IMG/VR virus record: IMGVR_UViG_3300009095_001812
Coordinates: 120,990 to 184,989 of that record
Length of the DNA: 64,000 nucleotides
Direction: 5' to 3' (one strand)
Source: a virus
Taxonomy: Duplodnaviria; Heunggongvirae; Uroviricota; Caudoviricetes
Shown: positions 1-64,000 of the stretch, one piece after another
Layout of the letters: every line of letters begins with the position of its first letter
Position numbering within the stretch: the first letter of the stretch is position 1
The notes under the pieces: generated by a model
What the model was told of the DNA's origin: nothing
Database searches by the model: none
Seen by the model: the letters and a program-made list of their open reading frames with translations, nothing else
Program-made: the position numbers and the translations under genes

Positions 1-273
1 GATGTATTTGTTCTTATCACTGATGAACAACAGAATGCAGGTACGCGACTCATGACTGCTTGGAAAGAGTACCGTTCTAAGGTCAATAAGAATGCTCAGT
101 TGTGGGTTGTTAACGCAACAAACTACCAGTGGCACTCTGCTGATTTTGGAGATTCATCAATCACTGTGTACCAGACCATGACTCCAGCACTATTCAAGAA
201 CCTTGAATATGTTGGTCAGAATCTAACGCAGGCAATTCGCAAGTTCTCGCTCTCTGATTTTGCGAAGAAGTAA
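1..273 (+). CDS. C-terminal fragment of a gene that starts upstream of the window; function unknown (possibly a vWA-like C-terminal domain)
   Basis: Open frame running from the window edge to a stop at 271-273. The tracked ORF at 52..273 is only the internal-Met version. Confidence 0.4.
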   Translation, partial: DVFVLITDEQQNAGTRLMTAWKEYRSKVNKNAQLWVVNATNYQWHSADFGDSSITVYQTMTPALFKNLEYVGQNLTQAIRKFSLSDFAKK

Positions 274-274
274 T

Positions 275-745
275 TCACAAAAGATATCCAAGACCAACCA
301 AAACAATCATGGTCACAACGATCATGATGAAATTGGTCTTGGACTTCTTCATTTCATATTCTTGATTCTTCTTTATTTCTTTTACTGTTAATTCAACAAA
401 AGATAGACGATTTTCAATATCAAGAATTTGTTTTCTGATTTCAGAAGCATCAGTTTTGAGCCGCTGGTGAACATCAAAATGATTATCAACCCATTGTTTT
501 ATGTTAGCAATGTTTTGTTCTACAAGAGCAATTTTAGTAAGAAGGGAAGATGTTCCTCCATCTTTTACAAGATTGGATAAACTCTGTACATTCTCTTTAA
601 GAATGCTCAGTTCGGTCTTCATCGCTACAAAATCGCCCTCGCTTTCTCGTAAGTCAGAAAGCAATGCCTGAGTTAGTTGGGCGGTTGAGTCCAGACCCTC
701 GGCCAGGCGAGCGAGCAATATTTCATTTGTTTTTATCTCTGGCAT
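275..745 (-). CDS. Coiled-coil protein with a C-terminal transmembrane helix (candidate lysis-associated membrane protein)
   Basis: 156-aa ORF. Heptad-like charged repeats, then a hydrophobic C-terminus (IMIVVTMIVLVGLGYLL). Sits near the M15 peptidase gene. Confidence 0.5.
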   Translation of the reverse strand: MPEIKTNEILLARLAEGLDSTAQLTQALLSDLRESEGDFVAMKTELSILKENVQSLSNLVKDGGTSSLLTKIALVEQNIANIKQWVDNHFDVHQRLKTDASEIRKQILDIENRLSFVELTVKEIKKNQEYEMKKSKTNFIMIVVTMIVLVGLGYLL

Positions 746-920
746 TCAAATTACCTATAAGTTGGTTTGTAATTGTACATGTTTCTTTACACAATCTTAT
801 GTTTTTCTTAGTTCTTTTCATACGAAAACTAAGTGCTCGCATAGTGGAATCAAGCTCATTAACTTTATTAGCTAATGCTTCTAATTCTAATAGATTTTTT
901 TCAGAAATTCCGTCAACCAT
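723..920 (-). CDS. Small coiled-coil protein, hypothetical
   Basis: 65-aa ORF on the same strand as its neighbour, overlapping it by 22 nt. Confidence 0.3.
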   Translation of the reverse strand: MVDGISEKNLLELEALANKVNELDSTMRALSFRMKRTKKNIRLCKETCTITNQLIGNLNARDKNK

Positions 921-1138
921 TCACCTGCTCCCTGGGTACTCTACAATCCCAAAATATGCACAACGGAAACATTTAGCAGTCGAGAGCAGCTAATTTTTTT
1001 ATATTATATATAAGTAACGCGAATGAAGTTCATTCATCTTTATTTTAAAATAAAACCATTTCCGGCGTGAGCCGGGCTTGGACTTCAAAATTTCGTTACT
1101 GCTCTATTTGATGTGAATCTCGCGTAGAGCGCCAGAGG

Positions 1139-1194
1139 TCAACGCGCCAAAGATCATTCATCGGTAATTATGAGGTCTTTAATTATTTCGTTTG
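1139..1194 (+). ncRNA. Empty/minimal copy of the leader-trailer RNA element (no tRNA halves inside)
   Basis: Outer stem TCAACG (1139-1144) pairs with CGTTTG (1189-1194). Conserved CGCGCC follows, then the inner stem AAAGATC (1149-1155) pairs with GGTCTTT (1174-1180). The loop starts with the conserved ATTCATC. The same 12-mer AGATCATTCATC occurs at 53203-53220 and 62894-62912 on the minus strand. A trailer-like TTTCGTTACT sits just upstream at 1091-1100. Confidence 0.3.
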
Positions 1195-1214
1195 CTTCCA
1201 TTTCTTAACTGTAG

Positions 1215-1250
1215 AAAAGGCTGGAGAATTTTCTCCAGCCTTTTCGCTTT
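1215..1250. terminator. Bidirectional rho-independent terminator-like hairpin
   Basis: Perfect 10-bp stem GGCTGGAGAA / TTCTCCAGCC (1219-1240) with a 2-nt loop. Preceded by AAAA and followed by TTTTCGCTTTC. Confidence 0.55.
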
Positions 1251-1275
1251 CTAGGGTTTTTTCTACATATCCTAG

Positions 1276-1833
1276 ATGGTTGATTACGTTAAAATCCGTA
1301 AGTTTGCTGATATGTTTGCAGATTTAGCGGGAGTAGAAAGCTTGATATGGGATGGGGCACCTCCTGTATTTAATGAACAAGAGCAGCCTGTTGGTGATTT
1401 TGGATTTCAACAACCACAACAATCACAAGAACAAGTAAAGCTTAGTGAGAAATCAGTGGGAATGATTTCTCAGCTGCAACCTGCATTTCAAGAACAGGCT
1501 GCACAATTGATCTTGAGGGGACTTGCTGCTGGTCTGAGACCAGAAATTGTCGAGGGGTACCGAACCCAGGAGAGACAGGATGAACTGTATGAGCAGGGAA
1601 GATCTCAACCTGGACAGGTAGTTACCAAGGCTAAGAAATCTATGCACACCCAGGGTCTCGCAATTGATATTGCCCAACTTGATGAAAATGGAAATATCAC
1701 TTACGACACAACTCCTGGCTTCTGGGAACAGATGGGTGCTATTGGAAAATCTCTTGGAATGATCTGGGGAGGAGATTGGAAATCCATACAGGATAAACCA
1801 CACTTCCAATATAAGGTAAATAAATTTCAATGA
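1276..1833 (+). CDS. Peptidase M15 family (L-alanyl-D-glutamate / D-Ala-D-Ala carboxypeptidase-like) endolysin candidate
   Basis: 185 aa. Zn-ligand motifs of the VanY/M15 type are recalled (HTQGLAIDI, GGDW...H). Confidence 0.75.
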   Translation: MVDYVKIRKFADMFADLAGVESLIWDGAPPVFNEQEQPVGDFGFQQPQQSQEQVKLSEKSVGMISQLQPAFQEQAAQLILRGLAAGLRPEIVEGYRTQERQDELYEQGRSQPGQVVTKAKKSMHTQGLAIDIAQLDENGNITYDTTPGFWEQMGAIGKSLGMIWGGDWKSIQDKPHFQYKVNKFQ

Positions 1834-2047
1834 AAACAAATTTTTTCTTTCCGTACGATAATGACGATGATTATGAAAAAAAGAAGAGTATGATGGACCG
1901 AACGCACATCTAACAAATGATTGGTATGATGTTATGGGCTCTCTTCATTATGTTTACTGGGAAAAGAACAGCGAATATAGAAAAGAAACTTTATAATACG
2001 ATTCTGTTTTTCGAGTCGAGTTTTAATGCCGGTGCGCCATAAAGTTC

Positions 2048-2602
2048 ATGGCTGAACCAATTATAATTACGTTTGTCGATCTTGAAACAACTGGATTTGA
2101 TTCTAAGAAATGTGAAATCATCGAAGCAGCAGCTGTACGCTCTATTGTTGATGATGGAACTATCAGAATCGTAGCTCGTGCAGATTTCAAAATAGATCCG
2201 GAATATCCAGTGGATCCATTTATTGCAAGAATCAATGGGTACAGAGAAGATGTTTGGTATCAAGAAAGCTCTCAGTTTGAAGATGTAATTGGTGGTATTT
2301 TTGACCTGATGAGGGGAGCTTGGCATGCTGGCTCTAATCCTAGGTTCGATGAAAAATTCCTTATGAGAGCTGCAAAGATGCTTCGCTGGGATTATCCCAA
2401 ACTAGCATCTTATCATCTGTTGGATGTTAGTATGTTAGCTTTTCCTTTATTGGTAAAAGGGGAGGTCGAGAACCTTCGCCAACAGACGATTTGTAAGTAC
2501 TATGACATTCCCGGTGGAGGTCATAGAGCACTTGCCGACGCAATGCAGTGTCTTTATTTGTTTGCCAATATCAATAATTTGAAAGTTGTAACGGAGCAGT
2601 AA
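2048..2602 (+). CDS. DnaQ-like DEDDh 3'-5' exonuclease (DNA pol III epsilon-like)
   Basis: 184 aa. Exo I motif FVDLETTG near the N-terminus, H-x4-D near the C-terminus (GGGHRALADA). Confidence 0.75.
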   Translation: MAEPIIITFVDLETTGFDSKKCEIIEAAAVRSIVDDGTIRIVARADFKIDPEYPVDPFIARINGYREDVWYQESSQFEDVIGGIFDLMRGAWHAGSNPRFDEKFLMRAAKMLRWDYPKLASYHLLDVSMLAFPLLVKGEVENLRQQTICKYYDIPGGGHRALADAMQCLYLFANINNLKVVTEQ

Positions 2603-3372
2603 TGAAAACTCTCGTTTTCGATTTAGATGGAACACTTACCGAATCAAAACAGCCTATCGATCCTGAAATGGCTGCTCTTATCGGGAAGCTTCTTGAAACG
2701 AATAATGTAGCAATTATCTCAGGGGCTTCCTGGGAACAAATTGAAACTCAAGTTCTAAATAGATTAACCATTAAACCAGAACTTCTCAGTTCTCTCTACA
2801 TAATCCCAACATCGGGTTCTGCAATGTACCAAGTTTGGGGTAAGTACGGTTGGGTGAGTGTTTATCAACACAAACTCAACAAAGGATCTGTTGTAGAAAT
2901 TACAAAAGCTTTTGAAAAATCTATTGTTGAAACTGCTTGGAAGCAACCAGAAAAACTCTGGGGAAAGCAGATTGAAAATAGAGAGTCTCAAATCACTTTT
3001 TCTGCTCTTGGGCAAAAAGCACCAATAGAAAAGAAAGAGGTTTTTGATCCTGATGGATCAAAACGCAAAGTCTTATTGGAGTTCTTACAAAAGAAAATTC
3101 CTAATTATGACATCCGTCTTGGAGGTTCTACATCCATCGATATTTCACTTCGAGGAATTAACAAGAAGTATGGTATTGAGGAACTAATCAAGAGACTACA
3201 TATATCAAAAGATAATATCACTTATATTGGTAATGCCATCTACAAAGACGGAAATGATTATGCAGCAATTGAACTTGGACTTAACTTTGTTAAAGTATCA
3301 GATCCAGAGGATACTAAGAAATGGATTTCTTGTGTCCTTGACGGCGAAGTTAAATTAGAGAAAACGGCATAA
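2602..3372 (+). CDS. HAD-IIB hydrolase, phosphomannomutase (eukaryotic PMM)-like
   Basis: 256 aa. N-terminal FDLDGTLT motif. C-terminal GGSTSIDISLRGINKKYG and YIGNAIYKDGNDY resemble PMM motifs. Start overlaps the previous stop (ATGA). Confidence 0.65.
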   Translation: MKTLVFDLDGTLTESKQPIDPEMAALIGKLLETNNVAIISGASWEQIETQVLNRLTIKPELLSSLYIIPTSGSAMYQVWGKYGWVSVYQHKLNKGSVVEITKAFEKSIVETAWKQPEKLWGKQIENRESQITFSALGQKAPIEKKEVFDPDGSKRKVLLEFLQKKIPNYDIRLGGSTSIDISLRGINKKYGIEELIKRLHISKDNITYIGNAIYKDGNDYAAIELGLNFVKVSDPEDTKKWISCVLDGEVKLEKTA

Positions 3373-3438
3373 GGGAAATGGCACATTTTAGTTTACAAGA
3401 TGCTATAACTTTAGCAAAGACTTTTGGGTTGATTCCTC

Positions 3439-3477
3439 CAGACCCTCTCCCAAAGAAAGGTCTGATTATTTTTTTGT
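3439..3477 (+). terminator. Putative terminator hairpin downstream of the PMM-like gene
   Basis: Stem CAGACC / GGTCTG (3439-3464) followed by ATTATTTTTTTG. Confidence 0.4.
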
Positions 3478-3824
3478 TCTTTGGTAATCTTCTGGGCTGC
3501 TTTTATTGGTTTTTGAATTTTTAGTATCCCGGATTTATATTAAAAGTTCGGGATACTAAGAGGTTCTATGAGAGTGGTGAGATGAAACCCTTTATAAAAC
3601 GATGTGGCTCACTCTTAAAAATAAACGAAAGTGTATTATTTAATATGGACACGAAGATTTATGAATCCGTTATTCCTGAAGATTTTGGATGGATGAAGAG
3701 AAGTCCAGCTAGAAGAAGATTGGTCTTTCGATGATCCTGTTAGTGCAATCCGAAAGTTTGAAGAACTCAGGCATGAATCTGAAATGGGCGATGATTACGA
3801 TACCGTTCATTACTTGAAATCAAA

Positions 3825-4328
3825 ATGATTAGAGTAAAATTAACAAAGAATGATCTGAAATTCGCCGAATCAGTTGCGAGGCAAAGGAACCGATCTCAGC
3901 GTGATGGTGACCGCGCCGATGGCAAAGTCATGGAAGATTCCCTGGGTATCGATATCCAGGGCGCAGAGGCCGAGCTAGCAGTAGCAAAGGCACTCAATCT
4001 TCCCTGGGACGGTTCCTTCCTCGAACTGGATAAGTGGTTCGATTGGAGAGATGTGGGCCATGATGTTTCGGGCTTGGAAGTTCGTTCCACCCATCACAAA
4101 AATGGCTCACTCATTCTCCACCCAAAGGACAAAGATGAATCTCCATTCATTCTAGTTCTCACTCATGAAAGACCAATTTTCATTCTGGCTGGATGGTCTT
4201 TTGGTAAAAATGGGAAGGATCCACAGTACTGGAGAGATGTGGGGTACGGAAGACCTTGTTTCTATCTTCCACAAAATAAGTTGTTTGATATGAATGATTT
4301 GAATTTGAAGACACTCAAAACAGCATAA
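3825..4328 (+). CDS. Hypothetical protein
   Basis: 167-aa ORF in a consistent coding-strand block. No recognisable motif. Confidence 0.55.
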   Translation: MIRVKLTKNDLKFAESVARQRNRSQRDGDRADGKVMEDSLGIDIQGAEAELAVAKALNLPWDGSFLELDKWFDWRDVGHDVSGLEVRSTHHKNGSLILHPKDKDESPFILVLTHERPIFILAGWSFGKNGKDPQYWRDVGYGRPCFYLPQNKLFDMNDLNLKTLKTA

Positions 4329-4348
4329 ATTGATATATAGAAAGTAAC

Positions 4349-4424
4349 CGGGGTGTAGCTCAGTCTGGATTAGAGCGTTCGGTTTGGGTCCGAAAGGCCG
4401 GGGGTTCGAATCCCTCTACCCCGA
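4349..4424 (+). tRNA. tRNA-Pro (anticodon UGG)
   Basis: Cloverleaf found manually. Acceptor is CGGGGTG / TACCCCG with a C1-G72 pair typical of bacterial tRNA-Pro. D-arm GCTC..GAGC, anticodon loop TTTGGGT, T-arm GGGGG-TTCGAAT-CCCTC. Confidence 0.85.
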
Positions 4425-4450
4425 CAATATTTATAGTATTTGAACAATTT

Positions 4451-4630
4451 ATGAATGATTACGAACCATGGACATTTGAGGAGTCCCTAAGTTTTACTAG
4501 AGAGTTACAGGGTTTGTTTAAGCCTAAGGTATCCAATATTTGGGCTAGGAAGGGCTCCACTGACGCTAAACACGTCGAGGCCTGGAAGACACCTAAAGGG
4601 CAGAAAGTTGATTTGTTCTTCTTGAGATAA
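4451..4630 (+). CDS. Small hypothetical protein (59 aa)
   Basis: ATG-initiated ORF in the gap after tRNA-Pro. Below the 60-aa cutoff of the ORF track. Confidence 0.35.
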   Translation: MNDYEPWTFEESLSFTRELQGLFKPKVSNIWARKGSTDAKHVEAWKTPKGQKVDLFFLR

Positions 4631-4658
4631 TCTATATGATTATGACGATATAGAAAAT

Positions 4659-4826
4659 GTGGATAAGCAAAAGTGCCCTAAATGTGATAAATCCAACAAG
4701 TGCCAAATAGCCGAAGGTAAAGGTGTTTGCTGGTGCTTCTTCGAGGATGTTCCAAGAGATCTTCTCGAAAAAGATCCTGAAGATAGCTGTTATTGTTTGA
4801 CATGTATAAAACAACACAAGGAGTAA
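4659..4826 (+). CDS. Small Cys-rich (zinc-ribbon-like) protein, about 55 aa
   Basis: GTG-initiated frame encoding CPKCDKSNKC...CWCF...CYCLTC. Ends at TAA 4824-4826, immediately before the RF2-like gene. Confidence 0.35.
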   Translation: MDKQKCPKCDKSNKCQIAEGKGVCWCFFEDVPRDLLEKDPEDSCYCLTCIKQHKE

Positions 4827-4828
4827 AT

Positions 4829-5495
4829 ATGGAATCTGTTGTTATCGAAATACGTGCCGCTGAAGGTGGTGCGGATTCAAAGTTGTTATGTGAAGATATG
4901 CTCGTAGCGTACACGAAAGCGGGAGACCGGGAGCGTCTTTGACTCGGAACTCCTAGAGTCTCAGCCTGGCTTGATAGTTATCTTATTCAAAGGAAGAGGA
5001 GCCAAAGCACTTTTCAAAAACGAAGCTGGAGGTCACCGCTGGCAGCGAATACCTCCAACTGAAAAACGTGGTCGTGTCCAAACATCTACCGTTACTGTTG
5101 CTGTTTTAGATCCAGAACCATCTACAAAATTTGTTCTCGATGAGAAGGATGTTGAAATAAAGACAAGTCGAGGATCGGGTCCTGGTGGTCAACATAGAAA
5201 CAAGACAGATTCATGTGTAACGGTTACACACAAACCAACCAAGACATCCGTTCGCATTGACATGCGAAGTCAACATCAGAGCCGTGAAATGGCTCTGAAA
5301 GTTCTTGCGGCCAAATTGGCAGATGAGTCAACCAATTTGGATCGAAAGGACAGAGAGCGACTTCGCAAGTCTCAGGTGGGATCTGGCATGCGCGGAAATA
5401 AAATCCGCACCTACAGATTCCAAGATGATCAAGTAACTGATCATCGAACGGGAAAGTGTTGGAAACTTAAAAAATGGATACGAGGCGAGTGGTAA
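4829..5495 (+). CDS. prfB: Class I peptide chain release factor homolog (RF2-like, N-terminally truncated) with a programmed +1 frameshift
   Basis: Frame 0 (4829..4939) encodes MESVVIEIRAAEGGADSKLLCEDMLVAYTKAGDRERL, matching the EIRAGAGGDEA region of release factors. It stops at TGA 4940-4942 inside the classic RF2 shift site CTT TGA C, with an SD-like GGGAG 3 nt upstream. The +1 frame (4941..5495) continues with GGHRWQRIPPTEKRGRVQTS, SGPGGQHRNKTDS and the conserved C-terminal RSQVGSGMRGNKIRTY..VTDHR. An AAGGAG RBS sits 7 nt before the ATG. Joined product is about 221 aa. Confidence 0.8.
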
Positions 5496-5767
5496 TGAAA
5501 TACGAAGAATATCAGGTTTGGTTTCACGCTTACAATACAGCAATCTCCTCATTATTGAGAGCTGGAGATGTGGGACCAATCATCAAAAGAAGCGATGAGG
5601 TTCCGAAACTCACCCAAAATGTCATTGGTTGTGCAGATCAAATCGCGGCTCACGCACTAGAGAAGTTCAAGCAAGTAGATAACCCAAAGGTAGAAAACAT
5701 GCCTTCGGAATTTAAAAACATAGTTGAACAGGTAGCAAAAGAGGCGTTGAAACGTGGCAAGCCCTGA
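5474..5767 (+). CDS. Hypothetical protein
   Basis: 97-aa ORF overlapping the end of prfB. Confidence 0.5.
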   Translation: MDTRRVVMKYEEYQVWFHAYNTAISSLLRAGDVGPIIKRSDEVPKLTQNVIGCADQIAAHALEKFKQVDNPKVENMPSEFKNIVEQVAKEALKRGKP

Positions 5768-6350
5768 GCAAGTGCTGCTTGAGTTTTACATTGAAAATTC
5801 ACCAGTTCAACCATTCAATTGGCTTCAGGGACGTTCGTTCTCTGAAGCTTTTGTTATTTGTATTGGTGCCGGCCCGTGGAAGTTCGGTAGAAGAAAAAAG
5901 ATCCAGGGTGAAGCTTTGGAAAAATTGGGTGGAAGAGATATTTCCCAACTACCAAAAACAGAGGCTTGTAAATTTTATCCATTAGATTGGCAAAACAAAT
6001 TTCTTTACAATTCAGTTTGCTTTATAAATAATTACAACATAAGTTTTGAAATTTTTTGCAAAGATTTATACAATAAAGAAAATGTATTCTTTGCACTGAA
6101 CTCAATCTATTCTTTAGCCGGAGCTAAAGGTAATCCCAAGGTTCTATCCTTATTCTGTAGAGATGGACTACAGCTTCCATCTTTCCCTATTGACAGACAC
6201 GTCAAGAGAAAGCTGACTGAGTTAAAATTACCAACAGAAGAGTTCGATATGATTTCTCTCTGCAATTCTGTTGGTATAAACCCTAGAGATGCTGCTGTTG
6301 CATTTGTACGCGCAGCGTCTGATATGGACAATCCCGATTGGAGTATTTGA
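5754..6350 (+). CDS. Hypothetical protein (weak HhH-GPD-like motif)
   Basis: 198 aa. GAKGNPK..IDRHVKRK is faintly reminiscent of HhH-GPD glycosylases. Low confidence. Confidence 0.5.
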   Translation: MASPEQVLLEFYIENSPVQPFNWLQGRSFSEAFVICIGAGPWKFGRRKKIQGEALEKLGGRDISQLPKTEACKFYPLDWQNKFLYNSVCFINNYNISFEIFCKDLYNKENVFFALNSIYSLAGAKGNPKVLSLFCRDGLQLPSFPIDRHVKRKLTELKLPTEEFDMISLCNSVGINPRDAAVAFVRAASDMDNPDWSI

Positions 6351-7042
6351 TGAGTAAAGAAATCTTGCTTATTGAGCATGTTGCATCTTGGCTCGCAAAA
6401 TATATGGAAGAGTCTGGAAGAAAGGTTTTTATTGTAAATTACAACGGAGCACGCTCTGACGCTCTTGTACTGAAAGTTTGCTCGGAAGCCACATCAATCA
6501 AAAAAGGTTTGAGTACAATTTGTTTGTATCAAGATTTTTTTCCCAAAGAATTTATGGGAAGGTCTTACAAAATAGATATTCCTGTTATTCCAAACATCAC
6601 TGGTACAGAATATATGATTGCTAACAAGTGGGCAGATGATAAAGACGGTGTTGTTATTGGATCTGTTGATAAAACGTTTGGTAAATACAAAAGAACTTAC
6701 ACAAAAATTGAATACTCTTTGTGTGATATATTTCCATTATATGATTTGTACTACTCAGAGATTATACATCTAACGGATTTTATATGGCCTGATGCTAAAT
6801 GGAGAGATGCCGAGGTCGATGACTACAAAATGCTTGAGTTCTGTGTAAGGGCTGAGAATTCGTTCGGAATCATAACCTCTACGAATCCTCCTCATAAACA
6901 TGAGATGTGGCATACCTTTACGGGAACTCAGAAAAAATTCGTTGCTGAATGTCAACAGCGCGAAAAGAAGACGAGACACAAAGAGTTAAGAAAGCCATAT
7001 CCCAAAATACCAGATAATATAGGATTATATAATGGCCGATAG
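6338..7042 (+). CDS. Hypothetical protein (N-terminus faintly PP-loop ATPase-like)
   Basis: 234 aa. GRKVFIVNYNGARSDALVLKV resembles a degenerate SGGxDS PP-loop. Confidence 0.5.
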   Translation: MEYLMSKEILLIEHVASWLAKYMEESGRKVFIVNYNGARSDALVLKVCSEATSIKKGLSTICLYQDFFPKEFMGRSYKIDIPVIPNITGTEYMIANKWADDKDGVVIGSVDKTFGKYKRTYTKIEYSLCDIFPLYDLYYSEIIHLTDFIWPDAKWRDAEVDDYKMLEFCVRAENSFGIITSTNPPHKHEMWHTFTGTQKKFVAECQQREKKTRHKELRKPYPKIPDNIGLYNGR

Positions 7043-7346
7043 TAAAATAATACTTGAGAGTATGTTTGGGTTTGAGTCTTCTGATAATACCATCAAGATT
7101 ATGGGTGAGGTTTATAAAGAACTTGCTGAGGCAGAGGCTAAGTTTGAACCATTCAATTCATCTCATGAGGGATACGCTATTCTTCTTGAAGAGGTGGATG
7201 AGCTTTGGGATGTTGTGAAAATCAATCCAAAAAAACTTGAAGGTGGAGCTAAAGCAAGAAATCAAATGATGCGCGCTGAAGCTATTCAGGTTGCTGCAAT
7301 GGCAATCAGATTCGTCAAGTGTATTTGCGATAAGGAAACCATCTAG
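7032..7346 (+). CDS. MazG-like all-alpha NTP pyrophosphohydrolase candidate
   Basis: 104 aa. Acidic helix LLEEVDELWDVV plus a second helix AEAIQVAAMAIRF. Small size fits phage MazG-like proteins. Confidence 0.4.
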   Translation: MADSKIILESMFGFESSDNTIKIMGEVYKELAEAEAKFEPFNSSHEGYAILLEEVDELWDVVKINPKKLEGGAKARNQMMRAEAIQVAAMAIRFVKCICDKETI

Positions 7347-7349
7347 TTT

Positions 7350-7892
7350 ATGAAAAGATCTGCTGCAATCGCATCAGCCCGTATAGGAACTAAAGAATCT
7401 AGGTTCAATACCATTGTTGAGATACTTGATCTCAAACATAAAGGTGATTGGCGCATTTGGGAAGATGCAGAATCAAACATCTTGAAGATATCCAAAAACG
7501 GAGCTGTACAGGTTTATCCATCAAAAATCTCTATTACAACAAGAGATATCTTCAAGAAGGCAGAGCCAAAGCTCATTGCCAAGCACTCATATTGGGTGCT
7601 GTGTTTGTTTGGGACAACACAGAAAATACTTGTGTTTCTTGGTAATGATGGAATTCTTAGATGTTGCCTGTTTGATAACAATCAGTGGATAGAAAATTTA
7701 AGTTCTGTTCTTTTGGGGTTCAAAACATTAAAAGTTATAGCTTCTGGATATATAGACTCAGAACCAAGAAGGATGCCACAAATGAATATTACGTATCCTA
7801 AGAGTTTCGAGATCGAGGAGGCTTGGGCTTCTGGATATCCATCTAATGATTCACAGTTACAGGAGAAAATACAGTGTCTGGGGATAAGTTAA
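7350..7892 (+). CDS. Hypothetical protein
   Basis: 180-aa ORF. Confidence 0.5.
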   Translation: MKRSAAIASARIGTKESRFNTIVEILDLKHKGDWRIWEDAESNILKISKNGAVQVYPSKISITTRDIFKKAEPKLIAKHSYWVLCLFGTTQKILVFLGNDGILRCCLFDNNQWIENLSSVLLGFKTLKVIASGYIDSEPRRMPQMNITYPKSFEIEEAWASGYPSNDSQLQEKIQCLGIS

Positions 7893-8101
7893 AATTTGGA
7901 GGGATTATTTTAGGGGCTTTGGGAAATGGTTTTTTCTCAGTTGGCATTGATCTCGAAAACGGTTCTGAGCCGAAGCGTACTATTTGTCAGCTGTCAGGTA
8001 AAATGAGAATCAAGACCATCAAAGTTGTCGAGGGTGATAAAGTTGATGTAGAGCTTGATCCATATGACATGAATAAGGGCAGAATTGTTCGCCGCAATTA
8101 A
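7874..8101 (+). CDS. infA: Translation initiation factor IF-1 homolog (S1-like OB fold)
   Basis: 75 aa. The C-terminal SGKMRIKTIKVVEGDKVDVELDPYDMNKGRIVRR aligns closely with E. coli IF1 ([34 protein letters not shown]). Confidence 0.85.
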   Translation: MSGDKLKFGGIILGALGNGFFSVGIDLENGSEPKRTICQLSGKMRIKTIKVVEGDKVDVELDPYDMNKGRIVRRN

Positions 8102-8642
8102 AGGTATCTATCAACCTACGAATGATGCGAAAAGGAAAGAAATGAATAAACCAAGTGATCACAACCCAAAGGGACTTTTAAAATTCATTAAGGGTGATGC
8201 AACTCTTCCTCAAGGAAGCTCTCTCCGATATGTTCTTCAGATTGTAAATGATGAAGGTAAGTATGGAGCTGGTTTTTCTGGCGCTCTATCAAGACGCTGG
8301 CCAAAAGTAGAGTCCGAGTATAAACAATGGTGGCGCGAAAAATATGGTCAATTGAAACTAGGTGATATTCAAATCATCCAAGTCCTTAGCGATCTTGTTG
8401 TCGTCAATATGGTAGCTCAAAAAGGTGTTGTCTCTAAAGAAAATCCAACACCTATCAAGTACGATGCTTTGAAAGCTTGTCTTTCAAAAGCTGGTGTTGA
8501 GATTTCAAAATACAATGCTTCCGTTCATATACCTCGCATTGGTTGTGGGCTCGCTTGTGGTAAGTGGGAAGAGGTTGAGCCACTGATCGAACAAGAACTG
8601 CTCAAGCGAGGTATCAATGTCACGGTGTATGATAAAGAATAG
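8085..8642 (+). CDS. Macro domain protein (ADP-ribose / O-acetyl-ADP-ribose processing)
   Basis: 185 aa. IVNDEGKYGAGFSGALSRRW matches the macro-domain glycine-rich motif (NAAN..GGGVagAI). Confidence 0.65.
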   Translation: MFAAIKGIYQPTNDAKRKEMNKPSDHNPKGLLKFIKGDATLPQGSSLRYVLQIVNDEGKYGAGFSGALSRRWPKVESEYKQWWREKYGQLKLGDIQIIQVLSDLVVVNMVAQKGVVSKENPTPIKYDALKACLSKAGVEISKYNASVHIPRIGCGLACGKWEEVEPLIEQELLKRGINVTVYDKE

Positions 8643-8835
8643 AACAATTATAAAAACAAATCTCTGGGCCAATGCAGATTGCAAAACGTGCGAAGGGCAA
8701 GGGGTTGTAATTAAAACTCTAAAGTACAATAAAATGAAATTTACATTTCATCCTAAACTTTGTGAGTGTGTTCGTTATTTTAAAACAACCGCATATGGAG
8801 ATGACACTTGGCAAATTTGGTGCGATCAGATGTAA
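8617..8835 (+). CDS. Small Cys-rich protein
   Basis: 72 aa with CKTCEGQG...CECV zinc-ribbon-like spacing. Confidence 0.45.
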   Translation: MSRCMIKNRTIIKTNLWANADCKTCEGQGVVIKTLKYNKMKFTFHPKLCECVRYFKTTAYGDDTWQIWCDQM

Positions 8836-8893
8836 TGTATCAGATATGATACACTAAGCCTCAAAAACGCTTCAATGTATCAGATATGATACA
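8836..8893. promoter_or_regulatory. Two identical 18-bp palindromes, an operator-like pair
   Basis: TGTATCAGATATGATACA occurs at 8836-8853 and again at 8876-8893 (7-bp inverted arms), with centres 40 bp apart. The second copy contains the ATG of the gene at 8886. Confidence 0.5.
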
Positions 8894-9110
8894 AAAGGAA
8901 TTTATGCTTAGAATGAAAAATGCACTTACAGATACTTACGTTGCCATCGAAACTCTTGTTCTAGATACGATTGATGAAATAGATAACAAAGAGATGTATC
9001 ACGTTTCTATTCATCCTTTTGAACTACAAAGAAAAGATAACACACCAATACCAGCAGATGTTTTAACTAAGGTTCAAAACCTATGGACTATAAAAAAAAT
9101 ATCCTTATAG
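8886..9110 (+). CDS. Hypothetical protein
   Basis: 74-aa ORF whose start codon lies inside the operator-like palindrome. Confidence 0.5.
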   Translation: MIQKEFMLRMKNALTDTYVAIETLVLDTIDEIDNKEMYHVSIHPFELQRKDNTPIPADVLTKVQNLWTIKKISL

Positions 9111-9652
9111 ATGTTGATGGTGTATTAGCTAACTTTGATCAAACGTTCATAAACGTTGCAAAGAATATGTTTGGTATCAACGTTGTACAGCATCCTGACA
9201 TTTGGGATTTTTGTGAGTTTCCAGAAATAAAGCCATACAAAGATCAGATAATGAATGACATAATTCATATTCCAGGTATCGTTGGAAATATGGAAGTCTA
9301 CGATGGCGCAAAGGAAATGGTACAAGCCTTGAGAAGTAAGGCGAACGTTATCGCTTGTACAGATTCTGCTTACCCAGGTATCTTTGCAACAGAGCGTGTC
9401 ATCTGGTTAATGGAAGAATTCAACTTCAAAAAAGAAGATATCATATTCTCTGGTAGAAAATATCTTATTAATGCCCGGATGCTTATTGATGATAAACCAT
9501 CTAATGTTGAAAAGTGGGTAAGACACAATCCGAATGGGGTTGGTGTATTGTGGCACCCAGCTACAAGAGAATACAAGTTAGAAGTTGATAAATCTTTAGA
9601 ATACAAAATATTAAAAACATCTGATTACCAAGATATTCTCAAATTCTTTTAA
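9083..9652 (+). CDS. HAD-family 5'(3')-deoxyribonucleotidase (NT5C-like)
   Basis: 189 aa. N-terminal ILIDVDGVLANF (DxDGV) motif and size typical of T4-like phage nucleotidases. Confidence 0.65.
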   Translation: MDYKKNILIDVDGVLANFDQTFINVAKNMFGINVVQHPDIWDFCEFPEIKPYKDQIMNDIIHIPGIVGNMEVYDGAKEMVQALRSKANVIACTDSAYPGIFATERVIWLMEEFNFKKEDIIFSGRKYLINARMLIDDKPSNVEKWVRHNPNGVGVLWHPATREYKLEVDKSLEYKILKTSDYQDILKFF

Positions 9653-9656
9653 AATA

Positions 9657-10460
9657 TTGGTATATCTTGTTAGTATGGAAAAAGATGTAATTATTTCAGT
9701 ACTTGCATGTGGTGGAAAGATGTCTTGCCGCAAGCAGGCTGTTGAATTTGAAAATCCTCCGTCGATTATTAATATCAACTCTTCAACAGGAGCGTCTGTA
9801 GGAACTGGTACAGCTAAGGGCTTTCGAGATCTGGCGAGAGATTTGAAATCAAACGGATCTATACTTGCACCCTTATTCAGATCACAAAATATCAAACCAA
9901 GAAGGGTTTGTCTTATTTCATATCTGTACGGCTGGAGCTTCATTCATGAGATTCTAAAGACCGAGGATTACAAGCACATAGACACCATCATTGTGCTTGA
10001 AGGGCTCAATACGCGAAGCTTAAATCCATGGATTCGATACGCTAACAATGGACGGCTCTGGATGGCTCAAACAGAGATGCCTCACAAAATAGCTTCTTCC
10101 AAATCCACAGCTAAAGCTATAACTTGCAATTTTATCAATGAGAGGATTGTAGATTTTCCCAGTGTGACTGATGTGGCTTTAGAGAAACCAATTTCTATCT
10201 ATTCTAAATTAGAAAATCCAAAAACCAAAATCTTTCAAGAAGATCCACTGATTAAAACTCAAAGTTTGGTAACTAGAAGTGTTTCATGTTTACAATACAA
10301 AGGTAAACAAGTTCAGGATCAAACGTACATTCAACAATATGTTCAACCAAGACTTTGGAAAGCTCTAAAAGAACAATGGAAAGATCCTAGTGGAATAGTC
10401 TTTAATCATTATCCTACAAGACCTAAATCTGAAAGATGTGATAGATACAGCTGGTATTAA
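9657..10460 (+). CDS. Hypothetical protein
   Basis: 267-aa ORF. Confidence 0.55.
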   Translation: MVYLVSMEKDVIISVLACGGKMSCRKQAVEFENPPSIININSSTGASVGTGTAKGFRDLARDLKSNGSILAPLFRSQNIKPRRVCLISYLYGWSFIHEILKTEDYKHIDTIIVLEGLNTRSLNPWIRYANNGRLWMAQTEMPHKIASSKSTAKAITCNFINERIVDFPSVTDVALEKPISIYSKLENPKTKIFQEDPLIKTQSLVTRSVSCLQYKGKQVQDQTYIQQYVQPRLWKALKEQWKDPSGIVFNHYPTRPKSERCDRYSWY

Positions 10461-10474
10461 TATAGTATTCTTGT

Positions 10475-11254
10475 ATGAGTAATACAAGAATTTGGGCAAC
10501 AGATAAAGATTCATTTGATATTGGTTGTAGAGTTGTAAAGTGGGATGATAAGAATGGTATCTCATTTATTAAATCTTACAAATATCACAATACTCAAGCC
10601 AAAGATCTAGCCGAATTACAGAAGCACATCAAGCAGTTCACTGTTCATTGGAGTGGTACCTATAGAGCATCTCACATGGCAAATGGTCTTGCGGCTCGTG
10701 GGCTTTCTGTGAACTTCATGATCGATGATGATTGTGATGACGAGGGATACGCAACCATTTATCAATGTCTACCAATCTCGAAGCTTGGGTATTCTCAAGG
10801 TTCTCATACAAATGGAGTTTCATTTAATCGTCTTGGACCTGGTGTAGAGGTTTCTTATCAACCAGCACGATATGAAGAAGATTGGTATGACCCAAATGAT
10901 CGTAAAAAGTGGAACGTACCTCTACACGATTCGATAAAGGCTAAGATTCACGGAACAACACTCACTGTTCATTTACCAACAGAGGCGCAGATGAAATCCT
11001 TGAGTTCGTTGACTTGGGGAATCTCTCAGTTATTTCCGGACATGCCAATGAAATTTCCAAGGGACTCTAAAGGTGAAGTCCTTACCACGGTTCTCAAAGA
11101 CCCTGTTGGATACGAGGGTATCTGTGGTCACTTCCATCTGAAACGTGGTAAGATTGATCCTGCTGGCATTGACTTCAAGCGCATCGAGTCTGATGTCGAT
11201 GAGATGAAGGCAACAGGATACAATATATTTAGGGTCGCATCATTCATAGGTTGA
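10475..11254 (+). CDS. N-acetylmuramoyl-L-alanine amidase (amidase_2 / PGRP / T7-lysozyme-like)
   Basis: 259 aa. VHWSGT, GSHTNG..SFN and GHFHL..KIDPAG resemble T7 lysozyme motifs (VHCSAT, GSHAKG, AHHEV). Confidence 0.6.
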   Translation: MSNTRIWATDKDSFDIGCRVVKWDDKNGISFIKSYKYHNTQAKDLAELQKHIKQFTVHWSGTYRASHMANGLAARGLSVNFMIDDDCDDEGYATIYQCLPISKLGYSQGSHTNGVSFNRLGPGVEVSYQPARYEEDWYDPNDRKKWNVPLHDSIKAKIHGTTLTVHLPTEAQMKSLSSLTWGISQLFPDMPMKFPRDSKGEVLTTVLKDPVGYEGICGHFHLKRGKIDPAGIDFKRIESDVDEMKATGYNIFRVASFIG

Positions 11255-11407
11255 TGGATACCTTTTAGGATCTACAGCATCAACAGTAGGAACTCCAGCC
11301 TTCGCAAACATGCGAGCTACAGTTGATTTTCCAGAACCAATTCCACCAGTTAAAGCAAATACATTATGATGCAGCTCTTCGCTGCTGGGCTTGTTGAGTG
11401 CGTTCAT
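11240..11407 (-). CDS. P-loop NTPase N-terminal fragment (dephospho-CoA-kinase-like), possible pseudogene
   Basis: 55-aa ORF MNALNKPSSEELHHNVFALTGGIGSGKSTVARMF... The start overlaps the end of 11364..12155 in another frame. The Walker A motif is present but the protein is far too short for a kinase. Confidence 0.3.
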   Translation of the reverse strand: MNALNKPSSEELHHNVFALTGGIGSGKSTVARMFAKAGVPTVDAVDPKRYPSTYE

Positions 11408-12155
11408 AAATTATCCTAAGGTTTTCTGTCAAATCATTGGCCCGTTCTTCTGTTATTGGACCTAGTCTAGCAGAACCCATACTTCTAACAACACTTTGTT
11501 TTAGAGGTTGTATATTAGTTATATTCGATATCTTCCAAAACTCTTCAGGATTGGTTTCTAGAAGAAGTTTCTGAATCAGCATCAAGTCATACATTGGAAG
11601 AGGTTCGTGATCTTTGAATACGATACAAAAAGATTTAGTAACAACACCATTCTCGACAAGTCTAACGTTGTTACAAGCTCCTTCTGTTATAAGATATTCA
11701 TTACCATCTTTACCAATGACAGTAAATTCTTTACAATGTTTTAGTTCAAGAATTTGATTTCTTGTTAGATGTTTATGTAAAAGAATCTTTGCTCTTTTTA
11801 TAGCCGGCCCCTTATCTCTTCGCTCTCTAATCCTATATCTTTCAAACATCTGATTGAAACTATTGTACAAGACATACATGTCTTGAGCATCCAGATGTCT
11901 GATGTCAGTGATTGGAATTTTTACTTCCAGTTCCTCTTCTCCACACCCACACGTAAAGCCCCAGCAGCGCTCTCTGGGCCAGCTCTGAGCGCGGAACGTG
12001 CGATGCCCCTCATGCTCTGAGACCAAGTTACAAAAGTAGTCTGCGCGAGCGATACGGGCAGCAATATAAGCTGCGTGAACGGCAGCCCGCACATTCCTTG
12101 AAACGTTGGTTTCAAGATGAGGTAAAGGTCTTTCTTCCATTCTAATGAGTGGCAT
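11364..12155 (-). CDS. Hypothetical protein
   Basis: 263-aa ORF, first gene of the long minus-strand block. Confidence 0.55.
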   Translation of the reverse strand: MPLIRMEERPLPHLETNVSRNVRAAVHAAYIAARIARADYFCNLVSEHEGHRTFRAQSWPRERCWGFTCGCGEEELEVKIPITDIRHLDAQDMYVLYNSFNQMFERYRIRERRDKGPAIKRAKILLHKHLTRNQILELKHCKEFTVIGKDGNEYLITEGACNNVRLVENGVVTKSFCIVFKDHEPLPMYDLMLIQKLLLETNPEEFWKISNITNIQPLKQSVVRSMGSARLGPITEERANDLTENLRIIYERTQQAQQRRAAS

Positions 12156-12655
12156 TAGTCGTGCTCGTATTCTTCAATTTTGAAACCTTTTTTGGAAGCA
12201 ATCACTTTGACATGATCACCAAAGACTGACTCGAAAATTTCATCAAGAGAAAATGCCTCAATGATATCTTTTGAGTCATCAACTAGAGCTTGCTCTTCTG
12301 GAGTTTTATTTTTTTTACGCTTTAAAGCATATAAATAACACTGTTTATATGTATCAGCGAAAGGATCTTCTGTGTACTCTTCTTCTTTTGAGTACCTAAA
12401 GAATTCTTTTCGAATTTCAGGATCCATGATGCTGAGTTTTTTAGGATGAATTTTGAAATGTGGAGATCCTACAGAAAACGTACATGCCTCTCCATCATTG
12501 AAGTATGGGGTATATTGTGTCCACACAATACCTTTGATTTCCGGATGTTTCTCAAAGAAAATAGAAAAAACTTCTTTTAGAGCGGACTTGCCATTCTCTT
12601 CCATTTCTTTTTTGATAGCTTGGTATTTAGCCTTGAGTTCTGCAATCTTTGTCAT
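12155..12655 (-). CDS. Hypothetical protein
   Basis: 166-aa ORF with a stop/start overlap. Confidence 0.55.
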   Translation of the reverse strand: MTKIAELKAKYQAIKKEMEENGKSALKEVFSIFFEKHPEIKGIVWTQYTPYFNDGEACTFSVGSPHFKIHPKKLSIMDPEIRKEFFRYSKEEEYTEDPFADTYKQCYLYALKRKKNKTPEEQALVDDSKDIIEAFSLDEIFESVFGDHVKVIASKKGFKIEEYEHD

Positions 12656-12658
12656 GAT

Positions 12659-13009
12659 TCAATCTATTGGTATAAATTTGGTTTTGCCACGTTTACGACC
12701 AGAGCCAAACATCCAGTCCTGAGTAGGAATGTGTTTCAGCCAATGATCAACTCTTGGGATAAATCCCATATCTTCGATGATGTGTTGTTCTGCAATATCT
12801 CTAGTAGAAATTTCTCTACCATTTGATATTTTTATGGATGTTCCAAAAACTCTCTCAACAAGGAAGAAAGCAGAATGCAAAATAGCCCTATGGCGAATGT
12901 CAGGCATGCACTGTTTAGAAGAGTCTATAAAGTCATGAATAGCTTGATAGTCCTCCGCCTTACCACCCCATCTTCTGACAGAATTATTTGCATGAATTAA
13001 AGGCTTCAT
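12659..13009 (-). CDS. Hypothetical protein
   Basis: 116-aa ORF. Confidence 0.5.
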   Translation of the reverse strand: MKPLIHANNSVRRWGGKAEDYQAIHDFIDSSKQCMPDIRHRAILHSAFFLVERVFGTSIKISNGREISTRDIAEQHIIEDMGFIPRVDHWLKHIPTQDWMFGSGRKRGKTKFIPID

Positions 13010-13044
13010 GAATAAATAAATCCCTGCGCTTAAGCGCAGGGATT

Positions 13045-13710
13045 TTAGTTATGGGCTCTGATGTTTGCTATTTGCAAGAACTGATCGTGAGATTCAGGAT
13101 CTTCAAGCATAAGCTTCTGAACGAGCATTGCATCTCCTTCAGGAACACTCACTCTTGGATGAGCACAGATAGTTTTTAGAACCTTGCCGCTTGAAGGATC
13201 AACCTCATTGATATTCTGAGCAATCCCGCGCCTGATTCTATAATGTTTAATCTGGCCTTCTTTTGAGATAGATTGAAGAGAGAAATATCCTTTCTCTGCA
13301 AGCTCCGCTCTCTGTTGTTCAGAAAGAGATTCTTGTAATAGAAGCTCAGCTCTTTCTCTTGCAATTGCTCTCTCACCCTCAATCCGAATTCTTTCAGCTT
13401 GATTTCTTTGTCTCGCCTCTTCGGATCGACGCACATCTTCGGCAGATGCTTGAACAATTCTTGAATGATCTCGAACCCAACCAGTCCAGATAATACTTGT
13501 AGTGTTAGAAGAAGTAGCCGAAGGGATTGAAGTAGCCGAACAGGTTACAGATCCAGCTGTACCCCTAACCCAGATAGGCCAAGGATCTGTGATGGCAGTA
13601 ATGGACGATGATGTTATATAATCATTGTTCCATTGTGTCCAAGTAACAGAAACAGAGGCTTTAGATCCTGAAGAGCTTGAAGTATATGTTTGCATATTTA
13701 TCCCCCACAA
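13045..13710 (-). CDS. Hypothetical protein with a Ser/Thr-rich N-terminus and a charged coiled-coil (ER-rich) segment
   Basis: 221-aa ORF. Confidence 0.5.
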   Translation of the reverse strand: MWGINMQTYTSSSSGSKASVSVTWTQWNNDYITSSSITAITDPWPIWVRGTAGSVTCSATSIPSATSSNTTSIIWTGWVRDHSRIVQASAEDVRRSEEARQRNQAERIRIEGERAIARERAELLLQESLSEQQRAELAEKGYFSLQSISKEGQIKHYRIRRGIAQNINEVDPSSGKVLKTICAHPRVSVPEGDAMLVQKLMLEDPESHDQFLQIANIRAHN

Positions 13711-13973
13711 AGCGGAGGGCTGAATATATATCTTTCTTCTTTCGGATCGAATTCACGAACCTGTTCACCCTTATCTCCCTTGTCATTGACTTTGAATGCG
13801 AGATACTTCTTTTCTTTTACAAGAGTATTAAAGAGTACTTTTGCAGCTTCTATTTCTGCTTGATTGTTCTTATCCCAAATATGCTTTGAGTCACCTTCAA
13901 TACCCATCACTGCAAAAGCTCCAAATCCAAGAGGTACGTCCTTGAAGCTTCCTTTGATAATCTGTAAATCCAT
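13698..13973 (-). CDS. Hypothetical protein
   Basis: 91-aa ORF. Confidence 0.45.
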   Translation of the reverse strand: MDLQIIKGSFKDVPLGFGAFAVMGIEGDSKHIWDKNNQAEIEAAKVLFNTLVKEKKYLAFKVNDKGDKGEQVREFDPKEERYIFSPPLCGG

Positions 13974-14022
13974 AATGTATTTCCTTTCGGGTTTTCGATA
14001 ATAGCACTTAAAATAAAAAACG

Positions 14023-14445
14023 TCAATACACCTTGCATTTTTCGCAAAGCGTTTTCATCCACGATTTTTTGGCAGCCATTTTACCGGGCTCTCCACACAT
14101 TTCACAAATGGTAAAAGATTTCTCCTCAGCTTCATGAATAAGAGCGTTGATTTTTTTCATGAATGATTCATCAGAATTTTCAAAATCTACGTAATATCTG
14201 AGACCCCCAAATTTTTCTTTTATCTGAGCAACAGTTACGCTTGGCTTTGTTTTATCATTACCTTCTAGACCTAGCTTGTCTACTTCTGTAGAGATATCAG
14301 AGCACAAACGATTTATTAAAGGCCACCAACCATAGTCACAATAAAACCCACAGTATGGTTCACCTTTAGGAAACATCTGTGGATACTTTTGGTAAAACTC
14401 TGATTGTTGTCTTTCTTTGTAGATTTTGTAATCTTCGTCGTTCAT
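14023..14445 (-). CDS. Hypothetical protein with a C-terminal zinc ribbon
   Basis: 140 aa with CEMCGEP...CEKC. The start region carries a 14-bp tandem duplication. Confidence 0.5.
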   Translation of the reverse strand: MNDEDYKIYKERQQSEFYQKYPQMFPKGEPYCGFYCDYGWWPLINRLCSDISTEVDKLGLEGNDKTKPSVTVAQIKEKFGGLRYYVDFENSDESFMKKINALIHEAEEKSFTICEMCGEPGKMAAKKSWMKTLCEKCKVY

Positions 14446-14544
14446 TTTCGTCGTTCATTTTACCACGGGTTTCTACATGTCGTAGTATTTGAAGCCCCAC
14501 GCGGCTATTATTTTTATCCAAAATACTTAATAGTGATCAGCAAA

Positions 14545-14718
14545 TCATCTTACCCTCGTAGCCCAATCTTCCCCGGTAAGAAATGTCATATCTCTAACTA
14601 TTTTTGCACATTCTTTAGACCATGCTCTCGAAGCTTCGAGAATTTCTTTTCTCATCTCTTCAGTAACTTCGGAAGGTGGTGGTAAATTCTTTACCAATTT
14701 CGGTTTATCATCATTCAT
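14545..14718 (-). CDS. Small hypothetical protein (57 aa)
   Basis: ATGAATGATGA-type overlap with the stop of the gene at 14711..15025. Confidence 0.3.
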   Translation of the reverse strand: MNDDKPKLVKNLPPPSEVTEEMRKEILEASRAWSKECAKIVRDMTFLTGEDWATRVR

Positions 14719-15025
14719 CTATACCTAAAAGCTTCATTCGCTCTACAAGAACTCGGGAAGTATATGCACTTGAAGGAGAGTTTCCTTCAATCCAATGCTC
14801 TATTAGTGATATCGAGACTTCCAAAAACTCAGATAGAATATCTAAATTTCCACCGAGTTTTGCAATAGCCTTATTGAGAACGAATACAAACTCTTCTTTA
14901 GTAAGGTGTCCTTCGAAAATGTTCTTTGAACAAATTTCACAGTACCCAAGGGTTCCTGGACCTACACAACCTTTGATAAATTCATTCTTACATGATAAAC
15001 ATATTATTTTTCTTGGAGCGATCAT
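14711..15025 (-). CDS. Hypothetical Cys-rich protein
   Basis: 104 aa with CLSCKNEF..CEIC. Confidence 0.5.
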   Translation of the reverse strand: MIAPRKIICLSCKNEFIKGCVGPGTLGYCEICSKNIFEGHLTKEEFVFVLNKAIAKLGGNLDILSEFLEVSISLIEHWIEGNSPSSAYTSRVLVERMKLLGIDE

Positions 15026-15469
15026 TCAGCCAATAAGAGTTATATCTAAATCATATGATATTGCCATTATGCAATGAGCACCATCTTCAAAATTAAAACA
15101 AATAACTGTAATACAATCAGTTTCAGGTACAACTTTTTTCATTGTATCAATAACTTGTCCAAAGTCTGATGATTGTAGACGATTATATATCTTTGGGATA
15201 TGATAATAATTATCCCCATCGGGAGCCTTGATAAAAAGATTGTTTTGATCTATATTCGTTATACCAAATATACCATTGGGGTACTGAACACGAATTTGTT
15301 TATGTTTATGTTCAAGTGATAAATGTATTGTTTTGATTCTTGGATATTGATTATCACCAGATAATGTTACCGCTGGGGTTTCTATAAAACCAGCATTGGC
15401 TTGATTGGGAACCAACCAACCAATAAAAGGAATAGATGATATGAGCGCGATGAATTCTTTTCTGTTCAT
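15026..15469 (-). CDS. Secreted/periplasmic hypothetical protein
   Basis: 147 aa with an N-terminal signal-peptide-like hydrophobic stretch. Confidence 0.5.
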   Translation of the reverse strand: MNRKEFIALISSIPFIGWLVPNQANAGFIETPAVTLSGDNQYPRIKTIHLSLEHKHKQIRVQYPNGIFGITNIDQNNLFIKAPDGDNYYHIPKIYNRLQSSDFGQVIDTMKKVVPETDCITVICFNFEDGAHCIMAISYDLDITLIG

Positions 15470-15783
15470 AATTCTTTTTCCTCATTCTGGTATTGAGCCT
15501 TTACAGCTTTACCATATATGATTTTGGTCCAACCATTTTCAAATCCGTGATTGTTTGCAATCATGTATTTTCCATCGGAGTCTATCTTTGTAATTTTGTG
15601 AGCGTCGATATATCGACCCTTTACCTTACAGAAAACGATATCTCCAATTTCATATTTTTCTTGTTTGATAAAAGTAAGCAATGAACCAGATTTGAGAATT
15701 GGAACCATTGAGGATCCAAAACATTTCATTTGCCCAGAGCCGGTTGCTGCTAACTTTATCTTCAAAGCTTCATATTTGCTCAT
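15466..15783 (-). CDS. Hypothetical protein
   Basis: 105-aa ORF. Confidence 0.5.
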   Translation of the reverse strand: MSKYEALKIKLAATGSGQMKCFGSSMVPILKSGSLLTFIKQEKYEIGDIVFCKVKGRYIDAHKITKIDSDGKYMIANNHGFENGWTKIIYGKAVKAQYQNEEKEL

Positions 15784-16307
15784 TACGCAGTTAGACCTAA
15801 AAGCTCTCTCCCTTTATCATGAGAACCTTGTGTAAGCGCCATTGCATCAGGTCCAGCAAGCTTTCTGAACGTTGCTTCGTGAACAAGCTCATCCTTTAGA
15901 ATGCGCTGAAAAATTTTACGAATATCCTCAGGAGCCTCATCATCATCTGCAATGACTTTTATACGCTCAAGGCGCATTGCCTCTGCGTGGGCTCCAACAG
16001 CAGCACCGGTTTCAAAGGAGTCAATGTAAGGAAGAGTTTGTTTCCAATATTTCTCCTCTGCGTTATCAATATCTGGAGTTATGTCCCGAGCAATCAATAA
16101 GTCCAGAACCCAGATAGCATGCATCTGTTCTTGATTAGCAATCACCATCAAATTACGAATTACATTCGTATCATTTGAGTACTGATGAGCAAACCTAGTG
16201 ATTCTATTGGCGGCTGTAATCTCACCCCTGTATTGCTTGACAAGCCAATCTGTTAGAAGAGCTGGGTCTTTCTTTACTTCAGTCCACCATTCTTGTGATG
16301 TCTTCAT
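15783..16307 (-). CDS. Ferritin-like diiron-carboxylate protein (two ExxH motifs)
   Basis: 174 aa. NQEQMHAIW and KDELVHEATF give two ExxH motifs spaced as in ferritin-like or MiaE-like four-helix bundles. Confidence 0.45.
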   Translation of the reverse strand: MKTSQEWWTEVKKDPALLTDWLVKQYRGEITAANRITRFAHQYSNDTNVIRNLMVIANQEQMHAIWVLDLLIARDITPDIDNAEEKYWKQTLPYIDSFETGAAVGAHAEAMRLERIKVIADDDEAPEDIRKIFQRILKDELVHEATFRKLAGPDAMALTQGSHDKGRELLGLTA

Positions 16308-16323
16308 AATAATATTCTTTCTG

Positions 16324-16411
16324 CGGAAGAGGAGGGGATCGAACCCCCAAGTCTGTTAAGATCGTCACCTTTCCAAGGTGATGCCGTCGCCTGCCCTCGG
16401 CTAGCCCTTCC
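16324..16411 (-). tRNA. tRNA-Ser (anticodon GGA), type II with a long variable arm
   Basis: Acceptor GGAAGGG / CTCTTCC with a G-U pair. Anticodon loop TTGGAAA, 17-nt variable arm, T-loop TTCGATC, discriminator G. Confidence 0.8.
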
Positions 16412-16416
16412 GAATT

Positions 16417-16584
16417 TTACAAACCAAGTTCGCTAGGGCTCAAATCTTCAGAGGAAACTTTTCCTCTTTTAATTACTGTATCATCAGGATCTTTACCATC
16501 CTTGATCTTTGAACCAGCTGGAATGGTTACGTCATTTTGTTTGATAACCTTTCCTTCCATTTTATCTTCGCCTGTTTTATTCAT
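16417..16584 (-). CDS. Small hypothetical protein (55 aa)
   Basis: ATG-initiated ORF between tRNA-Ser and the next gene. Confidence 0.3.
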   Translation of the reverse strand: MNKTGEDKMEGKVIKQNDVTIPAGSKIKDGKDPDDTVIKRGKVSSEDLSPSELGL

Positions 16585-16592
16585 ATAATTTC

Positions 16593-16793
16593 CTATTTGG
16601 ATTCTGAATATTTGTCGGCGGCACTTGATAGAGTTGAGAAATCTTCTTCTGTAGGATCTCTCAATTTATTTCCATCAATTACATGTATCAGTCGAACCTT
16701 TTGCCATCCACAATCATATTCAGATGCAGCGCGGCTTAGAGAGAAGATTCTCTTTTCACCATCTATATCCAAAATATACTTTATCTCTGACAT
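16593..16793 (-). CDS. Small hypothetical protein
   Basis: 66-aa ORF. Confidence 0.4.
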   Translation of the reverse strand: MSEIKYILDIDGEKRIFSLSRAASEYDCGWQKVRLIHVIDGNKLRDPTEEDFSTLSSAADKYSESK

Positions 16794-16802
16794 AATACGG
16801 TA

Positions 16803-17411
16803 TTATTCCCTCATCCAATGAGTTACCATTTCAACCAGTTGATCTAGATTTTCCGCAGGATATAATTTGTGCTCTTTGTATAGGAGCCAGTCTAAATATT
16901 CGTATTCTGTAGATGATGCGCGCCCGTAAAATACACGCTCAGCTTTATGCCACGCCCCAAACTCCAAAGAACTCTGAGGCGTTATGGTTCCGGGAGGATA
17001 CCAGAAAAGGATAACGGAGGCAACGGAAATGGCCATGTGCTGCCATTGGAAAATAGCGTCCTTTGGAAGCTTGTTGAAGCCACCCTTCAACTGATTTTTA
17101 GTTTCAGGAATGAAGAATGACACAGGGCTTTTTGTCTCTTCAAACTTCTTCATGATATCAAGTCTCCATGACTTGCCCTTTGGATTTCTCGGACCTCCAA
17201 GATAAACGCTTCCGAGACCATATTCCCAATCTTCTTCCATGAAATCTTGACCAAGATAGAACCGTTTGTTCATGGAACTGAATGGTTTCCAGGGAGCAAC
17301 CTCGACCAAAAATAAAGGGGAAATGAAATTTTCATTTCCCCTTCTGAAGATATTTGGTTTTTTAGGAGATGAAAATTCATCTCCCTTTTGAAGAGCTTTG
17401 GCTTTGGGCAT
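16803..17411 (-). CDS. Hypothetical protein (start reassigned to an internal Met)
   Basis: The tracked ORF 16803..17576 overlaps the upstream gene by 200 nt. The Met at MPKAKALQKG (17411) has an AGGA RBS and cuts the overlap to 35 nt. Confidence 0.5.
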   Translation of the reverse strand: MPKAKALQKGDEFSSPKKPNIFRRGNENFISPLFLVEVAPWKPFSSMNKRFYLGQDFMEEDWEYGLGSVYLGGPRNPKGKSWRLDIMKKFEETKSPVSFFIPETKNQLKGGFNKLPKDAIFQWQHMAISVASVILFWYPPGTITPQSSLEFGAWHKAERVFYGRASSTEYEYLDWLLYKEHKLYPAENLDQLVEMVTHWMRE

Positions 17412-18429
17412 GTTCCTGAACCGCTGCGAGAGCAGCTCTACCGGACTGAGCTTCCATTGCCGCAACTGCGACCTCTTTGACTTCTGTATCTTTCTTGTCG
17501 AGAGCTTCACGCAACTTCTGAATCTCTTTATCCCTGTCTTGTAACAGAGACTTGAGAATCTTGTTGTCGTGATCAAGCAATTTCATAGCGGACTCAAATT
17601 CAAGTCCCCTGATCTTTGCATTATTCTCAAAATCAGACTTGACCTTTGCGGTGATAATTGCAACGTCTTTTTTGACGGCCGCATCAACGATCTGATCGAA
17701 GTTATCGAGCTTGTCTTTGTTTTCTGCAATAGCGGACTCAGCTTTTTTCAAAGAATCTTCACGTTCTCTCCACGCCTTTTCCAAAGACTCTTCAGTCTCT
17801 CTCTGCTCACGTTGTCGCTGAGCAACAGTAGATTTCCAAACTTCCTCTTCGTTTCTACGCTTTATGCTTTTGTTATATTCGTATTCCTCTTCTTCACGCT
17901 TACGCTCTTTGGCTAAGAAGGTATCCCTCTCAGCGAGAAGAGCTTTATGATCGGCCTGCTCTTTAAGCCAATCATTACGAGTTGCGTTTATGTTCTTCTC
18001 CCAATCAGCTTTGTAGGCTTCATTCTTAAGAACAAGATCGCGAAGAGAAGATGCGACAGTTTCCTTGTCGAACAACTCTTCCAACTCTTCCTTCTTGGTT
18101 TCGATAGCTTCGCGAATTGTATCAAGCGCTGATATTTCAGACTCAAACAATTCGCGAACACCGTTGAGTGTCTTGGTTATATCAAGACCCGCCTTGGTGA
18201 GGCTTTGTGTCACTTTTTCAATTGTGATATTTGCGGAATCAGATACTGCTTTGGCTTTACGTATTGTACGAACCCGAGTAACGGCTTCATCTTCTGGCTC
18301 AGTGCCGAGAACTGAAGATGTTACTTCGTCAACAGTTTTAGTAGAGCGATGTGTTGTGCGTTTTGTTGTTTTTTTAGCTGCCATATTTATCCTTTTATCG
18401 TCTATTTCGTTGTCCCAAACCAGGAACAT
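17377..18429 (-). CDS. Highly charged coiled-coil protein with a basic N-terminal tail
   Basis: 350 aa. N-terminus MAAKKTTKRTTHRSTK, then long E/K/R-rich heptad repeats. Confidence 0.55.
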   Translation of the reverse strand: MFLVWDNEIDDKRINMAAKKTTKRTTHRSTKTVDEVTSSVLGTEPEDEAVTRVRTIRKAKAVSDSANITIEKVTQSLTKAGLDITKTLNGVRELFESEISALDTIREAIETKKEELEELFDKETVASSLRDLVLKNEAYKADWEKNINATRNDWLKEQADHKALLAERDTFLAKERKREEEEYEYNKSIKRRNEEEVWKSTVAQRQREQRETEESLEKAWREREDSLKKAESAIAENKDKLDNFDQIVDAAVKKDVAIITAKVKSDFENNAKIRGLEFESAMKLLDHDNKILKSLLQDRDKEIQKLREALDKKDTEVKEVAVAAMEAQSGRAALAAVQEHAQSQSSSKGR

Positions 18430-18532
18430 ATTAGACTATTTAAATGTTTGATTTTACAGATTTAAAGCGGCAAAAACCGCTACTGTATATATAACAAGAC
18501 TCTACCAAAACTTGACAGTTTGGTTATTTTTT

Positions 18533-18766
18533 TTAGCAAACATCCCAGCCAGTTAATCTAGAGGATGGAGATGTTCTCGAATCAAATTCTTCAGGATCCA
18601 TTTCTCCCTTGCAAATTCGATGAAGCTGAGTTTTCATTTTTCTTCTATAAGCTCGGTGAGCGCAAGCTTTGGCTGAAGACAAATGTGTTCGATCACCCAA
18701 AATATGATGGGCGGCCCAACGAGCAGATCTATAAACTATAGGTGGGGTTTGATTTGTTGTATGCAT
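18533..18766 (-). CDS. Hypothetical protein
   Basis: 77-aa ORF. Confidence 0.4.
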   Translation of the reverse strand: MHTTNQTPPIVYRSARWAAHHILGDRTHLSSAKACAHRAYRRKMKTQLHRICKGEMDPEEFDSRTSPSSRLTGWDVC

Positions 18767-18797
18767 ACCTAAGGTGGCATGACATACCTCCTCTCAA

Positions 18798-19421
18798 TTA
18801 TTTAGAATGTCCCTGAAGGGCTTGCTGTAATAAATATAAATGAACTTCAGAATCAGATGCTTGACCCATGATTAAATCATCTAATCCAAGGGTCATCATA
18901 TCTTTATCTTTTAAGAAGTCATATACTTTTTTACATACACCCTGAAAAGTTTTCTCGATTGCTAAAGAAGACAGAACTAAACCTTGAATAGTCTTTTCTT
19001 TTGGTAAAAACTTCTGTACAATTATAGATTCTCTTCCATCGAAATCTATCTTGCCACAGAGCCCTATGACACGTTCAGCAGCATCATCTGCCATTTCTTG
19101 AGCATCTTCATAAAGGCGTTGGAACAAGAGATGATCTCCGTAGTTCACAGACTCCCAGTGGTTCTGTTGATGGAGTAGATACAAAGCTCTTGTAAATGCA
19201 ACATACATAGAAAGAAGCTTGCAAGCCTCCTCGGACATTGTCTCTTGAGCTTTCTTACCAAAGAAATTATCAAGTAGAGTTTCAGCTACAACAATTTCTG
19301 TTGTAGATGTTCTTCCTTTATTCCATCGGGATATAAGCTTTTGTGCATCTCCACGTAGCTCTTTCGTTTTTGATTGAAGCGAAGCTGCCTTTATAAATCC
19401 TTCAATAATGTAATCACTCAT
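18798..19421 (-). CDS. Dps-like ferritin-superfamily protein (DNA protection during starvation)
   Basis: 207 aa. LLHQQNHWESVNYGDHLLFQRLYEDAQEMADDAAERV matches the Dps ferroxidase-site helix pattern (FHW.V.G..F..LH..FEE.Y.E....D.IAER). Confidence 0.65.
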   Translation of the reverse strand: MSDYIIEGFIKAASLQSKTKELRGDAQKLISRWNKGRTSTTEIVVAETLLDNFFGKKAQETMSEEACKLLSMYVAFTRALYLLHQQNHWESVNYGDHLLFQRLYEDAQEMADDAAERVIGLCGKIDFDGRESIIVQKFLPKEKTIQGLVLSSLAIEKTFQGVCKKVYDFLKDKDMMTLGLDDLIMGQASDSEVHLYLLQQALQGHSK

Positions 19422-19695
19422 GCTTGGATTCAGAATTATGCGTATTTAAAAGCCTCTTCAAAACCAAACCACAAACAAGTGCTGAAGGCACTGAACCGAC
19501 CCAATACCATGGTGATTTTAAAGCTTCAAAACCAACAGTGATAGATGACCATATAGATCCTGTAACAATTATTGATACTACACAAAACATATATATTTTA
19601 ACAGAGTTGTTTCTATGATCTAATTTAACAGAACATAGTGTGCAATATCTAAATGGTTGGTATAGATTACATTTCTTACAGTGATGTAATCCCAT
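19414..19695 (-). CDS. Small membrane protein
   Basis: 93 aa, mostly hydrophobic. Confidence 0.45.
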   Translation of the reverse strand: MGLHHCKKCNLYQPFRYCTLCSVKLDHRNNSVKIYMFCVVSIIVTGSIWSSITVGFEALKSPWYWVGSVPSALVCGLVLKRLLNTHNSESKHE

Positions 19696-19878
19696 TATAC
19701 TAAATCTTTCCCAACAATATTTCTATCCCAGTTTTCAAAAGCCCAATATGCTTCGCTTAGGAGAAATCCACCGAAAGGGGGGCACAAATACTAATAAGTT
19801 TTTTGTAATCTTTATATAATAAATCTTGTAGCGCTACGCCTTGTCTATAGAAAAGTTTTGTTTGAACGTAATTATTTT

Positions 19879-20301
19879 TCATAGCCCGAGTTTCATTTTC
19901 AATTTTTGATTATATTCCCCAAAAGGACCATTAAGTACATCATTCCAAGTAACCCATTTAGCAGGTCCGGCATCACCTTGCTCTGGAACCTGATCGATGT
20001 TTCCATGATAGAAAAATGTAGTTACTTTAAATGGATAATCCACCCGCTCGAACACAGGTTCGAGCTTGGTCTTGTCAAGTTGAATGTGGGCTTCTTCCCA
20101 AACCTCGCGTACCAAAGCTTCTAGAGGAGTTTCTCCAGGGTCAACCTTACCACCAGGAAGTCCCCATTCATTGGTAGTGCCTCTACGGGCTACACCAAGT
20201 ATTTTGTCACCTTTGAGCGCACAGACGCAAACCGCCTGTCGGGGCTCTACGTCTTTTGCGTACTTACGTGCCATTTCAAATAGAACTTCTATTTTACCCA
20301 T
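19879..20301 (-). CDS. Nudix hydrolase (MutT-like)
   Basis: 140 aa with a clear Nudix box GGKVDPGETPLEALVREVWEEAHI. Confidence 0.8.
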   Translation of the reverse strand: MGKIEVLFEMARKYAKDVEPRQAVCVCALKGDKILGVARRGTTNEWGLPGGKVDPGETPLEALVREVWEEAHIQLDKTKLEPVFERVDYPFKVTTFFYHGNIDQVPEQGDAGPAKWVTWNDVLNGPFGEYNQKLKMKLGL

Positions 20302-20313
20302 TACACACCTCTC

Positions 20314-20487
20314 CTAGTTGGAGAAGCGTGTCAGATCCTTTGGGTTAGTAGCTTTAGATGTAAAATCTCCCCTATAACGTACAAAAACATATTGTTTGTT
20401 TATAGAGGTAACAATACCTTCTTCAGCGTTAGCTTTTGGATAGGGTCTGTAAATGACTTTTTCTCCAACTTTAAAATCAGTTGTCTT
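20314..20487 (-). CDS. Small hypothetical protein (57 aa, GTG start)
   Basis: AAGGTAA RBS 8 nt upstream of the GTG. Below the ORF-track cutoff. Confidence 0.3.
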   Translation of the reverse strand, partial: KTTDFKVGEKVIYRPYPKANAEEGIVTSINKQYVFVRYRGDFTSKATNPKDLTRFSN

Positions 20488-20608
20488 CACTGTTTTATTA
20501 CCTTATTAATCATATACTTAACAATCAGATCCACAAGATCCGCATGTATAAGATTGAAATAAAGAGTTTTCTAAACTTTGTGCCATACAAGTTCTTTTTA
20601 ACCAAATT

Positions 20609-21052
20609 TTAGGTTTGGATATTTAGACATTCCTCAAGTATCCATGGTGTCTGTTTTGACGCTTCAATAACAGCTGTTAAAGGATCTGGGGAGCTTGCGT
20701 GTTTTGTTTCGCTTTCATCAAGCCACTTTCCAATAAACCAAAACAGTGAAACAACCCAGTTACCAGAACTTTTTAAAGTAAATTCATGGTCAAGCCATCT
20801 TTCACCAGCAGCAACCTTCCATTCTTTTAGCTTCTCTAGTGCTGTTTCTAATCGCTTTCTTTCAATGTTTTCTTTAATGAAAGTAGCAACAATATGACCG
20901 GCTTGCGTTAGATAGATTTCATCTCCGCGACTCACCTCAGGCCATGCCAACCCAAGTTCAATAAACCTACTAACAAACGGTTGAGCGACAACACCATCAC
21001 TCTCCAAAGCCTTCACAAGCACCGCTTGCTCTTCATTGCTGAGGTTTGTCAT
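20609..21052 (-). CDS. Hypothetical protein
   Basis: 147-aa ORF. Confidence 0.55.
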   Translation of the reverse strand: MTNLSNEEQAVLVKALESDGVVAQPFVSRFIELGLAWPEVSRGDEIYLTQAGHIVATFIKENIERKRLETALEKLKEWKVAAGERWLDHEFTLKSSGNWVVSLFWFIGKWLDESETKHASSPDPLTAVIEASKQTPWILEECLNIQT

Positions 21053-21154
21053 TTTAATTCTTTCTTAATTGAAAAAGAAACACTGGTTTTAGTACGGGAC
21101 TTCCCAGTACGTTGAGATGACTAGAATTTGGATTTAATCCAAATTTTCTCTTTG

Positions 21155-21227
21155 AGCAGGAGATGGGACTTGAACCCACGAACCTTCTGATTGGCAATCA
21201 GACGCTCTACCACTGAGCTACACCTGC
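21155..21227 (-). tRNA. tRNA-Gly (anticodon GCC)
   Basis: Acceptor GCAGGTG, D-arm GCTC-AGTGGTA-GAGC, anticodon loop TTGCCAA, T-loop TTCAAGT. Confidence 0.85.
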
Positions 21228-21402
21228 AAAATTAACTAAGACTTGGGAGTATTATAATTTTTCTTAGACATACTTACCATATAAAGTTGCGAACACCTAG
21301 ATTTTCTAGGTGAGGTTTTGGCTATCCAATTCCCTTAGGTTTCACCTCAACCATAGAACATGAACCTTTTAGATAATCTTCTATTCTATATTCGCGATTG
21401 TG

Positions 21403-21474
21403 AGCAGACGGTGGGATTTAAACCCACGACATTAACCTTGGAAGGGTTACGTTCTATCACTGAACTACGCCTGC
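21403..21474 (-). tRNA. tRNA-Gly (anticodon UCC)
   Basis: Acceptor GCAGGCG / CGTCTGC, anticodon loop CTTCCAA, T-arm GTGGG-TTTAAAT-CCCAC. Confidence 0.85.
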
Positions 21475-21701
21475 AATTATAAACTTATTTTATGATCCAT
21501 TATTAGTAGGCTCATCAAGATGAGCCATATTTTCTACTATTTTATGACCGTAGCTCGGAGGAGGCGCAATGTGTTTATCGCCGCTCTCCTCTTCCTTTTG
21601 ATGCTCCTCAGTACGTGCCCACTTTTTAGGCGGAGGTTTAGGAGGCTTCGGAAAACTAGCACATCCGAAGGAAAATACAACAAGTAAAATTGCTAATTTA
21701 G

Positions 21702-22607
21702 TTATCCCATTAATTGGATGCTAGAATATTCAGTGTTGCTCAAATCAAAATCGACTACGTTTTTCTTCAAGTGATCAATGTAGTACTGAACATCTTCACC
21801 TCCTGATATTTCATGAGATGTAATCTTGCTTTCTAGTTTCTTTCGAATATCACCGATCTTTGGACCAAAAGGAACGTTGAATTCTTTTGCGATGACATTA
21901 CCCAATCCCTTAGGTAGTGTGTTTTGCTTTGAATCAATCTCTTGAATCTTGAGAACTCTTTCTCTCAACTCTTCAATAGAATCAAGAATTTTTTGTTTCT
22001 TTGCTTGATTTGCTGTTGTGATATCAGCACTTGATAATGTAAGAATATCATCAAGATGATTTCCTATATCTTTACCAAAACGACGCACAGCGGAGTCTGT
22101 CCACTCAGATGAGTAGCTTTCAACATATCCCAAATTTCTTACAAGGAAATAGATCCTATCTCTTTGTCTTTGAGAGAAGATTCTAGAACGCTTTGCAAAG
22201 GCGCTAAAGATTTGAGCTGAGATTTTCTCATGGTTGTGGAATGTTACTTTTTTGTTCTTGATTGAGAATGCACGAGCCTTTCCAAGATCATGAAACAGAG
22301 CTGCCCATCTCAGGATTGTTACTGGTGGTGTTTGACTTACAACACGAATTGTGTGCGGCCAAATTTCCTTGAACCGTTTTGATGATTTCAGCTCCAAAGA
22401 TTCTCTGATTTCCGGAATGAGATATTCAAAGAATCCAGCTCTCTGAAGCGCAACAAGGGCAATGCCAACGTGAGGGCCTCTTACAATTTCGTGAAGAACC
22501 ATCAACTGATTTCCTAATGCCCGTACATCTTCGTTTGTGATGGGTTTAATTTTACCATCACAAATTCCAGTAATTGCAAGCTGTTGAGCTTGTTTTAGCA
22601 GTTCCAT
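21702..22607 (-). CDS. HD-domain phosphohydrolase (resembles the HD module of bacterial CCA-adding enzymes / 2',3'-cyclic phosphodiesterase)
   Basis: 301 aa. H...HDLGK motif at WAALFHDLGKA, plus downstream conserved His/Asp residues. Confidence 0.65.
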   Translation of the reverse strand: MELLKQAQQLAITGICDGKIKPITNEDVRALGNQLMVLHEIVRGPHVGIALVALQRAGFFEYLIPEIRESLELKSSKRFKEIWPHTIRVVSQTPPVTILRWAALFHDLGKARAFSIKNKKVTFHNHEKISAQIFSAFAKRSRIFSQRQRDRIYFLVRNLGYVESYSSEWTDSAVRRFGKDIGNHLDDILTLSSADITTANQAKKQKILDSIEELRERVLKIQEIDSKQNTLPKGLGNVIAKEFNVPFGPKIGDIRKKLESKITSHEISGGEDVQYYIDHLKKNVVDFDLSNTEYSSIQLMG

Positions 22608-22933
22608 TATATCACTATAACTTTCTTATTGGATATAAAGCTATCCATATCTATTTTGGCTTCATAATCAGAGTAGTCTACACAAATCTCTTCATCTTTC
22701 TTTATAGCTTGAAGAGCGACAAAATGCCAATCTCCATTGATCTTTTGACAGACAGCATTTGGAGTTTTTGAATCATTTATCAAAAGTCCAAAAGTATTTC
22801 TTTGGTACACTTTGACAAAGTTATCATCATTTACAAGAGGAAGAGAAACCCCTATATCCTCACCTTTTTTGAGATTTGTTGAAGCAAAAACTCCATTACC
22901 ATGAATGCTAGATTTTTGTACTTTCCACTTCAT
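22607..22933 (-). CDS. SET-domain protein (small lysine methyltransferase-like, vSET-sized)
   Basis: 108 aa. SIHGNGVFA (GxG), INDSKTPNAV (NHSxxPN-like) and EEICVDYSDY (ELxxDY) in the canonical SET order. Confidence 0.6.
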   Translation of the reverse strand: MKWKVQKSSIHGNGVFASTNLKKGEDIGVSLPLVNDDNFVKVYQRNTFGLLINDSKTPNAVCQKINGDWHFVALQAIKKDEEICVDYSDYEAKIDMDSFISNKKVIVI

Positions 22934-23573
22934 TGAATTCTATCGGATAATCAGAGAGTCGTTTCTTTATAGCTTTTGTTTGTAGTAAGCCACTAATCCA
23001 GGAAGCGGGCGCAATAGAATCCTCGACTTTATCAAGAAGTTCCTCAACCGTGAATAAATCCAAGGGCGAAGAACCAAAATCAACACTAACCCAAAAATCA
23101 CATGAACAATTTAGAATAGAATCAATCTCATTTTGTGTTATAGATAACCCACATAAAGAGCAAGGTTTTTCATTCTTTGGTAATAAAAGACATGTATTAA
23201 ATTTATCTAACTCTTCGTTTTTATGTGTTAGAATTATATTCTTGTCTTGTATAAGCTGAATGCAATCAATTAGATGACCATTGTCATTTGTGTTATCTAC
23301 TTGAATTCGCTGAAGCGAATTCCACAATCTAGGGTTTTCTACTCGTAGCGATAGATTTCCTTGCATCATATCATGATTCCATTGATCATGCAAGATGCCC
23401 CGAAGACGAAGCTCTTCCGAGAATGCAAGAAGTTTATTCAACCAATACGATGGAAACAATTCTTCTTTGATGTCCAGCGCCCATTCAACAAATGGATACT
23501 CCCGAGATATTTGAACAAGATTCTCAGGTGGTATATGATGGTCAACACCAACTATCGAGACGGTGGAAATCAT
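22908..23573 (-). CDS. Hypothetical protein
   Basis: 221-aa ORF. Confidence 0.5.
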   Translation of the reverse strand: MISTVSIVGVDHHIPPENLVQISREYPFVEWALDIKEELFPSYWLNKLLAFSEELRLRGILHDQWNHDMMQGNLSLRVENPRLWNSLQRIQVDNTNDNGHLIDCIQLIQDKNIILTHKNEELDKFNTCLLLPKNEKPCSLCGLSITQNEIDSILNCSCDFWVSVDFGSSPLDLFTVEELLDKVEDSIAPASWISGLLQTKAIKKRLSDYPIEFNEVESTKI

Positions 23574-23587
23574 ACGCCTATGTTAGC

Positions 23588-24160
23588 TTATGCGTCAGAT
23601 ATTTTTAAATCTCTAAGCCTATATACTTGTATGTTATCGTAAATAAACATGAAATTAAAAAAATCTTCATTAATAGAAAGAACACCAAAGTCTTCGATCT
23701 GTGGTGTGATTACAATTAATTTGTTTGGAATATCTAATTCCACTCCTTTACGATCTACATCATAGTATAAATCATTTAGGTAACGACCACCAGCATACTT
23801 TACTTGTTTAGTAAGTGCTTGTTTTGTATCTTTTGATGCAAACCAAAGATTAGGAGAAAGTTCAATACCATTATACTGATGGGTACTAAAGTCCATAAAA
23901 GCATGGGCGAAATTATCAACATGTTTCTGGGGCTTTAGAGATATAGCCTCTATCAAAACTTCTTGAAGTTTTGTTTGCCAATCATAGGTTGATCTAGATA
24001 ACATTGGTAGTGTTATTTTAGTTATCTTAACATCTGAAGCAGATTCTCCAGCCAACCCAAGATACCAAACATTAGCCTGTTGTTCAAAACTATAAGATGG
24101 ATCTGCGCCTTCTTGAAGCCAATCATATACTAATGCATGCTCTAATTTTCTATATCCCAT
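23588..24160 (-). CDS. Hypothetical protein
   Basis: 190-aa ORF. Confidence 0.5.
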   Translation of the reverse strand: MGYRKLEHALVYDWLQEGADPSYSFEQQANVWYLGLAGESASDVKITKITLPMLSRSTYDWQTKLQEVLIEAISLKPQKHVDNFAHAFMDFSTHQYNGIELSPNLWFASKDTKQALTKQVKYAGGRYLNDLYYDVDRKGVELDIPNKLIVITPQIEDFGVLSINEDFFNFMFIYDNIQVYRLRDLKISDA

Positions 24161-24190
24161 GCGGAAATATATATCAACAAAATCTATATG

Positions 24191-24263
24191 AGCTGGCAGT
24201 CGGATTCGAACCGACCTACTTTAACTTACCAAGTTAATGCTTTCCCTAGTCAGCTTTGCCAGC
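24191..24263 (-). tRNA. tRNA-Thr (anticodon GGU)
   Basis: Acceptor GCTGGCA / TGCCAGC, anticodon arm TTAAC-TTGGTAA-GTTAA, T-loop TTCGAAT. Confidence 0.8.
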
Positions 24264-24268
24264 ATGTC

Positions 24269-24472
24269 TTACATACCTAATATATCCTCTGCGAGCCTGA
24301 TCCACACTTCTTTATCATGTGCAGTTTCAAAATCTCCAGGATCAAATTCTTCAAGAAATGAAGGCATTTTTCCTTCATCTTCTTCAATACGAGCATCTCG
24401 AATACCACGAATGTAGTATTCTCTTAGCTTCTTAGCCACTATTTGTATGATTGCTTTTTTGACCGTTATCAT
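24269..24472 (-). CDS. Small hypothetical protein
   Basis: 67-aa ORF. Confidence 0.4.
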   Translation of the reverse strand: MITVKKAIIQIVAKKLREYYIRGIRDARIEEDEGKMPSFLEEFDPGDFETAHDKEVWIRLAEDILGM

Positions 24473-24550
24473 CCCGCACCTCGCAAAAGGTGAGGTGCAT
24501 CAGTCTTCAAAACCTGATAAGCGCCTCCTTTATTTATACTACATTATCAC

Positions 24551-24814
24551 CTAAAACAATTCATCAATTTGATTTGTATATGGTTTTATTTTAAAAGTAT
24601 TAAATAATTCAATTAAACAAATTTCACATAAACTAAATTTACATTCAATACAGTCGCCTATCTTGGAGGCATATCCTCCACAGAAAGAAACCTCTATAAG
24701 ACCTTCGTAATTCATATTGCAACTATCTTTTAAAGAACACCCACATTTATTACAAATAATATCTTCAACGACAGTTACAGTTTCTGTTTGTTCTATTTCT
24801 TTTGTTATTTGCAT
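24551..24814 (-). CDS. Small Cys-rich protein
   Basis: 87 aa with several CxxC pairs. Confidence 0.45.
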   Translation of the reverse strand: MQITKEIEQTETVTVVEDIICNKCGCSLKDSCNMNYEGLIEVSFCGGYASKIGDCIECKFSLCEICLIELFNTFKIKPYTNQIDELF

Positions 24815-24993
24815 ATTTCTATTTCATGTAGTTTGAAAAACAATTCATATGCATCTTTACAGTGCTTGCATTGCTTTCCATCAACAATACCATATCCAGC
24901 GTTGCAGGTGTTGTTCCCGCAATTACCACAAATTATGATCTTTCTTTCACAATGAGTACAATAAGACTCTTTGTGCTCTACAATATCTATCAT
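24805..24993 (-). CDS. Small Cys-rich protein
   Basis: 62 aa (CTHCERK..CGNCGNNTC..CKHCKD). Overlaps the previous gene. Confidence 0.45.
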   Translation of the reverse strand: MIDIVEHKESYCTHCERKIIICGNCGNNTCNAGYGIVDGKQCKHCKDAYELFFKLHEIEICK

Positions 24994-24995
24994 GG

Positions 24996-25066
24996 AGCTG
25001 ATTACCGGATTTGAACCGATGTTGCCACTTTACGAAAGAGGAGTGCTACCATTACACCAAATCAGC
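24996..25066 (-). tRNA. tRNA, probably tRNA-Thr (anticodon CGU)
   Basis: Acceptor GCTGATT / AATCAGC, D-arm GTGT-AATGGTA-GCAC, anticodon arm CCTCT-TTCGTAA-AGTGG with one stem mismatch, T-arm ATCGG-TTCAAAT-CCGGT. Confidence 0.65.
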
Positions 25067-25113
25067 ATCTGGATCTATTGCTAAAACATTTGTTTTCAGT
25101 TCAGCTTCAGCAT

Positions 25114-25272
25114 CTATAAACCACTTTTCTGTCTCTGTTTTAGAATACCCTTGACGACAGGAAGACAGCCGCCGCATCCGCGAGTTGCATTTGTGTTTTC
25201 TCTGACGAGCTTCAAACTTTTATACTTTTTGATTTGACTCTCGGTTACACCAAAACAATGGCAAACTATCAT
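25114..25272 (-). CDS. BFD-like [2Fe-2S]-binding domain protein (52 aa)
   Basis: MIVCHCFGVTESQIKK...TNATRGCGGCLPVV. The C-x-C ... C-x2-C spacing is typical of bacterioferritin-associated ferredoxin domains. Below the ORF-track cutoff. Confidence 0.45.
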   Translation of the reverse strand: MIVCHCFGVTESQIKKYKSLKLVRENTNATRGCGGCLPVVKGILKQRQKSGL

Positions 25273-25273
25273 A

Positions 25274-25546
25274 TCAATTCTCAATATCAATTATTTGAAT
25301 AAAACAATCTGGGATATCTTCTCTAGTTGTTTCTAGAGTTTTGTTTTCTTTTTTATTCAAAAGAAAAGAAACGACAGCCATATAAAAAGAGTAAACAACC
25401 ATAGCGGCACAAAATGCGAGAGGGGACTCTTCCTTTGAGAACTTTGCTACCAGATATAAAGCGTCAATCAATCCATCCACTGTTAGTAATATCTCGTATT
25501 CATTTAATTTATGACCTACAAGACCACCAGCGAAAAATGCGAACAA
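25274..25546 (-). CDS. Small membrane protein
   Basis: 90 aa, two hydrophobic helices. Confidence 0.45.
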   Translation of the reverse strand: MFAFFAGGLVGHKLNEYEILLTVDGLIDALYLVAKFSKEESPLAFCAAMVVYSFYMAVVSFLLNKKENKTLETTREDIPDCFIQIIDIEN

Positions 25547-25571
25547 GAAGAAAAATAATTTTATATCAATG

Positions 25572-25644
25572 TGGAGCTGATCGGATTCGAACCGACGACC
25601 TCTTATCAGCCAGATAAGCGCTCGCCCAACTGAGCTACAGCCCC
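25572..25644 (-). tRNA. tRNA-Ala (anticodon GGC)
   Basis: Acceptor GGGGCTG / CAGCTCC with the G3-U70 wobble that marks Ala identity. Anticodon arm CTTAT-CTGGCTG-ATAAG, discriminator A. Confidence 0.85.
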
Positions 25645-25850
25645 AACAAGGCGAAGATCCTAATGATCTTCTGCCTCGGTATTACCATGTTATTTGCTTT
25701 TCTTTTCAACTTTACGCACACCAGCGCGATAGCAAGGTCTACAATAGTAAACTAAGCCTCCGCTGATTTCTTGCGCAAGTTGACACCATTTGCATGTATG
25801 CATAGGCACCTCCTTTCAGTAAGGAGGCACTCTAACTTGTGTTATTTCTA

Positions 25851-26087
25851 TTATTCATCGTACTCCACACTTGGAAGCTCTCTACACATAACAGGTCCGT
25901 ACTTATGATAGTTTGGACAAACTCTACCAGTTCGTCTTAAAGACCTATTCTTAATTTTCTTCCAATCAGCGCGAGCTTTTGCAACATGCGTCGAGTTACA
26001 GCCAGCTCCGGGATTTCCATTCTCCCATCTTGGACCGTTCTCAGTGCGGTGTTGCTCACCCCTTTTGTGATTGGTATGATTAGACAT
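25851..26087 (-). CDS. Hypothetical basic protein
   Basis: 78-aa ORF. Confidence 0.4.
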   Translation of the reverse strand: MSNHTNHKRGEQHRTENGPRWENGNPGAGCNSTHVAKARADWKKIKNRSLRRTGRVCPNYHKYGPVMCRELPSVEYDE

Positions 26088-26244
26088 TTTGTTCTTTACG
26101 TTGTTCCCTCTCTCGAAGACGAGAGATACGTTCTTGTTTAGTTTCGATACGGTGATGAATGCAACGAAACCTATCTAGCATGCACATACCGCAACAACCT
26201 ACGGTACCACCTTTCCTTCTTTTTCTCTTTTTGTAGTGTGCCAT
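26080..26244 (-). CDS. Small basic Cys-rich protein (54 aa, start reassigned to MAHYKK)
   Basis: AAGGAG RBS 7 nt before the internal ATG. The upstream part of the tracked 112-aa frame does not look like protein. Confidence 0.35.
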   Translation of the reverse strand: MAHYKKRKRRKGGTVGCCGMCMLDRFRCIHHRIETKQERISRLREREQRKEQNV

Positions 26245-26439
26245 TTTGATCTCCTTGAGCCGCCGCCAGCGGCTTGGGTATGATCTTGGACACTTGAAGA
26301 GGGACGTAAGGAAACCAAAATCCGTACATAATAAAATGCGTAATAACTTCTTTGTAAAAACAATCGTCAGAGCAATAGAACCTCTCTGATACGGATGTTT
26401 TACAATAGTTACACACATCAGGATAATTTATATCCATAG

Positions 26440-26511
26440 TGGCGACAGTGGGATTTGAACCCACACAACACGACATATGAAATCGCTGCACTACCATTAT
26501 GCTATGTCGCC
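26440..26511 (-). tRNA. tRNA-Met/Ile (anticodon CAU; elongator type, G1-C72)
   Basis: Acceptor GGCGACA / TGTCGCC, anticodon loop TTCATAT, T-arm GTGGG-TTCAAAT-CCCAC. Confidence 0.8.
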
Positions 26512-26846
26512 AATTTGGCTAATTTCTTTTCTTGCCTTTCAGCAAGACGCTGTCTTAATGCCGATTCAGCTTGCCATCGAATCTCTGCCTTGGCTCGATT
26601 AGACTCAGCTAACTCAATAGCTTCCGATAGAGATAATTTACATACCCGACACTCTCCAGAGCTGTCGTGGGTATAAATGTGGATGTGATTATTTTTCGGT
26701 ATTCATTTCTTCAGTTTTCTATACAAACAGTATAATTAAAAATCCATTATTTCAATACTTCAATATTGCTTATAAATTCGTCTATATCATAAAAAAGATC
26801 TTCATTACCACTTGGGTTGTAGTCTTTTAGGTTATCTTTATAGAAA

Positions 26847-27203
26847 TCAAGGTGATTTAAAAAAATCCTCGATTACTTTTTTGGTTATAGACTTACAGTT
26901 CTTTCCATATCCCGCTTTCTCAAGATAGAAAGCATTCATCTCTTGCTCAAACTGACCCTTGATAGGCAATGACAATATCGGCTTACGAAGAGCAAGGCTT
27001 TCTGTTAGTACTGTAAATGAGCCGCCAGAGATGATAGCTCTAGCCGATGCTAAGTCAAGCATAAATTGATCTTCTGAAAACGGTTTCAAGATACAATTAC
27101 CAAGCTGTTTTTCTTTTACCTCTTCATTTCGCAAATATCCGTAAACAAAGAATTTCAAATCGAAAGAAGAAGAGGAATAACAACTTGTAAGTATTTCTAA
27201 CAA
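26847..27203 (-). CDS. Glycosyltransferase family 28 C-terminal domain-like protein (MurG/Alg13-like, stand-alone or truncated)
   Basis: 118 aa. IISGGSFTVLTESLALRKPILSLP...EQEMNAFYLEKAGYG matches the GT28 C-terminal nucleotide-sugar-binding motif. Confidence 0.5.
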   Translation of the reverse strand: MLEILTSCYSSSSFDLKFFVYGYLRNEEVKEKQLGNCILKPFSEDQFMLDLASARAIISGGSFTVLTESLALRKPILSLPIKGQFEQEMNAFYLEKAGYGKNCKSITKKVIEDFFKSP

Positions 27204-27308
27204 GTTGTTATTTTATTACTGAAATTATTGCTACAGCAAGTACTGTAACAATGAGAAAAATGGTTTGAAAAATTTTTCCATAACATATACCTTTCGAGAT
27301 ATTTAAGT

Positions 27309-28013
27309 ATGAAGATAGCTGTAATATCAGATTTACATATTGGACATTCTGAAGAAACACACCAGCTAGGTCATACAGATCATGATTTTGCAAATTTTCT
27401 TTTTGAACTAGAAAAGAGATATGATAAAATTATTCTTTTAGGAGATATCTTTGAAGTTGAAATGGAGATAGTCAACACTGAAGAAGATACGTATGAAATG
27501 TCAGTATCTGAACACCAAGCTATTACCAAAAGATTCAAATCTGACAAGTACATATATATCTTTGGCAATCATGACACTATCGCTAGAAAGTATGGTGCTG
27601 TTGAGCAATACCAGATAAGATATAAGGGTAGGAGTTATCTTTTTATTCACGGTCATCAATTTGACCGTCTCTACCAAACTGTGAAATCAAAAGTTGCAGT
27701 TTTCGGTGGCCTCTGTCTTTTGTTTGGTTTTAAGGTACTTTACCGATGGACTTCTGAAAGCTTTCCAACTTTAAGAAGTGAGAATGAGTTGTTTCAAAAA
27801 ACGGCTATTGAGCATGCTGCTGGTACTGGTTGTGAATTCATTGTCACTGGTCATACTCACGATCCGATGATTATAAAAGATCATATTACTTATATCAACT
27901 CAGGTACCTGTACTTATGGCAGGATTTGTTATGTGCACATGGATCTTGAAAAAGAAGAATACTTGATAAAAACCAACGATGTATTTGTCAGGACTTCTAT
28001 CTTTCCTACATAG
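27309..28013 (+). CDS. Calcineurin-like metallophosphoesterase
   Basis: 234 aa. DLH, GDIFE, GNHD and GHTHD motifs in the canonical order. Confidence 0.75.
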   Translation: MKIAVISDLHIGHSEETHQLGHTDHDFANFLFELEKRYDKIILLGDIFEVEMEIVNTEEDTYEMSVSEHQAITKRFKSDKYIYIFGNHDTIARKYGAVEQYQIRYKGRSYLFIHGHQFDRLYQTVKSKVAVFGGLCLLFGFKVLYRWTSESFPTLRSENELFQKTAIEHAAGTGCEFIVTGHTHDPMIIKDHITYINSGTCTYGRICYVHMDLEKEEYLIKTNDVFVRTSIFPT

Positions 28014-28848
28014 CCATTTTCATAATGGCTTCTTTGGGTTGAGCCATTACGAGGTTAATAATTTCTTTCTCTGGAATTCTAGAAAGCAAAACCTTGTTGA
28101 TTACTTTTCTTTTTATACTCGATTTGGTCTTATCTAAAAACACTAATAATGTTTTTATTTCTGCCTGTTTAGCTGCGTTTTCAACAACAAGGGTAGATCG
28201 GTCTGTGAAAAACTGACTAGCGTTTTCCGATCCTGCTGCTTTTGCAACAGCAGCACGCACTCGTGCATCTTTGTCGTCTTTGAATATCAAGATGTTTTCA
28301 GTAGATAAGTTCTTGCATAGGTACATCTTTAGAATGTAATAATTGCTGCTACTATATTTTAAATCAATGAGTTCTTTAGCTATATTGAGAAGATACTCTT
28401 GACTTGCTGAAGTCAAAGTCTCTGAAATTCTGTTATTTATACTGTACTGAACTTCGAAGATGTATTTTATAATTTCTTTTGGGGTTTTGTTGATAAAACG
28501 TAATTCTGGAATCCTACCCTCAATAAATTCCCTTGTTATTTTTGACTGTGTCTTTAACCATTCCACAGTCTCTTGAATATCAACTTTCTTATGAAAGGCT
28601 TTCCATAAAAAGTTTTTGGGAGGGCGATCTCCAACAATTGCTTGAACTGGTTTGTATAATAAGTTTGTTTCTTTATCAGAAAACTTTCTAGAATAAGAAT
28701 CATTTGCATCAAAAACCTCAAAATCCAAAAGACCCTTTCGGACAACTGCGTACTTTGATGATTTTAAAGATTTTTTATCTTTGGATATGATTATATAGAA
28801 ATCATGTCCGCGTGTCACATAATCTTCATAGTATGACTGATCACTCAT
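28006..28848 (-). CDS. Hypothetical protein
   Basis: 280-aa ORF. Confidence 0.55.
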   Translation of the reverse strand: MSDQSYYEDYVTRGHDFYIIISKDKKSLKSSKYAVVRKGLLDFEVFDANDSYSRKFSDKETNLLYKPVQAIVGDRPPKNFLWKAFHKKVDIQETVEWLKTQSKITREFIEGRIPELRFINKTPKEIIKYIFEVQYSINNRISETLTSASQEYLLNIAKELIDLKYSSSNYYILKMYLCKNLSTENILIFKDDKDARVRAAVAKAAGSENASQFFTDRSTLVVENAAKQAEIKTLLVFLDKTKSSIKRKVINKVLLSRIPEKEIINLVMAQPKEAIMKMAM

Positions 28849-28867
28849 GGTGGTGCACCATCGTGTC

Positions 28868-29260
28868 TCAGCTCCATAGAAAAATCATCGCGTCTTTATC
28901 ATCAACTCGAATAACGAGTGTATGATCATCTTCATAAATTTTTTCAGATGCTGATTTTTTCTGCTCTCTCTCTTTTCTTTTAGAGAGACCTATATTTTTT
29001 ACTATATCTTCAAGATCTTTGAGATCTTTATAGTTGTTTATATTTTTTTCAATAAACCTATTGGTATTGTTATGAAAGAATTTAATAGTAGCAGAGATGT
29101 CAGATTCATTGTGTCCTGCATCTAACTGCTTAGCGATCCACATTAGGTATTTATGTTTGCCACCGCTGTAGTCTTCGATTGTTAAAGCCCTATCAAATTG
29201 TTCAGGGTACTTCTTTTGTACTAGCTCTTTTCTGGCCATTGAGGATTCCTTATGGTTCAA
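28868..29260 (-). CDS. Hypothetical protein
   Basis: 130-aa ORF. Confidence 0.5.
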   Translation of the reverse strand: MNHKESSMARKELVQKKYPEQFDRALTIEDYSGGKHKYLMWIAKQLDAGHNESDISATIKFFHNNTNRFIEKNINNYKDLKDLEDIVKNIGLSKRKEREQKKSASEKIYEDDHTLVIRVDDKDAMIFLWS

Positions 29261-29328
29261 GATAAAATTCTCTCACAACCACAAGTGCCAAAAACCAGTG
29301 CCTATCGACTTTATTTTTTATAGGTCTT

Positions 29329-29565
29329 TCATTTTTGATCTGGAGTTGTTGTTAGCTTGCCATTCTTTGGCTTCGCAACACCCCTTAGAACCAAACCAGT
29401 AGGCTTGAATCCGTCCCTATCAACAGCGAGAACCTGCCATCTATTCTTTCCTTGAAAAACAAAAATTCCAGGCTTGATAGAATCGAAGCTCTCGTCGTCA
29501 CTAACTGAAATAGAAACGGCAGGTCCTCTGCCTTCAATTTCATAATTTCCTGTTATCTTGATCAT
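29329..29565 (-). CDS. Hypothetical protein
   Basis: 78-aa ORF. Confidence 0.45.
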   Translation of the reverse strand: MIKITGNYEIEGRGPAVSISVSDDESFDSIKPGIFVFQGKNRWQVLAVDRDGFKPTGLVLRGVAKPKNGKLTTTPDQK

Positions 29566-30068
29566 TTTTCACCAATATCGTATTTAATATCTCTAACCTT
29601 ATCACTGAACTCTCTAATAGACATATCAAGATTACTTAATGTTTCTCCAGTATTTTCCATAACAGAATGTTTCAAGCTTTCAATGTCTTTTTGATAGTTG
29701 AGCACAGAATCATTTATAATTGATACAAGATCTTCTTTATATGAAGCAATATCTTGTTTAATATAATTTAAATTTTCTTTTGATTCATCTATTTCTTCTT
29801 TGATTTCTCCCAAAGAATTCTCAAGAGATGAAAGCTCTTCTTTGGCATCTTCAATTTCCTTTTCTAACTGATGATATATTTTTTCAAGAAGTTCTGTTTT
29901 ATTATCAGATGGTTCAGTAAAAACCTCTCGAATGATAATCCTCTCCTTGGAAGCAGGTATTACAGATTTAGACTTATTTGATAAATCAATAATAAATATC
30001 ACAAAGACAGTTGCAAAAACACCAACAAAAACACCAGCTAGAAATTGCATATTATTTAGCTTATCCAA
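29562..30068 (-). CDS. Membrane-anchored coiled-coil protein
   Basis: 168 aa. N-terminal transmembrane helix followed by a coiled-coil. Confidence 0.5.
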   Translation of the reverse strand: MDKLNNMQFLAGVFVGVFATVFVIFIIDLSNKSKSVIPASKERIIIREVFTEPSDNKTELLEKIYHQLEKEIEDAKEELSSLENSLGEIKEEIDESKENLNYIKQDIASYKEDLVSIINDSVLNYQKDIESLKHSVMENTGETLSNLDMSIREFSDKVRDIKYDIGEK

Positions 30069-30492
30069 TTAGTTTTGAATACTCTTCTGGAGATATACAA
30101 TCATGAGTAGCGTACTCATCATCTTGTTCTGGTTCTATAATTAGAAGCCAACCTTTATCCAACGGAGATTCATTTATAAGTTCTGGTTGATTTATAAGAT
30201 CTTTGTTGATAGCTATGACAGATCCGGTAACTGGAGTGTAAAGATCACTTAAAGTCTTCACGCTTTCTATTGTACCTATTTCAGAACCTGCTTCGATAGA
30301 ATCGATATTACAAACATAAATATCAATCATCGTAATATCACCAAGTTGATCAACGGCAAATGGAGTGATTCCAATTACCCAATTTCCGTCTTTATTTTTT
30401 CTTGCCCATTCATGTGTTGGGGTATAAAGACAATCATTTCTAACTTCAGTATTCATGTGCTTCCTTAAATTAAGTATATAGAGAGGTTTCAA
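30061..30492 (-). CDS. gcvH: Glycine cleavage system H protein-like lipoyl-carrier protein
   Basis: YTPTHEWARKNKDG.WVIGITPFAVDQLGDI and the lipoyl-lysine motif ESVKTLSDLYTPVTGSV align with E. coli GcvH (ESVKAASDIYAPVSGEI). The true start is probably an internal Met. Confidence 0.7.
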   Translation of the reverse strand: MKPLYILNLRKHMNTEVRNDCLYTPTHEWARKNKDGNWVIGITPFAVDQLGDITMIDIYVCNIDSIEAGSEIGTIESVKTLSDLYTPVTGSVIAINKDLINQPELINESPLDKGWLLIIEPEQDDEYATHDCISPEEYSKLIG

Positions 30493-30541
30493 CTCTCAAA
30501 ATAATGATACCGAAACCACAGCGCCACTTGCGCGAATTGAG

Positions 30542-30823
30542 TTACTCTTTTTTAGAAGAGAACTTATCGAGGACTGAGCGATCTCTATCGGCTTGCTTAA
30601 TCAAGCCCTGAGCTTTTTGATCTAGTTTCTCTTTCATTTCTTTGATGAACTCTGGATTTAGAAATCTACCAATGTCAGGATTGTTGAGCAGTTTATCAGC
30701 AACTTCGACATCAAAAGCTTCGTTCCTGATCGCTCCAGAAGGAAATAAGTGTTTTTCCAAATCCTGAACTATGGATTTAAATAATTCAAACTTTACATCA
30801 ATTTCTCTCATTACATTCCCCAT
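30542..30823 (-). CDS. Hypothetical protein
   Basis: 93-aa ORF. Confidence 0.5.
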   Translation of the reverse strand: MGNVMREIDVKFELFKSIVQDLEKHLFPSGAIRNEAFDVEVADKLLNNPDIGRFLNPEFIKEMKEKLDQKAQGLIKQADRDRSVLDKFSSKKE

Positions 30824-31112
30824 AGAGCATAGTGCTGTACGCTTTATTTACAGCAGCTTCATTTGTTATACCAGTATCATCTAAGAGTTGATCTCTCCAA
30901 TAGACACCAACATATACTATATCTGGCTCATCAGAGAGCTTCTCCACTTTGGCCCAATCTACCAAAATCTGATTGGGCTGTATAGCAATATCCTTCGGTA
31001 CTTGGTAAGACTCAAGGTACCAGAAACCACCCTTCTCACAGATTATAAAATCAACTTTTCCTGTTTCCATATCCAGGAATATATCAAAAAAGAAGGCAGT
31101 GAGTTTCCCCAC
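30798..31112 (-). CDS. Hypothetical protein
   Basis: 104-aa ORF. Confidence 0.5.
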   Translation of the reverse strand: MGKLTAFFFDIFLDMETGKVDFIICEKGGFWYLESYQVPKDIAIQPNQILVDWAKVEKLSDEPDIVYVGVYWRDQLLDDTGITNEAAVNKAYSTMLYGECNERN

Positions 31113-31139
31113 TGCCTTGCTTTCTAGAAGATTGAACTT

Positions 31140-32858
31140 TTACTTAGAAAGTATTCCAGAAACAGTGTCAACTACTCCATCTACCTTTGACTTAATAGCC
31201 GGGTCGAGATTCTCTGCAAATGAATTGATCAATTCAGCCGTCTTTTGACCAGACATCAAAGAATTAAGCATTGCATTTGCAGATTCCGGAGTGCCATAAA
31301 GAGTCATAGTAATCTTCTGACCAATCTCTGCCATTGCCTTCGCAGACTCGATACGAATAGTCCTGTCCGCCTCAACCTTCAGCTTGGCAATCTCGAACTC
31401 CTGAGCAACCTTACCAGATTTCTCACGAGCTTCGAGTTCAGGCTTCACAACATTTTCAATACGATCCTGATCGATCTTGACCCTTTCACGCTCAACCTCC
31501 ACAGGAACAAGAGCGAGAGCGCGGTCACCTTCAGCTTTGGCTTTTAGGGCAACAGCTTCGGCAGTTGCTTTCTTGGTTACCGCCTCTGCATCAGCGTCGG
31601 CAGCGAGCTTGCGGGCTTCTGCATCCTTTTGAACGCTATATGCCTTGGCATCTGCTTTACGCTGCTCTGAAACAAACGCTTGCTCTGCTTGTGCTTGCGC
31701 TGCAATCACAGCACGTTTCTTCTCGCGCTCTGCTTCTGCCTCAACCTCAACGGTCTTGACGGACTGCATCTCACGTTCACGAAGAGCTTGTGCTGTAGCG
31801 AGTTCTGCTTCTTTTGCGGCTTTCAGCTTAGCAGCCTCTGCAACAGCTTGAGTCCTTGCTTCGTTTGCAACTTCTGTTGCCTGTTTCTTCTCGATAGCTG
31901 CAACTTCAAGATTTCGTTGCTTCTCGACTTCAGCAAGTTCCACAGCACGAGCAGCTGCAATTGCTTTCTCTTTTGCAATTTGATCTTGCTCAGCTCTAAC
32001 CTTTGCAATCTCTGCCGCTTGTGTTGCTTCGGCTGCTTGCTGATCTTGCTCATGAGCGAGAACAGCTTTTCTGGTTTCAACATCTTGTTGTTTTCGAGCC
32101 TGTTCACCAGCACGTTCCAGCTTGTTTCTTTCAGTCTTGTTACGCTCAGTGATCTCTGCAATGGTTCTCTTACCCTGTGCGTCGAAGATGTTATCATCAC
32201 TTAATGAGGAAACAGAAGTCTGATCCAATTTAGAGATGGTTACAGATTCAAGAGACAGACCGTTTTCGGCAAGGTCATTATTCACAGCTTTGGTAACTTC
32301 TTCTACGAAGTTTTCACGATCTGAATGAAGTTCTTGTAGAGATTTAGTTGCAGCAACTGAACGAAGAGCAGAGATAAGTTTGTCTTCAACTGCGGCTTTT
32401 ACCAAGTTGACATTCATCATCTTATCACCAAGAGAACGTGCTGCTTGAAGTATACTTTCCTGAGATGGTGATACTTTAACAAAGAACTCTGCACCAATAT
32501 CAGCACGCAGATTATCTTTGGTAATAAGAGCGTCTTTGTGTTCACGCAGAACTTCGAGTTTCAAAGTCTCTAATGAGATTTTAATGAACTCATGTAGTAC
32601 AGGAATTACAAGTGCGCCACCATCTTGGATTATTCTCACTCCACCCATACCAGTACGAACGAAAGCTTCATTTGCTTTTGCCCTCTGATAGAGTTTTGTG
32701 ATGACTGCGATGATTCCGATGACGAGCATCAAGAACACACCAGCGCCCATCAAAATGGCTTGTGACAAAAAGCTTACTTGAACTCCCATTGCACTCATAG
32801 CAATCGGGGTCACTAGTAAACCCAGTGCCAATATGAAAAGTAAAACAAGACCGATCAT
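31140..32858 (-). CDS. SPFH/band-7 (flotillin/stomatin-like) membrane protein
   Basis: 572 aa. N-terminal transmembrane helices, an SPFH core, then a long Ala/Glu/Lys-rich coiled-coil tail typical of flotillin-like proteins. Confidence 0.75.
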   Translation of the reverse strand: MIGLVLLFILALGLLVTPIAMSAMGVQVSFLSQAILMGAGVFLMLVIGIIAVITKLYQRAKANEAFVRTGMGGVRIIQDGGALVIPVLHEFIKISLETLKLEVLREHKDALITKDNLRADIGAEFFVKVSPSQESILQAARSLGDKMMNVNLVKAAVEDKLISALRSVAATKSLQELHSDRENFVEEVTKAVNNDLAENGLSLESVTISKLDQTSVSSLSDDNIFDAQGKRTIAEITERNKTERNKLERAGEQARKQQDVETRKAVLAHEQDQQAAEATQAAEIAKVRAEQDQIAKEKAIAAARAVELAEVEKQRNLEVAAIEKKQATEVANEARTQAVAEAAKLKAAKEAELATAQALREREMQSVKTVEVEAEAEREKKRAVIAAQAQAEQAFVSEQRKADAKAYSVQKDAEARKLAADADAEAVTKKATAEAVALKAKAEGDRALALVPVEVERERVKIDQDRIENVVKPELEAREKSGKVAQEFEIAKLKVEADRTIRIESAKAMAEIGQKITMTLYGTPESANAMLNSLMSGQKTAELINSFAENLDPAIKSKVDGVVDTVSGILSK

Positions 32859-33464
32859 TTACCGCAACTCCTCTTTTGGTTTATCGACATAAAAAACGCC
32901 ATCTTTGTATTCGGTTATCAGTACGCCATCTGATATAGCGAACCTTCCGCTATATGTTCTGGCATTTAGTTTGTGAAGACTTCCATAGTTATCAAGGACG
33001 TGAATTTGTCCGAAAGTCTCAGATACAGAAATTACTACTTTGCCTCGTTTACCAACGAAGTGTTCGGGTGTGATGTTGTACGTTTCTGTTTGTGGCATGA
33101 AAGCAGAAACTGCTAACGCAATAAAGCGTGTACTAACTGATGTTATTAATAATGCACCAAGAACAGAAAACACTCTAAGTAGAGGCGGAAAGAAGATGTT
33201 GAGAAACAACCCTGAGGCACCAAATAAAAGGAATGCTGTAAACAGTACGATACTCAAGGGACATCGACCAACGCCAAATAGACTCAAGAACTTGATAAAG
33301 AAACTTTCATGTCCTTCAAATTCAATTTCCGGGTTATCAGCGATATCCGCATCTATATCTGTTCCGGCTCCAATACCAGAAATAGAAGAGAGAATGAACA
33401 CTATCCCTAGCATAATTGATACATAGAAGATCAAAATATGCCACTGTAATATATTTTCTAACAT
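32859..33464 (-). CDS. NfeD-like membrane protein (partner of SPFH proteins)
   Basis: 201 aa. Multi-pass transmembrane N-terminus plus a C-terminal OB-fold-like beta domain. Abuts the SPFH gene as in canonical operons. Confidence 0.65.
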   Translation of the reverse strand: MLENILQWHILIFYVSIMLGIVFILSSISGIGAGTDIDADIADNPEIEFEGHESFFIKFLSLFGVGRCPLSIVLFTAFLLFGASGLFLNIFFPPLLRVFSVLGALLITSVSTRFIALAVSAFMPQTETYNITPEHFVGKRGKVVISVSETFGQIHVLDNYGSLHKLNARTYSGRFAISDGVLITEYKDGVFYVDKPKEELR

Positions 33465-33465
33465 G

Positions 33466-33972
33466 TTAGCGCATCAGAGCCTTTAATATTTCTGGTTTTT
33501 TTAGATATGAAATGTCGCAGGCAAACTTTTCGCCAAACCCAAAATCTTTTTTAGGCAGGCTTATCAAAGCTTTATGGGTTATCCACCCAAGCTCTTCGAA
33601 CCCTTTATCTATAGAGCCTTTTATTACAATATAAATATCAGCCCAACGCTGGGGCTCTTCAGGATTTACTATGAGATGCCCGGTATCTCTGGGCTCGCCA
33701 TTTTTCTGTTGTCCCAACCATATAACCTCTACAGATAAAGTCAATGAAAAATCGCTACCTCCATCGCCTCTGGAATCTATATTTGCATTGAATGGTCTGT
33801 TGTATTTTTGTGCTGCGAAATATTCAGCACCAGTTGCATTTATGTCATTATCTATCGAACACTCAGATCCGTCATATCTTTTATCCGAAATACCAACAGA
33901 TCGTTTAGATAAAAACCTGGCTTTAGCCAATGCTTTTATGAGTTCTTTCTCGTCTTCACTTAATTCGCTCAT
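33466..33972 (-). CDS. Hypothetical protein
   Basis: 168-aa ORF immediately downstream of the SPFH/NfeD pair. Confidence 0.5.
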   Translation of the reverse strand: MSELSEDEKELIKALAKARFLSKRSVGISDKRYDGSECSIDNDINATGAEYFAAQKYNRPFNANIDSRGDGGSDFSLTLSVEVIWLGQQKNGEPRDTGHLIVNPEEPQRWADIYIVIKGSIDKGFEELGWITHKALISLPKKDFGFGEKFACDISYLKKPEILKALMR

Positions 33973-34226
33973 AGATGTTGAAAATGTTCTTTGACTTCAT
34001 TCACAAATTGATTAAATTCAGGAGTAGATGAAATGTTTGGTCTCCATGCTAATCCTCTCTCAATTAGATTGAAAGTTTTTTTGATATAAGCTCCTGGAAT
34101 TGTTTGACCGTCTGTACCTATGTGATTTATACTATGTCGGGGAGGGTGGTAACATTTTCAACAGATAAAGTCAACGAAAATTTTCAACCAACGAAACCCG
34201 GAAAGTTTTCATTAAAATTATTTCAA

Positions 34227-34865
34227 TTAGATGCTTCTATTTATGAAGCTTTCGGCATATAGAATATCTTGAACAGAAGATATTTCAAAAGATCTTTTTT
34301 CAGGAATAACAACACACTTAGTATTATCTGTAATAAATTTTTTGTTGTTCAAAAATGATTTAGCTTTGCATATGCTAAATGAACAAAATTTGTAATATAT
34401 CATTCCATCTTCTGGATGGCTGAATATTGGGATGACGTACTTTTCAGGAGATATCAAACAAGCTGATTGAATCGAATCCACCATCTTACAGACACCGACA
34501 ACAGAATCTACATCAGAGTTAGAAAATAGATTGAATCCTTTTTTGATATCATCAATACTTACAAACGGAAATAGAGACGAAAAATAGGAAAACGTATCTC
34601 CGATTTCAAGATCAAAAGTTGATGCGATAGCTATGACGTTATCTATATCATCTTCATATTTCGAATCAAATTTTTGGACTTGAAGATCCGAAACAGCGTA
34701 ATAAACAGAATCGGTGTCCGTAGAGATAATGATGATATCAAAAAGATTGGAGTTCACAACAGTTTGAGTGATCCATCTAATTAGAGGCTTTCCATCTAGG
34801 GAATAAAGATTCTTATTTTCTAGTCTTGAGGCCCCTCTTGCAGGTATTACTGCAACATTTACCAT
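34227..34865 (-). CDS. Cytidylyltransferase (CMP-sugar synthetase; NeuA/KdsB/PseF-like)
   Basis: 212 aa. N-terminal VIPARGASRLENKNL..LDGKPLIRW..IIISTDTD matches the CMP-Kdo / CMP-sialic acid synthetase signature (IPARxxSxxxxxKN). Confidence 0.7.
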   Translation of the reverse strand: MVNVAVIPARGASRLENKNLYSLDGKPLIRWITQTVVNSNLFDIIIISTDTDSVYYAVSDLQVQKFDSKYEDDIDNVIAIASTFDLEIGDTFSYFSSLFPFVSIDDIKKGFNLFSNSDVDSVVGVCKMVDSIQSACLISPEKYVIPIFSHPEDGMIYYKFCSFSICKAKSFLNNKKFITDNTKCVVIPEKRSFEISSVQDILYAESFINRSI

Positions 34866-35299
34866 TACGACCTTCTAAAGATTCCAGCAGTAAGGAGCCC
34901 ATCTGGTCTCTGGATAATACCATTTTCATCCATTATTGTAAGACCGGCCCTTCTGGCCGTAACAATAAATTCAGTACGAGCTTCTTTGGTAAATCCTTTT
35001 GGTTTCTGAGAAGTTTTTGGAGGTTCTGGTTTGGGCTTAGGCGGATCTAGATCCCCAACGTATCGATATCGTTGATGACCAACATGGTCAAAAACCAAAG
35101 GCTCAATGATAGTCTTCTTCTCTTTTTTAATCTCTCCAGATTCATCAGAGAATACAAAAACAATATCTTCCTGTTTTTGTGTTTTAGATTCCGGAGAATT
35201 TACATTATCTTTTTTACCATAAAGAAAATCATAGGCTCTTTTTTCAGCCTCAGCTTTTCTTTTGGAAAATTCATTTTCGATATCTTCGAACAGACCCAT
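34865..35299 (-). CDS. Hypothetical Lys/Pro-rich protein
   Basis: 144 aa with PKPKPEPPK repeats. Confidence 0.5.
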   Translation of the reverse strand: MGLFEDIENEFSKRKAEAEKRAYDFLYGKKDNVNSPESKTQKQEDIVFVFSDESGEIKKEKKTIIEPLVFDHVGHQRYRYVGDLDPPKPKPEPPKTSQKPKGFTKEARTEFIVTARRAGLTIMDENGIIQRPDGLLTAGIFRRS

Positions 35300-35300
35300 T

Positions 35301-35963
35301 TCACTCCTTGCGAGGAAGCAGCATTTCTTTTAGCTTTCTCGATAGAGAAACCCTATCATCTCTAGATATACCATCAAAAAAGATATCGCTAATCTCACAG
35401 CTTTTCTCAACTACTTTCAGTAGTAATTCTTTTTGTTCTAAATCGTCAAATACCCTATCATATGGATTTGTTGGTTCGGGTTTGATCTCTGGAGATTGAG
35501 CTTGTTTAATTTCAGTTTTAACTTCAGGAAATGTTTGTTTTTCTAGTTTTTTTACATTACCAGCTCTCCATGAAGAGCTACCATCTGATTTTCTAACTAT
35601 GATTCCATAGTAATCAAAGCCATCTATTACTTTAACAATGTGATCTGTTATTTGTGAACATGTAAGTTCTGGGTTAAAGTTTTCAACTATGATTGCCATT
35701 ACTGTTGTTGCTGTATTGGACTCAGCAAACAAACTGTTATTAGAAGCTGCTGGGGATATACGAACACCCAAAGATCCTACTTTTGCAAATATTTGTTCTA
35801 TCTTTGCCAAATCATTTGGTACACAAATATGGATAGTGTGACTCATAACCCTTACATTCTTTATTTTAAACATGTTATTGAAATCTTTATTCATTTCTTT
35901 AAACATGTTATTGAAATCTTCGTCAATTATTTTTTCAAACATACTATCTAGCACTTCCGGCAA
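35301..35963 (-). CDS. Hypothetical protein
   Basis: 220-aa ORF. Confidence 0.5.
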   Translation of the reverse strand: MPEVLDSMFEKIIDEDFNNMFKEMNKDFNNMFKIKNVRVMSHTIHICVPNDLAKIEQIFAKVGSLGVRISPAASNNSLFAESNTATTVMAIIVENFNPELTCSQITDHIVKVIDGFDYYGIIVRKSDGSSSWRAGNVKKLEKQTFPEVKTEIKQAQSPEIKPEPTNPYDRVFDDLEQKELLLKVVEKSCEISDIFFDGISRDDRVSLSRKLKEMLLPRKE

Positions 35964-36023
35964 GATTTGAACTTGCGATCTTCGCTTTAGGAAAGCGCTG
36001 CTCTATCCATCTGAGCTACGGAA
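35950..36023 (-). tRNA. tRNA-Arg (anticodon CCU)
   Basis: Acceptor GCTTCCG / CGGAAGT, D-arm GCTC-AGATGGATA-GAGC, anticodon loop TTCCTAA, T-arm GCAAG-TTCAAAT-CTTGC. Confidence 0.8.
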
Positions 36024-36220
36024 GCTTGATCCTATATATTCATCATATAGATTTAAATTTCTAAATTGAGTTGATAAACCCCAATCCATACTAATATCTA
36101 CAGGTAGTAAATTCAAAATAGGATGCGAATAATTTCGAATATGATTTGATAAATCATATTTAAAATGACTAAATCTATTAGGTATATCTAGGTGATTCAT
36201 TTGATTCTATCTCTTAGAGA

Positions 36221-36382
36221 CTAAGCTGCACAATCAAAGAAATCATCAACACTGTAGTTTCGAGGTCTGTCCTTTCGACCCTTACCCTTTTCTGGTTTTA
36301 CAATTCTTTCCCTATATCTTTCAGGATCGTTTTGTTGAACGATGGCAAGAATTGTATTCTTCCTTCTATGTTTTTTTCTCAT
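36221..36382 (-). CDS. Small basic protein (53 aa)
   Basis: MRKKHRRKN... ORF below the track cutoff. Confidence 0.3.
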   Translation of the reverse strand: MRKKHRRKNTILAIVQQNDPERYRERIVKPEKGKGRKDRPRNYSVDDFFDCAA

Positions 36383-36410
36383 TTTGATCTCCTAAAAATG
36401 TTTTTATATT

Positions 36411-36893
36411 TCATGGCCATGGGTTTCCGGTGAATCTTTCATTTGGAATATCATATTCCATCTCAACATATATTTTCATTGTATCAAAACCTTCAGAAGT
36501 CCAATACTCATACCTGAATTCTCGACCTCTAAAAGATCCATCTAAGGCGTTTATGAATGCTGTTGTTAATGTTCCTTTATTACCACCTATATCAAACATA
36601 GGAAATCCGACCCTTTGAGCAACCAAAGCGGTTTTCCTTTTCTCTTCTAAAGCTTCAAGCCAACGTTTTATATCATCTTTAGTTACAGATGAAAATTGAG
36701 TTTGCTCAACCAAAACATCACGACTTTCAAATTTTTTAGGGATATCATTGAAAGCTTCAGTTACAGCTTTTTCATATATCTTCTGACATTCAATACATCT
36801 TTTACTAGAGTTGTAAGCTGGGTTGTAACCAGATAAATAGTAATAATATTCATCGCCACAGTGCGAGCATCGTGTTCTTTTTTGAGTACTCAT
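36411..36893 (-). CDS. Hypothetical protein with an N-terminal zinc ribbon
   Basis: 160 aa with CSHCGDEY..CIECQ. Confidence 0.5.
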   Translation of the reverse strand: MSTQKRTRCSHCGDEYYYYLSGYNPAYNSSKRCIECQKIYEKAVTEAFNDIPKKFESRDVLVEQTQFSSVTKDDIKRWLEALEEKRKTALVAQRVGFPMFDIGGNKGTLTTAFINALDGSFRGREFRYEYWTSEGFDTMKIYVEMEYDIPNERFTGNPWP

Positions 36894-36899
36894 CCGAAG

Positions 36900-37085
36900 T
36901 CATCCGAACATGCGGTTTTTATTACGAGTGATCTTCCAGCGAATCAATTTCACAAGCTGGCGCTTAGACATTAGCTCCAGATTATAGCGCAAACCCTCCC
37001 ACTTAGCAAGCCTGATCAATCCATCCTTAGAAGACTTCATCAAATCTGACTTTGTCATCGATATTGGTGGTTCGCCGAAGTTCAT
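36900..37085 (-). CDS. Small hypothetical protein
   Basis: 61-aa ORF. Confidence 0.4.
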   Translation of the reverse strand: MNFGEPPISMTKSDLMKSSKDGLIRLAKWEGLRYNLELMSKRQLVKLIRWKITRNKNRMFG

Positions 37086-46146: not shown

Positions 46147-46863
46147 CTATTCCTCGACTTGCTCTAAAAGCACGTCGATATACTCCCGGTTTTCTTGAAA
46201 CCGTGGAATCTCAAGATCGGTTGATCCATTTACCAATACACACCAACCTCTTTTATTGATTGTAGGTATTTGTTCCCAATCTATACTTTTCTCATCAAGA
46301 AGCATCTTCTTCATTTCCTTGCAAGACTTACCCTGCAACATTCTGTGAGAAAAATGAGCCTGTGCCAATGAAGAAACAGAATTTCGTTCAGCGTCTTGTT
46401 GTCTCCAAACAAAATAGTTACACGCCTCTTCTCTTGGTATTACAAAAGCTCTGGAATCAAACATTGCCAATTTAGAAATGACAATCTTTTCATCCATCAT
46501 ATATTTGTTGAAATATGCCGTGGCGATGGATGCAGACACAGATACAATCTTTTGTAACTCTTTTCCAAACCACGCCTGAGTTTCAAAGTTCTCGTAATCA
46601 TTTACTAAAATGGATATTTCATCAGATTGGATGTACGCAAGTTTTGCACCCTGGATGTTTTCCATTAGTCCTTTGGCAGCTTGAGTCATTGCACTTTGAA
46701 TACTCTGATCAAAGGGCCTGGTAAAACCCTTTGTATATGAGTGAAATGCTTTACCATCGCAGCGAATTATCATAGGCATGCGTGGGGTTAGGGCAATTTT
46801 AGAGACGTTCTCATAACTTTTCATTCGGTTGCCTAAAGATGATTTCTCCATTTTACCTCTCAA
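46147..46863 (-). CDS. Thg1-like protein (tRNA-His guanylyltransferase family; 3'-5' polymerase / tRNA 5'-end repair)
   Basis: 238 aa. IRCDGKAFHSYTKGF..PFDQ and YIQSDEISILV align with Thg1 motifs (RxDGRxFH..., QSDEYSF). Downstream YFVWRQQDAERNS resembles the Thg1 WRQ(A/Q)D motif. Confidence 0.75.
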   Translation of the reverse strand: MRGKMEKSSLGNRMKSYENVSKIALTPRMPMIIRCDGKAFHSYTKGFTRPFDQSIQSAMTQAAKGLMENIQGAKLAYIQSDEISILVNDYENFETQAWFGKELQKIVSVSASIATAYFNKYMMDEKIVISKLAMFDSRAFVIPREEACNYFVWRQQDAERNSVSSLAQAHFSHRMLQGKSCKEMKKMLLDEKSIDWEQIPTINKRGWCVLVNGSTDLEIPRFQENREYIDVLLEQVEE

Positions 46864-46880
46864 TATTATTGTATGTAAGC

Positions 46881-47102
46881 ATGCCTTTCAGAAGCAAAAA
46901 GCAGCAGAGATTTATGTTCGCCACCATGCCAGATACAGCAAAGGAGTGGGCCCATGAAACTGACTTCTCTAAATTGCCAGAAAAGGCTCGAAAGAAGCGA
47001 AAATCCAAAAAGGACAAGTCTGATCTTGATGACATGAAGATGTCTATCGATCTCCTTGCGGCGCTCGTTGAAGAATTTGTTAAGCAAGTGAAGAAGAAAT
47101 AG
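46881..47102 (+). CDS. Small basic hypothetical protein
   Basis: Internal-Met (MPFRSKK) version of the tracked ORF 46839..47102. Lys-rich. Confidence 0.3.
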   Translation: MPFRSKKQQRFMFATMPDTAKEWAHETDFSKLPEKARKKRKSKKDKSDLDDMKMSIDLLAALVEEFVKQVKKK

Positions 47103-47255
47103 GTAGTTTAGACTTCAACCAAATAAGAAGTCTTTTCTGCCCATCAAGCTCACGTTCAGCCTCTTGTACTTTATCAAAAAGTTTTTTACTATCTTTGTAA
47201 CGAGCTATGTAACGAGTGAGTTTGCGAATTCTTTTTTCTGTACTAACAATATTCA

Positions 47256-48044
47256 TTAAATATTAGGGATTCCCCAAATCATCTGCTCTAATGAACTAAG
47301 ATCTGACTCTCCCATACCCTCTGGTACTGAAGGTTCCTCATACTGTGGTTGAGGGTTTGATTGAACATGATTTGATTGAACATGACCAGTTGGTTGGTAG
47401 TGATTGGTCTGAATACTCCAAGCTGGAGATTCACCAAGAGCAGATGCTATTTGGTTGATGCGAGTTTGCAGACCTTCTGCATGTCGTAGGATACGCTCTT
47501 GATATGTTGGAGCTGTTCCTTCAAAATATCCTGTGAACCACATAGCGCGAGAGAAAGCTAAGGTATCGCCTTGTTGAGCTGCTTGTTCAATTAACTCACC
47601 TCTTGTAGGTCCAGATATTTCTTTTCCCAAAGCTCGATTACCTTGGGATGGATCTGGCATACGTTGAGGTCTTGTTCCCTTGAATAAAAGTTTCACAACA
47701 TCAGCTGCTCCGTCTATATCAGAATCATATGATTTGAATTTCGCATTGTATTTCCCTTGAACGGAAGAATCTTGATGACTAAATCCAGGAGTAGAATTAT
47801 CTCTGGTTTGAACAGCTCCCCAATTATGAGAATTTTCTCCAGATGTGGAGTTTCCCTTTCCCCATCCTTTTCCATATGAAGATTCTAAGTCAGAGACAGC
47901 CATTACAATCTGTCTTTCGGCAGAGGTTGGCCATCGACCCATGACCTGCTGAAAAGCCCTAGAGACCACATCTGAAGCCCAGCGATGGGTATCTGCACTT
48001 ACAGCTGTTTTATAGATCTCTGCAAACTTATGAATCTTCTGCAT
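47256..48044 (-). CDS. Hypothetical protein (possible peptidoglycan-hydrolase-like motif, low confidence)
   Basis: 262 aa with a Gly/Ser-rich low-complexity middle. Confidence 0.5.
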   Translation of the reverse strand: MQKIHKFAEIYKTAVSADTHRWASDVVSRAFQQVMGRWPTSAERQIVMAVSDLESSYGKGWGKGNSTSGENSHNWGAVQTRDNSTPGFSHQDSSVQGKYNAKFKSYDSDIDGAADVVKLLFKGTRPQRMPDPSQGNRALGKEISGPTRGELIEQAAQQGDTLAFSRAMWFTGYFEGTAPTYQERILRHAEGLQTRINQIASALGESPAWSIQTNHYQPTGHVQSNHVQSNPQPQYEEPSVPEGMGESDLSSLEQMIWGIPNI

Positions 48045-48328
48045 ATTCTCATGCGGTTTTATTGAGAGATTCAGGACTAATCAAATATAGGCTTTGGATG
48101 TAGTTTTTTCAAGAAAAACAATTTTATATAGATCGGGATGAAGCCTATTTATTTGGTTTTAACATCATTTAGCCTTTTTTATACAGAAACAACCTTCTTT
48201 GGTAAGAACTGGTGATGCTCCATTATCACAAACTTTCTTAGAGCAATCGTTGGTGTTTACTAAATAAACACCAACGATGACTAGAATAATAACCAATCCA
48301 ATCACAAAATTTACAAAGTCTTCATCAA

Positions 48329-48541
48329 TCATTTAAAATGCTCTTTAGGGTATCTCCACAAAGCATCATGTTGCCGAACATACCCTATACAGTTATACTC
48401 TAATTCTACTTCTATAGTATCGGATATTGGAAGTAACAACCTTACAAATTCCCAACATAAAATATTACCAATATCATTGGTTTTACCATATGGAACAGGA
48501 TTGAACTCGTGAAACATTTTGTTGAACACCATCTTATTCAC
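48329..48541 (-). CDS. Small hypothetical protein
   Basis: 70-aa ORF. Confidence 0.4.
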   Translation of the reverse strand: MNKMVFNKMFHEFNPVPYGKTNDIGNILCWEFVRLLLPISDTIEVELEYNCIGYVRQHDALWRYPKEHFK

Positions 48542-48731
48542 TGTAAAAGGTTTCTATGGTTTTATTGTGCGGCCATAAATATACAAATGATCTTGAACCA
48601 TTGTAGCATGATGTTTATACAAGATGTGTTTATCTTTTATAGATATTTGCAATAATTTCAGTATACTGCAATCTGATTTTATCCATAATAGATTCGCAAT
48701 AAGGACGAGTAAGAATAGGTCTAGCATTCAT

Positions 48732-49169
48732 TTAGAATCTTCCTTTAGAATCTTCCTTTAGATCTTTGAAAGAATGGTACTTCCAAACACCATCACGTCG
48801 CCGAAGAGTTCCTTCATTAGTTGAGAGGTCGAAAAACTCTGTCGGGGTTATGTGGATTGGTGTCATGAAGTCAGAAATTCTACTGCGCCGATCACTTTCC
48901 CATCGCGCATCTGCTTCATCCGCAAGAGCATTGTATTGCTCATTGGCTTCTCCGAAACAGTTTGGGCAGACGTGCCATGTTCCACAGTGGTAAAAACTGC
49001 CCTTGGTTATTTGCCAAGATACACGATCACCAGGTATGTTCAGCGAAACATCGACCCTAACTTCAGTGCAGCGCCCACAAAACTTACACGGGCGCACATC
49101 TTCTCCATGTTCAAATATTAATTCTCTATTGTTACTTTCAACGGGAAAACTATAGATAAGATGAACCAT
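48732..49169 (-). CDS. Cys-rich hypothetical protein
   Basis: 145 aa with CKFCGRC..CGTWHVCPNC. Confidence 0.5.
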   Translation of the reverse strand: MVHLIYSFPVESNNRELIFEHGEDVRPCKFCGRCTEVRVDVSLNIPGDRVSWQITKGSFYHCGTWHVCPNCFGEANEQYNALADEADARWESDRRSRISDFMTPIHITPTEFFDLSTNEGTLRRRDGVWKYHSFKDLKEDSKGRF

Positions 49170-49170
49170 A

Positions 49171-50226
49171 TTAAAAGTCCCATTGCATAAAGTTCTTTCT
49201 TGATTCTTTCTTGATGGTTATTTTATAGAAACCATCTTTGAACTCAAATTGACCATTCTTAGCAGAAATTAGATTTTCTTCAACTAATTTTACCCCCTCA
49301 TAGGGGTTGTCATCTTCGCCATTTTCTTTCGTATAGTTTTCAACACAGTTCTCTGTGAAATACCATCTATCATGAGTAAAAGGTCTCAAAGTATGTTTTC
49401 CCGTATACTTTCTATCGTTTCTTGAATCCACAACTTCAAAATTGTAGGTATCATACGAAGAAACGTGACGGATATTCAGCATTTCAAAAACTTCTTGTGG
49501 GGTTTCCTTATGAAGGTTACACTCAAACACAATAGCTTGTAACATATCAAAATTGAAATTAGGTACCAATCTTGATAGGTTGATTACTGAATCGGTATGT
49601 TGTTTATTTTCCATATTTCTATGGCAGTACTCTATAATGAAAGACTCTTCAAGAGATGAGAATCTGATATGGTAGTGAATTCTACCTGGACGATTCAAGA
49701 AGAAATCGTTTACATGAAAAATATCATTGACCGTTAGTACCAACAGTTTGTTTGACGAATAAACACCTTCAAACAAGGTTAGTAGCTTTGATTGTGCCTC
49801 ATCTTTTTTGAAAACCTTTTCGAACTCATCAAAAACAATTACACATTTCTGATTGATATCTGAAATAAACTTACAGAAGTCTTCATCAAAATCATTGGTG
49901 ATAATTATTGTTGGAATTCCCATTTCTTGACACTTCTTGCAAGCAAGCCGAAGCATCATTGTCTTTCCAGAACCCTTTTCTCCAGAAAGTAAAACACCAA
50001 CATTTCCTTCTTTGTGGGAGTAGGTTTTGATAATCTTGTTTACGTTTTTTACAACGTCTCCATAGATATGATTCGGAATTGTGAACTCATCAACAAGCTC
50101 AAGATAAAACCCTGTAAATTTGTTGAATCTCAACGTATAAACATTAGGCGGCAAATCATCTAAGATATGTGTAGCGTTATCGGGAGCTACGTGAATTCTA
50201 TTACCGTCTTTAAAATATTTGGCCAT
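49171..50226 (-). CDS. P-loop (AAA-like) ATPase
   Basis: 351 aa. Walker A SGEKGSGKT, Walker B VIVFDEFE. Confidence 0.65.
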   Translation of the reverse strand: MAKYFKDGNRIHVAPDNATHILDDLPPNVYTLRFNKFTGFYLELVDEFTIPNHIYGDVVKNVNKIIKTYSHKEGNVGVLLSGEKGSGKTMMLRLACKKCQEMGIPTIIITNDFDEDFCKFISDINQKCVIVFDEFEKVFKKDEAQSKLLTLFEGVYSSNKLLVLTVNDIFHVNDFFLNRPGRIHYHIRFSSLEESFIIEYCHRNMENKQHTDSVINLSRLVPNFNFDMLQAIVFECNLHKETPQEVFEMLNIRHVSSYDTYNFEVVDSRNDRKYTGKHTLRPFTHDRWYFTENCVENYTKENGEDDNPYEGVKLVEENLISAKNGQFEFKDGFYKITIKKESRKNFMQWDF

Positions 50227-50272
50227 TATTACCTTTGTAGTATAACGAAACAGTGTTTAATGTCTGAGTAGG

Positions 50273-50509
50273 TTAGTCGTTTATACACTTAAACTTTTCA
50301 GGTCTGATATTACCGTACTTGGTAATTTCATGTCCATTAGGACAAACTTTCTTAACTGCTTTAAAGCACTGCGATTCTCTATGACAGTATTGTAACCTGT
50401 ATTCGTTTGTACCCTCAATCATTTTTGGTCTTGGATACCCACAAGCTGGTAGGATAAATGCAAACGCGATATAAATGTATTTCATTTGGACCTTACGAAA
50501 TCTTCCCAC
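50273..50509 (-). CDS. Small secreted Cys-containing protein
   Basis: 78 aa with an N-terminal signal-like segment. Confidence 0.45.
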   Translation of the reverse strand: MGRFRKVQMKYIYIAFAFILPACGYPRPKMIEGTNEYRLQYCHRESQCFKAVKKVCPNGHEITKYGNIRPEKFKCIND

Positions 50510-50663
50510 TCTTCCTTTGAGAGTTTTTTAGAAGAATTCTGTGGCTCGATTCCTCGACAGGAATCGCAAATGTGTTTATCATCAATACGAATGCAACCCT
50601 GCCAGTAATCATTCTTACACACTTCGCATTGTTCTTTGTATGGAACTACCACATCTTCCTTTG

Positions 50664-50739
50664 TAGGCCACCCCGGATTCGAACCGGGAACTTTCAGGTT
50701 AAAAGCCCGCTACTCTATAGCCAATTGAGTTAGTGACCC
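50664..50739 (-). tRNA. tRNA-Lys (anticodon UUU), copy 1
   Basis: Acceptor GGGTCAC / GTGGCCT, D-arm ACTC..GAGT, anticodon loop CTTTTAA (27-43 mismatch), T-arm CCCGG-TTCGAAT-CCGGG. Confidence 0.7.
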
Positions 50740-50761
50740 AAAGAACATAAACTGTTCTTAG

Positions 50762-50832
50762 TGGGCCGCCTGAGACTCGAACTCAAAGTACAGGATTAAA
50801 AGTCCTGTGGTTTACCATTAACCGACCAGCCC
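50762..50832 (-). tRNA. tRNA-Lys (anticodon UUU), copy 2
   Basis: Acceptor GGGCTGG / GCGGCCC (one mismatch), D-arm GGTT-AATGGTA-AACC, perfect anticodon arm CAGGA-CTTTTAA-TCCTG, T-loop TTCGAGT. Confidence 0.75.
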
Positions 50833-51507
50833 AAAAGAAAACTTCTGGAGTCCAGGTCGTCAATGCAATGCTTACAGTACACAAAACACAATAGCAATAG
50901 CAGAGATCATAAGAGTTTTTACAACTCCGACCTTTACTCCAGTATGCTGTTTGTGTTTGTATTCTCTGTACATATCAATATCTCTCAATAACTTCTCGAA
51001 GAGAACGCCTTCTAATGGAAGTGTATCCAAAGCAAATATAATTCTCGAAATTTATAAATTGGACTGCTAATTTGTTATGTAGTGTTATTACTATGTGTTT
51101 TTTTCAAAACATGACAAAATCTGTCATCAAACAATGATCCGGTTCTCAATCCATATAGTATTCTAAACTTTGTCTTCTTTGACATCACTGAATACTTCAT
51201 TCATATTCATTACAAACATCTCTTGATTTTTAAAGGGAGAGAGAAAATGTGGTACATCGCAATTTAAACCTTTGGCTATTTGATAAAACAATATTCGCCT
51301 TAAGTGTTTTGATGTGTTATTACACAAATCTTTGAAAGATTTATCTACCAAACAAAATCCTTTAATTGATCTTCTATTGGAATTGAAAAAAGATCAAGAT
51401 TCAGTAATGATGAATATATTTCACCTTGAGGAATAGGATCGAAACGAGAAATGCCCTGAGCATCTCGCAAATCTGAAGTAAACCTCTGTCCTAATGACTT
51501 CCACATT

Positions 51508-51846
51508 TCAACTGGAATATTTTTCAGTTGCATATATCAATCCCAGAATATGATCATTGAAGACATCAAGTTCTTGAGCTGGAACCCAAAGTTCCTCGTG
51601 AATTTTAGAACCCACAATCTGTCTAGGATACCGCTTTATGAACTCGGAGTCAATATAGAATTCCGTGACATATCCGGTCTTGCCATCGCGAGCATTCCAT
51701 CCTTGAGCAATGAGTCTCGCGTATTCAATATTGCAAACAGGATAGAAGATAGATTGCTCAGGCAGTCTTGGAGGAAAACGCTTGCTTCCACTTTCTCTTA
51801 TGAGTTGGAGTTCTTCTTCTCCCACGGGTCTGTATAAAGTTATCAA
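51508..51846 (-). CDS. Hypothetical protein
   Basis: 112-aa ORF. The two upstream small ORFs (51163..51351, 51345..51533) may also be genes. Confidence 0.45.
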   Translation of the reverse strand: MITLYRPVGEEELQLIRESGSKRFPPRLPEQSIFYPVCNIEYARLIAQGWNARDGKTGYVTEFYIDSEFIKRYPRQIVGSKIHEELWVPAQELDVFNDHILGLIYATEKYSS

Positions 51847-52039
51847 TGATATTTCCTTCTTTATCTAGTTTTATATCATCACGATACGGATAGAACATTA
51901 ACTCTCCGTATTTAACTTTTTCTGCCCATTGTGCATTGAGAGAACCTATGTGCTCATCTACGGCTTCACGAGTTGCAAAAACCGTATCATAAGCCAACGA
52001 CCAACCAAAGCGATCTTTCCGCCAAATCTTATATCCCAT
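51758..52039 (-). CDS. Hypothetical protein
   Basis: 93-aa ORF. Confidence 0.45.
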   Translation of the reverse strand: MGYKIWRKDRFGWSLAYDTVFATREAVDEHIGSLNAQWAEKVKYGELMFYPYRDDIKLDKEGNIIDNFIQTRGRRRTPTHKRKWKQAFSSKTA

Positions 52040-52187
52040 ATTACTTCTTATTTTTTATCTTTCTTCTTTTTCTTTAAGAGGGCAATGGTTGTAACAATAG
52101 CAAGGCCACCCATACCAACGAAAATAATAATGAATAGCGTAGTTATATCTGTTTGTGAAAAGCCTGGATCCAACATAATTCTCCTAT

Positions 52188-52406
52188 TTAGTTCTTTACA
52201 GTTGTAATAAACTCTAAAATTGAGAACTCTAGAAAATTTATATGCTCTCCCAACTTACAGATGGTAACAACGTCCTCGGTCTCACCCTCTTTGGGAATGA
52301 AGCACCCTTTTAGAGCTGTGTGAGTGTGATATTGTTTACAATTCAGGTTCACTCGACTCTTTGCATCTTCAAGCAATTTAAGGAACTCCATCCTTTTTAG
52401 TTTCAT
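52188..52406 (-). CDS. Small hypothetical protein
   Basis: 72-aa ORF ending just before tRNA-Leu. Confidence 0.4.
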   Translation of the reverse strand: MKLKRMEFLKLLEDAKSRVNLNCKQYHTHTALKGCFIPKEGETEDVVTICKLGEHINFLEFSILEFITTVKN

Positions 52407-52407
52407 G

Positions 52408-52488
52408 TCCGTGCGGAGGGATTCGAACCCCCACGCTTTTCAGCAGCGAATTTTAAGCTCACCGTGTCTGCCATTCCACCACGCACGG
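52408..52488 (-). tRNA. tRNA-Leu (anticodon UAA), intron-less copy
   Basis: Acceptor CCGTGCG / CGCACGG, type II D-arm GTG-GAATGGCAGA-CAC, anticodon arm GTGAG-CTTAAAA-TTCGC, 13-nt variable arm, T-arm GGGGG-TTCGAAT-CCCTC, discriminator A. Confidence 0.75.
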
Positions 52489-52520
52489 ATATCAACTACA
52501 TGTCTTATTATGGTGTGTAG

Positions 52521-52694
52521 TTATTTATAATACAAATCAGAACCTACAATGCAAATTTCAGTATTTAAATCATCTTGAGAGAGCAAGGGATCTATTTTTT
52601 CACAAAGAAGCTCATAAAATGAGTATATATCTTTGATATGATCTAAACTGTATTCGAAATTTTTAAACTTCCAGAAAAAAGTTTCTTTATTCAT
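52521..52694 (-). CDS. Small hypothetical protein (57 aa, start reassigned)
   Basis: The tracked ORF 52521..52838 reads through tRNA-Cys. The Met at MNKETFFW lies just downstream of the tRNA. Confidence 0.35.
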   Translation of the reverse strand: MNKETFFWKFKNFEYSLDHIKDIYSFYELLCEKIDPLLSQDDLNTEICIVGSDLYYK

Positions 52695-52696
52695 AG

Positions 52697-52768
52697 AGTC
52701 CAGAGTGGGATTCGAACCCACATCATGCGATTTTGCAGATCGCAGCCTCACCACTCGGCCTTCTGGAC
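52697..52768 (-). tRNA. tRNA-Cys (anticodon GCA)
   Basis: Perfect acceptor GTCCAGA / TCTGGAC, anticodon arm GCGAT-CTGCAAA-ATCGC, discriminator U (Cys identity), T-arm GTGGG-TTCGAAT-CCCAC. Confidence 0.8.
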
Positions 52769-53054
52769 ATTGTTTGTTTGGATCGTAATAAACCTGGTTT
52801 AGTAATACCTGCGCGTTTATGGCAAAACCAACACCCACATCTATTATATTTTAACCACTGTTTATACTGTCCTTTTTTCATTCTGAATCACATCTTCGTA
52901 AAAGAGATCCCACGCACCAGATAATAAGGCATCACTAACATCATATAGTTTATCAGAGCCTGGTAAACATCGAAGCGTACTTATCCAAAGCCAACCAAAA
53001 TTTGTGCGAATAGGAAGGGTTGATCTAATGATTGTAGATGTCATGGTAAATAAA

Positions 53055-53228
53055 TAGTGACGAAAAAAAGCGAGACCATTTTTTATCGGCGTCCTAGTCC
53101 CCTAGACGAAACTCGCGAGTTGAGAAGATAAAGATCTCAAAATGGGAATTTTAAGTTCCCGGTGCGAGCTGGGAGATTCGAACTCCCGTTTCCGGCTTGA
53201 TGCGATGAATGATCTCTGTCGCGTCACT
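53055..53228 (-). ncRNA. Permuted/split tRNA-like cassette 1: tRNA 3' half upstream of its matching 5' half, enclosed by a conserved leader/trailer
   Basis: Read 5' to 3' on the minus strand. Leader outer-stem strand AGTGACG (revcomp of 53222-53228). Motif CGCGAC-AGAGATCATTCATC. Then GCATCAAGCCGG-AAAC, T-arm GGGAG-TTCGAAT-CTCCC (53171-53187), acceptor 3' strand AGCTCGC (53164-53170), discriminator A, CC. Next is the hairpin GGGAA-CTTAAAA-TTCCC (53144-53160) and a 27-nt spacer. Then the acceptor 5' strand GCGAGTT (53110-53116, 7 bp complementary to AGCTCGC with one G-U), TC, D-arm GTCT-AGGGGACTA-GGAC, G, CCGAT-AAAAAAT. Trailer: GGTCTCGC-TTTTTTT-CGTCACTA (53055-53077). Leader GAGATC pairs with trailer GGTCTC, and leader GTGACG pairs with trailer CGTCAC. 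Confidence 0.5.
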
Positions 53229-53231
53229 TAG

Positions 53232-53305
53232 TTGCGGGAGAAGGATTTGAACCTTCGGTCTCCAGGTTATGAGCCTAGCGGGCTACCAGACTGCCCTATC
53301 CCGCG
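53232..53305 (-). tRNA. tRNA-Met (anticodon CAU), initiator-like (C1-A72 mismatch)
   Basis: Acceptor CGCGGGA / TCCCGCA with unpaired C1 and A72, a hallmark of bacterial initiator tRNA. D-arm GGGC-AGTCTGGTA-GCCC, anticodon arm CTAGG-CTCATAA-CCTGG, T-arm GAAGG-TTCAAAT-CCTTC. Confidence 0.75.
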
Positions 53306-53554
53306 ATAACTTATGAAGATTTTTTTTCTTTTATAAAATCTTTTAGTATTTCTTTTATCTAATCTACGAATTCGTTTTCGAACAAATGGTTCTATTTCTT
53401 TATCATTAGAAGAGAATGTTTGTTTAGAATTTTCACATCCTAATTTGTGGTGATAAAATTCACTACCATGAAATGGTTCAAGATCGTTCATAATACATTT
53501 GCATTTTTTACAAACTGCTTTGAAACTTTCGTAATCTGAATCTCTGTTTTCCAT
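53267..53554 (-). CDS. Zinc-finger hypothetical protein (3' end overlaps tRNA-Met)
   Basis: 95 aa with CKKCKC...H..C. Confidence 0.4.
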   Translation of the reverse strand: MENRDSDYESFKAVCKKCKCIMNDLEPFHGSEFYHHKLGCENSKQTFSSNDKEIEPFVRKRIRRLDKRNTKRFYKRKKIFISYRGIGQSGSPLGS

Positions 53555-53558
53555 ATTG

Positions 53559-53631
53559 TGACCCTAGAGGGATTCGAACCCTCGTTACCTGATAGAGAGT
53601 CAGGTGTCCTAAACCGTTAGACGATAGAGCC
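53559..53631 (-). tRNA. tRNA-Glu (anticodon CUC)
   Basis: Body matches E. coli tRNA-Glu (TC-GTCT...GGAC-A, variable TAAC, GAGGG-TTCGAAT-CCCTC). Anticodon arm CCTGA-CTCTCTA-TCAGG, acceptor GGCTCTA / TAGGGTC. Confidence 0.8.
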
Positions 53632-53634
53632 ATG

Positions 53635-53748
53635 GCAACGAAAATGTGTCGACAAATTGCAGAACCAACACTGCGTCCAAAGCTTACGCCCTGGATAGGA
53701 ATCGAACCTATGAATCTAATAAAGATGAAATGTCAACTTGCGCGTTGC
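53635..53748 (-). ncRNA. Degenerate copy of the leader/trailer tRNA-like cassette (T-arm and acceptor-like module only)
   Basis: Leader outer GCAACG (revcomp of 53743-53748), CGCAAG, inner stem strand GTTGAC, conserved ATTTCATC. T-arm ATAGG-TTCGATT-CCTAT plus CCAGGGC-G. Trailer inner stem GTCGAC (53648-53653), ACATTTT, outer CGTTGC (53635-53640). No complementary 5' acceptor strand or D-arm found. Confidence 0.35.
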
Positions 53749-54298
53749 GTAAAGTTTAATTGAGATTCAATTTCTTGAATGAATTTATCACAACAACCAT
53801 CAACTGAGTTGTGATACTTGTACCTGTAGATGAGTGCGGTTCTCTTGTGTAAGGAACATACCATCTCAGTTCTTTCAACCTGAATGAGATCCGCTTCACC
53901 GGTCATCATTATTATATCCAGGTATTAGCTGTCTTTTACAGCGTTCGAGGATAAACCCTCGACCTCTTCTTTTAGTACTTTTGTAACTTCAATACAAATC
54001 AAATGTAATGGAATGAACTTTTGATAAACAGGAATATTTACATGTGGGTTTTCATTACCCCAATAATTATCTTTTAACCATTTTTCAATACCCATTTCAT
54101 TTTCAGTATTCAAAAGAAGTTCGGTTATTGAGTTAGATTTCTTTTTTGAATTCATGTGAAATCTGATTATCTATCACGTACAAACCAATCAAATCTTCAT
54201 ATACACAAGGATCATCTTCTGACATTGATAATGGAGCAACATCAGGAATATTTCCTCGATCTAATTCGGCTTCACAGCAATCAAAAATTGCTCGCCAC

Positions 54299-54763
54299 TC
54301 AAATATTAGAGAGTTTTTTTCTTGAGACATCAATCAACTCTTCAATTGAATCAACTGTTTGGATTCTGTACTTTTCACAAACAATATCTACATTACCCTT
54401 TCGATGAAAACCATTAGGACAACATACAATCATTTTTCCAGACTTAGCAAACAATCCAAGTTCCAACAATGAAATAGGAGATATTGTATTGCTCTCAAGA
54501 TACATTACAATGACATCAGAGTCTTCAAGAGCTTGCAGCTCCCATCGAACTTGTTCATAGAAATCATCGTTCTTGATATCTTGAGCCCAGGAAGGATCCC
54601 AGTTCTCACGCCTAGGGTTATAAATAGTTCCTGGTAGAGATTCTAAAGCATTCTCTATGATAGATTGCCAGTCTTGAGCTTTTCCCATTTCAATTGATCC
54701 GGCAAGGAATAATCGGGGAGACTTTGCTTTTGCAATACCGCTAGGGGGTTTTATTACATTCAT
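54299..54763 (-). CDS. Nucleoside 2-deoxyribosyltransferase-like (NDT/DUF4062-type Rossmann) protein
   Basis: 154 aa. LFLAGSIEMG near the N-terminus and SDVIVMYLE...SLLELGLFAKSGKMIV fit the NDT-like fold pattern. The upstream small ORFs 53925..54155 and 54133..54333 are hypothetical. Confidence 0.5.
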   Translation of the reverse strand: MNVIKPPSGIAKAKSPRLFLAGSIEMGKAQDWQSIIENALESLPGTIYNPRRENWDPSWAQDIKNDDFYEQVRWELQALEDSDVIVMYLESNTISPISLLELGLFAKSGKMIVCCPNGFHRKGNVDIVCEKYRIQTVDSIEELIDVSRKKLSNI

Positions 54764-54807
54764 ATGATTCCAGACATAAAAAAGGGGCCGAAGCCCCTTT
54801 TTGAAGA

Positions 54808-55437
54808 TTAGCCCTCCTTTGTTGCTTTGGGCTGATCTCGATGCGCTTCTTTTTCTTTAGGAGGATCCTTCTGCTCTTTCTTAGCAACAGAATTTAGATC
54901 GTGGGCCATAGCTTTAATCTTCTTTAGATATGGCATTCTCTCTTTTGATTTCTCATTGGAACAAGACTTGGATGTTGCATACGCAGATGTTGCCCAGAAC
55001 GCATACATTGCCGGATTGTTACCGTGCCTAGAAATGCAAAGGTTTACACTTTTGTTGAGTGTAATTGCAGCTCTATTAGCTGCAAGGGTTGTAGCCTCTA
55101 GATCAGCTCCCACAATCTTATCCCATTCCTTTTTGGGAAACCAGTGCCCATATTGAAGCTGCCAGGGAGAACCCGCTCTTCCCGAGTCACACTCTCCAAT
55201 ACTTACTCGACAGTTTCCTTCATGAACGTGCTTTGCGAATTTGGATTCCCACCATCCTTGATTGATCAAGAGATAAGCCATCTCATCAGATGAACCCAGA
55301 AAAGGATTTTCTTGTGATGCTTTCAAAATGCTCTCCGCAATGATCTCAATACGATCTTCACGGTTTGCTTCTTGTTCATCACCCTTCCATGCGGGTATCT
55401 TCATTAATAGTGCTATGATAATAGCTTTCGTCAACAT
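54808..55437 (-). CDS. Lytic transglycosylase (SLT-domain)-like secreted protein
   Basis: 209 aa. Signal-peptide-like N-terminus. WWESKFAKHV (catalytic E-S) and GSPWQLQY resemble SLT motifs. Confidence 0.55.
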   Translation of the reverse strand: MLTKAIIIALLMKIPAWKGDEQEANREDRIEIIAESILKASQENPFLGSSDEMAYLLINQGWWESKFAKHVHEGNCRVSIGECDSGRAGSPWQLQYGHWFPKKEWDKIVGADLEATTLAANRAAITLNKSVNLCISRHGNNPAMYAFWATSAYATSKSCSNEKSKERMPYLKKIKAMAHDLNSVAKKEQKDPPKEKEAHRDQPKATKEG

Positions 55438-55439
55438 AT

Positions 55440-55706
55440 ATACTCTCCTCTAACAGAAGGGACTACGAGACTACGAGACAGAAAAGCCATCAAGCTGTTT
55501 TCACAGCCAAATCGCGAGTGGCTCGTAGGCACGCACTTCTGCGTGTTGTAGTCAATTTTGATTTAGCTGTAAATTGCCGTTCCCGGCTGATAAGCGGTCA
55601 GCGACCCTAGCGTTGAAACGCCTACGACACAAGACCCCTCGACACCAATTTTCACACCTGAGTAAAGAAGACCTAATGATCGCTACGAATTATACAACAT
55701 TATTAC
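55440..55706. ncRNA. GC-rich structured noncoding island (candidate ncRNA)
   Basis: About 265 nt with no ORF, and markedly more GC-rich than the surrounding AT-rich DNA. Direct repeat ACTACGAGACTACGAGAC. Several hairpins: CACGC-ACTTCT-GCGTG, GCTGA-TAAGCGG-TCAGC, GCGTT-GA-AACGC. CTCGTAG occurs as the reverse complement of the repeat unit. Confidence 0.35.
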
Positions 55707-56108
55707 ATGAAGCTTTCTTTTGAATGTTTTGATACACTTACAGATGAACTAATAACAATTAAATCTGAAAACTGGGAAACATCAGCTTACATCAAATCAA
55801 CAATGAAAAAGTACATTCGATCTGATAAAGATTTATCAAAACAATCAGTTGTACTGCTTTGGTTTGATGCGAAACACAGTGCTTCATTCGAAAAATTTCA
55901 AGACATCGGGGACTGGGTTTTTTTTACCTCAGTTCTCTTTCCAAAGACGATATCTTGCGACATGAACTTTTACCAGAGTATTGGTCGATCTTCATACTAC
56001 AAGTGTCATCGACACTTGCACGGGTCTTGGCCCTTATACGAAGAGTTGGCGGATAACTTCACGAACTTTGTTCGTCAGCTTCAAAACTCTGGATTTAGAC
56101 TTCGATAA
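55707..56108 (+). CDS. Hypothetical protein
   Basis: 133-aa ORF transcribed divergently from the SLT-like gene. Confidence 0.5.
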   Translation: MKLSFECFDTLTDELITIKSENWETSAYIKSTMKKYIRSDKDLSKQSVVLLWFDAKHSASFEKFQDIGDWVFFTSVLFPKTISCDMNFYQSIGRSSYYKCHRHLHGSWPLYEELADNFTNFVRQLQNSGFRLR

Positions 56109-56131
56109 CTTAGATGTGGTGATGTATTACG

Positions 56132-56732
56132 TCACTCATCGAGTGTCTCTGTGTATGCATCACTTAAGTCCGAACCGATGTTTTTTAATCGATCCCAAGT
56201 GAATGGCCTTGGGTTTTCACGCAATAATGATGCTCCAACCGAATCCAGCGCGATGTCGACTGGGAGGAGCGCTGTTTTGACGCTTGCACTGCCTAGTTTT
56301 TTGATTGCTCTGAAAATACTCATATTCTAAAATATCCTTTGCCTTCTCTTTCGATTCTATCTTTTTCTGTGAGTCTAATTAGTTGTTGATCAACTTCTGT
56401 CATAACTGAACTAAGACGTGCAGAAAAACCAATTGAAGATCTTGGAGCATCATGATACTGGTCTGATACGATTGAAATCAGATCAATTTGTTGACGCGAG
56501 CAGAACTGTTCAAACTTTATATCTTTCATTAGGTACTCGATAAACTGAAAGTATCAGGAATGAAATGAAGTGTCCAGCTTGATTCTAAAACCCAAAACAT
56601 TACAGATTTGTTATCCGAATCCATAAAATCAGGAAGTTGTTTTAGATGGTTTTGACACAATGAAAATATGAGCATTGGACTAATACTATCACACGGCGGT
56701 ACGTATGTCAAGCCATTTTTTATAGTGTTCAT
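56132..56732 (-). CDS. Three consecutive small hypothetical ORFs (56132..56323, 56320..56529, 56529..56732)
   Basis: 63, 69 and 67 aa, same strand, with start/stop overlaps. They sit upstream of the rfb operon. Confidence 0.35.
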
Positions 56733-57507
56733 TAGGTCCTAAAATTTCATCAGTTTTAGATGTGTCCAGAACGCTATAACTAGGGCGCAAGGCCTGCCTT
56801 GGAAATTCATTTGTAGAACAAGGCTTGATATTACAGGAAGATCCTACCTTGTGAGAAATGTCTTTTGCAAACTCAAACCACGAACAACTACCTCCATCTG
56901 TAATATGAAAAGTTCCAGTTTGTTTCAGATCGATTAGCTTCAAAGTTCGCTGGGCCAAACCAATTACATGAGTAGGGCGGCCGAACTGATCATTAACTAC
57001 ACTAATTTCATCTTGGGTATTCAAAAGGCGTAACATTGTTTGTAAAAAATTATTACCCCAAGGAGCGTAAACCCAACTTGTCCGAATCAAAAGATAATTA
57101 GCACCAGATGATTGAAGTAATTCCTCACCACGAAGTTTGGAACGCCCATAAGCATTAATGGGACTTCTTTTATCGTCAGTTTTATAAGGTGTCTCTGAAG
57201 ATCCGTCGAAAACATAATCTGTACTAAAATGTACAAACTTTGCACCAACAATAGCGCACTGTTCTGCAAGACTTCCAACTGCATCGCCATTAACGCGAGA
57301 GGCTATATCCTCTTCCTTTTCGGCATCATCAACTTTTGTATATCCTGCGCAGTTGATTACACAATCACCAACATCAATTGGTAATTTTAAATTTTCAAAC
57401 TTACACAAATCAGCTTGGGCTCGATCTAAAAATATAGATTCTTTTGGTAAGAGCTTTGTAAAAGCTTTTCCTAATTGACCACTGGATCCTAGAATAATAA
57501 ATTTCAA
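56689..57507 (-). CDS. rfbD: dTDP-4-dehydrorhamnose reductase
   Basis: 272 aa. N-terminal GxxGxxG Rossmann motif (ILGSSGQLG). Position and size fit RmlD as the last step of the operon. Confidence 0.75.
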   Translation of the reverse strand: MKFIILGSSGQLGKAFTKLLPKESIFLDRAQADLCKFENLKLPIDVGDCVINCAGYTKVDDAEKEEDIASRVNGDAVGSLAEQCAIVGAKFVHFSTDYVFDGSSETPYKTDDKRSPINAYGRSKLRGEELLQSSGANYLLIRTSWVYAPWGNNFLQTMLRLLNTQDEISVVNDQFGRPTHVIGLAQRTLKLIDLKQTGTFHITDGGSCSWFEFAKDISHKVGSSCNIKPCSTNEFPRQALRPSYSVLDTSKTDEILGPNEHYKKWLDIRTAV

Positions 57508-58052
57508 AATATTTCCTTATAAACAGGAAGATTTTTGATATCTTTCAAAAAAGGAGCTTCACTATCTTTTGAAGAAAGTAATGGATTTTCTATAGGCCAT
57601 GGAATATTTAAATCAGGGTCTCTAAATGATATACTCATTTCACAAGATTTTTCATATACATTAGTACATTTATATAAAACATGAGCACTATCACTAAGAA
57701 CACAAAACCCATGAGCAAATCCGGGCGGTACGTAAAATTGATATTTGTTTTGAGAGTTTAGTTCCGTAGCGCAATATCTACCAAATGTTGGAGATCCTAT
57801 TCGAACATCAACTGCAACATCCCAAATACATCCCGTAATAGCCATGACCAATTTTCCCTGATCATTTGGATGTTGTAAATGTAAACCACGTAAAGTTCCA
57901 TTGTATGAATATGAAAGATTATCTTGAACAAATTTTATTTCTTGAGGAAACGATCTTATAGAAAATGTTTCCGTAAAAAATCCACGATAATCAAAAATAA
58001 CACGAGGTTTAATAAGTAAAACCTCAGGTATTTCTTGTTGAACAATTTCCAT
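57504..58052 (-). CDS. rfbC: dTDP-4-dehydrorhamnose 3,5-epimerase
   Basis: 182 aa cupin. RGLHLQ and the His/Lys/Tyr catalytic pattern match RmlC. Confidence 0.75.
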   Translation of the reverse strand: MEIVQQEIPEVLLIKPRVIFDYRGFFTETFSIRSFPQEIKFVQDNLSYSYNGTLRGLHLQHPNDQGKLVMAITGCIWDVAVDVRIGSPTFGRYCATELNSQNKYQFYVPPGFAHGFCVLSDSAHVLYKCTNVYEKSCEMSISFRDPDLNIPWPIENPLLSSKDSEAPFLKDIKNLPVYKEIF

Positions 58053-58925
58053 TTATATTTCCTTTTTTAACAAAGAATTTAAATATTTTGCATAATCTGT
58101 TTTTCCTAAAGAACTTATACTCTTTCGCAGATCGGGTTCGGTTATCCATTTCGAATTGAAAGCAATTTCTTCTGGGCAAGCAATTTGCAAACCCTGCTTT
58201 TCCTGTACCGTTTGTACAAACTGAGATGCTTGTAACATTGCTTCTGGAGAACCTGTATCAAGCCAAGCAATACCCCTACCAAGTTTTACACATAACAAAG
58301 AACCATTGTTGAGATACATTCTGTTCAAATCTGTTATTTCCAATTCACCTCGGGAAGATGGCTGTAGTGTTTTAGCAAATTCAGAAACCCGATGGTCATA
58401 AAAATAAAGACCAGTAACCGCATAATTACTTTTGGGTTGCTTTGGTTTTTCTTCAAGTGATATGACTTGACCCAACTGATCAAATTCAGCAACTCCATAT
58501 ATTTCAGGAGTTGCTGTGTGATATCCAAATATTTTAGCGCCGTGAGTTAGCTTGGCCGCATTCTGTAACTCACCTTGTAAACCATGACCAAAGAAAATGT
58601 TATCACCAAGAACAAGTGAGCACGGTTCGTTATTGATAAATTTTTCACCAATGATAAATGCTTGAGCTATACCATTTGGAGATTGCTGAACTTCCTGTTG
58701 AATATTCAAACCCCACTGAGAACCATCGCCAAGAGTTTTAGAAAAAGACTCTTTATCTTCGGGTGTTGTTATAACAAGTACATCTCTAATTCCGGCAAGC
58801 ATTAGTACGCTAAGCGGATAATAAATCATAGGTTTATCATAAACAGGAATTAGTTGTTTACTAACACCTCTAGTAATTGGAAATAATCTAGATCCTGTAC
58901 CACCAGCTAATATAATTCCCTTCAT
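58053..58925 (-). CDS. rfbA: Glucose-1-phosphate thymidylyltransferase
   Basis: 290 aa. N-terminal [16 protein letters not shown] is the classic G-x-G-T-R-L nucleotidyltransferase signature. RmlA-like throughout. Confidence 0.85.
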
Positions 58926-59977
58926 TCAATACCACGCTTAGTATAGTTTTCTTCAATCCAAAATTGGTATTTGCCAGATGTAACTGAATTTACCCAATCT
59001 TGATTATCTATATACCAATCTACTGTTTTTTGTAGACCAGATTCTATTGTTTCTTGCGGGGACCAACCACACTCTTTTCTTATCTTGGTTGAGTCAATCG
59101 CATATCTTAGATCATGCCCTGGACGATCTTTTACATAAGTAATTAAAGATAAAATATCATCTTCAGACTCTCCTAGTTTTTTAGAAAGCAAAGTGCATAA
59201 AGCTTTAATAAGATTTATATTTGAACATTCATTATTACCACCTACATTGTAAGTTTCTCCAACTCTACCATTTTCATGTACAGCCCAGATAGCAGAACAA
59301 TGATCTTCAACATATAACCAATCACGTACGTTTTCACCTTTACCATAAACAGGTATTGGTTTTCTTTGTAGTACATTACTAATTACCAAAGGTATTAGTT
59401 TTTCTGGAAACTGATATGGTCCATAGTTATTTGAGCAATTAGTTATATTAACAGGAAGTCCGTATGTTTTATGATACGCTCGAACTAAATGATCACTAGA
59501 CGCTTTAGAAGCTGAATAGGGACTAGAAGGATCATATGGTGTTTTTTCTGTAAACAAACCATTCTGATCTAAAGACCCATATACTTCATCAGTACTTACG
59601 TGATGAAAGATAATTGATTTTTGTTTTCTGGATTCTTCGAGTAAATTGAATGTTCCAATTATATTGGCTTGTATGAAAGCTCCAGGTCCAAGAATACTAC
59701 GATCAACATGACTTTCTGCGGCAAAATGAAAAACAACGTCAGGTTGTACTCTTGCAAATAATGATTGAACTTCAATAGGATTTGAGATATCAACACGCGA
59801 GAATTCGTAATTTCCAAGCTTAGAAATATTTTCTAGATTTTGTAAATTAGCTGCGTATGTCAAATTATCTGCATTTACAAAATGCACTTCTTTCATTATT
59901 GGTACTGATTTTAGTAAAAAATTAGAACCAATAAATCCAGCCCCACCTGTCACTAAAATTTTCTTATCAAAATCCAT
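58922..59977 (-). CDS. rfbB: dTDP-glucose 4,6-dehydratase
   Basis: Start reassigned to [18 protein letters not shown] (ATG 59975-59977). The tracked ORF's extra N-terminus is the translated tRNA-Val. YxxxK and TGGAGFIGS are SDR motifs of RmlB. Confidence 0.85.
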
Positions 59978-60051
59978 GGTGCAAGATAGAGGATTCGAAC
60001 CTCTGACCACTTCCTAGTCAAAGAAGCACTCTACCGCTGAGTTAATCTTGC
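59977..60051 (-). tRNA. tRNA-Val (anticodon GAC), 3' CCA encoded
   Basis: Perfect acceptor GCAAGAT / ATCTTGC, D-arm ACTC-AGCGGTA-GAGT, anticodon arm CTTCT-TTGACTA-GGAAG, T-arm AGAGG-TTCGAAT-CCTCT, discriminator A then CCA. The CCA overlaps the rfbB start codon. Confidence 0.8.
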
Positions 60052-60240
60052 AATTTATTTGGTATATCAAGAATTTTTATGATTTCATTGTTACGAACTG
60101 GTCTGCCAAGACTCAGATTTGTAATCTGACGATCAAATTCCATCGGCTGTGTATTCAGTGTCTTAGACCAAGTACTGGACATTGCAGTGAAGTCACATGC
60201 AAACATATCAGAAAACGTTTTTGGTCGTGCTTTAGTCATA

Positions 60241-60420
60241 TCAATGAGGTCTGTATTTTCTGAAAAACTCTTCTTGAAGTATATTACCCATTACTTGAGA
60301 CGCTTCAATTCCTAAAGGAAAAATACGATCAAGGATCTTAGGATAATCATACTTTGACTGCCCGAAGCCTAACTGTCTACAATGAAAACGAAAGAGAGAA
60401 CTGAATTTAGGATGTTTCAT
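60241..60420 (-). CDS. Small hypothetical protein (59 aa)
   Basis: ATG-initiated ORF between tRNA-Val and the PIN gene. Confidence 0.3.
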   Translation of the reverse strand: MKHPKFSSLFRFHCRQLGFGQSKYDYPKILDRIFPLGIEASQVMGNILQEEFFRKYRPH

Positions 60421-60523
60421 CTAGCTTATCACAATGGTTATCATCTGTAAAATTCACAGCGGATCACTTGTACTACACTTTCGTACAGGTGTCAAGTTCC
60501 GAGAAAATTCCAGTATGGGTGGA

Positions 60524-60973
60524 CTAGGGTAAAAATCTGTTGCAGAACTCTTCGTACCCGATGATGTCAGCAATACCAATTTTCTTTTTGTTTTTCATTC
60601 TTTTATCTTCGGTAACAACCATATCTAACTGCAACTCACTTATAGCATCAGCAATAATTGCATCTTTGTGCGCCTTACTTGATGTACGTCCATTCATATC
60701 ATCGTCATACACTAAACCATCTCCTAATTTTGCAGCGTCCAACAATGAATGATCTAGAATAAACACAGGATCATCATTGTGTTGGTAATTAAACCATCCC
60801 AGTGGGTTTGTTTGAAATTTATTCAAACCATTTGACAATTCTTCTGCAATGGTTGGAATCATGTAAATCTGAAGTTGAGTCAGTTGTTGAATATTTCCAA
60901 GATCATTTTCTATAAGATTGAAAACATTTGTATCAAACAATATTTTAGTCATCTGGATGACTTGATGAATCAT
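60524..60973 (-). CDS. PIN-domain nuclease
   Basis: 149 aa. N-terminal ILFDTNVF with the Asp of the PIN acidic quartet, and further conserved acidic residues downstream. Confidence 0.65.
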   Translation of the reverse strand: MIHQVIQMTKILFDTNVFNLIENDLGNIQQLTQLQIYMIPTIAEELSNGLNKFQTNPLGWFNYQHNDDPVFILDHSLLDAAKLGDGLVYDDDMNGRTSSKAHKDAIIADAISELQLDMVVTEDKRMKNKKKIGIADIIGYEEFCNRFLP

Positions 60974-61034
60974 CCTAATCTCGACCTATCAATATTTTGT
61001 AATCGATATTACTTGCGCAAGTAAAGGAGATTAC

Positions 61035-61604
61035 ATGGTATGTGTCATTTGTAAAGAATGCAAAAACACGTTTGATATTCATCAAGCAGAGATAAATAGA
61101 GGAAATGGTAAGTTTTGCAGTTCAAAATGCTCTGCTAAATTTTACGGTTACCTAAGGAAAAAACCAAAGACACCTAATGTAAAATGTGCTCATTGTGGTT
61201 GTGAATTTTACAAGCAACCGTCAAAAATGAAGAATTCTAAAAGCGGAATTTTCTTCTGTTGTAGAGAGCACAAAGACTTATCACAACGTATAGGCGGCAT
61301 CAAAGAAATTATGCCATCACATTATGCTAATGGTGATGGAAGGCATTATCGTAAGATTGCTCTTTCACAAAAACCTATGGAATGTGAACGTTGTGGTTAT
61401 AATAAACATCCTGCTGGGATTGTAGTTCATCATAAAGACAGAGATAGAACCAATAATTCAATCGAGAATTTAGAGGTTCTCTGCGCTATTTGTCATAATA
61501 TTGAGCACTATGACGAATCGGTGGAGGCGATGGGATTCGAACCCACAAGGTCTTCTTTGCAAGAGAAGATTGTAACCCAATTACCACCCCCAGTGGGAGC
61601 ATGA
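61035..61604 (+). CDS. HNH endonuclease with N-terminal zinc ribbons
   Basis: 189 aa. CVICKEC...CSSKCSAKF and CAHCGCEF zinc ribbons. C-terminal HNH motif HHKDRDRTNNSIENLEVLCAICHN. The C-terminus overlaps tRNA-Ala on the opposite strand. Confidence 0.7.
   Translation: MVCVICKECKNTFDIHQAEINRGNGKFCSSKCSAKFYGYLRKKPKTPNVKCAHCGCEFYKQPSKMKNSKSGIFFCCREHKDLSQRIGGIKEIMPSHYANGDGRHYRKIALSQKPMECERCGYNKHPAGIVVHHKDRDRTNNSIENLEVLCAICHNIEHYDESVEAMGFEPTRSSLQEKIVTQLPPPVGA
61522..61591 (-). tRNA. tRNA-Ala (anticodon UGC)
   Basis: Acceptor GGGGGTG / CGCCTCC with G3-U70. Perfect anticodon arm CTTCT-CTTGCAA-AGAAG, T-arm GTGGG-TTCGAAT-CCCAT, discriminator A. The D-arm is short and irregular (ATTG-GGTTA-CAAT). Confidence 0.7.
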
Positions 61605-61631
61605 TCCCAATTTCAACAATGCCCCATATTA

Positions 61632-61895
61632 TCAACCAGTAGCCCAGACATGCACATCTACAGCGCCTGTACCTCTAAACCACATAGTTGATTCGTTCCT
61701 ATTCTGAAATTGAAAGATTTGATTTGCAGATATTCTACCATGAACAGTAGATCCATCAAAAGAGTATTCTATATTCGTTCCAGAGGTGCAAACAAACATA
61801 AAACCCATAGGGTTTCTAATTGGTACAATTACATCTGCTGTAGTTGTAAACGCCGCTGATACTGTAACTGATTTAAAATGGGATCGATTACTCAT
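61632..61895 (-). CDS. Hypothetical beta-rich protein
   Basis: 87-aa ORF. Confidence 0.45.
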   Translation of the reverse strand: MSNRSHFKSVTVSAAFTTTADVIVPIRNPMGFMFVCTSGTNIEYSFDGSTVHGRISANQIFQFQNRNESTMWFRGTGAVDVHVWATG

Positions 61896-61916
61896 ACATC
61901 TCCTGATGTATGTATA

Positions 61917-62603
61917 TCATTGTATTGACAGTTTGGCTGTTTTTCTTGTGGTGTAAGAAGTATAAGATTTAAAAAGCTTAATGAAAGGTATTTGAGTTTT
62001 TACAACCCGCTCAACATTTTCAATTGATTCTTGAATAGACTCACATAAACCAGTTGACATATAAGCCTGAGTCTCGTCATCCAAAACACTTTCAGCATAT
62101 CCCATATTTACCAAAGCTTCTTTTATTGAAGTTATTAAGTCTTGAGGGGTTTTGTCAATTAACTCCAGAGCTTTGGTTTTATATTCATCATTTGTATAGA
62201 ATAAACCGTGAGCTATCTCATGAGATATTGCGGATGAATGACATTCCGAAGTTCCAATAATATATGCCTTAGGAGCATAAGTAAGTGCTTTCTTTGCTAT
62301 GATATGAAGAAAACGATCATAATCGTTCATATCAGTAATTCCTGCATGACACTGAAGTATTACTTCTGCTGGTATATTAAAACCGCCCCAGTCATCAAAG
62401 TACGAAAAAATATCTTTTCCATCTTCATCTGGCCTTCCCTCTTTAATGTACCACATGATGAAGTCCATAAGCTGAAATGACTTACCCTGGAATTTGGGTG
62501 ATTCATAAAACTCCTGAGCCCTAAGAAAGTGAGCTGTTAGTTCAATTTTGTCTTTGAACTCTAAATGGAAAATACCTGGATGAATTTGTGAAAATTTAAA
62601 CAT
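61917..62603 (-). CDS. Putative zinc metallopeptidase (HExxH)
   Basis: 228 aa containing HEIAHGLFY plus a downstream Glu. SprT/Wss1-like or M-family zincin candidate. Confidence 0.5.
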   Translation of the reverse strand: MFKFSQIHPGIFHLEFKDKIELTAHFLRAQEFYESPKFQGKSFQLMDFIMWYIKEGRPDEDGKDIFSYFDDWGGFNIPAEVILQCHAGITDMNDYDRFLHIIAKKALTYAPKAYIIGTSECHSSAISHEIAHGLFYTNDEYKTKALELIDKTPQDLITSIKEALVNMGYAESVLDDETQAYMSTGLCESIQESIENVERVVKTQIPFIKLFKSYTSYTTRKTAKLSIQ

Positions 62604-62614
62604 AAATTCTTAGC

Positions 62615-62682
62615 AGTTCTGGAGGGATTCGAACCCTACACGTTCGAAGCGTGCTGCACTAATCCGCCGTGCTACAGAACCA
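62615..62682 (-). tRNA. Noncanonical 68-nt tRNA-like gene (anticodon UCG, Arg-like) lacking a variable region; possible pseudogene
   Basis: Acceptor GGTTCTG / CAGAACT (G1-U72). D-arm GCAC-GGCGGATTA-GTGC, anticodon arm GCACG-CTTCGAA-CGTGT, then directly AGGG-TTCGAAT-CCCT. No nucleotides are left for positions 44-48. Confidence 0.4.
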
Positions 62683-62688
62683 TATAGC

Positions 62689-62763
62689 AGTCCCAGAAGG
62701 ATTCGAACCTTCATAAACCCAGCTTCGTAGACTGGTGCATTATCCAGTTATGCTATGGGACTA
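62689..62763 (-). tRNA. tRNA-Arg (anticodon ACG)
   Basis: Perfect acceptor AGTCCCA / TGGGACT, D-arm GCAT-AACTGGATA-ATGC, anticodon arm CCAGT-CTACGAA-GCTGG, T-arm GAAGG-TTCGAAT-CCTTC, discriminator G. Confidence 0.85.
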
Positions 62764-62767
62764 AAAT

Positions 62768-62921
62768 AGTAACGAAAAAAGTTGAGACCTCACGCTCCTC
62801 TGCTCTGCCAACTGAGCTACCTTCCCATGAACTGAACCCTAAGGTCCCGGTGGGAAGAGTTAGATTCGAACTAACGACACAAGGTTTTCAATTGATGAAT
62901 GATCTCTAGGCGCGTTACTAA
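62768..62921 (-). ncRNA. Permuted/split tRNA-like cassette 2: tRNA 3' half upstream of its matching 5' half, enclosed by a conserved leader/trailer
   Basis: Read 5' to 3' on the minus strand. Leader outer TAGTAACG (revcomp of 62914-62921). Motif CGCC-TAGAGATCATTCATC, then AATTGAAA-ACCTT-GTGTC. T-arm GTTAG-TTCGAAT-CTAAC (62860-62876), acceptor 3' strand TCTTCCC (62853-62859), discriminator A, CC. Linker GGGACCTTAGGGTTCAGTTCAT. Acceptor 5' strand GGGAAGG (62821-62827, pairs with TCTTCCC), TA, D-arm GCTC-AGTTGGCA-GAGC, A, GAGGA, GCGTGA. Trailer: GGTCTC-AAC-TTTTTT-CGTTACTA (62768-62790). Leader GAGATC pairs with trailer GGTCTC, and TAGTAACG pairs with CGTTACTA. Confidence 0.5.
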
Positions 62922-63052
62922 AACATTTAGTAATTCTTGGAATTTTTCTCGACATCAGATTACATACCAGAACTAATTGATTGTATACCTGTATTCTTTG
63001 ATGCAAAATCAGCTATCAAATTTTCCAATCGAATTATTTGCGGCTCCAGGGA

Positions 63053-63736
63053 TCAAGTTATAACAACTATACCAAATCCCTTCTTTAGCCTTTTACGGAC
63101 AGCGTTGTCGGAGACGCCAAATCTTTTACCAGTTCCAACAAATCCTAAAGTATCTATAAGGATTTTTAATTCATCATAGGGTGGCCATTGGATTTTGCAA
63201 AAAGAGTCATCTTCTATAGAGCATTTTTTGCATTTATCTGCGTGGCCACCGATAATTTTATTGCATTTGGAACAATGATTTTGGGGACGCTGTCTCAATG
63301 CCCCTCTTGAATATGTAGGGGTTATTGAATGACAATTGGGACAAAGCAATCTAAGATTTTCTATCCTGTTGTCATAATGGTCACCATTGATATGATCAAG
63401 GTGCAACGACAATTTTTGACCACGCCAGTGCGTATTACCACACTCTTTACACTCATCTATAATAATGTTAGATTCTATCAATCTTCTCTTTAATGATGAA
63501 GAGCTGTAATCAACATCATTCTTTAGAACTTCATCTAAAGTTTTGGGCGGTGTCCTTTTGAATTTTTTACGATGAAGATGGGATGTATCTAATCTAAGTT
63601 CATCTATTCTTCTTTTGACGCTATACCTATTTCCAGCAAATGGTTTTAAACCCAACCTCTCTACGATTTCGGTTATGGTATTGGAGTCTCTGGTAGCTGT
63701 TTCTAATTCAGTATCAGACCATTTTCGTTTACGCAT
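63053..63736 (-). CDS. HNH endonuclease with an N-terminal DNA-binding (HTH-like) region
   Basis: 227 aa. Same architecture as the intron-encoded HNH. ECGNTHWRGQKLSLHLDHINGDHYDNRIENLRLLCPNCH, and N-terminal ITEIVERLGLK resembles the other copy's IRQVLFKLELK. Confidence 0.8.
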   Translation of the reverse strand: MRKRKWSDTELETATRDSNTITEIVERLGLKPFAGNRYSVKRRIDELRLDTSHLHRKKFKRTPPKTLDEVLKNDVDYSSSSLKRRLIESNIIIDECKECGNTHWRGQKLSLHLDHINGDHYDNRIENLRLLCPNCHSITPTYSRGALRQRPQNHCSKCNKIIGGHADKCKKCSIEDDSFCKIQWPPYDELKILIDTLGFVGTGKRFGVSDNAVRKRLKKGFGIVVIT

Positions 63737-63779
63737 TCGAACCTCATAATAAATGTTCGAATATGCATAGGTTCGAGGG

Positions 63780-63851
63780 CGATTCCGACGAGAGTTGAAC
63801 TCGCATAAACTTCCGTGACAAGGAAGTGCTCTACCGTTAAGCTACAGAATC
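63780..63851 (-). tRNA. tRNA-Asp (anticodon GUC)
   Basis: Acceptor GATTCTG / CGGAATC, D-arm GCTT-AACGGTA-GAGC, anticodon arm CTTCC-TTGTCAC-GGAAG, T-arm GCGAG-TTCAACT-CTCGT, discriminator G. Confidence 0.8.
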
Positions 63852-63920
63852 AAGTGTGGATGATTTAGAGATTTCAATCTCCTAAGCTCATTCACAAAGC
63901 TTTTAGGAAGATTGATATCT

Positions 63921-63998
63921 TCCTAAAATAGTACAACGAAAATTGCGCAGACCCTTTGCTCTACCGCTGAGCTATTCGGCCATAAATGCGGCCGAAAT
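63921..63998 (-). ncRNA. Permuted/split tRNA-like cassette 3, truncated by the window edge (5' half and trailer visible)
   Basis: Acceptor 3' strand TTCGGCC (revcomp of 63988-63994), discriminator G, 7-nt linker CATTTAT. Acceptor 5' strand GGCCGAA (63973-63979), TA, D-arm GCTC-AGCGGTA-GAGC, A, AAGGG. Trailer: TCTGCGCAA-TTTT-CGTTGTACTA-TTTTAG (63921-63949). The T-arm and leader should lie beyond position 63998. Confidence 0.4.
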
Positions 63999-64000
63999 AA

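What the first reader, a model, noticed from the sequence alone, without database searches (positions are those of the whole stretch)
1085..1194. Degenerate and tRNA-free copies of the same leader/trailer element, including one on the + strand far from the tRNA region
At 1139-1194 (+ strand) the conserved leader, CGCGCC-AAAGATCATTCATC, pairs directly with a trailer GGTCTTT. Only an 18-nt loop lies between them and there are no tRNA halves, so this is an empty version. A trailer-like TTTCGTTACT plus a CCGGC-GTGA-GCCGG hairpin sit just upstream at 1056-1100. At 53635-53748 another copy retains only a T-arm and an acceptor-like strand. This spread of full, partial and empty copies is what a mobile or duplicating RNA-gene family looks like, or a processing signal that can host different cargo. 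The empty copy lies in the promoter/terminator region upstream of the M15 endolysin gene.
Basis: seen in the sequence. Interest (0 to 1): 0.6.

Follow-up and report, generated by a model that had tools for sequence, protein, structure and literature searches.

The report
Phage Y RNA genes beside Ro60
The "empty leader/trailer" hairpins upstream of the endolysin gene are real members of a multi-copy small-RNA family of giant phages, and they sit just downstream of a phage Ro60 (Rsr) gene, so they are most likely head-less Y RNAs whose tRNA-like relatives punctuate the phage's tRNA arrays.

Summary
Window 1012-1196 (+) holds two tRNA-free copies, E1 (1012-1101) and E2 (1137-1196). They carry the same conserved "stalk" that encloses permuted tRNA-like RNAs at 62767-62920, 53055-53229 and 53633-53750 (-).

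The stalk is a 7-8 bp basal helix (..AACG/CGTT..), an asymmetric loop (5' CG.., 3' ..TTT), a 6-7 bp helix ending GAUC/GGUC with a conserved U.G, then unpaired NTTCATC.

I found about 50 copies in at least 6 giant-phage genomes. Both helices covary (0 of 500 shuffles). A covariance model built without any window sequence finds E2 at 37 bits, E about 3e-9. Heads range from none, through hairpins and a T arm, to a full tRNA mimic.

The decisive context is that window 1-273 is the 3' end of a Ro60/Rsr ortholog, so E1/E2 lie 0.74-0.86 kb downstream on the same strand. Three related phage contigs and one metagenome fragment show the same layout.

Best reading: a divergent, expanded Y RNA (YrlA/YrlB-like) family, with E1/E2 as stalk-only members. 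It is not a promoter or terminator consensus. There is no sign of transposition. It fails Rfam's YrlA threshold and lacks the canonical Rsr motif, so I call it a new variant of a known kind.

The parts
1..273 (+). 3' end (last 90 codons) of a 529-aa Ro60/Rsr ortholog whose start lies left of the window
   Evidence: The translation of 1-273 equals the C-terminus of L188:10473-12062. That protein hits Pfam vWA_Ro60 at 2.5e-14. It matches D. radiodurans Rsr (PDB 2NVO) at E=4.3e-13 over residues 31-487.
1012..1101 (+). E1, a stalk RNA with a non-tRNA head. Basal helix 1013-1019/1094-1100. Loops CGAAT 1020-1024 and AAAATTT 1087-1093. Inner helix 1025-1031/1080-1086. ATTCATC 1032-1038. Head 1039-1079 is an AT hairpin plus CCGGC-GTGA-GCCGG.
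   Evidence: A sigma-70-like promoter at 980-1007 places a possible start at the foot of the helix.
1102..1136 (+). Linker with a 6-7 bp hairpin (GCTCTA...TAGAGC) between E1 and E2
   Evidence: Fold of 1008-1262.
1137..1196 (+). E2, the 'empty' stalk RNA. Basal helix 1138-1144/1189-1195 with one C.U mismatch. Loops CGCC 1145-1148 and AATTATTT 1181-1188. Inner helix AAAGATC 1149-1155 / GGTCTTT 1174-1180. ATTCATC 1156-1162. 11-nt cap 1163-1173.
   Evidence: Independent model R2 gives 37.2 bits, E=3.5e-9.
1214..1250 (+). Strong hairpin followed by TTTTCGCTTT. It is a terminator-like end of the E1-E2 unit and lies 26-62 nt before the M15 endolysin start.
   Evidence: A 14-bp stem in the fold, with sequence. 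The endolysin is Pfam VanY/Peptidase_M15_4.
53633..53750 (-). Copy C, a stalk with a T-arm-only head (no D arm). It ends 2 nt before tRNA-Glu(ctc). It is a somewhat eroded member of a conserved T-arm subtype.
   Evidence: Alignment with four relatives, two of which lie next to rsr (A3).
53055..53229 (-). Copy B, a stalk with a full permuted tRNA-like head: T arm, 7-bp acceptor stem plus ACC, inserted hairpins, D arm. It starts 2 nt after the initiator-type tRNA-Met.
   Evidence: (z=-2.6).
62767..62920 (-). Copy A, a stalk with a full tRNA-like head. It ends 5 nt before tRNA-Arg(acg).
   Evidence: Rfam YrlA model positions 23-87 match at 29.7 bits, with local E=6e-5. The ortholog L019:1211-1371 carries compensatory changes.
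63931..64000 (-). Copy F, the 3' part of a sixth copy cut by the window end: closed acceptor-like stem, D arm, GGTCTG, CGCAATTTT, CGTTGTAC.
   Evidence: Trailer profile hit and sequence. The full copy is L186:9697-9806.

Best explanation
E1 and E2 are stalk-only (head-less or hairpin-headed) members of a phage-specific Y RNA family that partners the phage-encoded Ro60/Rsr protein.

The conserved 'leader/trailer' is the Y RNA stem. The 5' and 3' ends pair into a basal helix. An asymmetric internal loop and a second helix follow, with invariant unpaired nucleotides: CG.., ..UUU, the U.G wobble in GAUC/GGUC, and NUUCAUC. These form the protein-recognition module.

Most family members carry a circularly permuted tRNA mimic on top (T arm, acceptor-like stem, D arm), as in YrlA. 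Others carry only a T arm, as described for YrlB, or a hairpin, or nothing.

In the tRNA arrays the stalks sit 0-2 nt after the upstream tRNA and 2-11 nt before the next one. RNase Z-type and RNase P cleavage of the neighbours would therefore release each Y RNA with paired, protected ends.

E1-E2 are the rsr-adjacent copies. They appear to have their own promoter and terminator.

Shown: family membership, RNA-level covariation, tRNA mimicry of the heads, and adjacency to and co-occurrence with rsr.

Inferred: Ro60 binding, processing by RNase P and RNase Z, and a role in tRNA/RNA quality control.
For: (1) rsr adjacency. Window 1-273 is the end of a 529-aa protein that matches Rsr (PDB 2NVO, E=4e-13, nearly full length) and Pfam vWA_Ro60. 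E1 starts 739 nt and E2 864 nt after its stop codon, on the same strand. Chen et al. 2014 (PMC4201824) found bacterial and phage Y RNAs within 4 kb of rsr on the same strand.

(2) Same layout in relatives. Stalk RNAs lie 1.0-1.6 kb downstream of rsr on the same strand in L189 (2 copies), L190 (3) and L192 (3). In the metagenome fragment L184 the same arrangement holds. The only four IMG/VR contigs with a relative of this Ro60 are three stalk-bearing contigs plus a contig from the same sample as the fourth.

(3) The heads are YrlA-like. The Rfam YrlA model hits copy A (29.7 bits), L019:3380-3462 (31.3 bits) and L161:692-820 (37.8 bits, full model length). YrlA's architecture is the same: helix, 5x8 asymmetric loop, helix, short stem, T arm, acceptor-like stem, D arm.

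(4) The stalk is a conserved RNA structure. 93-95% of cells are paired, against 24-43% in slid controls. 56-72 cells have double changes, with 0 of 500 shuffles reaching that. G.U pairs number 31 against 7 A.C. All copies lie on the transcribed strand.

(5) Stalk-only copies recur. At least 12 of 46 distinct copies have caps of 22 nt or less, in at least 5 genomes. They have different, compensated inner helices. One more lies in this same genome inside the tRNA array (L186:5545-5614).

(6) Independent detection of E2 by a model that contains no window sequence.

(7) Copies are flush with tRNA ends in 15 of 20 upstream and 17 of 25 downstream cases.

(8) Neighbouring genes include a CCA-adding-type enzyme, two RNase T-like exonucleases and a Thg1-like protein.
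Against: - The canonical Rsr-binding motif GNCGAAN0-1G is absent from every stalk; E1's CGCGAATG is one base off.
- All Rfam YrlA scores are far below the gathering score of 69 bits.
- There is no binding or expression data.
- The Ro60-bearing genomes are related (57-78% identity), so co-occurrence is not phylogenetically independent.
- The closest Ro60 relative (L191) has no stalk RNA downstream of rsr, only a trailer-like relic.
- Most copies lie tens of kb from rsr inside tRNA arrays. That is unlike described Y RNAs and would also fit a pure processing role.
- An opposite-strand ORF (275-745) separates rsr from E1.
- E2 alone is thermodynamically unremarkable.
Confidence: 0.68

Rival explanations
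1. Ro60-independent punctuation or processing stalk. The double helix with its internal loop would be a cleavage or insulation signal, for example for RNase III or RNase E as in phage T7 RNase III sites or rRNA processing stalks. It would separate tRNAs and mRNAs in long transcripts. Heads would be optional passengers, and E1/E2 would process the transcript entering the endolysin operon.
For: Stalks sit flush between tRNAs. The two roughly 7-bp helices with an asymmetric loop have the size and shape of T7-type RNase III sites (own knowledge). Empty stalks act as bare spacers between tRNAs in L152, L184, L019 and L186. The U-rich 3' loop is a plausible RNase E site. E1-E2 lie directly upstream of the endolysin operon.
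Against: RNase III needs no specific unpaired sequence, yet about 20 unpaired or wobble positions are invariant across about 50 copies. This model does not explain the tRNA-mimic heads kept by compensatory change. It also does not explain the repeated placement next to rsr.
Confidence: 0.15
2. E1, E2 and copy C are decaying pseudogenes. They would be former tRNA-like Y RNA or tRNA cassettes that lost their heads and now have no function of their own.
For: Copy C lacks an 8-nt segment and the closing helix that its four relatives keep. E2's basal helix has a C.U mismatch. The syntenic locus in L184, L190 and L192 still holds tRNAs that the window locus lacks. L191 retains only a trailer relic.
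Against: The stalk consensus of E1 and E2 is intact: E1 has 7+7 perfect pairs and E2 scores 37 bits. Head-less copies are found in at least 5 genomes with covarying helices. A decaying copy would lose the invariant loops first.
Confidence: 0.1
3. DNA-level recombination sites or a mobile cassette. The inverted repeats ..AAC(G)/(C)GTT.., with an unpaired spacer, a second box and a variable terminal structure, resemble integron attC sites or MITE ends. They would shuffle tRNA cassettes.
For: The architecture (R box, spacer, L box, variable terminal structure of 11-129 nt) and the AAC/GTT ends recall attC sites (own knowledge). The order of tRNAs and stalks differs between related genomes.
Against: There are no target-site duplications. 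No tyrosine recombinase or transposase appears among the 60 window ORFs scanned. There is a strong G.U over A.C bias on the sense strand, and the conserved U.G would be an A.C mismatch in the other strand. The heads are RNA-level tRNA mimics.
Confidence: 0.03
4. Circularly permuted tRNA genes, as in Cyanidioschyzon. Leader and trailer would pair to direct cleavage and ligation into a circular intermediate that matures into a decoding tRNA. The empty copies would be spent processing signals.
For: Gene order is 3' half then 5' half. Copies A and B have 7-bp acceptor stems followed by ACC. Sequences resembling anticodon loops follow UUCAUC in two L019 copies (CUGUAAA and CUCAUAA).
Against: There is no bulge-helix-bulge motif. 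Anticodon stems cannot be reconstituted in copy B or L019:900-1050. Many heads have the acceptor stem closed by a tetraloop and no CCA. No RNA ligase was found in the window. Empty copies make no sense under this model.
Confidence: 0.02
5. A shared promoter or terminator consensus of this phage family.
For: A T-run follows the inner helix. E1 begins at a predicted promoter.
Against: Both helices covary with many double substitutions. The 3' strand of the basal helix lies beyond the T-run. The helices enclose up to 129 nt. The scan found no terminator-like sites at the copies.
Confidence: 0.02

Closest known systems
YrlA / YrlB bacterial Y RNAs (Rfam RF02553; Chen et al. 2014, PMC4201824)
   Same: Both are encoded just downstream of rsr on the same strand. 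The 5' and 3' ends pair into a stem with an asymmetric internal loop. The head is a permuted tRNA mimic (T arm, acceptor-like stem, D arm). Some heads have a 7-bp acceptor stem like M. smegmatis YrlA, which RNase P cleaves and which receives CCA. A shorter partner RNA keeps only a T arm, as YrlB does. Such RNAs are known from Ro60-encoding phages.
   Different: The stalk sequence is different: there is no GNCGAAN0-1G motif, and the invariant elements are AACG|CG, UUU|CGUU, GAUC/GGUC and UUCAUC. An extra basal helix is present. Scores of 30-38 bits fall well below the gathering score of 69. There are at least 12 copies in this genome rather than 1-4. Most copies are embedded flush between tRNA genes far from rsr. 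Fully head-less versions exist.
Metazoan and Deinococcus Y RNAs (Ro60-binding lower stem plus variable loop)
   Same: Modular design, with a conserved Ro-binding stem formed by the RNA ends and a variable effector module. Several paralogous Y RNAs occur per genome. The helix contains a GGUC strand with a G.U wobble next to unpaired nucleotides (own knowledge of hY RNA sequences).
   Different: The wobble position and flanking sequence differ. There is no bulged C or CGA. The resemblance is recalled from memory and was not tested.
Phage T7 RNase III processing sites / rRNA processing stalks
   Same: Hairpins of about 60 nt made of two helices and an asymmetric internal loop. They occur repeatedly between genes and share sequence among copies.
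   Different: Those sites show no association with Ro60 and carry no tRNA-mimic heads. Their unpaired bases are not invariant across genomes.
Circularly permuted tRNA genes (Cyanidioschyzon merolae) and two-piece tmRNA genes
   Same: The T arm and 3' acceptor strand precede the 5' acceptor strand and D arm in the gene.
   Different: No BHB motif, no restorable anticodon arm, no tag reading frame. ARAGORN calls none of them.

Membership tests
Bacterial Y RNA (YrlA/YrlB type) | Encoded within about 4 kb of a Ro60/Rsr gene, on the same strand | tested here: met
   rsr ends at window 273(+). E1 is at 1012 and E2 at 1137 on the + strand. The layout is the same in L189, L190, L192 and L184. It is not met in L191.
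Bacterial Y RNA (YrlA/YrlB type) | Long stem formed by the 5' and 3' ends, interrupted by an internal loop | tested here: met
   Two covarying helices with a 4-7 x 6-9 nt loop. The architecture is the same as the Rfam YrlA consensus.
Bacterial Y RNA (YrlA/YrlB type) | Rsr-binding motif GNCGAAN0-1G on the 5' strand | tested here: not met
   The motif is absent from all aligned stalks. E1 has CGCGAATG, one base off. A different invariant set is present instead.
Bacterial Y RNA (YrlA/YrlB type) | tRNA-like module (T arm, acceptor-like stem, D arm) | tested here: not met
   For E1 and E2, the subject of this finding, there is no T or D arm. It is met for copies A, B and F and partly for C, which has a T arm only.
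Bacterial Y RNA (YrlA/YrlB type) | Score at or above the Rfam RF02553 gathering threshold (69 bits) | tested here: not met
   The best scores are 29.7 bits (copy A), 31.3 bits (L019) and 37.8 bits (L161). There is no hit at E1 or E2.
Bacterial Y RNA (YrlA/YrlB type) | Physical association with Ro60/Rsr | not testable with these tools
   This needs RIP/CLIP or EMSA.
Promoter / intrinsic terminator consensus | Conserved sequence without compensatory base-pair changes; short GC stem directly followed by a T-run | tested here: not met
   56-72 cells have double changes, with 0 of 500 shuffles reaching that. The scans call no terminator at the copies.
Transposable element / MITE | Target-site duplications and arbitrary insertion sites | tested here: not met
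   The longest flank repeat averages 3.5 nt against a control of 3.4 +/- 0.1. Copies are flush with tRNA ends.
Integron attC site | Partner tyrosine recombinase; structure formed by single-stranded DNA | tested here: inconclusive
   No recombinase is found in the 60 ORFs scanned in the window, but the 446-kb genome is mostly unseen. The G.U over A.C bias favours RNA.
Permuted tRNA gene (C. merolae type) | BHB motif formed by leader and trailer; anticodon arm restored after ligation | tested here: not met
   No 3-nt bulges flank a 4-bp helix, and the anticodon stems do not pair in several copies (read from the sequences).
RNase III processing stalk (T7 type) | About 20 bp-equivalents of helix with an internal loop; cleavage by RNase III | not testable with these tools
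   The shape is compatible. Cleavage cannot be tested.

The most novel reading that the evidence does not exclude
Giant phages may have turned the Y RNA into a co-transcribed, co-processed component of their tRNA arrays. A dozen or more Ro60 cofactors per genome would be released by RNase P and RNase Z together with the tRNAs. Each would carry a different tRNA-mimic head. Heads with a 7-bp acceptor stem plus ACC would be cut by RNase P, receive CCA and perhaps be charged. Ro60 would thereby become a tRNA-specific surveillance, repair or decoy machine during infection. The head-less stalks (E2 type) would act as competitors that tune how much Ro60 is available.
Probability: 0.15. Interest if true: 0.85.

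Novelty: new variant of a known kind. Interest (0 to 1): 0.6.

Why it matters
The function of bacterial Ro60 and of the tRNA-like domain of Y RNAs is still unsettled. Here a clade of 170-460 kb phages carries a Ro60 gene and a greatly expanded Y-RNA-like family. The members share one invariant stalk and differ in their heads, and they are physically interleaved with tRNA genes. This ties Ro60/Y RNA biology directly to tRNA supply and repair during infection.

It also offers natural 'domain-deletion' variants (stalk only, T arm only, full tRNA mimic) for binding and function tests. It defines an RNA motif that Rfam 15 does not detect. In practice, these elements explain much of the 'non-coding spacer' in giant-phage tRNA arrays, and they could be mis-called as split or permuted tRNAs.

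Tried and rejected
- Megablast of window 1-6000 against GenBank phages found nothing. tblastn of a 523-aa ATPase found only relatives at 39% identity or less.
- The endolysin has no close relative in IMG/VR, so its upstream region could not be compared directly.
- The first collection patterns returned mostly chance coding hits. Only L019 was real.
- A purely structural scanner was useless: 46 hits per shuffled window.
- Stalk-only covariance models cannot see copies with large heads. The weak hit at 34307-34350 is an AT-rich coding chance match.
- The genome-contig scan for the empty-copy pattern gave two hits without helices, so the exact pattern is absent from 185,579 species genomes.
- Walking beyond the window is limited to window proteins. 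The look-up of ORF 52-273 failed because it is a gene fragment.
- A Ro60 search of the ten largest window ORFs was negative, because the gene lies at and just beyond the window edge.
- I considered and set aside group I permuted intron-exon, hammerhead/HDV-type ribozymes (no Rfam hit at E<=10), tmRNA, BHB splicing, K-turn and T-loop readings of UUCAUC.
- I could not align the stalk convincingly to the metazoan Ro-binding helix.

Full report
**1. What is at the coordinates**

- CAACGCGCC-AAAGATCATTCATC lies at 1140-1162.
- GGTCTTT lies at 1174-1180, with 18 nt and no tRNA parts between the two helix strands.
- TTTCGTTACT is at 1091-1100 and the CCGGC-GTGA-GCCGG hairpin at 1062-1075.

The upstream 'trailer plus hairpin' is in fact the 3' half of a second complete element. 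Its leader is AAGTAACGCGAATGAAGTTCATTCATC at 1012-1038. So two tRNA-free copies stand in tandem: E1 (1012-1101) and E2 (1137-1196). They are separated by a small hairpin and followed by a 14-bp terminator-like hairpin at 1214-1250. The 255-nt block folds exactly this way, with z=-5.1. A sigma-70-like promoter at 980-1007 would start transcription at the foot of E1.

**2. Anatomy of the shared module (the 'stalk')**

On the RNA strand, every copy has these parts in order:
- a 7-8 bp basal helix ending ..AACG, paired with CGTT..;
- an asymmetric internal loop, with 4-7 nt beginning CG on the 5' side and 6-9 nt ending TTT on the 3' side;
- a 6-7 bp inner helix whose top is GAUC/GGUC, with a conserved U.G wobble;
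- an unpaired N-TTCATC;
- the head.

In the window the same stalk encloses four other heads.
- Copy A (62767-62920, -) and copy B (53055-53229, -) hold a circularly permuted tRNA-like head: T arm, 3' acceptor strand plus ACC, small hairpin, 5' acceptor strand, D arm.
- Copy C (53633-53750, -) holds a T-arm-only head.
- Copy F (63931-64000, -) is a sixth copy cut by the window end.

**3. More than chance**

- The simple regex CGCG-N8-14-TTCATC hits only the five complete copies in 64 kb on both strands.
- A leader profile gives five hits at E<=5e-4, and the next is at E=2.2.
- Model R2, built from 41 stalks from other contigs only, finds E2 at 37.2 bits with E=3.5e-9.
- E2 on its own is not unusually stable (z=0.06). 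The evidence for it is comparative.

**4. The family elsewhere**

Pattern scans of IMG/VR and JGI metagenomes, followed by parsing, gave 46 distinct copies. Seven more lie in the 10 kb beyond the window's right end.

All the assembled IMG/VR and source contigs that carry the family are giant-phage sized:
- the source contig ERZ27256727 k141_1871243, 446 kb;
- IMG/VR contigs of 169, 219, 336 and 459 kb.

The remaining loci are short metagenome fragments of about 1-6 kb.

The exact empty-copy pattern is absent from 185,579 species-representative cellular genomes. The only two hits there lack the helices.

Head length forms a spectrum:
- 11-22 nt ('empty', at least 12 copies in at least 5 genomes);
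- 29-45 nt (hairpins);
- 68-92 nt (T arm plus hairpins);
- 99-129 nt (full tRNA mimic).

This genome has another empty copy inside its tRNA array, at L186:5545-5614.

**5. It is an RNA structure**

I tested two stalk alignments, A1 (26 copies) and A4 (41 copies, none from the window).
- 93-95% of cells form standard pairs, against 24-43% when partners are slid.
- 9 of 14 pairs (A1) and 7 of 12 pairs (A4) show changes on both sides.
- 56-72 cells have double changes, with 0 of 500 shuffles reaching this.
- G.U pairs outnumber A.C mismatches 31 to 7 on the sense strand, although my parser accepted G.U as a pair.
- All copies lie on the strand of the adjacent tRNAs or genes.

The longest direct repeats in the flanks are no longer than in permuted controls, 3.5 vs 3.4 nt. 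So there is no trace of transposition.

**6. Position in the arrays**

The basal helix starts 0-2 nt after the annotated 3' end of the upstream tRNA in 15 of 20 cases. It ends 2-11 nt before +1 of the downstream tRNA in 17 of 25 cases. It follows, as an inference, that cleavage of the neighbouring tRNAs by RNase P and an RNase Z-type activity would release each stalk RNA with base-paired ends.

**7. What the heads resemble**

The only Rfam 15 family that matches is YrlA (Y RNA-like, RF02553).
- Copy A: 29.7 bits over model positions 23-87.
- L019:3380-3462: 31.3 bits.
- L161:692-820: 37.8 bits over the whole model.

All are below the gathering score of 69. The YrlA consensus has the same design: outer helix, 5x8 asymmetric loop, 7-bp helix, short stem, T arm, closed acceptor-like stem, D arm.

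In the full-length alignment, YrlA's Rsr-binding helix and its AUGCu / aAaAcUuG loops fall on our inner helix, on AUUCAUC, and on an A-rich tract that many copies carry before GGUC. Under that alignment the AACG/CGTT helix is an additional basal helix.

Orthologous heads keep their arms through compensatory changes, as seen for copy A versus L019:1211-1371. The T-arm-only type of copy C is conserved in four relatives, although C itself has lost an 8-nt segment and the closing helix.

**8. The decisive context**

A look-up of the ORF at 275-745 returned 10 kb beyond the window's left end. The next gene (529 aa) carries Pfam vWA_Ro60 (2.5e-14). It aligns with D. radiodurans Rsr (PDB 2NVO) over residues 31-487 at E=4.3e-13, and with human and Xenopus Ro60 in the vWA domain. 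Window 1-273 encodes its last 90 residues.

E1 and E2 therefore start 739 and 864 nt downstream of the rsr stop codon, on the same strand. This is the signature by which Chen et al. 2014 identified Y RNAs in 254 bacteria and 22 phages, namely within 4 kb and on the same strand (PMC4201824).

A search of IMG/VR with this Ro60 found exactly four contigs. Three are stalk-bearing contigs. The fourth comes from the same sample as the remaining stalk-bearing contig.
- In L189, L190 and L192, two to three stalk RNAs lie 1.0-1.6 kb downstream of rsr on the same strand, mixed with one or two tRNAs.
- Metagenome fragment L184 shows the same synteny as the window's left end: rsr end, a homolog of ORF 275-745, then four stalks with tRNAs.
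- L191, the closest Ro60 relative, has only a trailer-like relic there.

Near rsr lie a CCA-adding-type nucleotidyltransferase and RNase T-like exonucleases. The window also encodes a Thg1-like protein.

**9. Interpretation**

The leader/trailer module is best read as the stem of a divergent, phage-specific Y RNA family. E1 and E2 are its rsr-adjacent members, head-less or hairpin-headed, comparable in role to YrlB or to minimal metazoan Y RNAs. Copies A, B and F are YrlA-like tRNA mimics. Copy C is a T-arm-only form.

By analogy with M. smegmatis YrlA, which has a 7-bp acceptor stem, is cleaved by RNase P and receives CCA, copies A and B (7 bp plus ACC) may be nicked and CCA-tailed.

Binding to Ro60, processing, and any role in tRNA quality control are inferences.

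[quoted passage not shown] I therefore file it as a new variant of a known kind, not as a member of RF02553.

**10. Rivals**

- A Ro60-independent processing stalk remains possible (0.15). It explains neither the invariant unpaired bases, nor the conserved heads, nor the rsr linkage.
- Pseudogene status of E1, E2 and C (0.10) is argued against by the intact consensus and by recurrent, covarying head-less copies.
- An attC-like or mobile site, a permuted tRNA gene, and a promoter/terminator consensus are each unlikely, for the reasons given in the rival section.

I found nothing in the searchable literature on Y RNAs interleaved with phage tRNA arrays. One review notes only that a small subset of jumbo phages carry a TROVE protein with a tRNA-like partner (PMC7824862).

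Noticed in passing
window 1-273 (+), continuing left of the window (L188:10473-12062): The window begins inside a Ro60/Rsr ortholog (529 aa; vWA_Ro60; matches PDB 2NVO). Beyond it lie an RNase T-like gene, a LAGLIDADG-type ORF, a CCA-adding-type nucleotidyltransferase with an HD domain, and an intein-containing ThyX.
   Followed up: yes
window 63931-64000 (-); full copy L186:9697-9806: A sixth stalk RNA is cut by the window's right end. The next 10 kb of the same genome hold six further copies and 16 more tRNAs, so the tRNA/Y-RNA region spans more than 60 kb of a 446-kb genome.
   Followed up: yes
window ~38152-38918 (-): A tRNA-Leu(UAA) gene is split in the anticodon loop by a group I intron (Rfam Intron_gpI 26.3 bits, below the gathering score of 50; AAGATATAGT core). 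An HNH endonuclease ORF (38320-38790) lies on the opposite strand inside it. ARAGORN and the Rfam gathering scan both miss this tRNA.
   Followed up: partly
window 42358-42434 (-) and 4971-5495 (+): A tRNA with anticodon CTA (amber-suppressor type, called 'Pyl' by ARAGORN) and a short RF-1/PCRF-domain protein are present. This hints at stop-codon recoding or ribosome-rescue functions in this phage.
   Followed up: no
window 46147-46863 (-), 2048-2602 (+), 15783-16307 (-): tRNA-centred enzymes are encoded here: a Thg1-like 3'-5' nucleotidyltransferase, an RNase T-like exonuclease just downstream of the endolysin, and a MiaE/rubrerythrin-like protein.
   Followed up: no
window 62614-62681 (-): An extra tRNA is found by Rfam (40.3 bits) but not by ARAGORN, directly after tRNA-Arg(acg). 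The pair gives a false YrlA hit as a 'dimeric tRNA' (24.1 bits).
   Followed up: partly
window 56689-60010 (-): A complete dTDP-rhamnose pathway (RmlA, RmlB, RmlC, RmlD) is embedded in the tRNA region. Three HNH endonuclease ORFs (38320-38790, 61035-61604, 63053-63736) are scattered among the tRNAs.
   Followed up: no
L152:4296-4380 and 4664-4747; L184:636-716 and 245-315: Unannotated tRNA-like sequences lie between empty stalks in related phages. ARAGORN does not call them. They may be unusual or degenerate tRNAs.
   Followed up: no
many copies, 2-4 nt before the GGUC strand (e.g. window 53075-53081, L019:3350-3500): An A-rich tract (AAAAA) on the 3' side opposite UUCAUC recurs in most headed copies and in some empty ones. 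It aligns with the aAaAcUuG loop of the YrlA consensus. Its role is unknown.
   Followed up: partly

Follow-up and report, generated by a model that had tools for sequence, protein, structure and literature searches.

The release-factor gene described here lies on the plus strand of a 64,000-nt stretch of virus DNA (the window), taken from a source contig of 446 kb. It consists of two reading frames joined by a +1 shift, and the predicted joined product has 221 aa (Table 1). The initial strand of release-factor domain 2 and its helix alpha5 come from ORF0, as aligned to residues 107-140 of T. thermophilus (Tth) RF1, and ORF1 encodes the remainder of domain 2, domain 3 with the GGQ motif, and domain 4. 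The predicted peptide across the junction reads AGDRERL-DSELLESQPGLIVILFK (...DRERL-DSELL...). Function requires ORF0, in which the invariant GG tip lies. The initiation site has a strong Shine-Dalgarno (SD) sequence, so the host ribosome reads SD sequences. A scan for promoters and terminators around the gene gave nothing exceeding shuffle expectation.

Table 1. Features of the release-factor locus in window coordinates
Feature	Position	Strand	Remarks
Upstream Cys_rich_CWC ORF	4659-4826	+	Pfam; its TAA (4824-4826) lies directly 3' of AAGGAG and 2 nt before ATG 4829
Shine-Dalgarno AAGGAG	4818-4823	+	Initiation at ATG 4829; from sequence
ORF0	4829-4939	+	37 sense codons, MESVV...GDRERL (MESVVIEIRAAEGGADSKLLCEDMLVAYTKAGDRERL); closed by TGA 4940-4942
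GG tip, EGGAD	4862-4876	+	In ORF0; reader of stop-codon U1; conserved across the short-RF family
Two GGGAG repeats	4921-4933	+	Proximal copy (4929-4933) is the putative internal SD-like stimulator, 3 nt before CTT
Spacer CGT	4934-4936	+	Between proximal GGGAG and CTT
Shift heptamer CTT TGA C	4937-4943	+	CTT 4937-4939, TGA 4940-4942, C 4943
ORF1	4941-5495	+	+1 frame from GAC 4941; 184 codons, DSELLES...RGEW, then TAA 5493-5495
Stop-codon recognition loop WQRIPPTEKRGRVQT	5040-5084	+	Alignment to 4v63-type RF1
PPT tripeptide	5052-5060	+	Residues 75-77; equivalent to Tth P184-V185-T186
GGQ peptidyl-tRNA hydrolysis motif	5184-5192	+	Residues 119-121; invariant in the short-RF family
Switch-loop region SQVGSGMRGNKIRTY	5370-5414	+	Aligned to Tth RF1 'AQIGTGERSEKIRTY'

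What the original prediction had read from the letters of this gene holds to the base. The cassette of GGGAG, 3 nt and CUU UGA C is real, the product of about 221 aa does lack domain 1 (residue 4 aligns with Tth RF1 residue 107), the GGQ motif is present, and so is a PxT-type motif, in the form PPT. The prediction also placed the shift site inside domain 2, which is correct, and far from the start of the gene, which is not; codon 37/38 of 221 is about as early as in prfB.

The short phage release factor is RF1-like, not RF2-like as had been proposed, by HMM, PDB sequence and fold comparison. The 221-aa product scores 212 bits with NCBIfam HMMs for RF1, 133 for RF2, 84 for PrfH and 34 for ArfB. 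The PDB sequence search gave 146 bits for RF1, 97 for RF2 and 50 for PrfH, and Foldseek TM-scores of the AF2 model are 0.80-0.81 to ribosome-bound RF1, 0.73-0.78 to RF2 and 0.62 to PrfH. In a neighbor-joining tree with RF2 as outgroup, the short forms branch as the sister group of canonical RF1. RF1 is thus the best family although the scores stay below its equivalog thresholds (212 bits against a cutoff of 400 for NF001859, 202 against 423 for TIGR00019). The RF2 model TIGR00020 (133 bits, cutoff 370) fails as well, and the tripeptide is PPT, not SP[FY]; the PrfH model TIGR03072 has a cutoff of 167. The HMM comparison suggested earlier as a check for an ArfB-type factor speaks against one, as model NF006718 (cutoff 100) aligns only with residues 99-138, the GGQ domain, and the product has a PCRF domain. 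A single HMM alignment crosses the shift junction, matching residues 3-220 to RF1 model positions 105-330, and the PDB alignment to RF1 is likewise continuous there. The AF2 model of the joined product has a mean pLDDT of 89, rising to 95-97 over residues 31-50, which include the junction.

The product shares with canonical RF1 (prfA) the PCRF and RF-1 domains, GG tip, Gln181, PxT-type tripeptide, Thr194, switch loop and GGQ; the equivalents of Tth Q181 and T194 are Gln72 and Thr85. In RF1, the switch loop couples codon recognition to domain 3 docking. Unlike canonical RF1, the window factor lacks domain 1 (~105 residues) and about 20 C-terminal residues and requires a frameshift, the short factor scores about half the family cutoffs, and the short family is essentially confined to phage contigs. 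The four-domain RF1 architecture is absent: the product begins at Tth RF1 residue ~104-107, the domain 1/2 boundary, and no upstream ORF extension supplying domain 1 was found at the window locus or for the other short forms. The pocket also has features of its own. Tth I192-H193-T194 is Val-Gln-Thr in the window factor, with Gln in place of His193. The equivalent of Glu119 is Asp in 62 of 64 short-family members and Glu in all 78 canonical RF1 sequences, none of which (0/78) has Pro at the center of the tripeptide, and SPT variants of the tripeptide occur among the relatives (L007, L009, L042, L071, L087). According to a paper that cites Mora 2003 and Vestergaard 2005, codon-specific release in vitro does not require domain 1, and RF1 in truncated form is functional in vivo (PMC1586002).

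Judged by the conservation of the cassette across relatives, the +1 frameshift appears to be programmed. Within the window CTTTGAC by itself is no more frequent than chance predicts (11 copies against 11.5 expected), and GGAG-N3-CTTTGAC occurs once against an expectation of 0.08. The real significance of the cassette is comparative, in the predicted use by relatives of the same CTT-stop shift at the same aligned codon. A +1 shift at this codon, always CTT plus a stop, is found in 37 non-identical loci on phage and metagenome contigs, whose proteins are 43-61% identical to the window factor. The stop is TGA in 23 loci, TAG in 12 and TAA in 2, and it is followed by C in 32 of the 37. A GGAG-type SD-like element stands 3 nt before CTT in most loci, with the exact 3-nt spacing in ~60%, and about a quarter have no recognisable element. 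The predicted anti-SD pairing of the window GGGAG is -7.1 kcal/mol; the mean for the shift family is -6.5 kcal/mol, against -2.7 in control windows of the same genes, and the SD-like core begins at -8/-7. GGAG is kept despite differing encoded residues (RERL, RRGL, LERL, QEGL and others). In databases, ~76 of ~83 informative clusters at 90% identity read xF[D/E] in the +1 frame, that is, NTT TGA N. TGA, TAG and TAA sites are interspersed on the tree, the relatives swapping stops freely, and one nested lineage (L047) has lost the shift. A search for covariation between TGA or TAG at the shift site and the decoding residues found none; only the residue made from the stop's own bases covaries.

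The gene is phage-encoded, as had been proposed: it has its nearest homologues in genomes of huge phages and in IMG/VR contigs, the closest being in LR745206, LR745208 and LR756501-LR756511, and window ORFs have strong PHROGs matches (e.g., phrog_10440, 7e-114; phrog_2376, 3e-93). The window has 21 tRNA genes, among them an amber suppressor (anticodon CUA); LR745208 has a UUA suppressor. In both genomes compared (2/2), the shift-site stop differs from the target of the phage's own suppressor anticodon. TGA is an ordinary stop here, the 109 window ORFs ending in TAA (51), TGA (42) or TAG (16). Reading TGA as sense (code 4) was rejected since the zero-frame continuation of ORF0 has no release-factor homology and TGA closes 42 of the 109 ORFs, and ORF-coverage and split-ORF tests gave no signal of TAG or TGA recoding within the window. 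A same-frame pair of ORFs separated by TAG (7032-7346 and 7350-7892) was tried as one gene; the joined product has no Pfam match and the pair was taken as two genes.

The neighbors of the release-factor gene are RNase_T, HAD, Cys_rich_CWC and Macro ORFs, and no RtcB family matched these or the ten longest window ORFs. Of six flanking window proteins, not one is found again in related loci, where only tRNA arrays and, in three loci, tmRNA recur. Relatives in the shift clade have the gene within tRNA arrays. A search of the phage collection for relatives at the DNA level yielded nothing useful, one 87-nt match.

Sister clades have no shift; instead, in-frame TGA codons occur early in the gene. 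In one of them, three loci (L066, L067, L078) have a tmRNA gene beside the factor gene, and others have tRNA genes nearby. These genomes are otherwise on the standard code, as judged by TGA and TGG counts per ORF; the counts replaced a crude coding-density comparison of genetic codes, which was uninformative on loci of 5-6 kb. The short-RF family is tied to UGA decoding through three different devices.

The locus probably encodes one RF1-type factor of 221 aa lacking domain 1, made only through a programmed +1 shift, with cross-regulation by RF2 the favored control. Ribosomes would start at the ATG of ORF0 and translate 37 codons, arriving with CUU, paired to peptidyl-tRNA-Leu, in the P site and a UGA-C of weak context in the A site, while the GGGAG 3 nt upstream would pair with the anti-Shine-Dalgarno of 16S rRNA. 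If UGA is not read promptly, tRNA-Leu would slip from CUU to UUU, GAC would be decoded, and translation would go on to the TAA at the end of ORF1. Should a release factor get to UGA first, the sole product would be a peptide of 37 residues. The slip would compete with UGA reading, so that output of the factor would vary inversely with the UGA-termination capacity of the infected cell.

The product retains every RF1 element for reading UAA and UAG and for hydrolysis and is therefore predicted to terminate at these codons; the short factor most likely does so at both. Lacking domain 1, it would act without contacts to RF3 and the L11 stalk. Since an RF1-type factor does not read UGA, the classical prfB logic is not directly applicable. 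The gene had been called autoregulated, which is not established: the site carries UGA and the product is of RF1 type, and the stops of relatives swap without a covarying decoding residue. With decoding residues of this type, simple self-regulation is unproven. The sensed UGA belongs to the codons of host RF2 and not to those of an RF1-type factor, which favors cross-regulation. The factor would be made when RF2 is limiting and would take the shared UAA codons, freeing RF2 for UGA, and this load balancing would close an indirect negative feedback loop. Several observations weigh against the scheme. Should RF2 be short, the 42 window ORFs ending in TGA could not be served by an RF1-type factor, and free switching among TGA, TAG and TAA fits an all-stop reader or a fixed-ratio site at least as well. 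The non-canonical pocket (Asp for Glu119, the central Pro of PPT, Gln for His193), the shift loci without a recognisable SD-like element, and the amber suppressor tRNA of the phage, with which an RF1-type factor would have to compete at UAG, also count against it.

A possible but doubtful reading is direct autoregulation, in which a short factor of broadened or shifted specificity, omnipotent or RF2-like, terminates at its own shift site. One logic would then cover the interspersed UGA, UAG and UAA sites and the in-frame UGA gates of the sister clades. The family-specific pocket agrees with it, having Asp for Glu119 and a [P/S]-P-T tripeptide with the central Pro of RF2 SPF, and so do the SPT variants. 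Ito and colleagues reportedly found in 2000 that Ser at the first position of the tripeptide allows G at codon position 2, and Thr at its third position either A or G. Suppressor tRNAs for non-UGA stops in both genomes inspected (CUA in the window, UUA in LR745208) point the same way, and the tripeptide alone is not decisive, as specificity cannot be read from it (PMC5776981). However, the equivalents of Gln181, Thr186 and Thr194 are RF1-type in the window gene and most relatives, overall similarity is clearly to RF1, and no decoding-site residue covaries with TGA or TAG at the shift site. Moreover, UGG (Trp) should also be a target of a factor that tolerates G at position 2 together with either purine at position 3. 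It can be proposed more tentatively still that a minimal lineage of phage class-I release factors has a remodelled pocket reading beyond the RF1 pair, possibly all stops, each member forming a self-limiting, stop-gated circuit. The gate would be whichever stop lies in the first ~55 codons, a CUU-UGA, CUU-UAG or CUU-UAA +1 shift in one clade and, in two further clades, an in-frame UGA decoded as Trp. Were this true, the phage would gain, together with suppressor tRNAs, tunable control over which stops terminate during infection.

The shift might also have a roughly fixed efficiency and sense nothing, lowering the yield of a potentially toxic factor or giving a useful 37-aa peptide. Overexpression of release factors is toxic in bacteria (PMC12421855), stop identity is labile, about a quarter of loci lack the SD-like element, and one nested lineage does without the shift. 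Such a constitutive attenuator is nevertheless improbable; the features of a responsive prfB site are kept, with UGA or UAG weakened by a following C in 32 of 37 loci and exact SD-like spacing in ~60%, and a change of promoter or ribosome binding site would attenuate more simply. In addition, since release factors contest any stop in the A site, some sensitivity to them is unavoidable. A PrfH- or ArfB-like rescue factor, acting on stalled or damaged ribosomes and not on stop codons, is very unlikely. It would share the absence of domain 1 with PrfH, and the adjacent tmRNA genes and nearby tRNA genes or arrays would suit it, but the PrfH and ArfB scores (84 against 167 and 34 against 100 bits) and TM-scores (0.62 to PrfH, 0.80-0.81 to RF1) contradict it, the PCRF domain, PxT-type loop, Gln181 and switch loop are retained, and no RtcB family was found among the neighbors or the ten longest ORFs scanned. 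That the locus is a pseudogene, the result of an indel in sequencing or assembly, or a pair of independent genes (a small ORF and a truncated release factor starting at TTG 4971) is hardly credible and, on comparative sequence grounds, effectively refuted. Gene callers do annotate ORF1 only, but the same CTT-stop shift at the same codon recurs in 37 divergent loci from independent assemblies, homology reaches the junction in both frames, and ORF1 alone would lack the GG tip of alpha5. Transcriptional slippage was also rejected, CTTT being too short with a T run of only 3 nt.

The cassette is of the same kind as that of prfB: an SD-like element, a 3-nt spacer, CUU, UGA and C (AGGGGG-TAT-CTT-TGA-C in Salmonella prfB, GGGAG-CGT-CTT-TGA-C in the window). 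In both, the site is early in a class-I release-factor gene (codon 25/26 in prfB, 37/38 here) and the zero-frame product is a short peptide. In contrast to prfB, the cassette here is in an RF1-type gene, and its own product is not expected to read the sensed codon UGA. The original prediction took the site for one retained from prfB. The positions are not homologous, as the window site is in domain 2 at RF1 F140/E141 (the 'GW' position) and the prfB site is in domain 1; the cassette is therefore an independent acquisition. Relatives of the window gene also use TAG and TAA, unlike prfB; among more than 12,000 bacterial genomes surveyed, TAG was absent from all 8,164 prfB motifs and prfA showed no programmed shift (PMC12421855). 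Every CUU-stop +1 case in RECODE is prfB (PMC10885494), and according to a review neither a counterpart with RF1 and UAG nor a release-factor gene with early in-frame stops is known (PMC5009743). No earlier description of such a shift in genes for RF1-type or phage release factors, or of a truncated phage RF1, was found in the searchable literature, subscription-only papers lying outside the search.

Release factors of recoded phages (Jade RF1, Lak and Agate RF2, and the huge-phage factors of Al-Shayeb 2020) are, like this one, phage-borne class-I factors among translation genes and tRNAs, and these phages resemble the window phage in having a suppressor tRNA. Their reports name RF1 or RF2 without mention of truncation or frameshift, and no recoding is seen in the window. 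Lak RF2, unlike the window factor, is full length with SPY and no shift. In recoded phages RF1 usually goes with TGA recoding and RF2 with TAG recoding, whereas the window combines an RF1-type gene with an amber suppressor tRNA. PrfH (RF-H, coupled to RtcB) also lacks domain 1 and has a domain-2-like module plus GGQ in ~200-230 aa. Its similarity to the window factor is weak in both sequence and fold, no RtcB was seen among the ORFs scanned, and PrfH, whose decoding region is divergent, rescues damaged ribosomes, whereas the short phage family keeps the RF1 decoding residues. In Mimivirus and Megavirus, too, a viral class-I gene is interrupted by stops and requires recoding; their release factor is made through a frameshift and readthrough, read as a bacterial-style autoregulatory device (PMC3521657). 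The parallel is in logic only, as that eRF1-type family is unrelated, virus and host are eukaryotic, and the recoding sites are different.

Programmed CUU-UGA +1 frameshifting has hitherto been regarded as a hallmark of prfB alone. The short phage family supplies the missing case, the cassette in a gene of RF1 type and at a site not homologous to that of prfB, and natural UAG and UAA versions of it, while the sister clades supply release-factor genes with an early in-frame UGA. Together they offer a natural experiment on the evolution of termination-sensing circuits, a naturally domain-1-less minimal release factor for structural and mechanistic work, and ready-made parts for synthetic genetic-code engineering; alongside suppressor tRNAs they may give a handle on stop-codon decoding in huge phages. 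Automatic annotation truncates these genes: at the window locus gene callers record ORF1 alone (P0001, 174 aa, from TTG 4971), and most database entries of the short-RF family contain only ORF1.

In the window, the release-factor gene spans two frames, a zero frame (ORF0) that runs into TGA and a +1-frame continuation (ORF1), which when joined give a protein of 221 aa. The start, the frames and the cassette of the original prediction match the sequence exactly, and its claim of a phage-borne, N-terminally truncated and frameshift-dependent gene is upheld. The shift motif by itself is little proof. The CTTTGAC heptamer occurs 11 times in the window against 11.5 expected, which is chance level, and GGAG-N3-CTTTGAC once against 0.08 expected. 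What carries the argument is the homology around the motif and the comparison with related loci. The gene leaves almost no space to its neighbours: the Cys_rich_CWC ORF before it stops 2 nt 5' of the ATG, its stop codon directly preceded by the initiation Shine-Dalgarno (SD) of the release factor, and the ATG of a downstream 90-aa ORF overlaps the release-factor stop (TAATG).

Features of the window and of related loci
Feature	Location	Strand	Remarks
Cys_rich_CWC ORF	window 4659-4826		
Initiation Shine-Dalgarno, AAGGAG	window 4818-4823	+	ahead of ATG 4829; from sequence
ORF0	window, from ATG 4829 into TGA 4940-4942	+	37 sense codons, MESVVIEIRAAEGGADSKLLCEDMLVAYTKAGDRERL; from sequence
Shift cassette	window, GGGAG 4929-4933, CGT, CTT 4937-4939, TGA 4940-4942, C 4943	+	from sequence
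ORF1	window, GAC 4941 to TAA 5493-5495	+	184 codons in the +1 frame; from sequence
90-aa ORF	window 5494-5767		
tRNA-Ser	window 16323-16411		ARAGORN; missing from Rfam list
SPFH/Band 7 protein	window 31140-32858		
AAA ATPases (two)	window 40385-41956 and 49171-50226		
Amber suppressor tRNA, anticodon CUA	window 42361-42434	-	well-formed, CCA end encoded, Rfam 66 bits
RmlD-like	window 56689-57507	-	
RmlA-like nucleotidyltransferase	window 58053-58925	-	
RmlB-like dehydratase	window 58922-60010	-	
tRNA	window 62614-62681	-	Rfam, 40 bits; missing from ARAGORN list
tRNA(UUA), ochre suppressor, and tRNA-like gene with 4-base anticodon (ttta)	LR745208 7629-7705, 142332-142406 (L205, L207)		
Shifted short release factor L126	Sandaracinaceae MAG contig, 19.8 kb		GGAGGGAG-CTT-TGA-C
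Shifted short release factor L127	proteobacterial MAG contig, 30.3 kb		CGGAGCCGT-CTT-TGA-C
Tight clade with TGA at 'GW'	L056, L059-L063, L065-L067, L072, L074, L076, L078, L083		release-factor codon ~36
Phage tmRNA genes	L066 1258-1625, L067 4598-4977, L078 4185-4645		at most ~1.5 kb from release factor of an in-frame-TGA clade
tRNA arrays at short release-factor gene	L011, L015, L016, L018, L021, L043-L046, L049, L050, L087		

Relatives were collected by an IMG/VR scan and a metagenome scan using the family alignment, and were classed by tblastn frames. The frame passes from n to n+1 at one common aligned codon in 37 non-identical loci, the window included. In all 37 the final zero-frame sense codon is CTT followed by a stop, which is TGA in 23, TAG in 12 and TAA in 2; a C directly follows the stop in 32. 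A GGAG, GGAGG or GGGAG core begins 7-8 nt 5' of the CTT (3-nt spacer) in ~60% of the shift loci, and the mean predicted anti-SD pairing is -6.5 kcal/mol at shift sites versus -2.7 elsewhere in the same genes. The residues encoded by this SD-like stretch vary (RERL, RRGL, RECL, LERL, RRSL, QEGL, RNGL and others) while the stretch itself is kept, so the target of selection is the RNA rather than the protein. With the shift conserved across loci, neither a pseudogene nor an assembly error nor a pair of independent genes can explain the locus. The invariant GG tip is encoded in ORF0 and thus ORF1 alone would be no functional decoder.

Among the best 120 matches in a database of 5.8 billion proteins (P0001-P0120), 111 clusters hold ORF1 only. 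Gene callers begin ORF1 at an internal TTG, ATG or GTG, or extend it 5' in the wrong frame; entries that are named carry the label 'peptide chain release factor 1'. The extended calls read '...GGVFD...' in the +1 frame, the translation of GGAGGGGTCTTTGAC, and the +1-frame junction among these 120 matches is F[D/E] (TGA) in ~76, FS (TAG) in 3 and FK (TAA) in 1. In a species-genome scan (one genome per species, 185,579 species), the best 80 loci comprised 78 ordinary RF1 genes and two shifted short forms. These two, L126 and L127, are the sole shifted short release factors among the best 80 matches listed, and their contigs may represent prophages or phage sequence binned in error.

The 221-aa protein is an RF1-type factor without domain 1. 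It begins beyond that domain, since residue 4 aligns with residue 107 of Thermus thermophilus RF1. The Pfam matches are RF-1 and the C-terminal half of PCRF (model positions 101-194 of 194). The profile comparison suggested with the original prediction, run with NCBIfam, put RF1 on top with 212 bits in a single alignment (residues 3-220 versus model positions 105-330), ahead of RF2 (133), PrfH (84) and ArfB (34), every one under its curated cutoff. Among PDB sequences, RF1 scored highest with 146 bits, ahead of RF2 (97 or less) and PrfH (50). An AlphaFold2 model built from a 40-sequence alignment (mean pLDDT 89; 95-97 over residues 31-50) is closest to ribosome-bound RF1 (TM 0.80-0.81, 38% identity), followed by RF2 (0.73-0.78) and PrfH (0.62). 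The protein had been called RF2-like; profile, PDB sequence and fold all place RF1 ahead, and by these scores ArfB and PrfH identities were rejected.

The decoding elements G116, E119 and Q181 of T. thermophilus RF1 align with G13, D16 and Q72, P184-V185-T186 with P75-P76-T77, and R191-I192-H193-T194 with R82-V83-Q84-T85. The tripeptide is of the RF1-like PxT type, as predicted. The switch loop and GGQ are both kept. The frame junction, L37/D38, corresponds to RF1 F140/E141, in the turn from helix alpha5 to the next strand of domain 2.

In a neighbour-joining tree rooted on RF2, which carries no support values, the short forms are a single clade, sister to canonical RF1. Four basal short forms lack the shift (L002, L058, L070, L106). 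The shifted forms group together in one clade, which also includes one nested unshifted member (L047) and in which TGA, TAG and TAA sites are intermixed; the window (TGA) lies beside L042 (TAG) and L007 (TGA). Residue 38, encoded by bases of the stop itself, is the one alignment column to covary with TGA versus TAG. The Glu119 position is Asp in 62 of 64 short forms versus Glu in 78/78 canonical RF1. The short-form tripeptide is PPT (46), PPN (8) or SPT (5), and a central Pro is found in 0/78 canonical RF1. In L001 (LR745208) and L020 the PxT loop is lost or shortened through a 4-residue deletion (RVQRT----SNGRIHSST and WQHAPT----GKVHTST); both keep GGQ and the shift cassette.

The cassette is the same in kind as that of Salmonella prfB (AGGGGG-TAT-CTT-TGA-C, codon 25/26), but the latter lies in domain 1 and the one here in domain 2 of another paralogue. 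It is therefore of independent origin, convergent with the prfB site rather than retained from it as originally proposed. A survey of >12,000 bacterial genomes describes prfA without a programmed shift, and TAG in 0 of 8,164 prfB motifs (PMC12421855). The CUU-stop +1 cases in RECODE are all prfB (PMC10885494). The literature on phage-borne release factors makes no mention of truncation or of frameshift. In its logic, the device most resembles the eRF1-type gene of Mimivirus, which requires both a frameshift and a readthrough (PMC3521657). What is new here is that another gene family carries a prfB-type device, in UAG and UAA versions too, a finding of high interest for the fields of recoding, termination and phage genetic code.

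Two sister clades of short release-factor genes have early in-frame TGA without a shift. One is a tight clade of 16 loci by alignment, 14 of which entered the codon counts. Each of its genes has one TGA, where RF1 has the Trp of its 'GW' motif; this column of the alignment is also that of the CTT Leu in the shift clade. The following base is A or C, and TGG is used at the other two Trp positions. The huge-phage clade (L003-L006, L008, L079, L081) has 1-2 TGA inside codons 39-54. Most ORFs neighbouring these genes have zero in-frame TGA (L003 3999-5825, 18 TGG; L004 19-1974, 6 TGG), and pooled Fisher tests on TGA/TGG counts per ORF, uncorrected for relatedness, gave p = 0.004 and 0.001. The huge phage LR745206, 95% of which was examined (L215-L226), otherwise behaves as a standard-code genome. 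Its long ORFs have 1083 TGG versus 110 TGA, with TGA absent in 128 of 175; it encodes tRNA-Trp(CCA), and no tRNA(UCA) was detected in that 95%. Both RF2 genes with an early in-frame UGA that continue in frame and the RF1/UAG counterpart were described as unknown by Atkins et al. (PMC5009743). With the shift clade, three devices therefore tie the gene to UGA not terminating, and these are the strongest hint to function.

The established prfB paradigm is the model for the shift mechanics. Peptidyl-tRNA-Leu would sit on CUU with UGA-C in the A site; termination would be slow, and SD/anti-SD pairing 3 nt 5' would help the tRNA re-pair on UUU. The AAGGAG at the gene's own start points to a host that reads SD sequences. 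Under such mechanics, factor output should increase when UGA termination is slow. Its residues predict a factor that reads UAA and UAG. Codon-specific release does not need domain 1 (PMC1586002).

Cross-regulation through an indirect loop is preferred. Scarce free RF2 would raise shifting and with it the RF1-type factor, which would take over the UAA load (51 of 109 stops in the window are UAA); RF2 would be released for UGA and shifting would fall. Relatives whose shift site is UAG would have direct feedback. The chief alternative is a remodelled pocket that reads UGA as well, which would make each variant a simple autoregulatory circuit. That is a more economical account of the lability of the shift-site stop, but is at odds with the RF1-type Gln181, Thr186 and Thr194. 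Sequence alone is no arbiter between cross-regulation and a UGA-reading pocket (PMC5776981), and autoregulation of the gene by its own product is unproven.

The RF1-type factor coexists in the window with the amber suppressor tRNA(CUA), whose Rfam score is the third best there. The window has 21 tRNA genes in all, and no TAG recoding was seen within it. The huge phage LR745208, which has the CUU-UGA shift and the deleted PxT loop, uses the standard code with all three stops as terminators and encodes tRNA(UUA). In both genomes the stops read by the suppressor differ from the one at the shift site; with two genomes, this is a lead rather than a result. Further odd anticodon calls are in L087 6199-6274 (tgaa), L009 1414-1486 (2-base 'tc') and LR745206 (gtag), and two window tRNA calls were made by one program each (table).

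The closest tblastn matches in the phage collection (39-47% identity) belong to huge phages described by Al-Shayeb et al. 2020, namely LR745208, LR756511, LR745206, LR756504, LR756502 and LR756501, with one release-factor-like locus each. An ORF1 database record 99% identical to the window sits on a 446-kb metagenomic contig. Window ORFs strongly match phage protein families (phrog_10440, 7e-114; phrog_2376, 3e-93; endolysin-like families). Neighbouring genes encode an RNase T-like exonuclease, a HAD hydrolase, the Cys_rich_CWC protein and a macro-domain protein; neither these nor the window's ten longest ORFs matched an RtcB family. Short release-factor genes lie mostly within or alongside tRNA arrays; the arrays and nearby tmRNA genes suggest a translation island. 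The window also encodes a sugar nucleotide cluster of the dTDP-rhamnose type (56689-60010, minus strand).

Follow-up and report, generated by a model that had tools for sequence, protein, structure and literature searches.

A Caudoviricetes phage that encodes a Thg1-like protein (TLP) also possesses a tRNA-His gene without the usual additional 5' guanosine (G-1), and the likeliest main task of the enzyme, advanced here tentatively, is to add or restore G-1 opposite C73 of tRNA-His in a templated reaction. This function is favoured because G-1 is not encoded by the phage tRNA-His gene and because a beta-hairpin found in other TLPs is absent from the phage enzyme. The G-1:C73 pair is the main identity element for bacterial HisRS. 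The window, that is, the whole stretch of 64,000 nucleotides that was analysed, belongs to a single phage contig of 446 kb on which at least 37 tRNA genes were counted, 23 of them in the window, in agreement with the tRNA-rich setting described in an earlier account drawn from the bare sequence (the sequence-only reading). The absence of the extra G from the phage's own tRNA-His gene brings into view the likely target of the TLP, which that reading missed since the gene is located just outside the window.

The longest open reading frame at the TLP locus spans 46147..46863 on the minus strand, opens with TTG at 46863 and contains the motifs RCDGKAFH and IQSDEIS. Translation probably begins at ATG 46851, behind the ribosome-binding sequence GAGAGG, and yields a protein of 234 amino acids (46147..46851, minus strand). 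The called-gene record (ENA ERZ27256727 k141_1871243, a contig of 446,112 bp) holds the exact product in this ATG form only. Membership of the Thg1 family, proposed in the sequence-only reading from RxDGxxFH and QSDE motifs with a profile-HMM check in mind, was upheld by such searches. Pfam Thg1 (PF04446) matched with E=2.5e-32 over positions 2-130 of the 130 in the profile (112 bits, cut-off 29.2), the PHROG 4717 'tRNA-His guanylyltransferase' profile with E=2e-88 and, using phmmer, PDB 4KGK, the B. thuringiensis TLP (BtTLP), with E=5e-69. The match to the Thg1 C-terminal domain of Pfam (PF14413), at 16 bits, fell short of the cut-off of 26.3; the C-terminal region aligned with BtTLP through residue 204 in phmmer and to residue 239 with the family profile. 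Scans for promoters and terminators around the gene returned nothing above chance. The region around the gene is rich in tRNAs, almost all of which share its strand.

The catalytic carboxylates, the absence of which had been named as grounds for rejecting the assignment, are intact. They are D32, D77 and E78 in the numbering of the 234-residue form (D36, D81 and E82 when counted from the TTG), and phmmer alignments place them against D30/D75/E76 of BtTLP and D29/D76/E77 of the human enzyme, the three conserved residues that hold the two metal ions (residue identities from PMC3701042). They are invariant in 18 diverse relatives, in which the nucleotide-binding and catalytic residues as a whole are strictly conserved, which argues for purifying selection. 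The AlphaFold (AF2) model has a pLDDT of 88 and a pTM of 0.86, and the top 32 matches to it in a Foldseek search of the PDB were all Thg1 or TLP structures, with 4KGM at a TM score of 0.85. The characterised TLP was nearer than eukaryotic Thg1 both in direct comparison (BtTLP 5e-69 versus 1e-10 to 1e-15 for the Candida, human and yeast proteins) and in the family-profile search (BtTLP 3.7e-104 versus 1e-17 to 1e-22 for eukaryotic Thg1). Judged by homology, then, the phage protein is a genuine member of the Thg1 family, of the bacterial and archaeal TLP type.

The phage Thg1-like gene family is already known and has appeared in papers since 2010; its members are annotated as tRNA-His guanylyltransferase, typically in large tRNA-rich phages (PMC2904730, PMC3601020, PMC7824862). 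PHROG 4717, the same family, comprises 164 GenBank phage records, and its proteins share 33-51% identity with the TLP described here in tblastn, the best reaching 51%. Bearers include Bacillus phages Bc431v3, BM15, Goe8 and G, Pseudomonas phage 201phi2-1, Xanthomonas phage Xoo-sp13, Cronobacter phage GAP32 and the Lak megaphages. A megablast search of the TLP locus against GenBank phages gave no DNA match.

Among characterised enzymes, BtTLP (PDB 4KGK/4KGM) exhibits approximately 50% identity over 204-227 residues and the same fold (TM 0.85), and has in common with the phage TLP the metal-binding D/D/E residues and the equivalents of R28 and E12. By analogy, Watson-Crick templated 3'-5' addition, including that of G-1 opposite C73, would be expected of the phage enzyme. 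BtTLP adds G-1 to C73-tRNA-His with a kcat/KM of 5500 M-1 s-1, 50-fold better than opposite A73, and prefers 5'-truncated tRNAs over full-length tRNA 5-160-fold (PMC3061083). The two proteins differ at K43 of BtTLP, which contacts ATP and is replaced by Arg in the phage TLP, and in a C-terminal beta-hairpin segment that reads 'IKEFYEKNGALRSRWSV' in BtTLP and 'LVNGS' in the phage TLP. They also differ in their setting, since BtTLP comes from a bacterium whose tRNA-His encodes G-1 whereas the phage TLP is found in a 446-kb phage, beside the phage's own tRNAs. Archaeal TLPs, represented by that of Methanosarcina acetivorans (MaTLP, PDB 5AXK), add a templated G-1 opposite C73 to a tRNA whose gene lacks G-1, which is the mechanism proposed here; MaTLP is approximately 25% identical to the phage TLP and possesses an elbow-binding hairpin with R215 that the phage TLP does not. 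Eukaryotic Thg1 (human 3OTB, Candida 3WBZ) is far more distant (E 1e-11 to 1e-15, 20-24% identity), with the catalytic domain and its carboxylates in common. It is dedicated to tRNA-His through recognition of the anticodon and adds an untemplated G-1 opposite A73, of which there is no sign here, the phage tRNA-His having C73.

The tRNA-His gene of the contig is located 8.7 kb beyond the window (934..1009 of the neighbouring piece L002). In an alignment to the Rfam tRNA model that spans the whole gene, it has T at 933 (position -1), G1 at 934 and C73 at 1009; G1 pairs with C72 and no CCA is encoded. G-1 is therefore not encoded by the phage gene. An alternative assignment, in which G934:C1008 would be an encoded G-1:C73 pair in an 8/4 fold (PMC5389517), was rejected: under either fold the helix has 12 pairs, C1009 stays a free discriminator and T precedes G934, so that G-1 is unencoded. 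The gene adjoining tRNA-His was useless as a marker of synteny, since it encodes a mobile protein of HNH type whose unrelated homologues number in the thousands.

At the site of the MaTLP hairpin (R198-R215) the phage TLP has only 'LVNGS', as do all of its closest relatives; the conserved R215, the Arg of an '(I/L)RT' motif, is gone and the model shows only a tight turn at 203-212. Of 106 close homologues that could be scored, 52 had this short-hairpin form. Across phage TLPs the segment is short in Xoo-sp13 and phiA019 and long in phage G and GAP32. In MaTLP the hairpin and its conserved Arg bind the tRNA elbow and are needed for anticodon-independent repair; deletion of the hairpin abolished binding of truncated tRNA-Phe and left 5% of repair activity, while tRNAs bearing the His anticodon were still bound (PMC4820378). 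Carried over to the phage TLP, these mutant data would point to a loss of general repair with tRNA-His retained, a reading weakened by the distance of the phage protein from the archaeal enzyme (about 25% identity).

Taken together, the TLP is predicted to be an active 3'-5' RNA nucleotidyltransferase acting on tRNA 5' ends. Following the chemistry of the family, it would activate a 5'-monophosphate with ATP or GTP, after which an incoming NTP, base-paired to the opposing nucleotide of the 3' strand, would attack the activated end through its 3'-OH. RNase P would be expected to release the phage tRNA-His without a G-1:C73 pair, because the gene has T at -1, G1:C72 and C73, and the TLP would then supply G-1 in the manner of archaeal TLPs. 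We infer three elements of this scheme: the choice of substrate, the RNase P cleavage site and the need for G-1 in the host. In a broader and rather doubtful form of the proposal, the short-hairpin TLPs of giant phages would be dedicated maturases of a tRNA-His that is deliberately U-1/C73, cut by RNase P at +1 and then furnished with G-1.

The distribution of the two genes across viruses was examined in IMG/VR. Among 65 distinct viral tRNA-His genes, 23 (approximately 35%) lacked G at -1, and 13 of these 23 were of the T-1/C73 type. G-1 was missing from the tRNA-His of two of four TLP-carrying phages (three of five if locus L157 is counted), a proportion not above this background. No association between TLP and a tRNA-His without G-1 was thus evident in these small samples, which counts against the tRNA-His function. 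A strict co-occurrence was ruled out by these counts, by the IAS virus, a complete 99.9-kb crAss-like genome with a T-1/C73 tRNA-His and no TLP, and by Bacillus phages with a tRNA-His of the Bc431v3 type, 16 of which have both genes and approximately 10 of which are not among the TLP-positive records. Xoo-sp13 combines a short-hairpin TLP with a tRNA-His that encodes G-1, and in 38 kb read from a related contig (loci L006, L210 and L211), which has a short-hairpin TLP and 27 or more tRNAs, no tRNA-His was present. The presence of TLP was patchy even within one phage genus. Of 80 TLP loci, one had a tRNA-His and six had at least four tRNAs within 10 kb; phiA019 likewise has few tRNAs near its TLP. 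The TLP loci and tRNA-His loci had no contig names in common and no meaningful sequence overlap, the latter being too short to judge the presence of a TLP, with one partial TLP found, in L157. A blastn search for phage tRNA-His genes with a tRNA-His query matched mostly other tRNAs.

The other genes that the sequence-only reading had joined to the TLP in a tRNA end-repair toolkit were also examined. An HD(IG)-domain protein at 21702..22607 (minus strand) matched Pfam HD with 31.4 bits (cut-off 22, E=2.6e-7) and TIGR00277 HDIG with 34.3 bits (cut-off 27.6). Its description as resembling CCA enzymes held in part: it is homologous to the C-terminal 55% or so of class II CCA-adding enzymes, matching positions 193-442 of 466 of the TIGR02692 CCA-enzyme model (E=1.8e-30, 106 bits, cut-off 438.8) and residues 306-508 of the A-adding enzyme PDB 3WFO (E=2e-12). 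The nucleotidyltransferase head is missing from it, with no PolyA_pol Pfam match in the protein and no family matches in the two upstream ORFs. Lacking a polymerase-beta nucleotidyltransferase head, it therefore cannot carry out CCA addition. The Nudix hydrolase was confirmed as a MutT-like protein of 140 amino acids at 19879..20301 (minus strand; Pfam NUDIX 62.8 bits, cut-off 21.1, E=4.2e-17); among NCBIfam models MutT was best and RNA pyrophosphohydrolases were weaker, all below their cut-offs. A strict regular expression for the Nudix box found no match, although Pfam finds the domain, and the box is therefore divergent. The TLP gene lies 24-26 kb from both genes, with dozens of unrelated genes between, and the three do not constitute a module and show no operon structure. 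Further genes of the window encode a metallophosphoesterase, a MiaE-like protein and an exonuclease resembling RNase T.

The 'tRNA halves' and 'permuted cassettes' for which end processing and repair had been invoked proved to be of another kind. The halves are the two exons of a single tRNA-Leu(UAA) gene (38153..38919, minus strand) with a 682-nt intron in the anticodon loop, detected in the intron mode of ARAGORN and giving a canonical cloverleaf once spliced; splicing rather than end repair is called for. The intron contains an HNH endonuclease ORF (38320..38790, plus strand; Pfam HNH and HNH_3) and matches an Rfam group I intron weakly at 26.3 bits. Three permuted tRNA-like modules lie on the minus strand. 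In module 1 (62770..62945) a leader is followed by the T-arm, the 3' strand of the acceptor, a loop, the 5' strand of the acceptor, the D-arm and a trailer; a 301-nt Rfam search aligned its core in the right order with YrlA (RF02553), at 29.7 bits (E=1e-4) and thus below the gathering score of 69. Module 2 (53060..53225) combines the leader and trailer of module 1 with an acceptor loop that carries a longer insert, and module 3 (53640..53790), recognised by a T-arm scan and the shared leader and trailer motifs, is degenerate with a short acceptor-like hairpin; Rfam searches of both gave no match. Leader and trailer can pair in module 1, and their complementarity is maintained by covarying changes in the three copies, as in the flanks AGTGACG/CGTCACT of module 2 and AGTAACG/CGTTACT of module 1. 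No Ro60/TROVE gene was found in the window. From their sequence the modules appear to have the layout of YrlA (Y RNA-like) tRNA mimics, in which the acceptor-like stem is closed by a loop and would therefore offer no free 5' end to the TLP.

This anatomy largely refutes the toolkit, in which the TLP, HD and Nudix proteins would mature or maintain split and permuted tRNAs or reverse damage by host anticodon nucleases, and which is now scarcely credible. The three proteins do exist in one tRNA-rich region that also holds the exonuclease, metallophosphoesterase and MiaE-like protein noted above, and the HD domains of CCA enzymes are phosphohydrolases, but the separation of the genes, the headless HD protein, the affinity of the Nudix protein with MutT and the nature of the supposed split and permuted tRNAs all speak against it. 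Reversal of anticodon-nuclease damage depends on an RNA ligase together with a kinase or phosphatase that heals the ends, and Pfam scans of approximately 75 ORFs of the window revealed no RNA ligase, polynucleotide kinase, RtcB or Ro60. The same negative result bears on a less remote though still unlikely explanation, that the TLP replaces lost 5' nucleotides (+1, +2 and onwards) on phage and host tRNAs of any kind, templated by the 3' strand, either for quality control or to offset tRNA damage by host nucleases. All 21 window tRNAs folded by ARAGORN have paired 5' ends, the sole mismatch being the expected C1-A72 of the initiator, so that mismatched ends resembling the substrates of mitochondrial 5' editing were discounted, and no host defence is known to us that shortens tRNAs at the 5' end. 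Such repair is nevertheless the in vitro preference of bacterial and archaeal TLPs (PMC3061083, PMC3701042) and the role given to phage Thg1 in a comparative study of jumbo phages (PMC7824862). Elsewhere the TLP lies near RNA ligase or nucleotidyltransferase genes (approximately 1.5 kb away in phiA019, 3-14 kb in GAP32), and the -1 base of tRNA-His is not tracked by the presence of a TLP. Set against this, the phage TLP has lost the elbow-reading hairpin that MaTLP requires for anticodon-independent repair.

The patchy occurrence of the TLP within a genus and the scarcity of tRNAs at most IMG/VR TLP loci and in phiA019 would also suit an enzyme whose substrates are non-tRNA or tRNA-like RNAs, such as other small RNAs or phage transcripts that it tails or caps at the 5' end, or a dispensable accessory without a fixed substrate. 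This is improbable, as all characterised members of the family act on tRNA and the strict conservation of the active site argues for purifying selection.

Templated G-1 addition to tRNA-His thus remains the preferred function. What is new here is the tRNA-His gene of the contig, with T at -1 and C73, and a TLP that lacks the beta-hairpin linked to repair. In the literature searched, the substrates of phage Thg1-like proteins were unaddressed although the genes have been annotated for 15 years, and phages go unmentioned in a 2019 review of 3'-5' polymerases. If the TLP is a generic tRNA repair enzyme, the finding is an ordinary one. One genome nevertheless supplies one enzyme and one cognate tRNA-His (U-1, C73), a concrete and cheap experimental pair, and a TLP naturally without the hairpin provides a test of whether that element marks the divide between general repair and addition specific to tRNA-His. 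Viral tRNA-His genes without an encoded G-1 are numerous, some of them in phages free of TLP, an observation that may matter more than the TLP itself and raises the question of how, or whether, such tRNAs are charged. Were short-hairpin TLPs indeed dedicated maturases, a tRNA-His identity pathway of archaeal or eukaryotic style would operate in bacterial cells under the control of a virus, and the missing G-1 in approximately one third of the sampled viral tRNA-His genes would begin to be explained.

The open reading frame at 46147..46863 (-), previously described from sequence as a clear Thg1-family protein, was confirmed and carries the motifs RCDGKAFH and IQSDEIS. Profile-HMM comparison matched the full Pfam Thg1 profile at 112 bits (E = 2.5e-32), far above the cut-off of 29.2, and further matches to PHROG 4717 'tRNA-His guanylyltransferase' (2e-88) and to the crystal-structure sequence of BtTLP, the Thg1-like protein (TLP) of Bacillus thuringiensis (4KGK, 5e-69), bear out that description. 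Matches to eukaryotic Thg1 and to MaTLP, the archaeal TLP of Methanosarcina acetivorans, were weaker (1e-10 to 1e-15). The metal-binding carboxylates D36, D81 and E82, numbered from a TTG at 46863, align with D30/D75/E76 of BtTLP and D29/D76/E77 of the human protein; R34 and E18 likewise align with R28 and E12 of BtTLP, whereas BtTLP K43 is replaced by arginine. An AlphaFold model built with 18 relatives as input scored pLDDT 88 and pTM 0.86, and 32 of its 32 best PDB matches were Thg1 or TLP structures, headed by BtTLP entry 4KGM (TM 0.85). Given the HMM support and intact carboxylates, the protein is certainly a genuine TLP. Its gene probably starts at the ATG at 46851, preceded by GAGAGG, and only the resulting 234-aa product was present in called-gene records.

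The exact protein was found on a 446,112-bp ENA metagenome contig, of which the window represents approximately 23.5-87.5 kb in reverse. The adjacent tRNA region is also found on a 172-kb Logan contig, with tRNA genes and positions identical to those of L002, the stretch covering that region past the window end. No DNA match to GenBank phages was found for the TLP-bearing source. Phage Thg1 homologues were listed for 201phi2-1 in 2010 (PMC2904730), counted among the 'highly unusual genes' of Bc431v3 in 2013 (PMC3601020) and placed among jumbo-phage RNA-repair genes in 2021 (PMC7824862). The family extends to 164 GenBank phage records and at least 572 IMG/VR stretches, with 4769 homologues of the phage TLP at E<=1e-10; in GAP32 and phiA019 the TLP gene lies near RNA ligase genes. 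With identity to any GenBank phage of at most 51%, the protein is, by sequence comparison, a new and fairly divergent addition to a family already known in phages. A literature search found no papers on the substrates of phage TLPs.

A candidate substrate, tRNA-His(GUG), is encoded at 934..1009 of L002, 8.7 kb past the window end; approximately 26 kb separate it from the TLP gene. It aligns over its full length to the Rfam tRNA model, with G1 (934) paired to C72 and C73 at 1009; T precedes G1 and CCA is not encoded. Dividing the acceptor and T helices 8/4 instead (compare PMC5389517) gives the same 12-pair helix with C73 free, so that G-1 is not encoded in either fold. In most Bacteria, G-1 of tRNA-His is genomically encoded (PMC3061083). 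BtTLP adds Watson-Crick G-1 efficiently to C73-tRNA-His, 50-fold better than opposite A73 (PMC3061083), and the phage tRNA-His is therefore the type of full-length substrate best handled by this enzyme class. The TLP would add or restore a templated G-1 on tRNA-His, the phage's own included, and we tentatively regard this as its most likely role here. Directly upstream of tRNA-His, ending 2-3 nt before its start, is a 50-nt minihelix-like element (L002 882..931, +) with an acceptor stem and T-arm only (Rfam tRNA, 23.4 bits, E = 0.011), which ARAGORN fuses into an implausible 88-nt 'tRNA-Phe(AAA)'.

Other viruses were examined for a link between TLP carriage and tRNA-His genes that lack G-1. 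Among TLP carriers, the bases at -1 and 73 are T and C in this phage, C and A in Bc431v3, and G and C in both a phage G-like contig (L007) and Xoo-sp13, which has a short-hairpin TLP. A pattern scan of IMG/VR provided a background of 65 distinct tRNA-His(GUG) genes (L088-L207), in which -1 was G in 42 and another base in 23, with T-1/C73 in 13; within tRNA arrays, 20 of 45 were without G-1. At this background frequency, TLP phages are not enriched for G-1-less genes. T-1/C73 genes were seen in crAss-like and T4-like cyanophage lineages, including the crAss-like IAS virus (KJ003983.1; 3553..3627), in whose complete genome neither tblastn nor HMM searches found a TLP. Sixteen Bacillus phages have both a TLP and a tRNA-His of the Bc431v3 type (-1 base read in Bc431v3 only). 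Approximately ten others with this tRNA-His, including BCP8-2, JBP901, Deep Blue, and Tsamsa with its relatives, are not among the 46 TLP-positive Bacillus records, many of which have no detectable copy of it. No tRNA-His was found in 38 kb of a related contig with a short-hairpin TLP and at least 27 tRNAs. A strict pairing was rejected: a G-1-less tRNA-His occurs without need of a phage TLP, and a phage TLP does not signify a G-1-less tRNA-His. A smaller class of viral tRNA-His has C1:G72 with A73. In one IMG/VR locus, L157 (IMGVR_UViG_3300033463_000109), a partial Thg1-like gene (3..98) lies 7 kb from a tRNA-His (~6900..6975) with A at both -1 and 73, C1:G72 and a C3-C70 acceptor-stem mismatch. 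Acceptor 5' mismatches of this kind are fixed by TLP-based editing in protist mitochondria.

The main rival to G-1 addition is general repair of tRNA 5' ends by the TLP, which we consider somewhat less probable. The window holds 23 tRNA genes, comprising 21 detected by ARAGORN, an intron-containing tRNA-Leu and tRNA-Arg(UCG) (62614..62681, -), which ARAGORN missed and Rfam alone detected (40.3 bits); the last has a short variable region and lies 6 nt from tRNA-Arg(ACG). Another 14-15 occur within 9.7 kb past the window end. Nearly all of the tRNA genes are on the TLP-gene strand, dispersed among protein genes. Mitochondrial TLPs edit mismatched tRNA 5' ends; no such ends were found among the 21 ARAGORN-folded window tRNAs, all with paired acceptor stems apart from the expected initiator C1-A72. 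Family-profile alignment to solved structures showed that the phage TLP is without the beta-hairpin of MaTLP (R198-R215, 'REIQGFNPVSGKEEKSLR'), including its conserved arginine; where BtTLP has 'IKEFYEKNGALRSRWSV', the conserved 'D-EIP-F' motif of the phage protein is preceded by just 'LVNGS'. The short form is common to all relatives above 62% identity, and a survey of the 120 closest homologues counted 52 with the short and 54 with the long form. In MaTLP the hairpin contacts the tRNA elbow; without it, truncated tRNA-Phe is no longer bound and repair activity falls to ~5%, and hairpin-less mutants keep binding His-anticodon tRNAs in a Thg1-like mode (Kimura et al., PMC4820378). By analogy with this homologue of ~25% identity, the phage TLP is predicted to perform poorly in anticodon-independent repair, with a bias to tRNA-His. 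At the anticodon site, F174/N179/R188 of MaTLP correspond to L/D/K in the phage TLP and L/N/K in BtTLP.

The sequence-only reading had instead proposed a toolkit maintaining split tRNAs, which is not supported and now appears highly improbable. One pair of its tRNA halves proved to be the exons of a tRNA-Leu(UAA) gene (38153..38919, -) whose anticodon loop is interrupted by an intron of 682 nt; once joined, the exons adopt a canonical tRNA-Leu fold. The intron has a weak group I match and contains, in opposite orientation, an ORF for an HNH endonuclease (38320..38790, +). A second, uninterrupted tRNA-Leu(UAA) is located at 52407..52488. The permuted cassettes, also put forward as TLP targets, are three modules on the minus strand (~62945-62770, ~53225-53060 and ~53790-53640) with the common order of conserved leader (..AACGCG..AGAGATCATTCATC), T-arm, acceptor 3' strand, loop/hairpin, acceptor 5' strand, D-arm and conserved trailer (GGTCTC..TTTTTTCGTYAC). 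Leader and trailer are complementary and covary (AGTAACG/CGTTACT, AGTGACG/CGTCACT, GCAACG/CGTTGC), and since the acceptor-like stem is closed, it offers no 5' end to the TLP. We take this layout to be that of the Y RNA-like tRNA mimics of bacteria; module 1 matched the Rfam YrlA tRNA-like core at 29.7 bits (E = 1e-4 locally), under the gathering score. The window showed no gene for Ro60. A fourth leader/trailer pair without a tRNA-like insert lies outside it, just upstream of tRNA-Phe (L002 ~5562..5610).

The companion proteins of the proposed toolkit do exist, but 24-26 kb from the TLP gene, with unrelated genes between (SET-domain protein, GcvH, Band7 protein, AAA ATPases and cytidylyltransferase), and do not form a linked module. 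The HD/HDIG-domain protein (21702..22607) shows homology to an actinobacterial CCA-enzyme model (positions 193-442 of 466) and to the A-adding enzyme of Aquifex (residues 306-508). It has no nucleotidyltransferase head, nor is one supplied by upstream ORFs, and it therefore cannot add CCA; a role as a phosphohydrolase at RNA 3' ends is possible. The Nudix protein (19879..20301) is nearest to MutT. When ~75 ORFs were scanned against Pfam, none matched an RNA ligase, polynucleotide kinase, RtcB or Ro60; the scan did detect an RNase T-family DEDD exonuclease (2048..2602, +), a calcineurin-like metallophosphoesterase (27309..28013, +) and a MiaE/rubrerythrin-like protein (15783..16307, -). RNA ends or ADP-ribose could be substrates of the first two and of a macro-domain protein (8085..8642, +), none of which is linked to the TLP. 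The MiaE/rubrerythrin-like protein, which matches both families in Pfam (MiaE, tRNA ms2io6A hydroxylase) and directly adjoins tRNA-Ser(GGA), may be a tRNA-modification enzyme. RNA-related genes are thus loosely enriched in the window, and a linked toolkit module is absent. A suppressor tRNA with anticodon CUA (42358..42434, -; labelled 'Pyl' by ARAGORN), also present in the relative L006/L210, and a 174-aa release-factor-like protein (4971..5495, +) with a GGQ motif and a PCRF domain reduced to its end hint at stop-codon reassignment or ribosome rescue. A complete dTDP-rhamnose pathway (RmlABCD-like; 56689..60010, -), the SET-domain protein (22607..22933, -), the glycine-cleavage H protein (GcvH; 30061..30492, -) and, just past the window, a PAS-GGDEF diguanylate cyclase-like protein (L002 2540..3574) are typical auxiliary genes of megaphages.

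The locus represents a clean test case and not a surprise. The two more intriguing by-products are the YrlA-like modules and the finding that viral tRNA-His genes widely lack an encoded G-1.

What the first reader, a model, noticed from the sequence alone, without database searches (positions are those of the whole stretch)
53055..53228. Permuted tRNA-like cassette 1 with an anticodon-like hairpin in the linker
Cassette 1 has the same architecture as cassette 2. It shares the conserved 3' tail after the acceptor, ACC-GGGAACTTA against ACC-GGGACCTTA in cassette 2. Its linker contains a perfect 5-bp/7-nt hairpin GGGAA-CUUAAAA-UUCCC. That loop is the same 7 nt as the anticodon loop of the two tRNA-Leu(UAA) genes in this window. 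The 5' half carries a tRNA-Glu-like D-arm (TC-GTCT...GGAC) and a 7-nt A-rich stretch, AAAAAAT, just before the trailer inner stem. The cassette sits directly downstream of the initiator-like tRNA-Met.
Basis: seen in the sequence. Interest (0 to 1): 0.75.

Follow-up and report, generated by a model that had tools for sequence, protein, structure and literature searches.

The report
Phage Y RNA with tRNA-like head
The "permuted tRNA" is real, but it is best read as one of at least 13 small Y-type RNAs of a giant phage, most likely partners of the phage's own Ro60 protein, in which a conserved double-helix handle carries a tRNA look-alike; the RNA class has been known since 2014, but this large and divergent phage family has not been described.

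Summary
The order is T arm, 7-bp acceptor stem closed by a linker, then D arm. The RNA's two ends pair into two 7-bp helices.

It is not a tRNA gene. The same end-to-end handle recurs at least 13 times in this 446-kb phage contig and in relatives. The handle is an outer helix ending ACG/CGU, a 5' bulge CG(C/A).., an inner helix (G)AGAUC/GGUCU, UUCAUC, and a U-rich 3' bulge. Its cargo ranges from full tRNA mimics to a plain loop.

A Ro60/Rsr gene ends at window position 273, and two family members lie 0.7-0.9 kb downstream on its strand. In related Ro60 loci all 24 handle copies are downstream on the Ro60 strand.

Both handle helices, the acceptor stem and the linker hairpin covary strongly. 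This is the architecture of YrlA-type Y RNAs. The linker hairpin is a conserved structure, but its anticodon-like loop is not conserved.

Verdict: a new, expanded variant of a known kind. Ro60 binding is inferred, not shown.

The parts
53056..53228 (-). Cassette 1 (c1), the whole predicted RNA: handle plus permuted tRNA-like module
   Evidence: Sequence; MFE fold gives outer and inner helices, T arm, closed acceptor stem and D arm; found by the family scan.
53222..53228 (-). Outer helix, 5' strand AGUGACG (pairs with 53056-53062 CGUCACU)
   Evidence: Covaries across 23 family members: AGUAACG/CGUUACU, ACAAACG/CGUUUGU, GACAGCG/CGCUGUC and others. Six of 8 pairs change on both sides.
53217..53221 (-). 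5' bulge CGACA. The CG that follows the ACG is invariant in 40/40 members. Candidate protein-recognition site; counterpart of the CGAA bulge of known Y RNAs.
   Evidence: Mycobacteriophage Myrna YrlA has GCCGAACGCGAC at the same place.
53210..53216 (-). Inner helix, 5' strand GAGAUCA (pairs with 53072-53078 UGGUCUC)
   Evidence: All 7 pairs change on both sides in the family, e.g. GUUGACA/UGUCGAC in c3 and UUCAGC/GCUGAA in L092.
53204..53209 (-). Invariant UUCAUC at the junction of handle and cargo
   Evidence: Invariant in alignment A3. The family scans required T[TC]CATC, so its constancy across the 40 members is by construction. In c4 it supplies the last stem pairs plus a 4-nt variable loop ending in C48.
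53171..53187 (-). T arm GGGAG-UUCGAAU-CUCCC, preceded by C at the position of tRNA residue 48
   Evidence: T stem covaries.
53164..53170 (-). Acceptor-like stem, 3' strand AGCUCGC (pairs with 53110-53116 GCGAGUU)
   Evidence: 100% paired in 13 members; all 7 pairs change on both sides.
53161..53163 (-). ACC directly after the acceptor stem (discriminator A plus CC)
   Evidence: ACC also in c2, in L177 1050-900 and in Myrna YrlA. ACG, ACU and GCU in three other L177 members, so only semi-conserved.
53144..53160 (-). Linker hairpin GGGAA-CUUAAAA-UUCCC
   Evidence: A 5-bp hairpin at this position is present in 6 members with all 5 pairs covarying; the loop is not conserved.
53117..53143 (-). Rest of the linker, with a second predicted hairpin (UGAGAU...CUCAAC). 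Other members have only a 7-8 nt spacer here.
53091..53109 (-). U8-C9 plus D arm GUCU-AGGGGACUA-GGAC (tRNA-Glu-like; A14, G15, GG, A21 present)
   Evidence: D stem covaries.
53079..53090 (-). G26, CCGAU and AAAAAA: ill-defined anticodon-stem equivalent that runs into the inner helix. CGAU can pair with AUCG at 53203-53206.
   Evidence: Read from the sequence. The MFE fold uses a different short pairing here, so this part is uncertain.
53063..53071 (-). 3' bulge GCUUUUUUU. A U-run directly before the outer helix is a family feature.
53231..53305 (-). tRNA-Met (C1-A72 mismatch, initiator-like) 3-4 nt upstream. Its 3' processing would create the 5' end of c1.
   Evidence: tRNA-Met is also directly followed by a handle element in L088 and L092.
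62767..62920 (-). Cassette 2 (c2), paralog, followed after 7 nt by tRNA-Arg(ACG)
   Evidence: syntenic ortholog in L177.
53635..53748 (-). Cassette 3 (c3): same handle, T arm, acceptor stem CCAGGGC-GUAA-GCUUUGG closed by a tetraloop, D arm. It ends 3 nt before tRNA-Glu.
   Evidence: z = -3.5.
63928..64000 (-). 3' part of cassette 4 (c4), cut by the window end. The whole element is L083 9697-9806, a clean permuted cloverleaf.
   Evidence: z = -4.4.
1013..1100 (+). Family member eA: same handle, cargo of two plain hairpins, no tRNA features. It lies 0.74 kb downstream of Ro60 on the same strand.
   Evidence: z = -4.0.
1137..1196 (+). Family member eB: minimal, weak outer helix, followed by a strong hairpin at about 1217-1250
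   Evidence: (fold not better than shuffles).
1..273 (+). 3' end of the Ro60/Rsr gene (529 aa; the rest lies before the window start)
   Evidence: Pfam vWA_Ro60; E 2.5e-14; aligns to D. radiodurans Rsr 2nvo over residues 31-487, E 4e-13; NCBIfam Rsr, E 1e-17, far below that model's curated cutoff; phage 'Ro-like RNA binding proteins'.

Best explanation
Cassette 1 is a Y RNA of the YrlA type. It is a small non-coding RNA whose 5' and 3' ends pair into a stem-bulge-stem handle, and the handle is the docking site for the phage's own Ro60 protein. Its upper part folds like a tRNA whose acceptor stem is closed by a linker and whose anticodon stem is replaced by the handle.

Likely life cycle:
- It is transcribed with the neighbouring tRNAs (inferred).
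- Its 5' end is made when tRNA-Met is cut out 3-4 nt upstream (inferred).
- The handle binds the Ro60 ring (inferred from synteny and from analogy with known Y RNAs).
- The tRNA-like head recruits a tRNA-recognising partner (inferred).

The best partner candidates are encoded beside Ro60: a conserved RNase-T-like 3'-5' exonuclease and a CCA-adding enzyme. Host PNPase is another candidate, as in known Ro60-Y RNA-PNPase complexes. The complex would then work in RNA or tRNA surveillance, trimming or repair during infection.

Cassette 1 has a full 7-bp acceptor stem, an encoded ACC and a long structured linker. It may therefore also be opened by RNase P and 3'-trimmed, as was shown for Mycobacterium smegmatis YrlA (analogy only).

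The phage carries at least 13 such RNAs with different heads, most of them embedded among its tRNA genes.
For: 1. Architecture. The order is terminal helices, variable region, T arm, closed 7-bp acceptor stem, D arm. [quoted passage not shown] The RNA I located upstream of the Ro gene of mycobacteriophage Myrna folds the same way. It has ACC after a 7-bp acceptor stem and AACGCGAC in its 5' strand.

2. A shared handle with interchangeable cargo. There are 13 complete elements in contig positions 13.7-86.5 kb and 40 distinct ones overall.

3. Handle covariation. 92% of cells are paired against 70% in shuffles and 34-50% when slid; 13 of 15 pairs change on both sides.

4. tRNA-like module covariation. 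99% paired. Acceptor 7/7, linker hairpin 5/5, T stem 4/5 and D stem 3/4 pairs change on both sides. The pair between positions 15 and 48 also switches: G15-C48 in most members, A15-U48 in c5 (read).

5. ARAGORN of 8 computationally un-permuted constructs a tRNA and 0 of 8 in genomic order.

6. Ro60 linkage:
- The Ro60 gene ends at window position 273. eA and eB lie 0.7-0.9 kb downstream on the same strand.
- Of 5 IMG/VR relatives, 4 have 2-3 elements 1-3.5 kb downstream on the same strand.
- In JGI metagenomes, all 24 hits near Ro60 of this clade are downstream on the Ro60 strand, in 10 of about 13 loci with enough sequence. Among 59 loci of distant Ro60 genes there was 1 hit.
- In L088 and L116 a permuted tRNA-like member is among the Ro60-adjacent ones.

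7. G-U pairs are common in the helices and all copies follow the local direction of the genes. Both point to function as RNA on this strand.

8. Conserved neighbours. The RNase_T-like exonuclease lies just upstream of Ro60 in 11 of 11 relatives, and the CCA-adding enzyme is nearby in 4.
Against: - No experiment: expression, RNA ends and Ro60 binding are all unshown.
- Cassette 1 itself lies about 52.8 kb from Ro60, on the other DNA strand (though with its local genes). Chen et al. found YrlA within 4 kb of Ro60.
- The published Ro-binding motif GNCGAAN0-1G is present in only 1 of 40 members; the family has ACGCG(C/A) instead.
- The Ro60 protein is divergent. Pfam TROVE was not detected, only the vWA_Ro60 domain.
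- One close relative (L090) shows no element next to Ro60.
- Alignments A3 and A4 were registered by hand. The 3' partner of the inner helix was picked by best match and the outer 3' partner was required to pair over at least 6 positions, which inflates the percentage paired.
- Most sequences are paralogs from a few genomes, so cells are not independent events.
Confidence: 0.77

Rival explanations
1. A true circularly permuted tRNA gene. Leader and trailer would be cut and ligated to create an anticodon loop, and the linker would then be removed by RNase P and RNase Z to give a working tRNA, as in Cyanidioschyzon merolae or Thermofilum pendens.
For: The 3' half precedes the 5' half. There is a perfect 7-bp acceptor stem, ACC after it, and canonical T and D arms. 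ARAGORN accepts the un-permuted construct when given a synthetic anticodon arm. The phage encodes many tRNA-related enzymes: Thg1-like, CCA-adding and MiaE-like.
Against: - Leader and trailer form two 7-bp helices around an asymmetric 5/9-nt bulge, not a bulge-helix-bulge motif.
- No 7-nt anticodon loop can be assembled.
- In c4 the 'anticodon stem' simply continues into the handle.
- The identical handle flanks cargos without any tRNA part.
- Acceptor stems are closed by a GNRA tetraloop in c3 and in L088.
- No splicing endonuclease or RtcB ligase appears among the annotated genes of the 84 kb seen.
Confidence: 0.04
2. The handle is a structured RNA element unrelated to Ro60. It could be a processing or stabilising module of the tRNA-island transcripts (an RNase III/E site or protective end-structure), or the binding site of another protein of the conserved module such as the RNase-T-like exonuclease.
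For: Most copies in this phage sit among tRNAs, 3-7 nt from a tRNA end and far from Ro60. The classical CGAA motif is missing. The exonuclease gene is as tightly linked to the locus as Ro60.
Against: The strict same-strand, downstream association with one Ro60 clade, with near-absence next to distant Ro60 genes. The stem-bulge-stem handle plus tRNA-like head is the published Y RNA plan. No terminator-like site was called at c1.
Confidence: 0.12
3. A decoy for host tRNA-targeting defences. The tRNA-like body and the tRNA-Leu(UAA)-like hairpin would soak up an anticodon nuclease or another tRNA-binding defence protein, independently of Ro60.
For: The linker hairpin is 14/17 identical to the anticodon arm of the phage's tRNA-Leu(UAA), including all 7 loop bases. 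The element lies in a large phage tRNA island. From general knowledge of the field, such islands are thought to counter tRNA-cleaving defences.
Against: The anticodon-like loop is not conserved in any other member, including the closest paralog and the L177 elements. This reading does not explain the conserved handle or its Ro60 linkage.
Confidence: 0.04
4. Non-functional debris: remnants of tandem tRNA genes or a DNA-level repeat (MITE-like, with short inverted ends).
For: The short inverted ends (AGTGACG...CGTCACT) and the multi-copy dispersal superficially resemble a mobile DNA repeat. YrlA itself is proposed to derive from dimeric tRNA transcripts.
Against: Compensatory changes occur in six helices. 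G-U pairs work only on the transcribed strand. Orientation always follows the genes. The family is conserved across phages whose Ro60 proteins are only 55-79% identical.
Confidence: 0.03

Closest known systems
YrlA-type bacterial and phage Y RNAs (Salmonella Typhimurium, Mycobacterium smegmatis, mycobacteriophages; Chen et al. 2014, PMC4201824; structure in bioRxiv 10.1101/312249)
   Same: - The ends pair into a protein-binding stem.
- The order is variable region, T arm, closed acceptor-like stem-loop, D arm, with tRNA tertiary nucleotides including a covarying 15-48 pair.
- They are encoded near Ro60 on the same strand and often next to tRNAs.
- M. smegmatis YrlA has a 7-bp acceptor stem, is cut by RNase P and receives CCA.
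- Myrna's RNA has ACC after the acceptor stem and AACGCGAC in the 5' strand.
   Different: - The exact GNCGAAN0-1G motif is absent (1 of 40 members).
- This family has its own invariant ACG|CG and UUCAUC.
- There are at least 13 copies per genome instead of 1-4.
- Most copies are up to about 73 kb from Ro60, inside the tRNA island.
[quoted passage not shown]
- A subfamily has a long linker with a conserved hairpin.
Yrl1 and Yrl2 of Thermus phage phiLo, bound by phage Ro60 (NAR 2025, PMC12135203)
   Same: Phage-encoded Ro60 with adjacent small RNAs defined by a 5'-3' stem flanking a bulge. Binding and a ternary complex with host PNPase were shown there.
   Different: Those RNAs carry the CGAA bulge motif, lie upstream of Ro60, number two, and are not described as tRNA-like.
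Circularly permuted tRNA genes (Cyanidioschyzon merolae, other algae, Thermofilum pendens)
   Same: The 3' half comes before the 5' half, the acceptor is initially closed, and the leader pairs with the trailer.
   Different: Those have a bulge-helix-bulge motif cut by the splicing endonuclease and mature into real tRNAs. Here there is no such motif, no recoverable anticodon, and the handle is shared with non-tRNA cargos.
Deinococcus radiodurans Yrn1
   Same: A Y RNA whose tRNA-like parts are in the other order relative to the ends. Family member e2 (L083 2069-2186) likewise has D-like hairpin, anticodon-like hairpin and T arm in the normal tRNA order inside the same handle.
   Different: There is no sequence relation. 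Yrn1 keeps both strands of the metazoan-like Ro-binding helix.
Two-piece (permuted) tmRNA
   Same: A permuted gene order with T arm and acceptor 3' strand before the acceptor 5' strand.
   Different: No tag reading frame or pseudoknots. ARAGORN, which searches for permuted tmRNA, reports none. A full D arm is present.

Membership tests
YrlA-type Y RNA | 5' and 3' ends pair into a stem-bulge-stem module | tested here: met
   Two helices around an asymmetric bulge. MFE folds of c1, c2 and 10 of 11 other members recover the handle. Covariation in 13 of 15 pairs.
YrlA-type Y RNA | tRNA-like module in the order T arm, closed acceptor-like stem-loop, D arm, with tRNA tertiary nucleotides | tested here: met
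   U8, A14, G15, G18-G19, A21, C48, G53, UUCGAAU and C61 were read from the sequence.
YrlA-type Y RNA | Encoded near a Ro60/Rsr gene on the same strand (family level) | tested here: met
   eA and eB lie 0.7-0.9 kb downstream of Ro60. In clade relatives 24 of 24 hits are same-strand and downstream. Seen in 4 of 5 IMG/VR relatives.
YrlA-type Y RNA | Encoded within about 4 kb of Ro60 on the same strand (this cassette itself) | tested here: not met
   c1 is about 52.8 kb from the Ro60 stop codon and on the opposite DNA strand, though co-oriented with its local genes.
YrlA-type Y RNA | GNCGAAN0-1G (CGAA) motif in the 5' strand of the Ro-binding module | tested here: not met
   Exact motif in 1 of 40 members. 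c1 has ACGCGACAG. The related string AACGCGAC is shared with Myrna YrlA. CGAA is present in eA and one L091 member only.
YrlA-type Y RNA | Physically bound by Ro60 | not testable with these tools
   Needs immunoprecipitation or gel-shift.
YrlA-type Y RNA | Match to a curated covariance model | tested here: inconclusive
   No Rfam 15 hit for any member. The known-type RNA next to Myrna Ro gives no hit either, so Rfam appears to hold no usable YrlA model.
Circularly permuted tRNA gene | 3' half upstream of 5' half, with complementary acceptor strands | tested here: met
Circularly permuted tRNA gene | Leader and trailer form a bulge-helix-bulge motif whose excision and ligation restores a normal loop | tested here: not met
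   Two 7-bp helices with a 5-nt/9-nt internal loop. No 3-nt bulges and no recoverable 7-nt anticodon loop.
Circularly permuted tRNA gene | Splicing endonuclease and ligase available | tested here: inconclusive
   None among the Pfam-annotated genes of contig positions 13.7-97 kb. The other 360 kb could not be read.
Canonical tRNA | Recognised by ARAGORN or the Rfam tRNA model | tested here: not met
   Recognised only after artificial un-permutation.
Two-piece tmRNA | Permuted acceptor/T-arm piece plus a coding piece with a tag peptide | tested here: not met
   ARAGORN reports no tmRNA. The Rfam tmRNA match is an 8-bit fragment at c3 only.

The most novel reading that the evidence does not exclude
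The phage runs a programmable Ro60 machine. One Ro60 ring, with the conserved RNase-T-like exonuclease and the CCA-adding enzyme, would be directed by a dozen interchangeable Y RNA heads, each mimicking a different tRNA or pre-tRNA. Members of the ACC-plus-hairpin type (c1, c2 and several in L177) would be opened by RNase P, trimmed back to the encoded CC and completed to CCA. That would give nicked tRNA mimics with a free acceptor end, acting as substrates, sensors or decoys in tRNA 3'-end repair or in conflict with host tRNA-cleaving defences. In c1 the extra tRNA-Leu(UAA)-like anticodon arm would add a second, anticodon-level mimic.
Probability: 0.15. Interest if true: 0.8.

Novelty: new variant of a known kind. 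Interest (0 to 1): 0.55.

Why it matters
Y RNAs with tRNA-like heads are known, but what the tRNA-like head binds and what Ro60 does for a phage are still open questions.

This family offers a natural experiment. One conserved handle carries more than a dozen different heads in a single genome: full tRNA mimics with 7-bp acceptor stems, versions with ACC and a conserved 3' hairpin, a head in the normal tRNA order, and bare loops. A conserved exonuclease and a CCA-adding enzyme sit beside Ro60.

That makes partner identification and head-swap experiments straightforward. It also shows that tRNA finders and Rfam miss a recurrent class of structured RNAs in the tRNA islands of giant phages, and that 'permuted tRNA' calls in phage genomes should first be checked against Ro60.

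Tried and rejected
- Rfam at gathering and at permissive thresholds found nothing at any element. The same was true at Myrna's YrlA-type RNA, so this says little.
- BLASTN of the region against 50,697 phage records matched only tRNAs.
- An IMG/VR scan for leader plus T loop plus ACC gave 0 hits. A scan for T loop plus ACCGGGA gave 77 loci, all coding sequence or ordinary tRNAs.
- Relatives found through a neighbouring nucleoside deoxyribosyltransferase-like protein (L079-L082) had no elements in the stretches fetched. A motif hit in L081 was GC-rich coding sequence.
- The second contig carrying this phage (Logan SRR5690606) is identical over 20.7 kb and gave no variation.
- Ro60 was not found among the larger window ORFs. 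It turned up only on stepping 10 kb beyond the window start. One look-up failed because the ORF start differed from the called gene.
- The supplement of Chen et al. and the 2020 Annual Review were not available.
- A bulge-helix-bulge reading, an anticodon rebuilt by ligation, a K-turn, known self-cleaving ribozyme cores and an intrinsic terminator were considered by eye and dropped. For the terminator, the scan also found nothing.
- My hairpin search found only one intact CUUAAAA anticodon arm. The second tRNA-Leu(UAA) was missed there because an intron splits it.
Full report
**What is at the coordinates.** Read on the minus strand, 53228-53056 contains in order:
- AGUGACG
- CGACA
- GAGAUCA
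- UUCAUC
- about 16 nt
- T arm GGGAG-UUCGAAU-CUCCC
- AGCUCGC
- ACC
- hairpin GGGAA-CUUAAAA-UUCCC
- a 27-nt spacer with a second hairpin
- GCGAGUU
- UC
- D arm GUCU-AGGGGACUA-GGAC
- G-CCGAU-AAAAAA
- UGGUCUC
- GCUUUUUUU
- CGUCACU

AGCUCGC pairs 7/7 with GCGAGUU. AGUGACG pairs with CGUCACU, and GAGAUCA pairs with UGGUCUC. The MFE fold returns exactly this plan (z = -2.7). The element begins 3-4 nt after tRNA-Met. ARAGORN and Rfam do not call it. That includes the tRNA-Glu-like D arm and the identity of the hairpin loop with the tRNA-Leu(UAA) anticodon loop. A second, intron-split tRNA-Leu(UAA) exists at about 38143-38920.

**It is one of a family.** Cassette 2 (62767-62920, minus) has the same plan. 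A simple scan for 'T arm, 7 nt, then their complement downstream' also found a third cassette at 53635-53748, whose acceptor stem is closed by a GUAA tetraloop. It found a fourth cut by the window end.

All share the leader ..ACG|CG(C/A)..(G)AGAUC(A)-UUCAUC and the trailer GGUCU..-U-run-CGU... Searching for that leader gave two more copies on the plus strand at 1013-1100 and 1137-1196. These have the same handle but only plain hairpins or a loop as cargo.

The source contig is a 446-kb ENA metagenome contig. The 10 kb beyond the window end holds six further complete copies and one trailer. So the phage has at least 13 copies, all oriented with their local genes and several abutting tRNA genes by 3-7 nt. 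A descriptor scan finds no others in the window, and shuffles give 0-3.

**The clue.** Stepping 10 kb beyond the window start revealed a 529-aa Ro60/Rsr gene whose last 73 codons are window 52-273, plus strand. The protein evidence is:
- Pfam vWA_Ro60, E 2.5e-14.
- A 457-residue alignment to Deinococcus Rsr (2nvo), E 4e-13.
- NCBIfam Rsr, E 1e-17, far below that model's curated cutoff.
- 22-26% identity to annotated phage 'Ro-like RNA binding proteins'.

The two plus-strand copies lie 0.7-0.9 kb downstream of it on the same strand. This is the arrangement by which bacterial and phage Y RNAs were originally found (PMC4201824).

[quoted passage not shown] The M. smegmatis version has a 7-bp acceptor stem that is cut by RNase P and gets CCA. 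That is the anatomy of cassette 1. The RNA just upstream of the Ro gene of mycobacteriophage Myrna folds the same way. It has ACC after its acceptor stem and carries GCCGAACGCGAC where cassette 1 has GUGACGCGAC.

**Testing the Ro60 link elsewhere.** Ro60 proteins 40-84% identical to this one are common in metagenomes, often on 200-460-kb contigs.
- In IMG/VR, 4 of 5 close relatives have two or three handle elements 1-3.5 kb downstream of Ro60 on its strand.
- In JGI metagenomes all 24 handle hits near Ro60 of this clade are downstream and on the Ro60 strand, in 10 of about 13 loci with at least 1 kb of downstream sequence.
- Among 59 loci with distant Ro60 genes (24-29% identity) there was one hit, probably by chance.

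Most Ro60-adjacent copies are 59-80 nt (handle plus a loop). L088 8612-8748 and L116 1772-1910 are full permuted tRNA mimics.

An RNase_T-type exonuclease gene sits just upstream of Ro60 in 11 of 11 relatives, and a CCA-adding enzyme is nearby in four.

**Structure support.**
- Handle-only alignment (23 members, five genomes): 92% of cells pair, against 70% in shuffles and 34-50% with slid partners. Thirteen of 15 pairs change on both sides.
- tRNA-like modules (13 members including Myrna): 99% pair. Acceptor 7/7, linker hairpin 5/5, T stem 4/5 and D stem 3/4 pairs covary.
- These alignments were registered by hand. The inner-helix partner was chosen by best match and the outer 3' partner was required to pair over at least 6 positions. 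Many rows are paralogs. So the figures overstate independence, but the slid controls and the variety of pair types are clear.
- ARAGORN calls all eight un-permuted constructs a tRNA when given a synthetic anticodon arm. It calls none in genomic order and 3 of 8 with mismatched halves.

**The linker.** A pattern scan found a tRNA island of another giant phage (L177, a 169-kb IMG/VR contig) with seven family members in 9.3 kb. One is the syntenic ortholog of cassette 2, also followed by tRNA-Arg(ACG). Its acceptor stem keeps pairing through a compensatory change (GGGAAAG/CUUUCCC against GGGAAGG/UCUUCCC) and its linker again starts with a 5-bp hairpin.

Across six members the plan is: acceptor 3' strand, N73, two nucleotides (CC, CG or CU), a 5-bp hairpin, a 7-8-nt spacer, then the acceptor 5' strand. 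The hairpin is therefore a conserved feature of a subfamily. Its loop is not conserved (CUUAAAA, UUAG, GUAA, AAAA, AUCA, GAAA), and ACC is present in only 3 of 6. The anticodon-like loop of cassette 1 is thus either a lineage-specific addition (14/17 identity to the tRNA-Leu arm suggests copying) or coincidence.

**Why not a permuted tRNA gene.**
- Leader and trailer do not form a bulge-helix-bulge motif.
- No anticodon loop can be regenerated.
- In c4 the stem below the D and T arms simply runs on into the handle.
- The same handle carries non-tRNA cargos.
- Some acceptor stems end in tetraloops.
- No splicing endonuclease or RtcB ligase is among the genes annotated in the 84 kb I could read.

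**What remains inferred.** Expression, RNA ends, Ro60 binding and the partner of the tRNA-like head are all unshown. Cassette 1 itself is about 52.8 kb from Ro60. The classical CGAA/GNCGAAN0-1G motif is replaced by ACG|CG(C/A), with an exact match in 1 of 40 members. For these reasons I file it as a new variant of the YrlA kind rather than a plain member. I keep a 12% rival in which the handle serves another protein or a processing role.

**Known against new.** Phage Ro60 with adjacent Y-like RNAs is documented for mycobacteriophages, CcrColossus, phage G and Thermus phage phiLo, with binding and a PNPase complex shown for phiLo. I found no description of any of the following:
- This handle.
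- A family of a dozen or more copies spread through a tRNA island.
- The ACC-plus-hairpin linkers.
- The conserved exonuclease neighbour.

Noticed in passing
window 38143-38920 (-): A second tRNA-Leu(UAA) split by an intron of about 690 nt in the anticodon loop. The 5' exon is GGCCCCUUGGUGGAAUAGGCAGACACGGAGGACUU and the 3' exon is AAAAUCCUU...CCCGGUUCGAAUCCGGGAGGGGCCA. The intron has a sub-threshold Rfam group I intron match (26 bits, E 2e-4). ARAGORN and Rfam tRNA both miss the gene.
   Followed up: partly
window 42358-42434 (-); 4971-5495 (+); 7874-8101 (+): An amber-suppressor-type tRNA (anticodon CUA, labelled Pyl by ARAGORN), together with a short 174-aa protein carrying PCRF/RF-1 release-factor domains and an eIF-1A-like protein. 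This hints at tampering with stop-codon reading.
   Followed up: no
window 46147-46863 (-); 15783-16307 (-); 21702-22607 (-); L087 14940-16445: A dense set of tRNA-related enzymes: a Thg1-like 3'-5' nucleotidyltransferase, a MiaE-like hydroxylase, an HD-domain protein with a tRNA-nucleotidyltransferase tail, and a full CCA-adding enzyme near Ro60.
   Followed up: partly
window 31140-33464 (-): A 572-aa Band-7/SPFH protein next to a YqiJ_N-domain (weak Pfam hit) protein. The YrlA structure paper cites predicted 'band-7-associated tRNAs' that occur with RtcB and sometimes with Rsr. No such RNA was looked for here.
   Followed up: no
L083 2069-2186 (just outside the window, same contig): Family member e2 carries D-like hairpin, anticodon-like hairpin (UCUGA-GCAA-UCAGA) and T arm in the normal tRNA order inside the same handle. 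The handle therefore takes the place of the acceptor stem, the reverse of cassette 1, as reported for Deinococcus Yrn1 against YrlA.
   Followed up: partly
L083 1866-1988; L088 8756-8874; L089 8611-8725: A conserved subfamily present in three phages. It has a T arm and a GC-rich helix (UGGGCGC...GCGGCCCA) but no recognisable acceptor or D arm. It is the first or second element after Ro60 in the relatives.
   Followed up: no
window 62614-62681 (-): tRNA-Arg(UCG) found by Rfam (40 bits) but not by ARAGORN, directly after tRNA-Arg(ACG).
   Followed up: no
L079 / L080 (IMG/VR relatives), e.g. 45-130, 1901-1987, 2653-2738, 4326-4411: Several tRNAs called with 86-87 nt (Gln, Glu, Lys, Thr) beside normal-length copies of the same anticodon. 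These may carry insertions or be mis-calls.
   Followed up: no
window 980-1007 (+) and about 1217-1250: A weak sigma-70-like -35/-10 match that ends 6 nt before eA, and a strong 13-bp hairpin after eB. Together they would make eA-eB a small transcription unit of their own. The promoter match is no better than chance.
   Followed up: partly
window 56689-60010 (-): A complete dTDP-rhamnose pathway (RmlA, B, C, D) inside the tRNA-rich region.
   Followed up: no
L090 about 8440-8530: The closest IMG/VR relative of Ro60 (78% identity) shows only a trailer-like string (AAAUUUCGUUACC) and no recognisable leader downstream of Ro60. The element may be degenerate or divergent. L177, rich in elements, comes from the same metagenome.
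   Followed up: no
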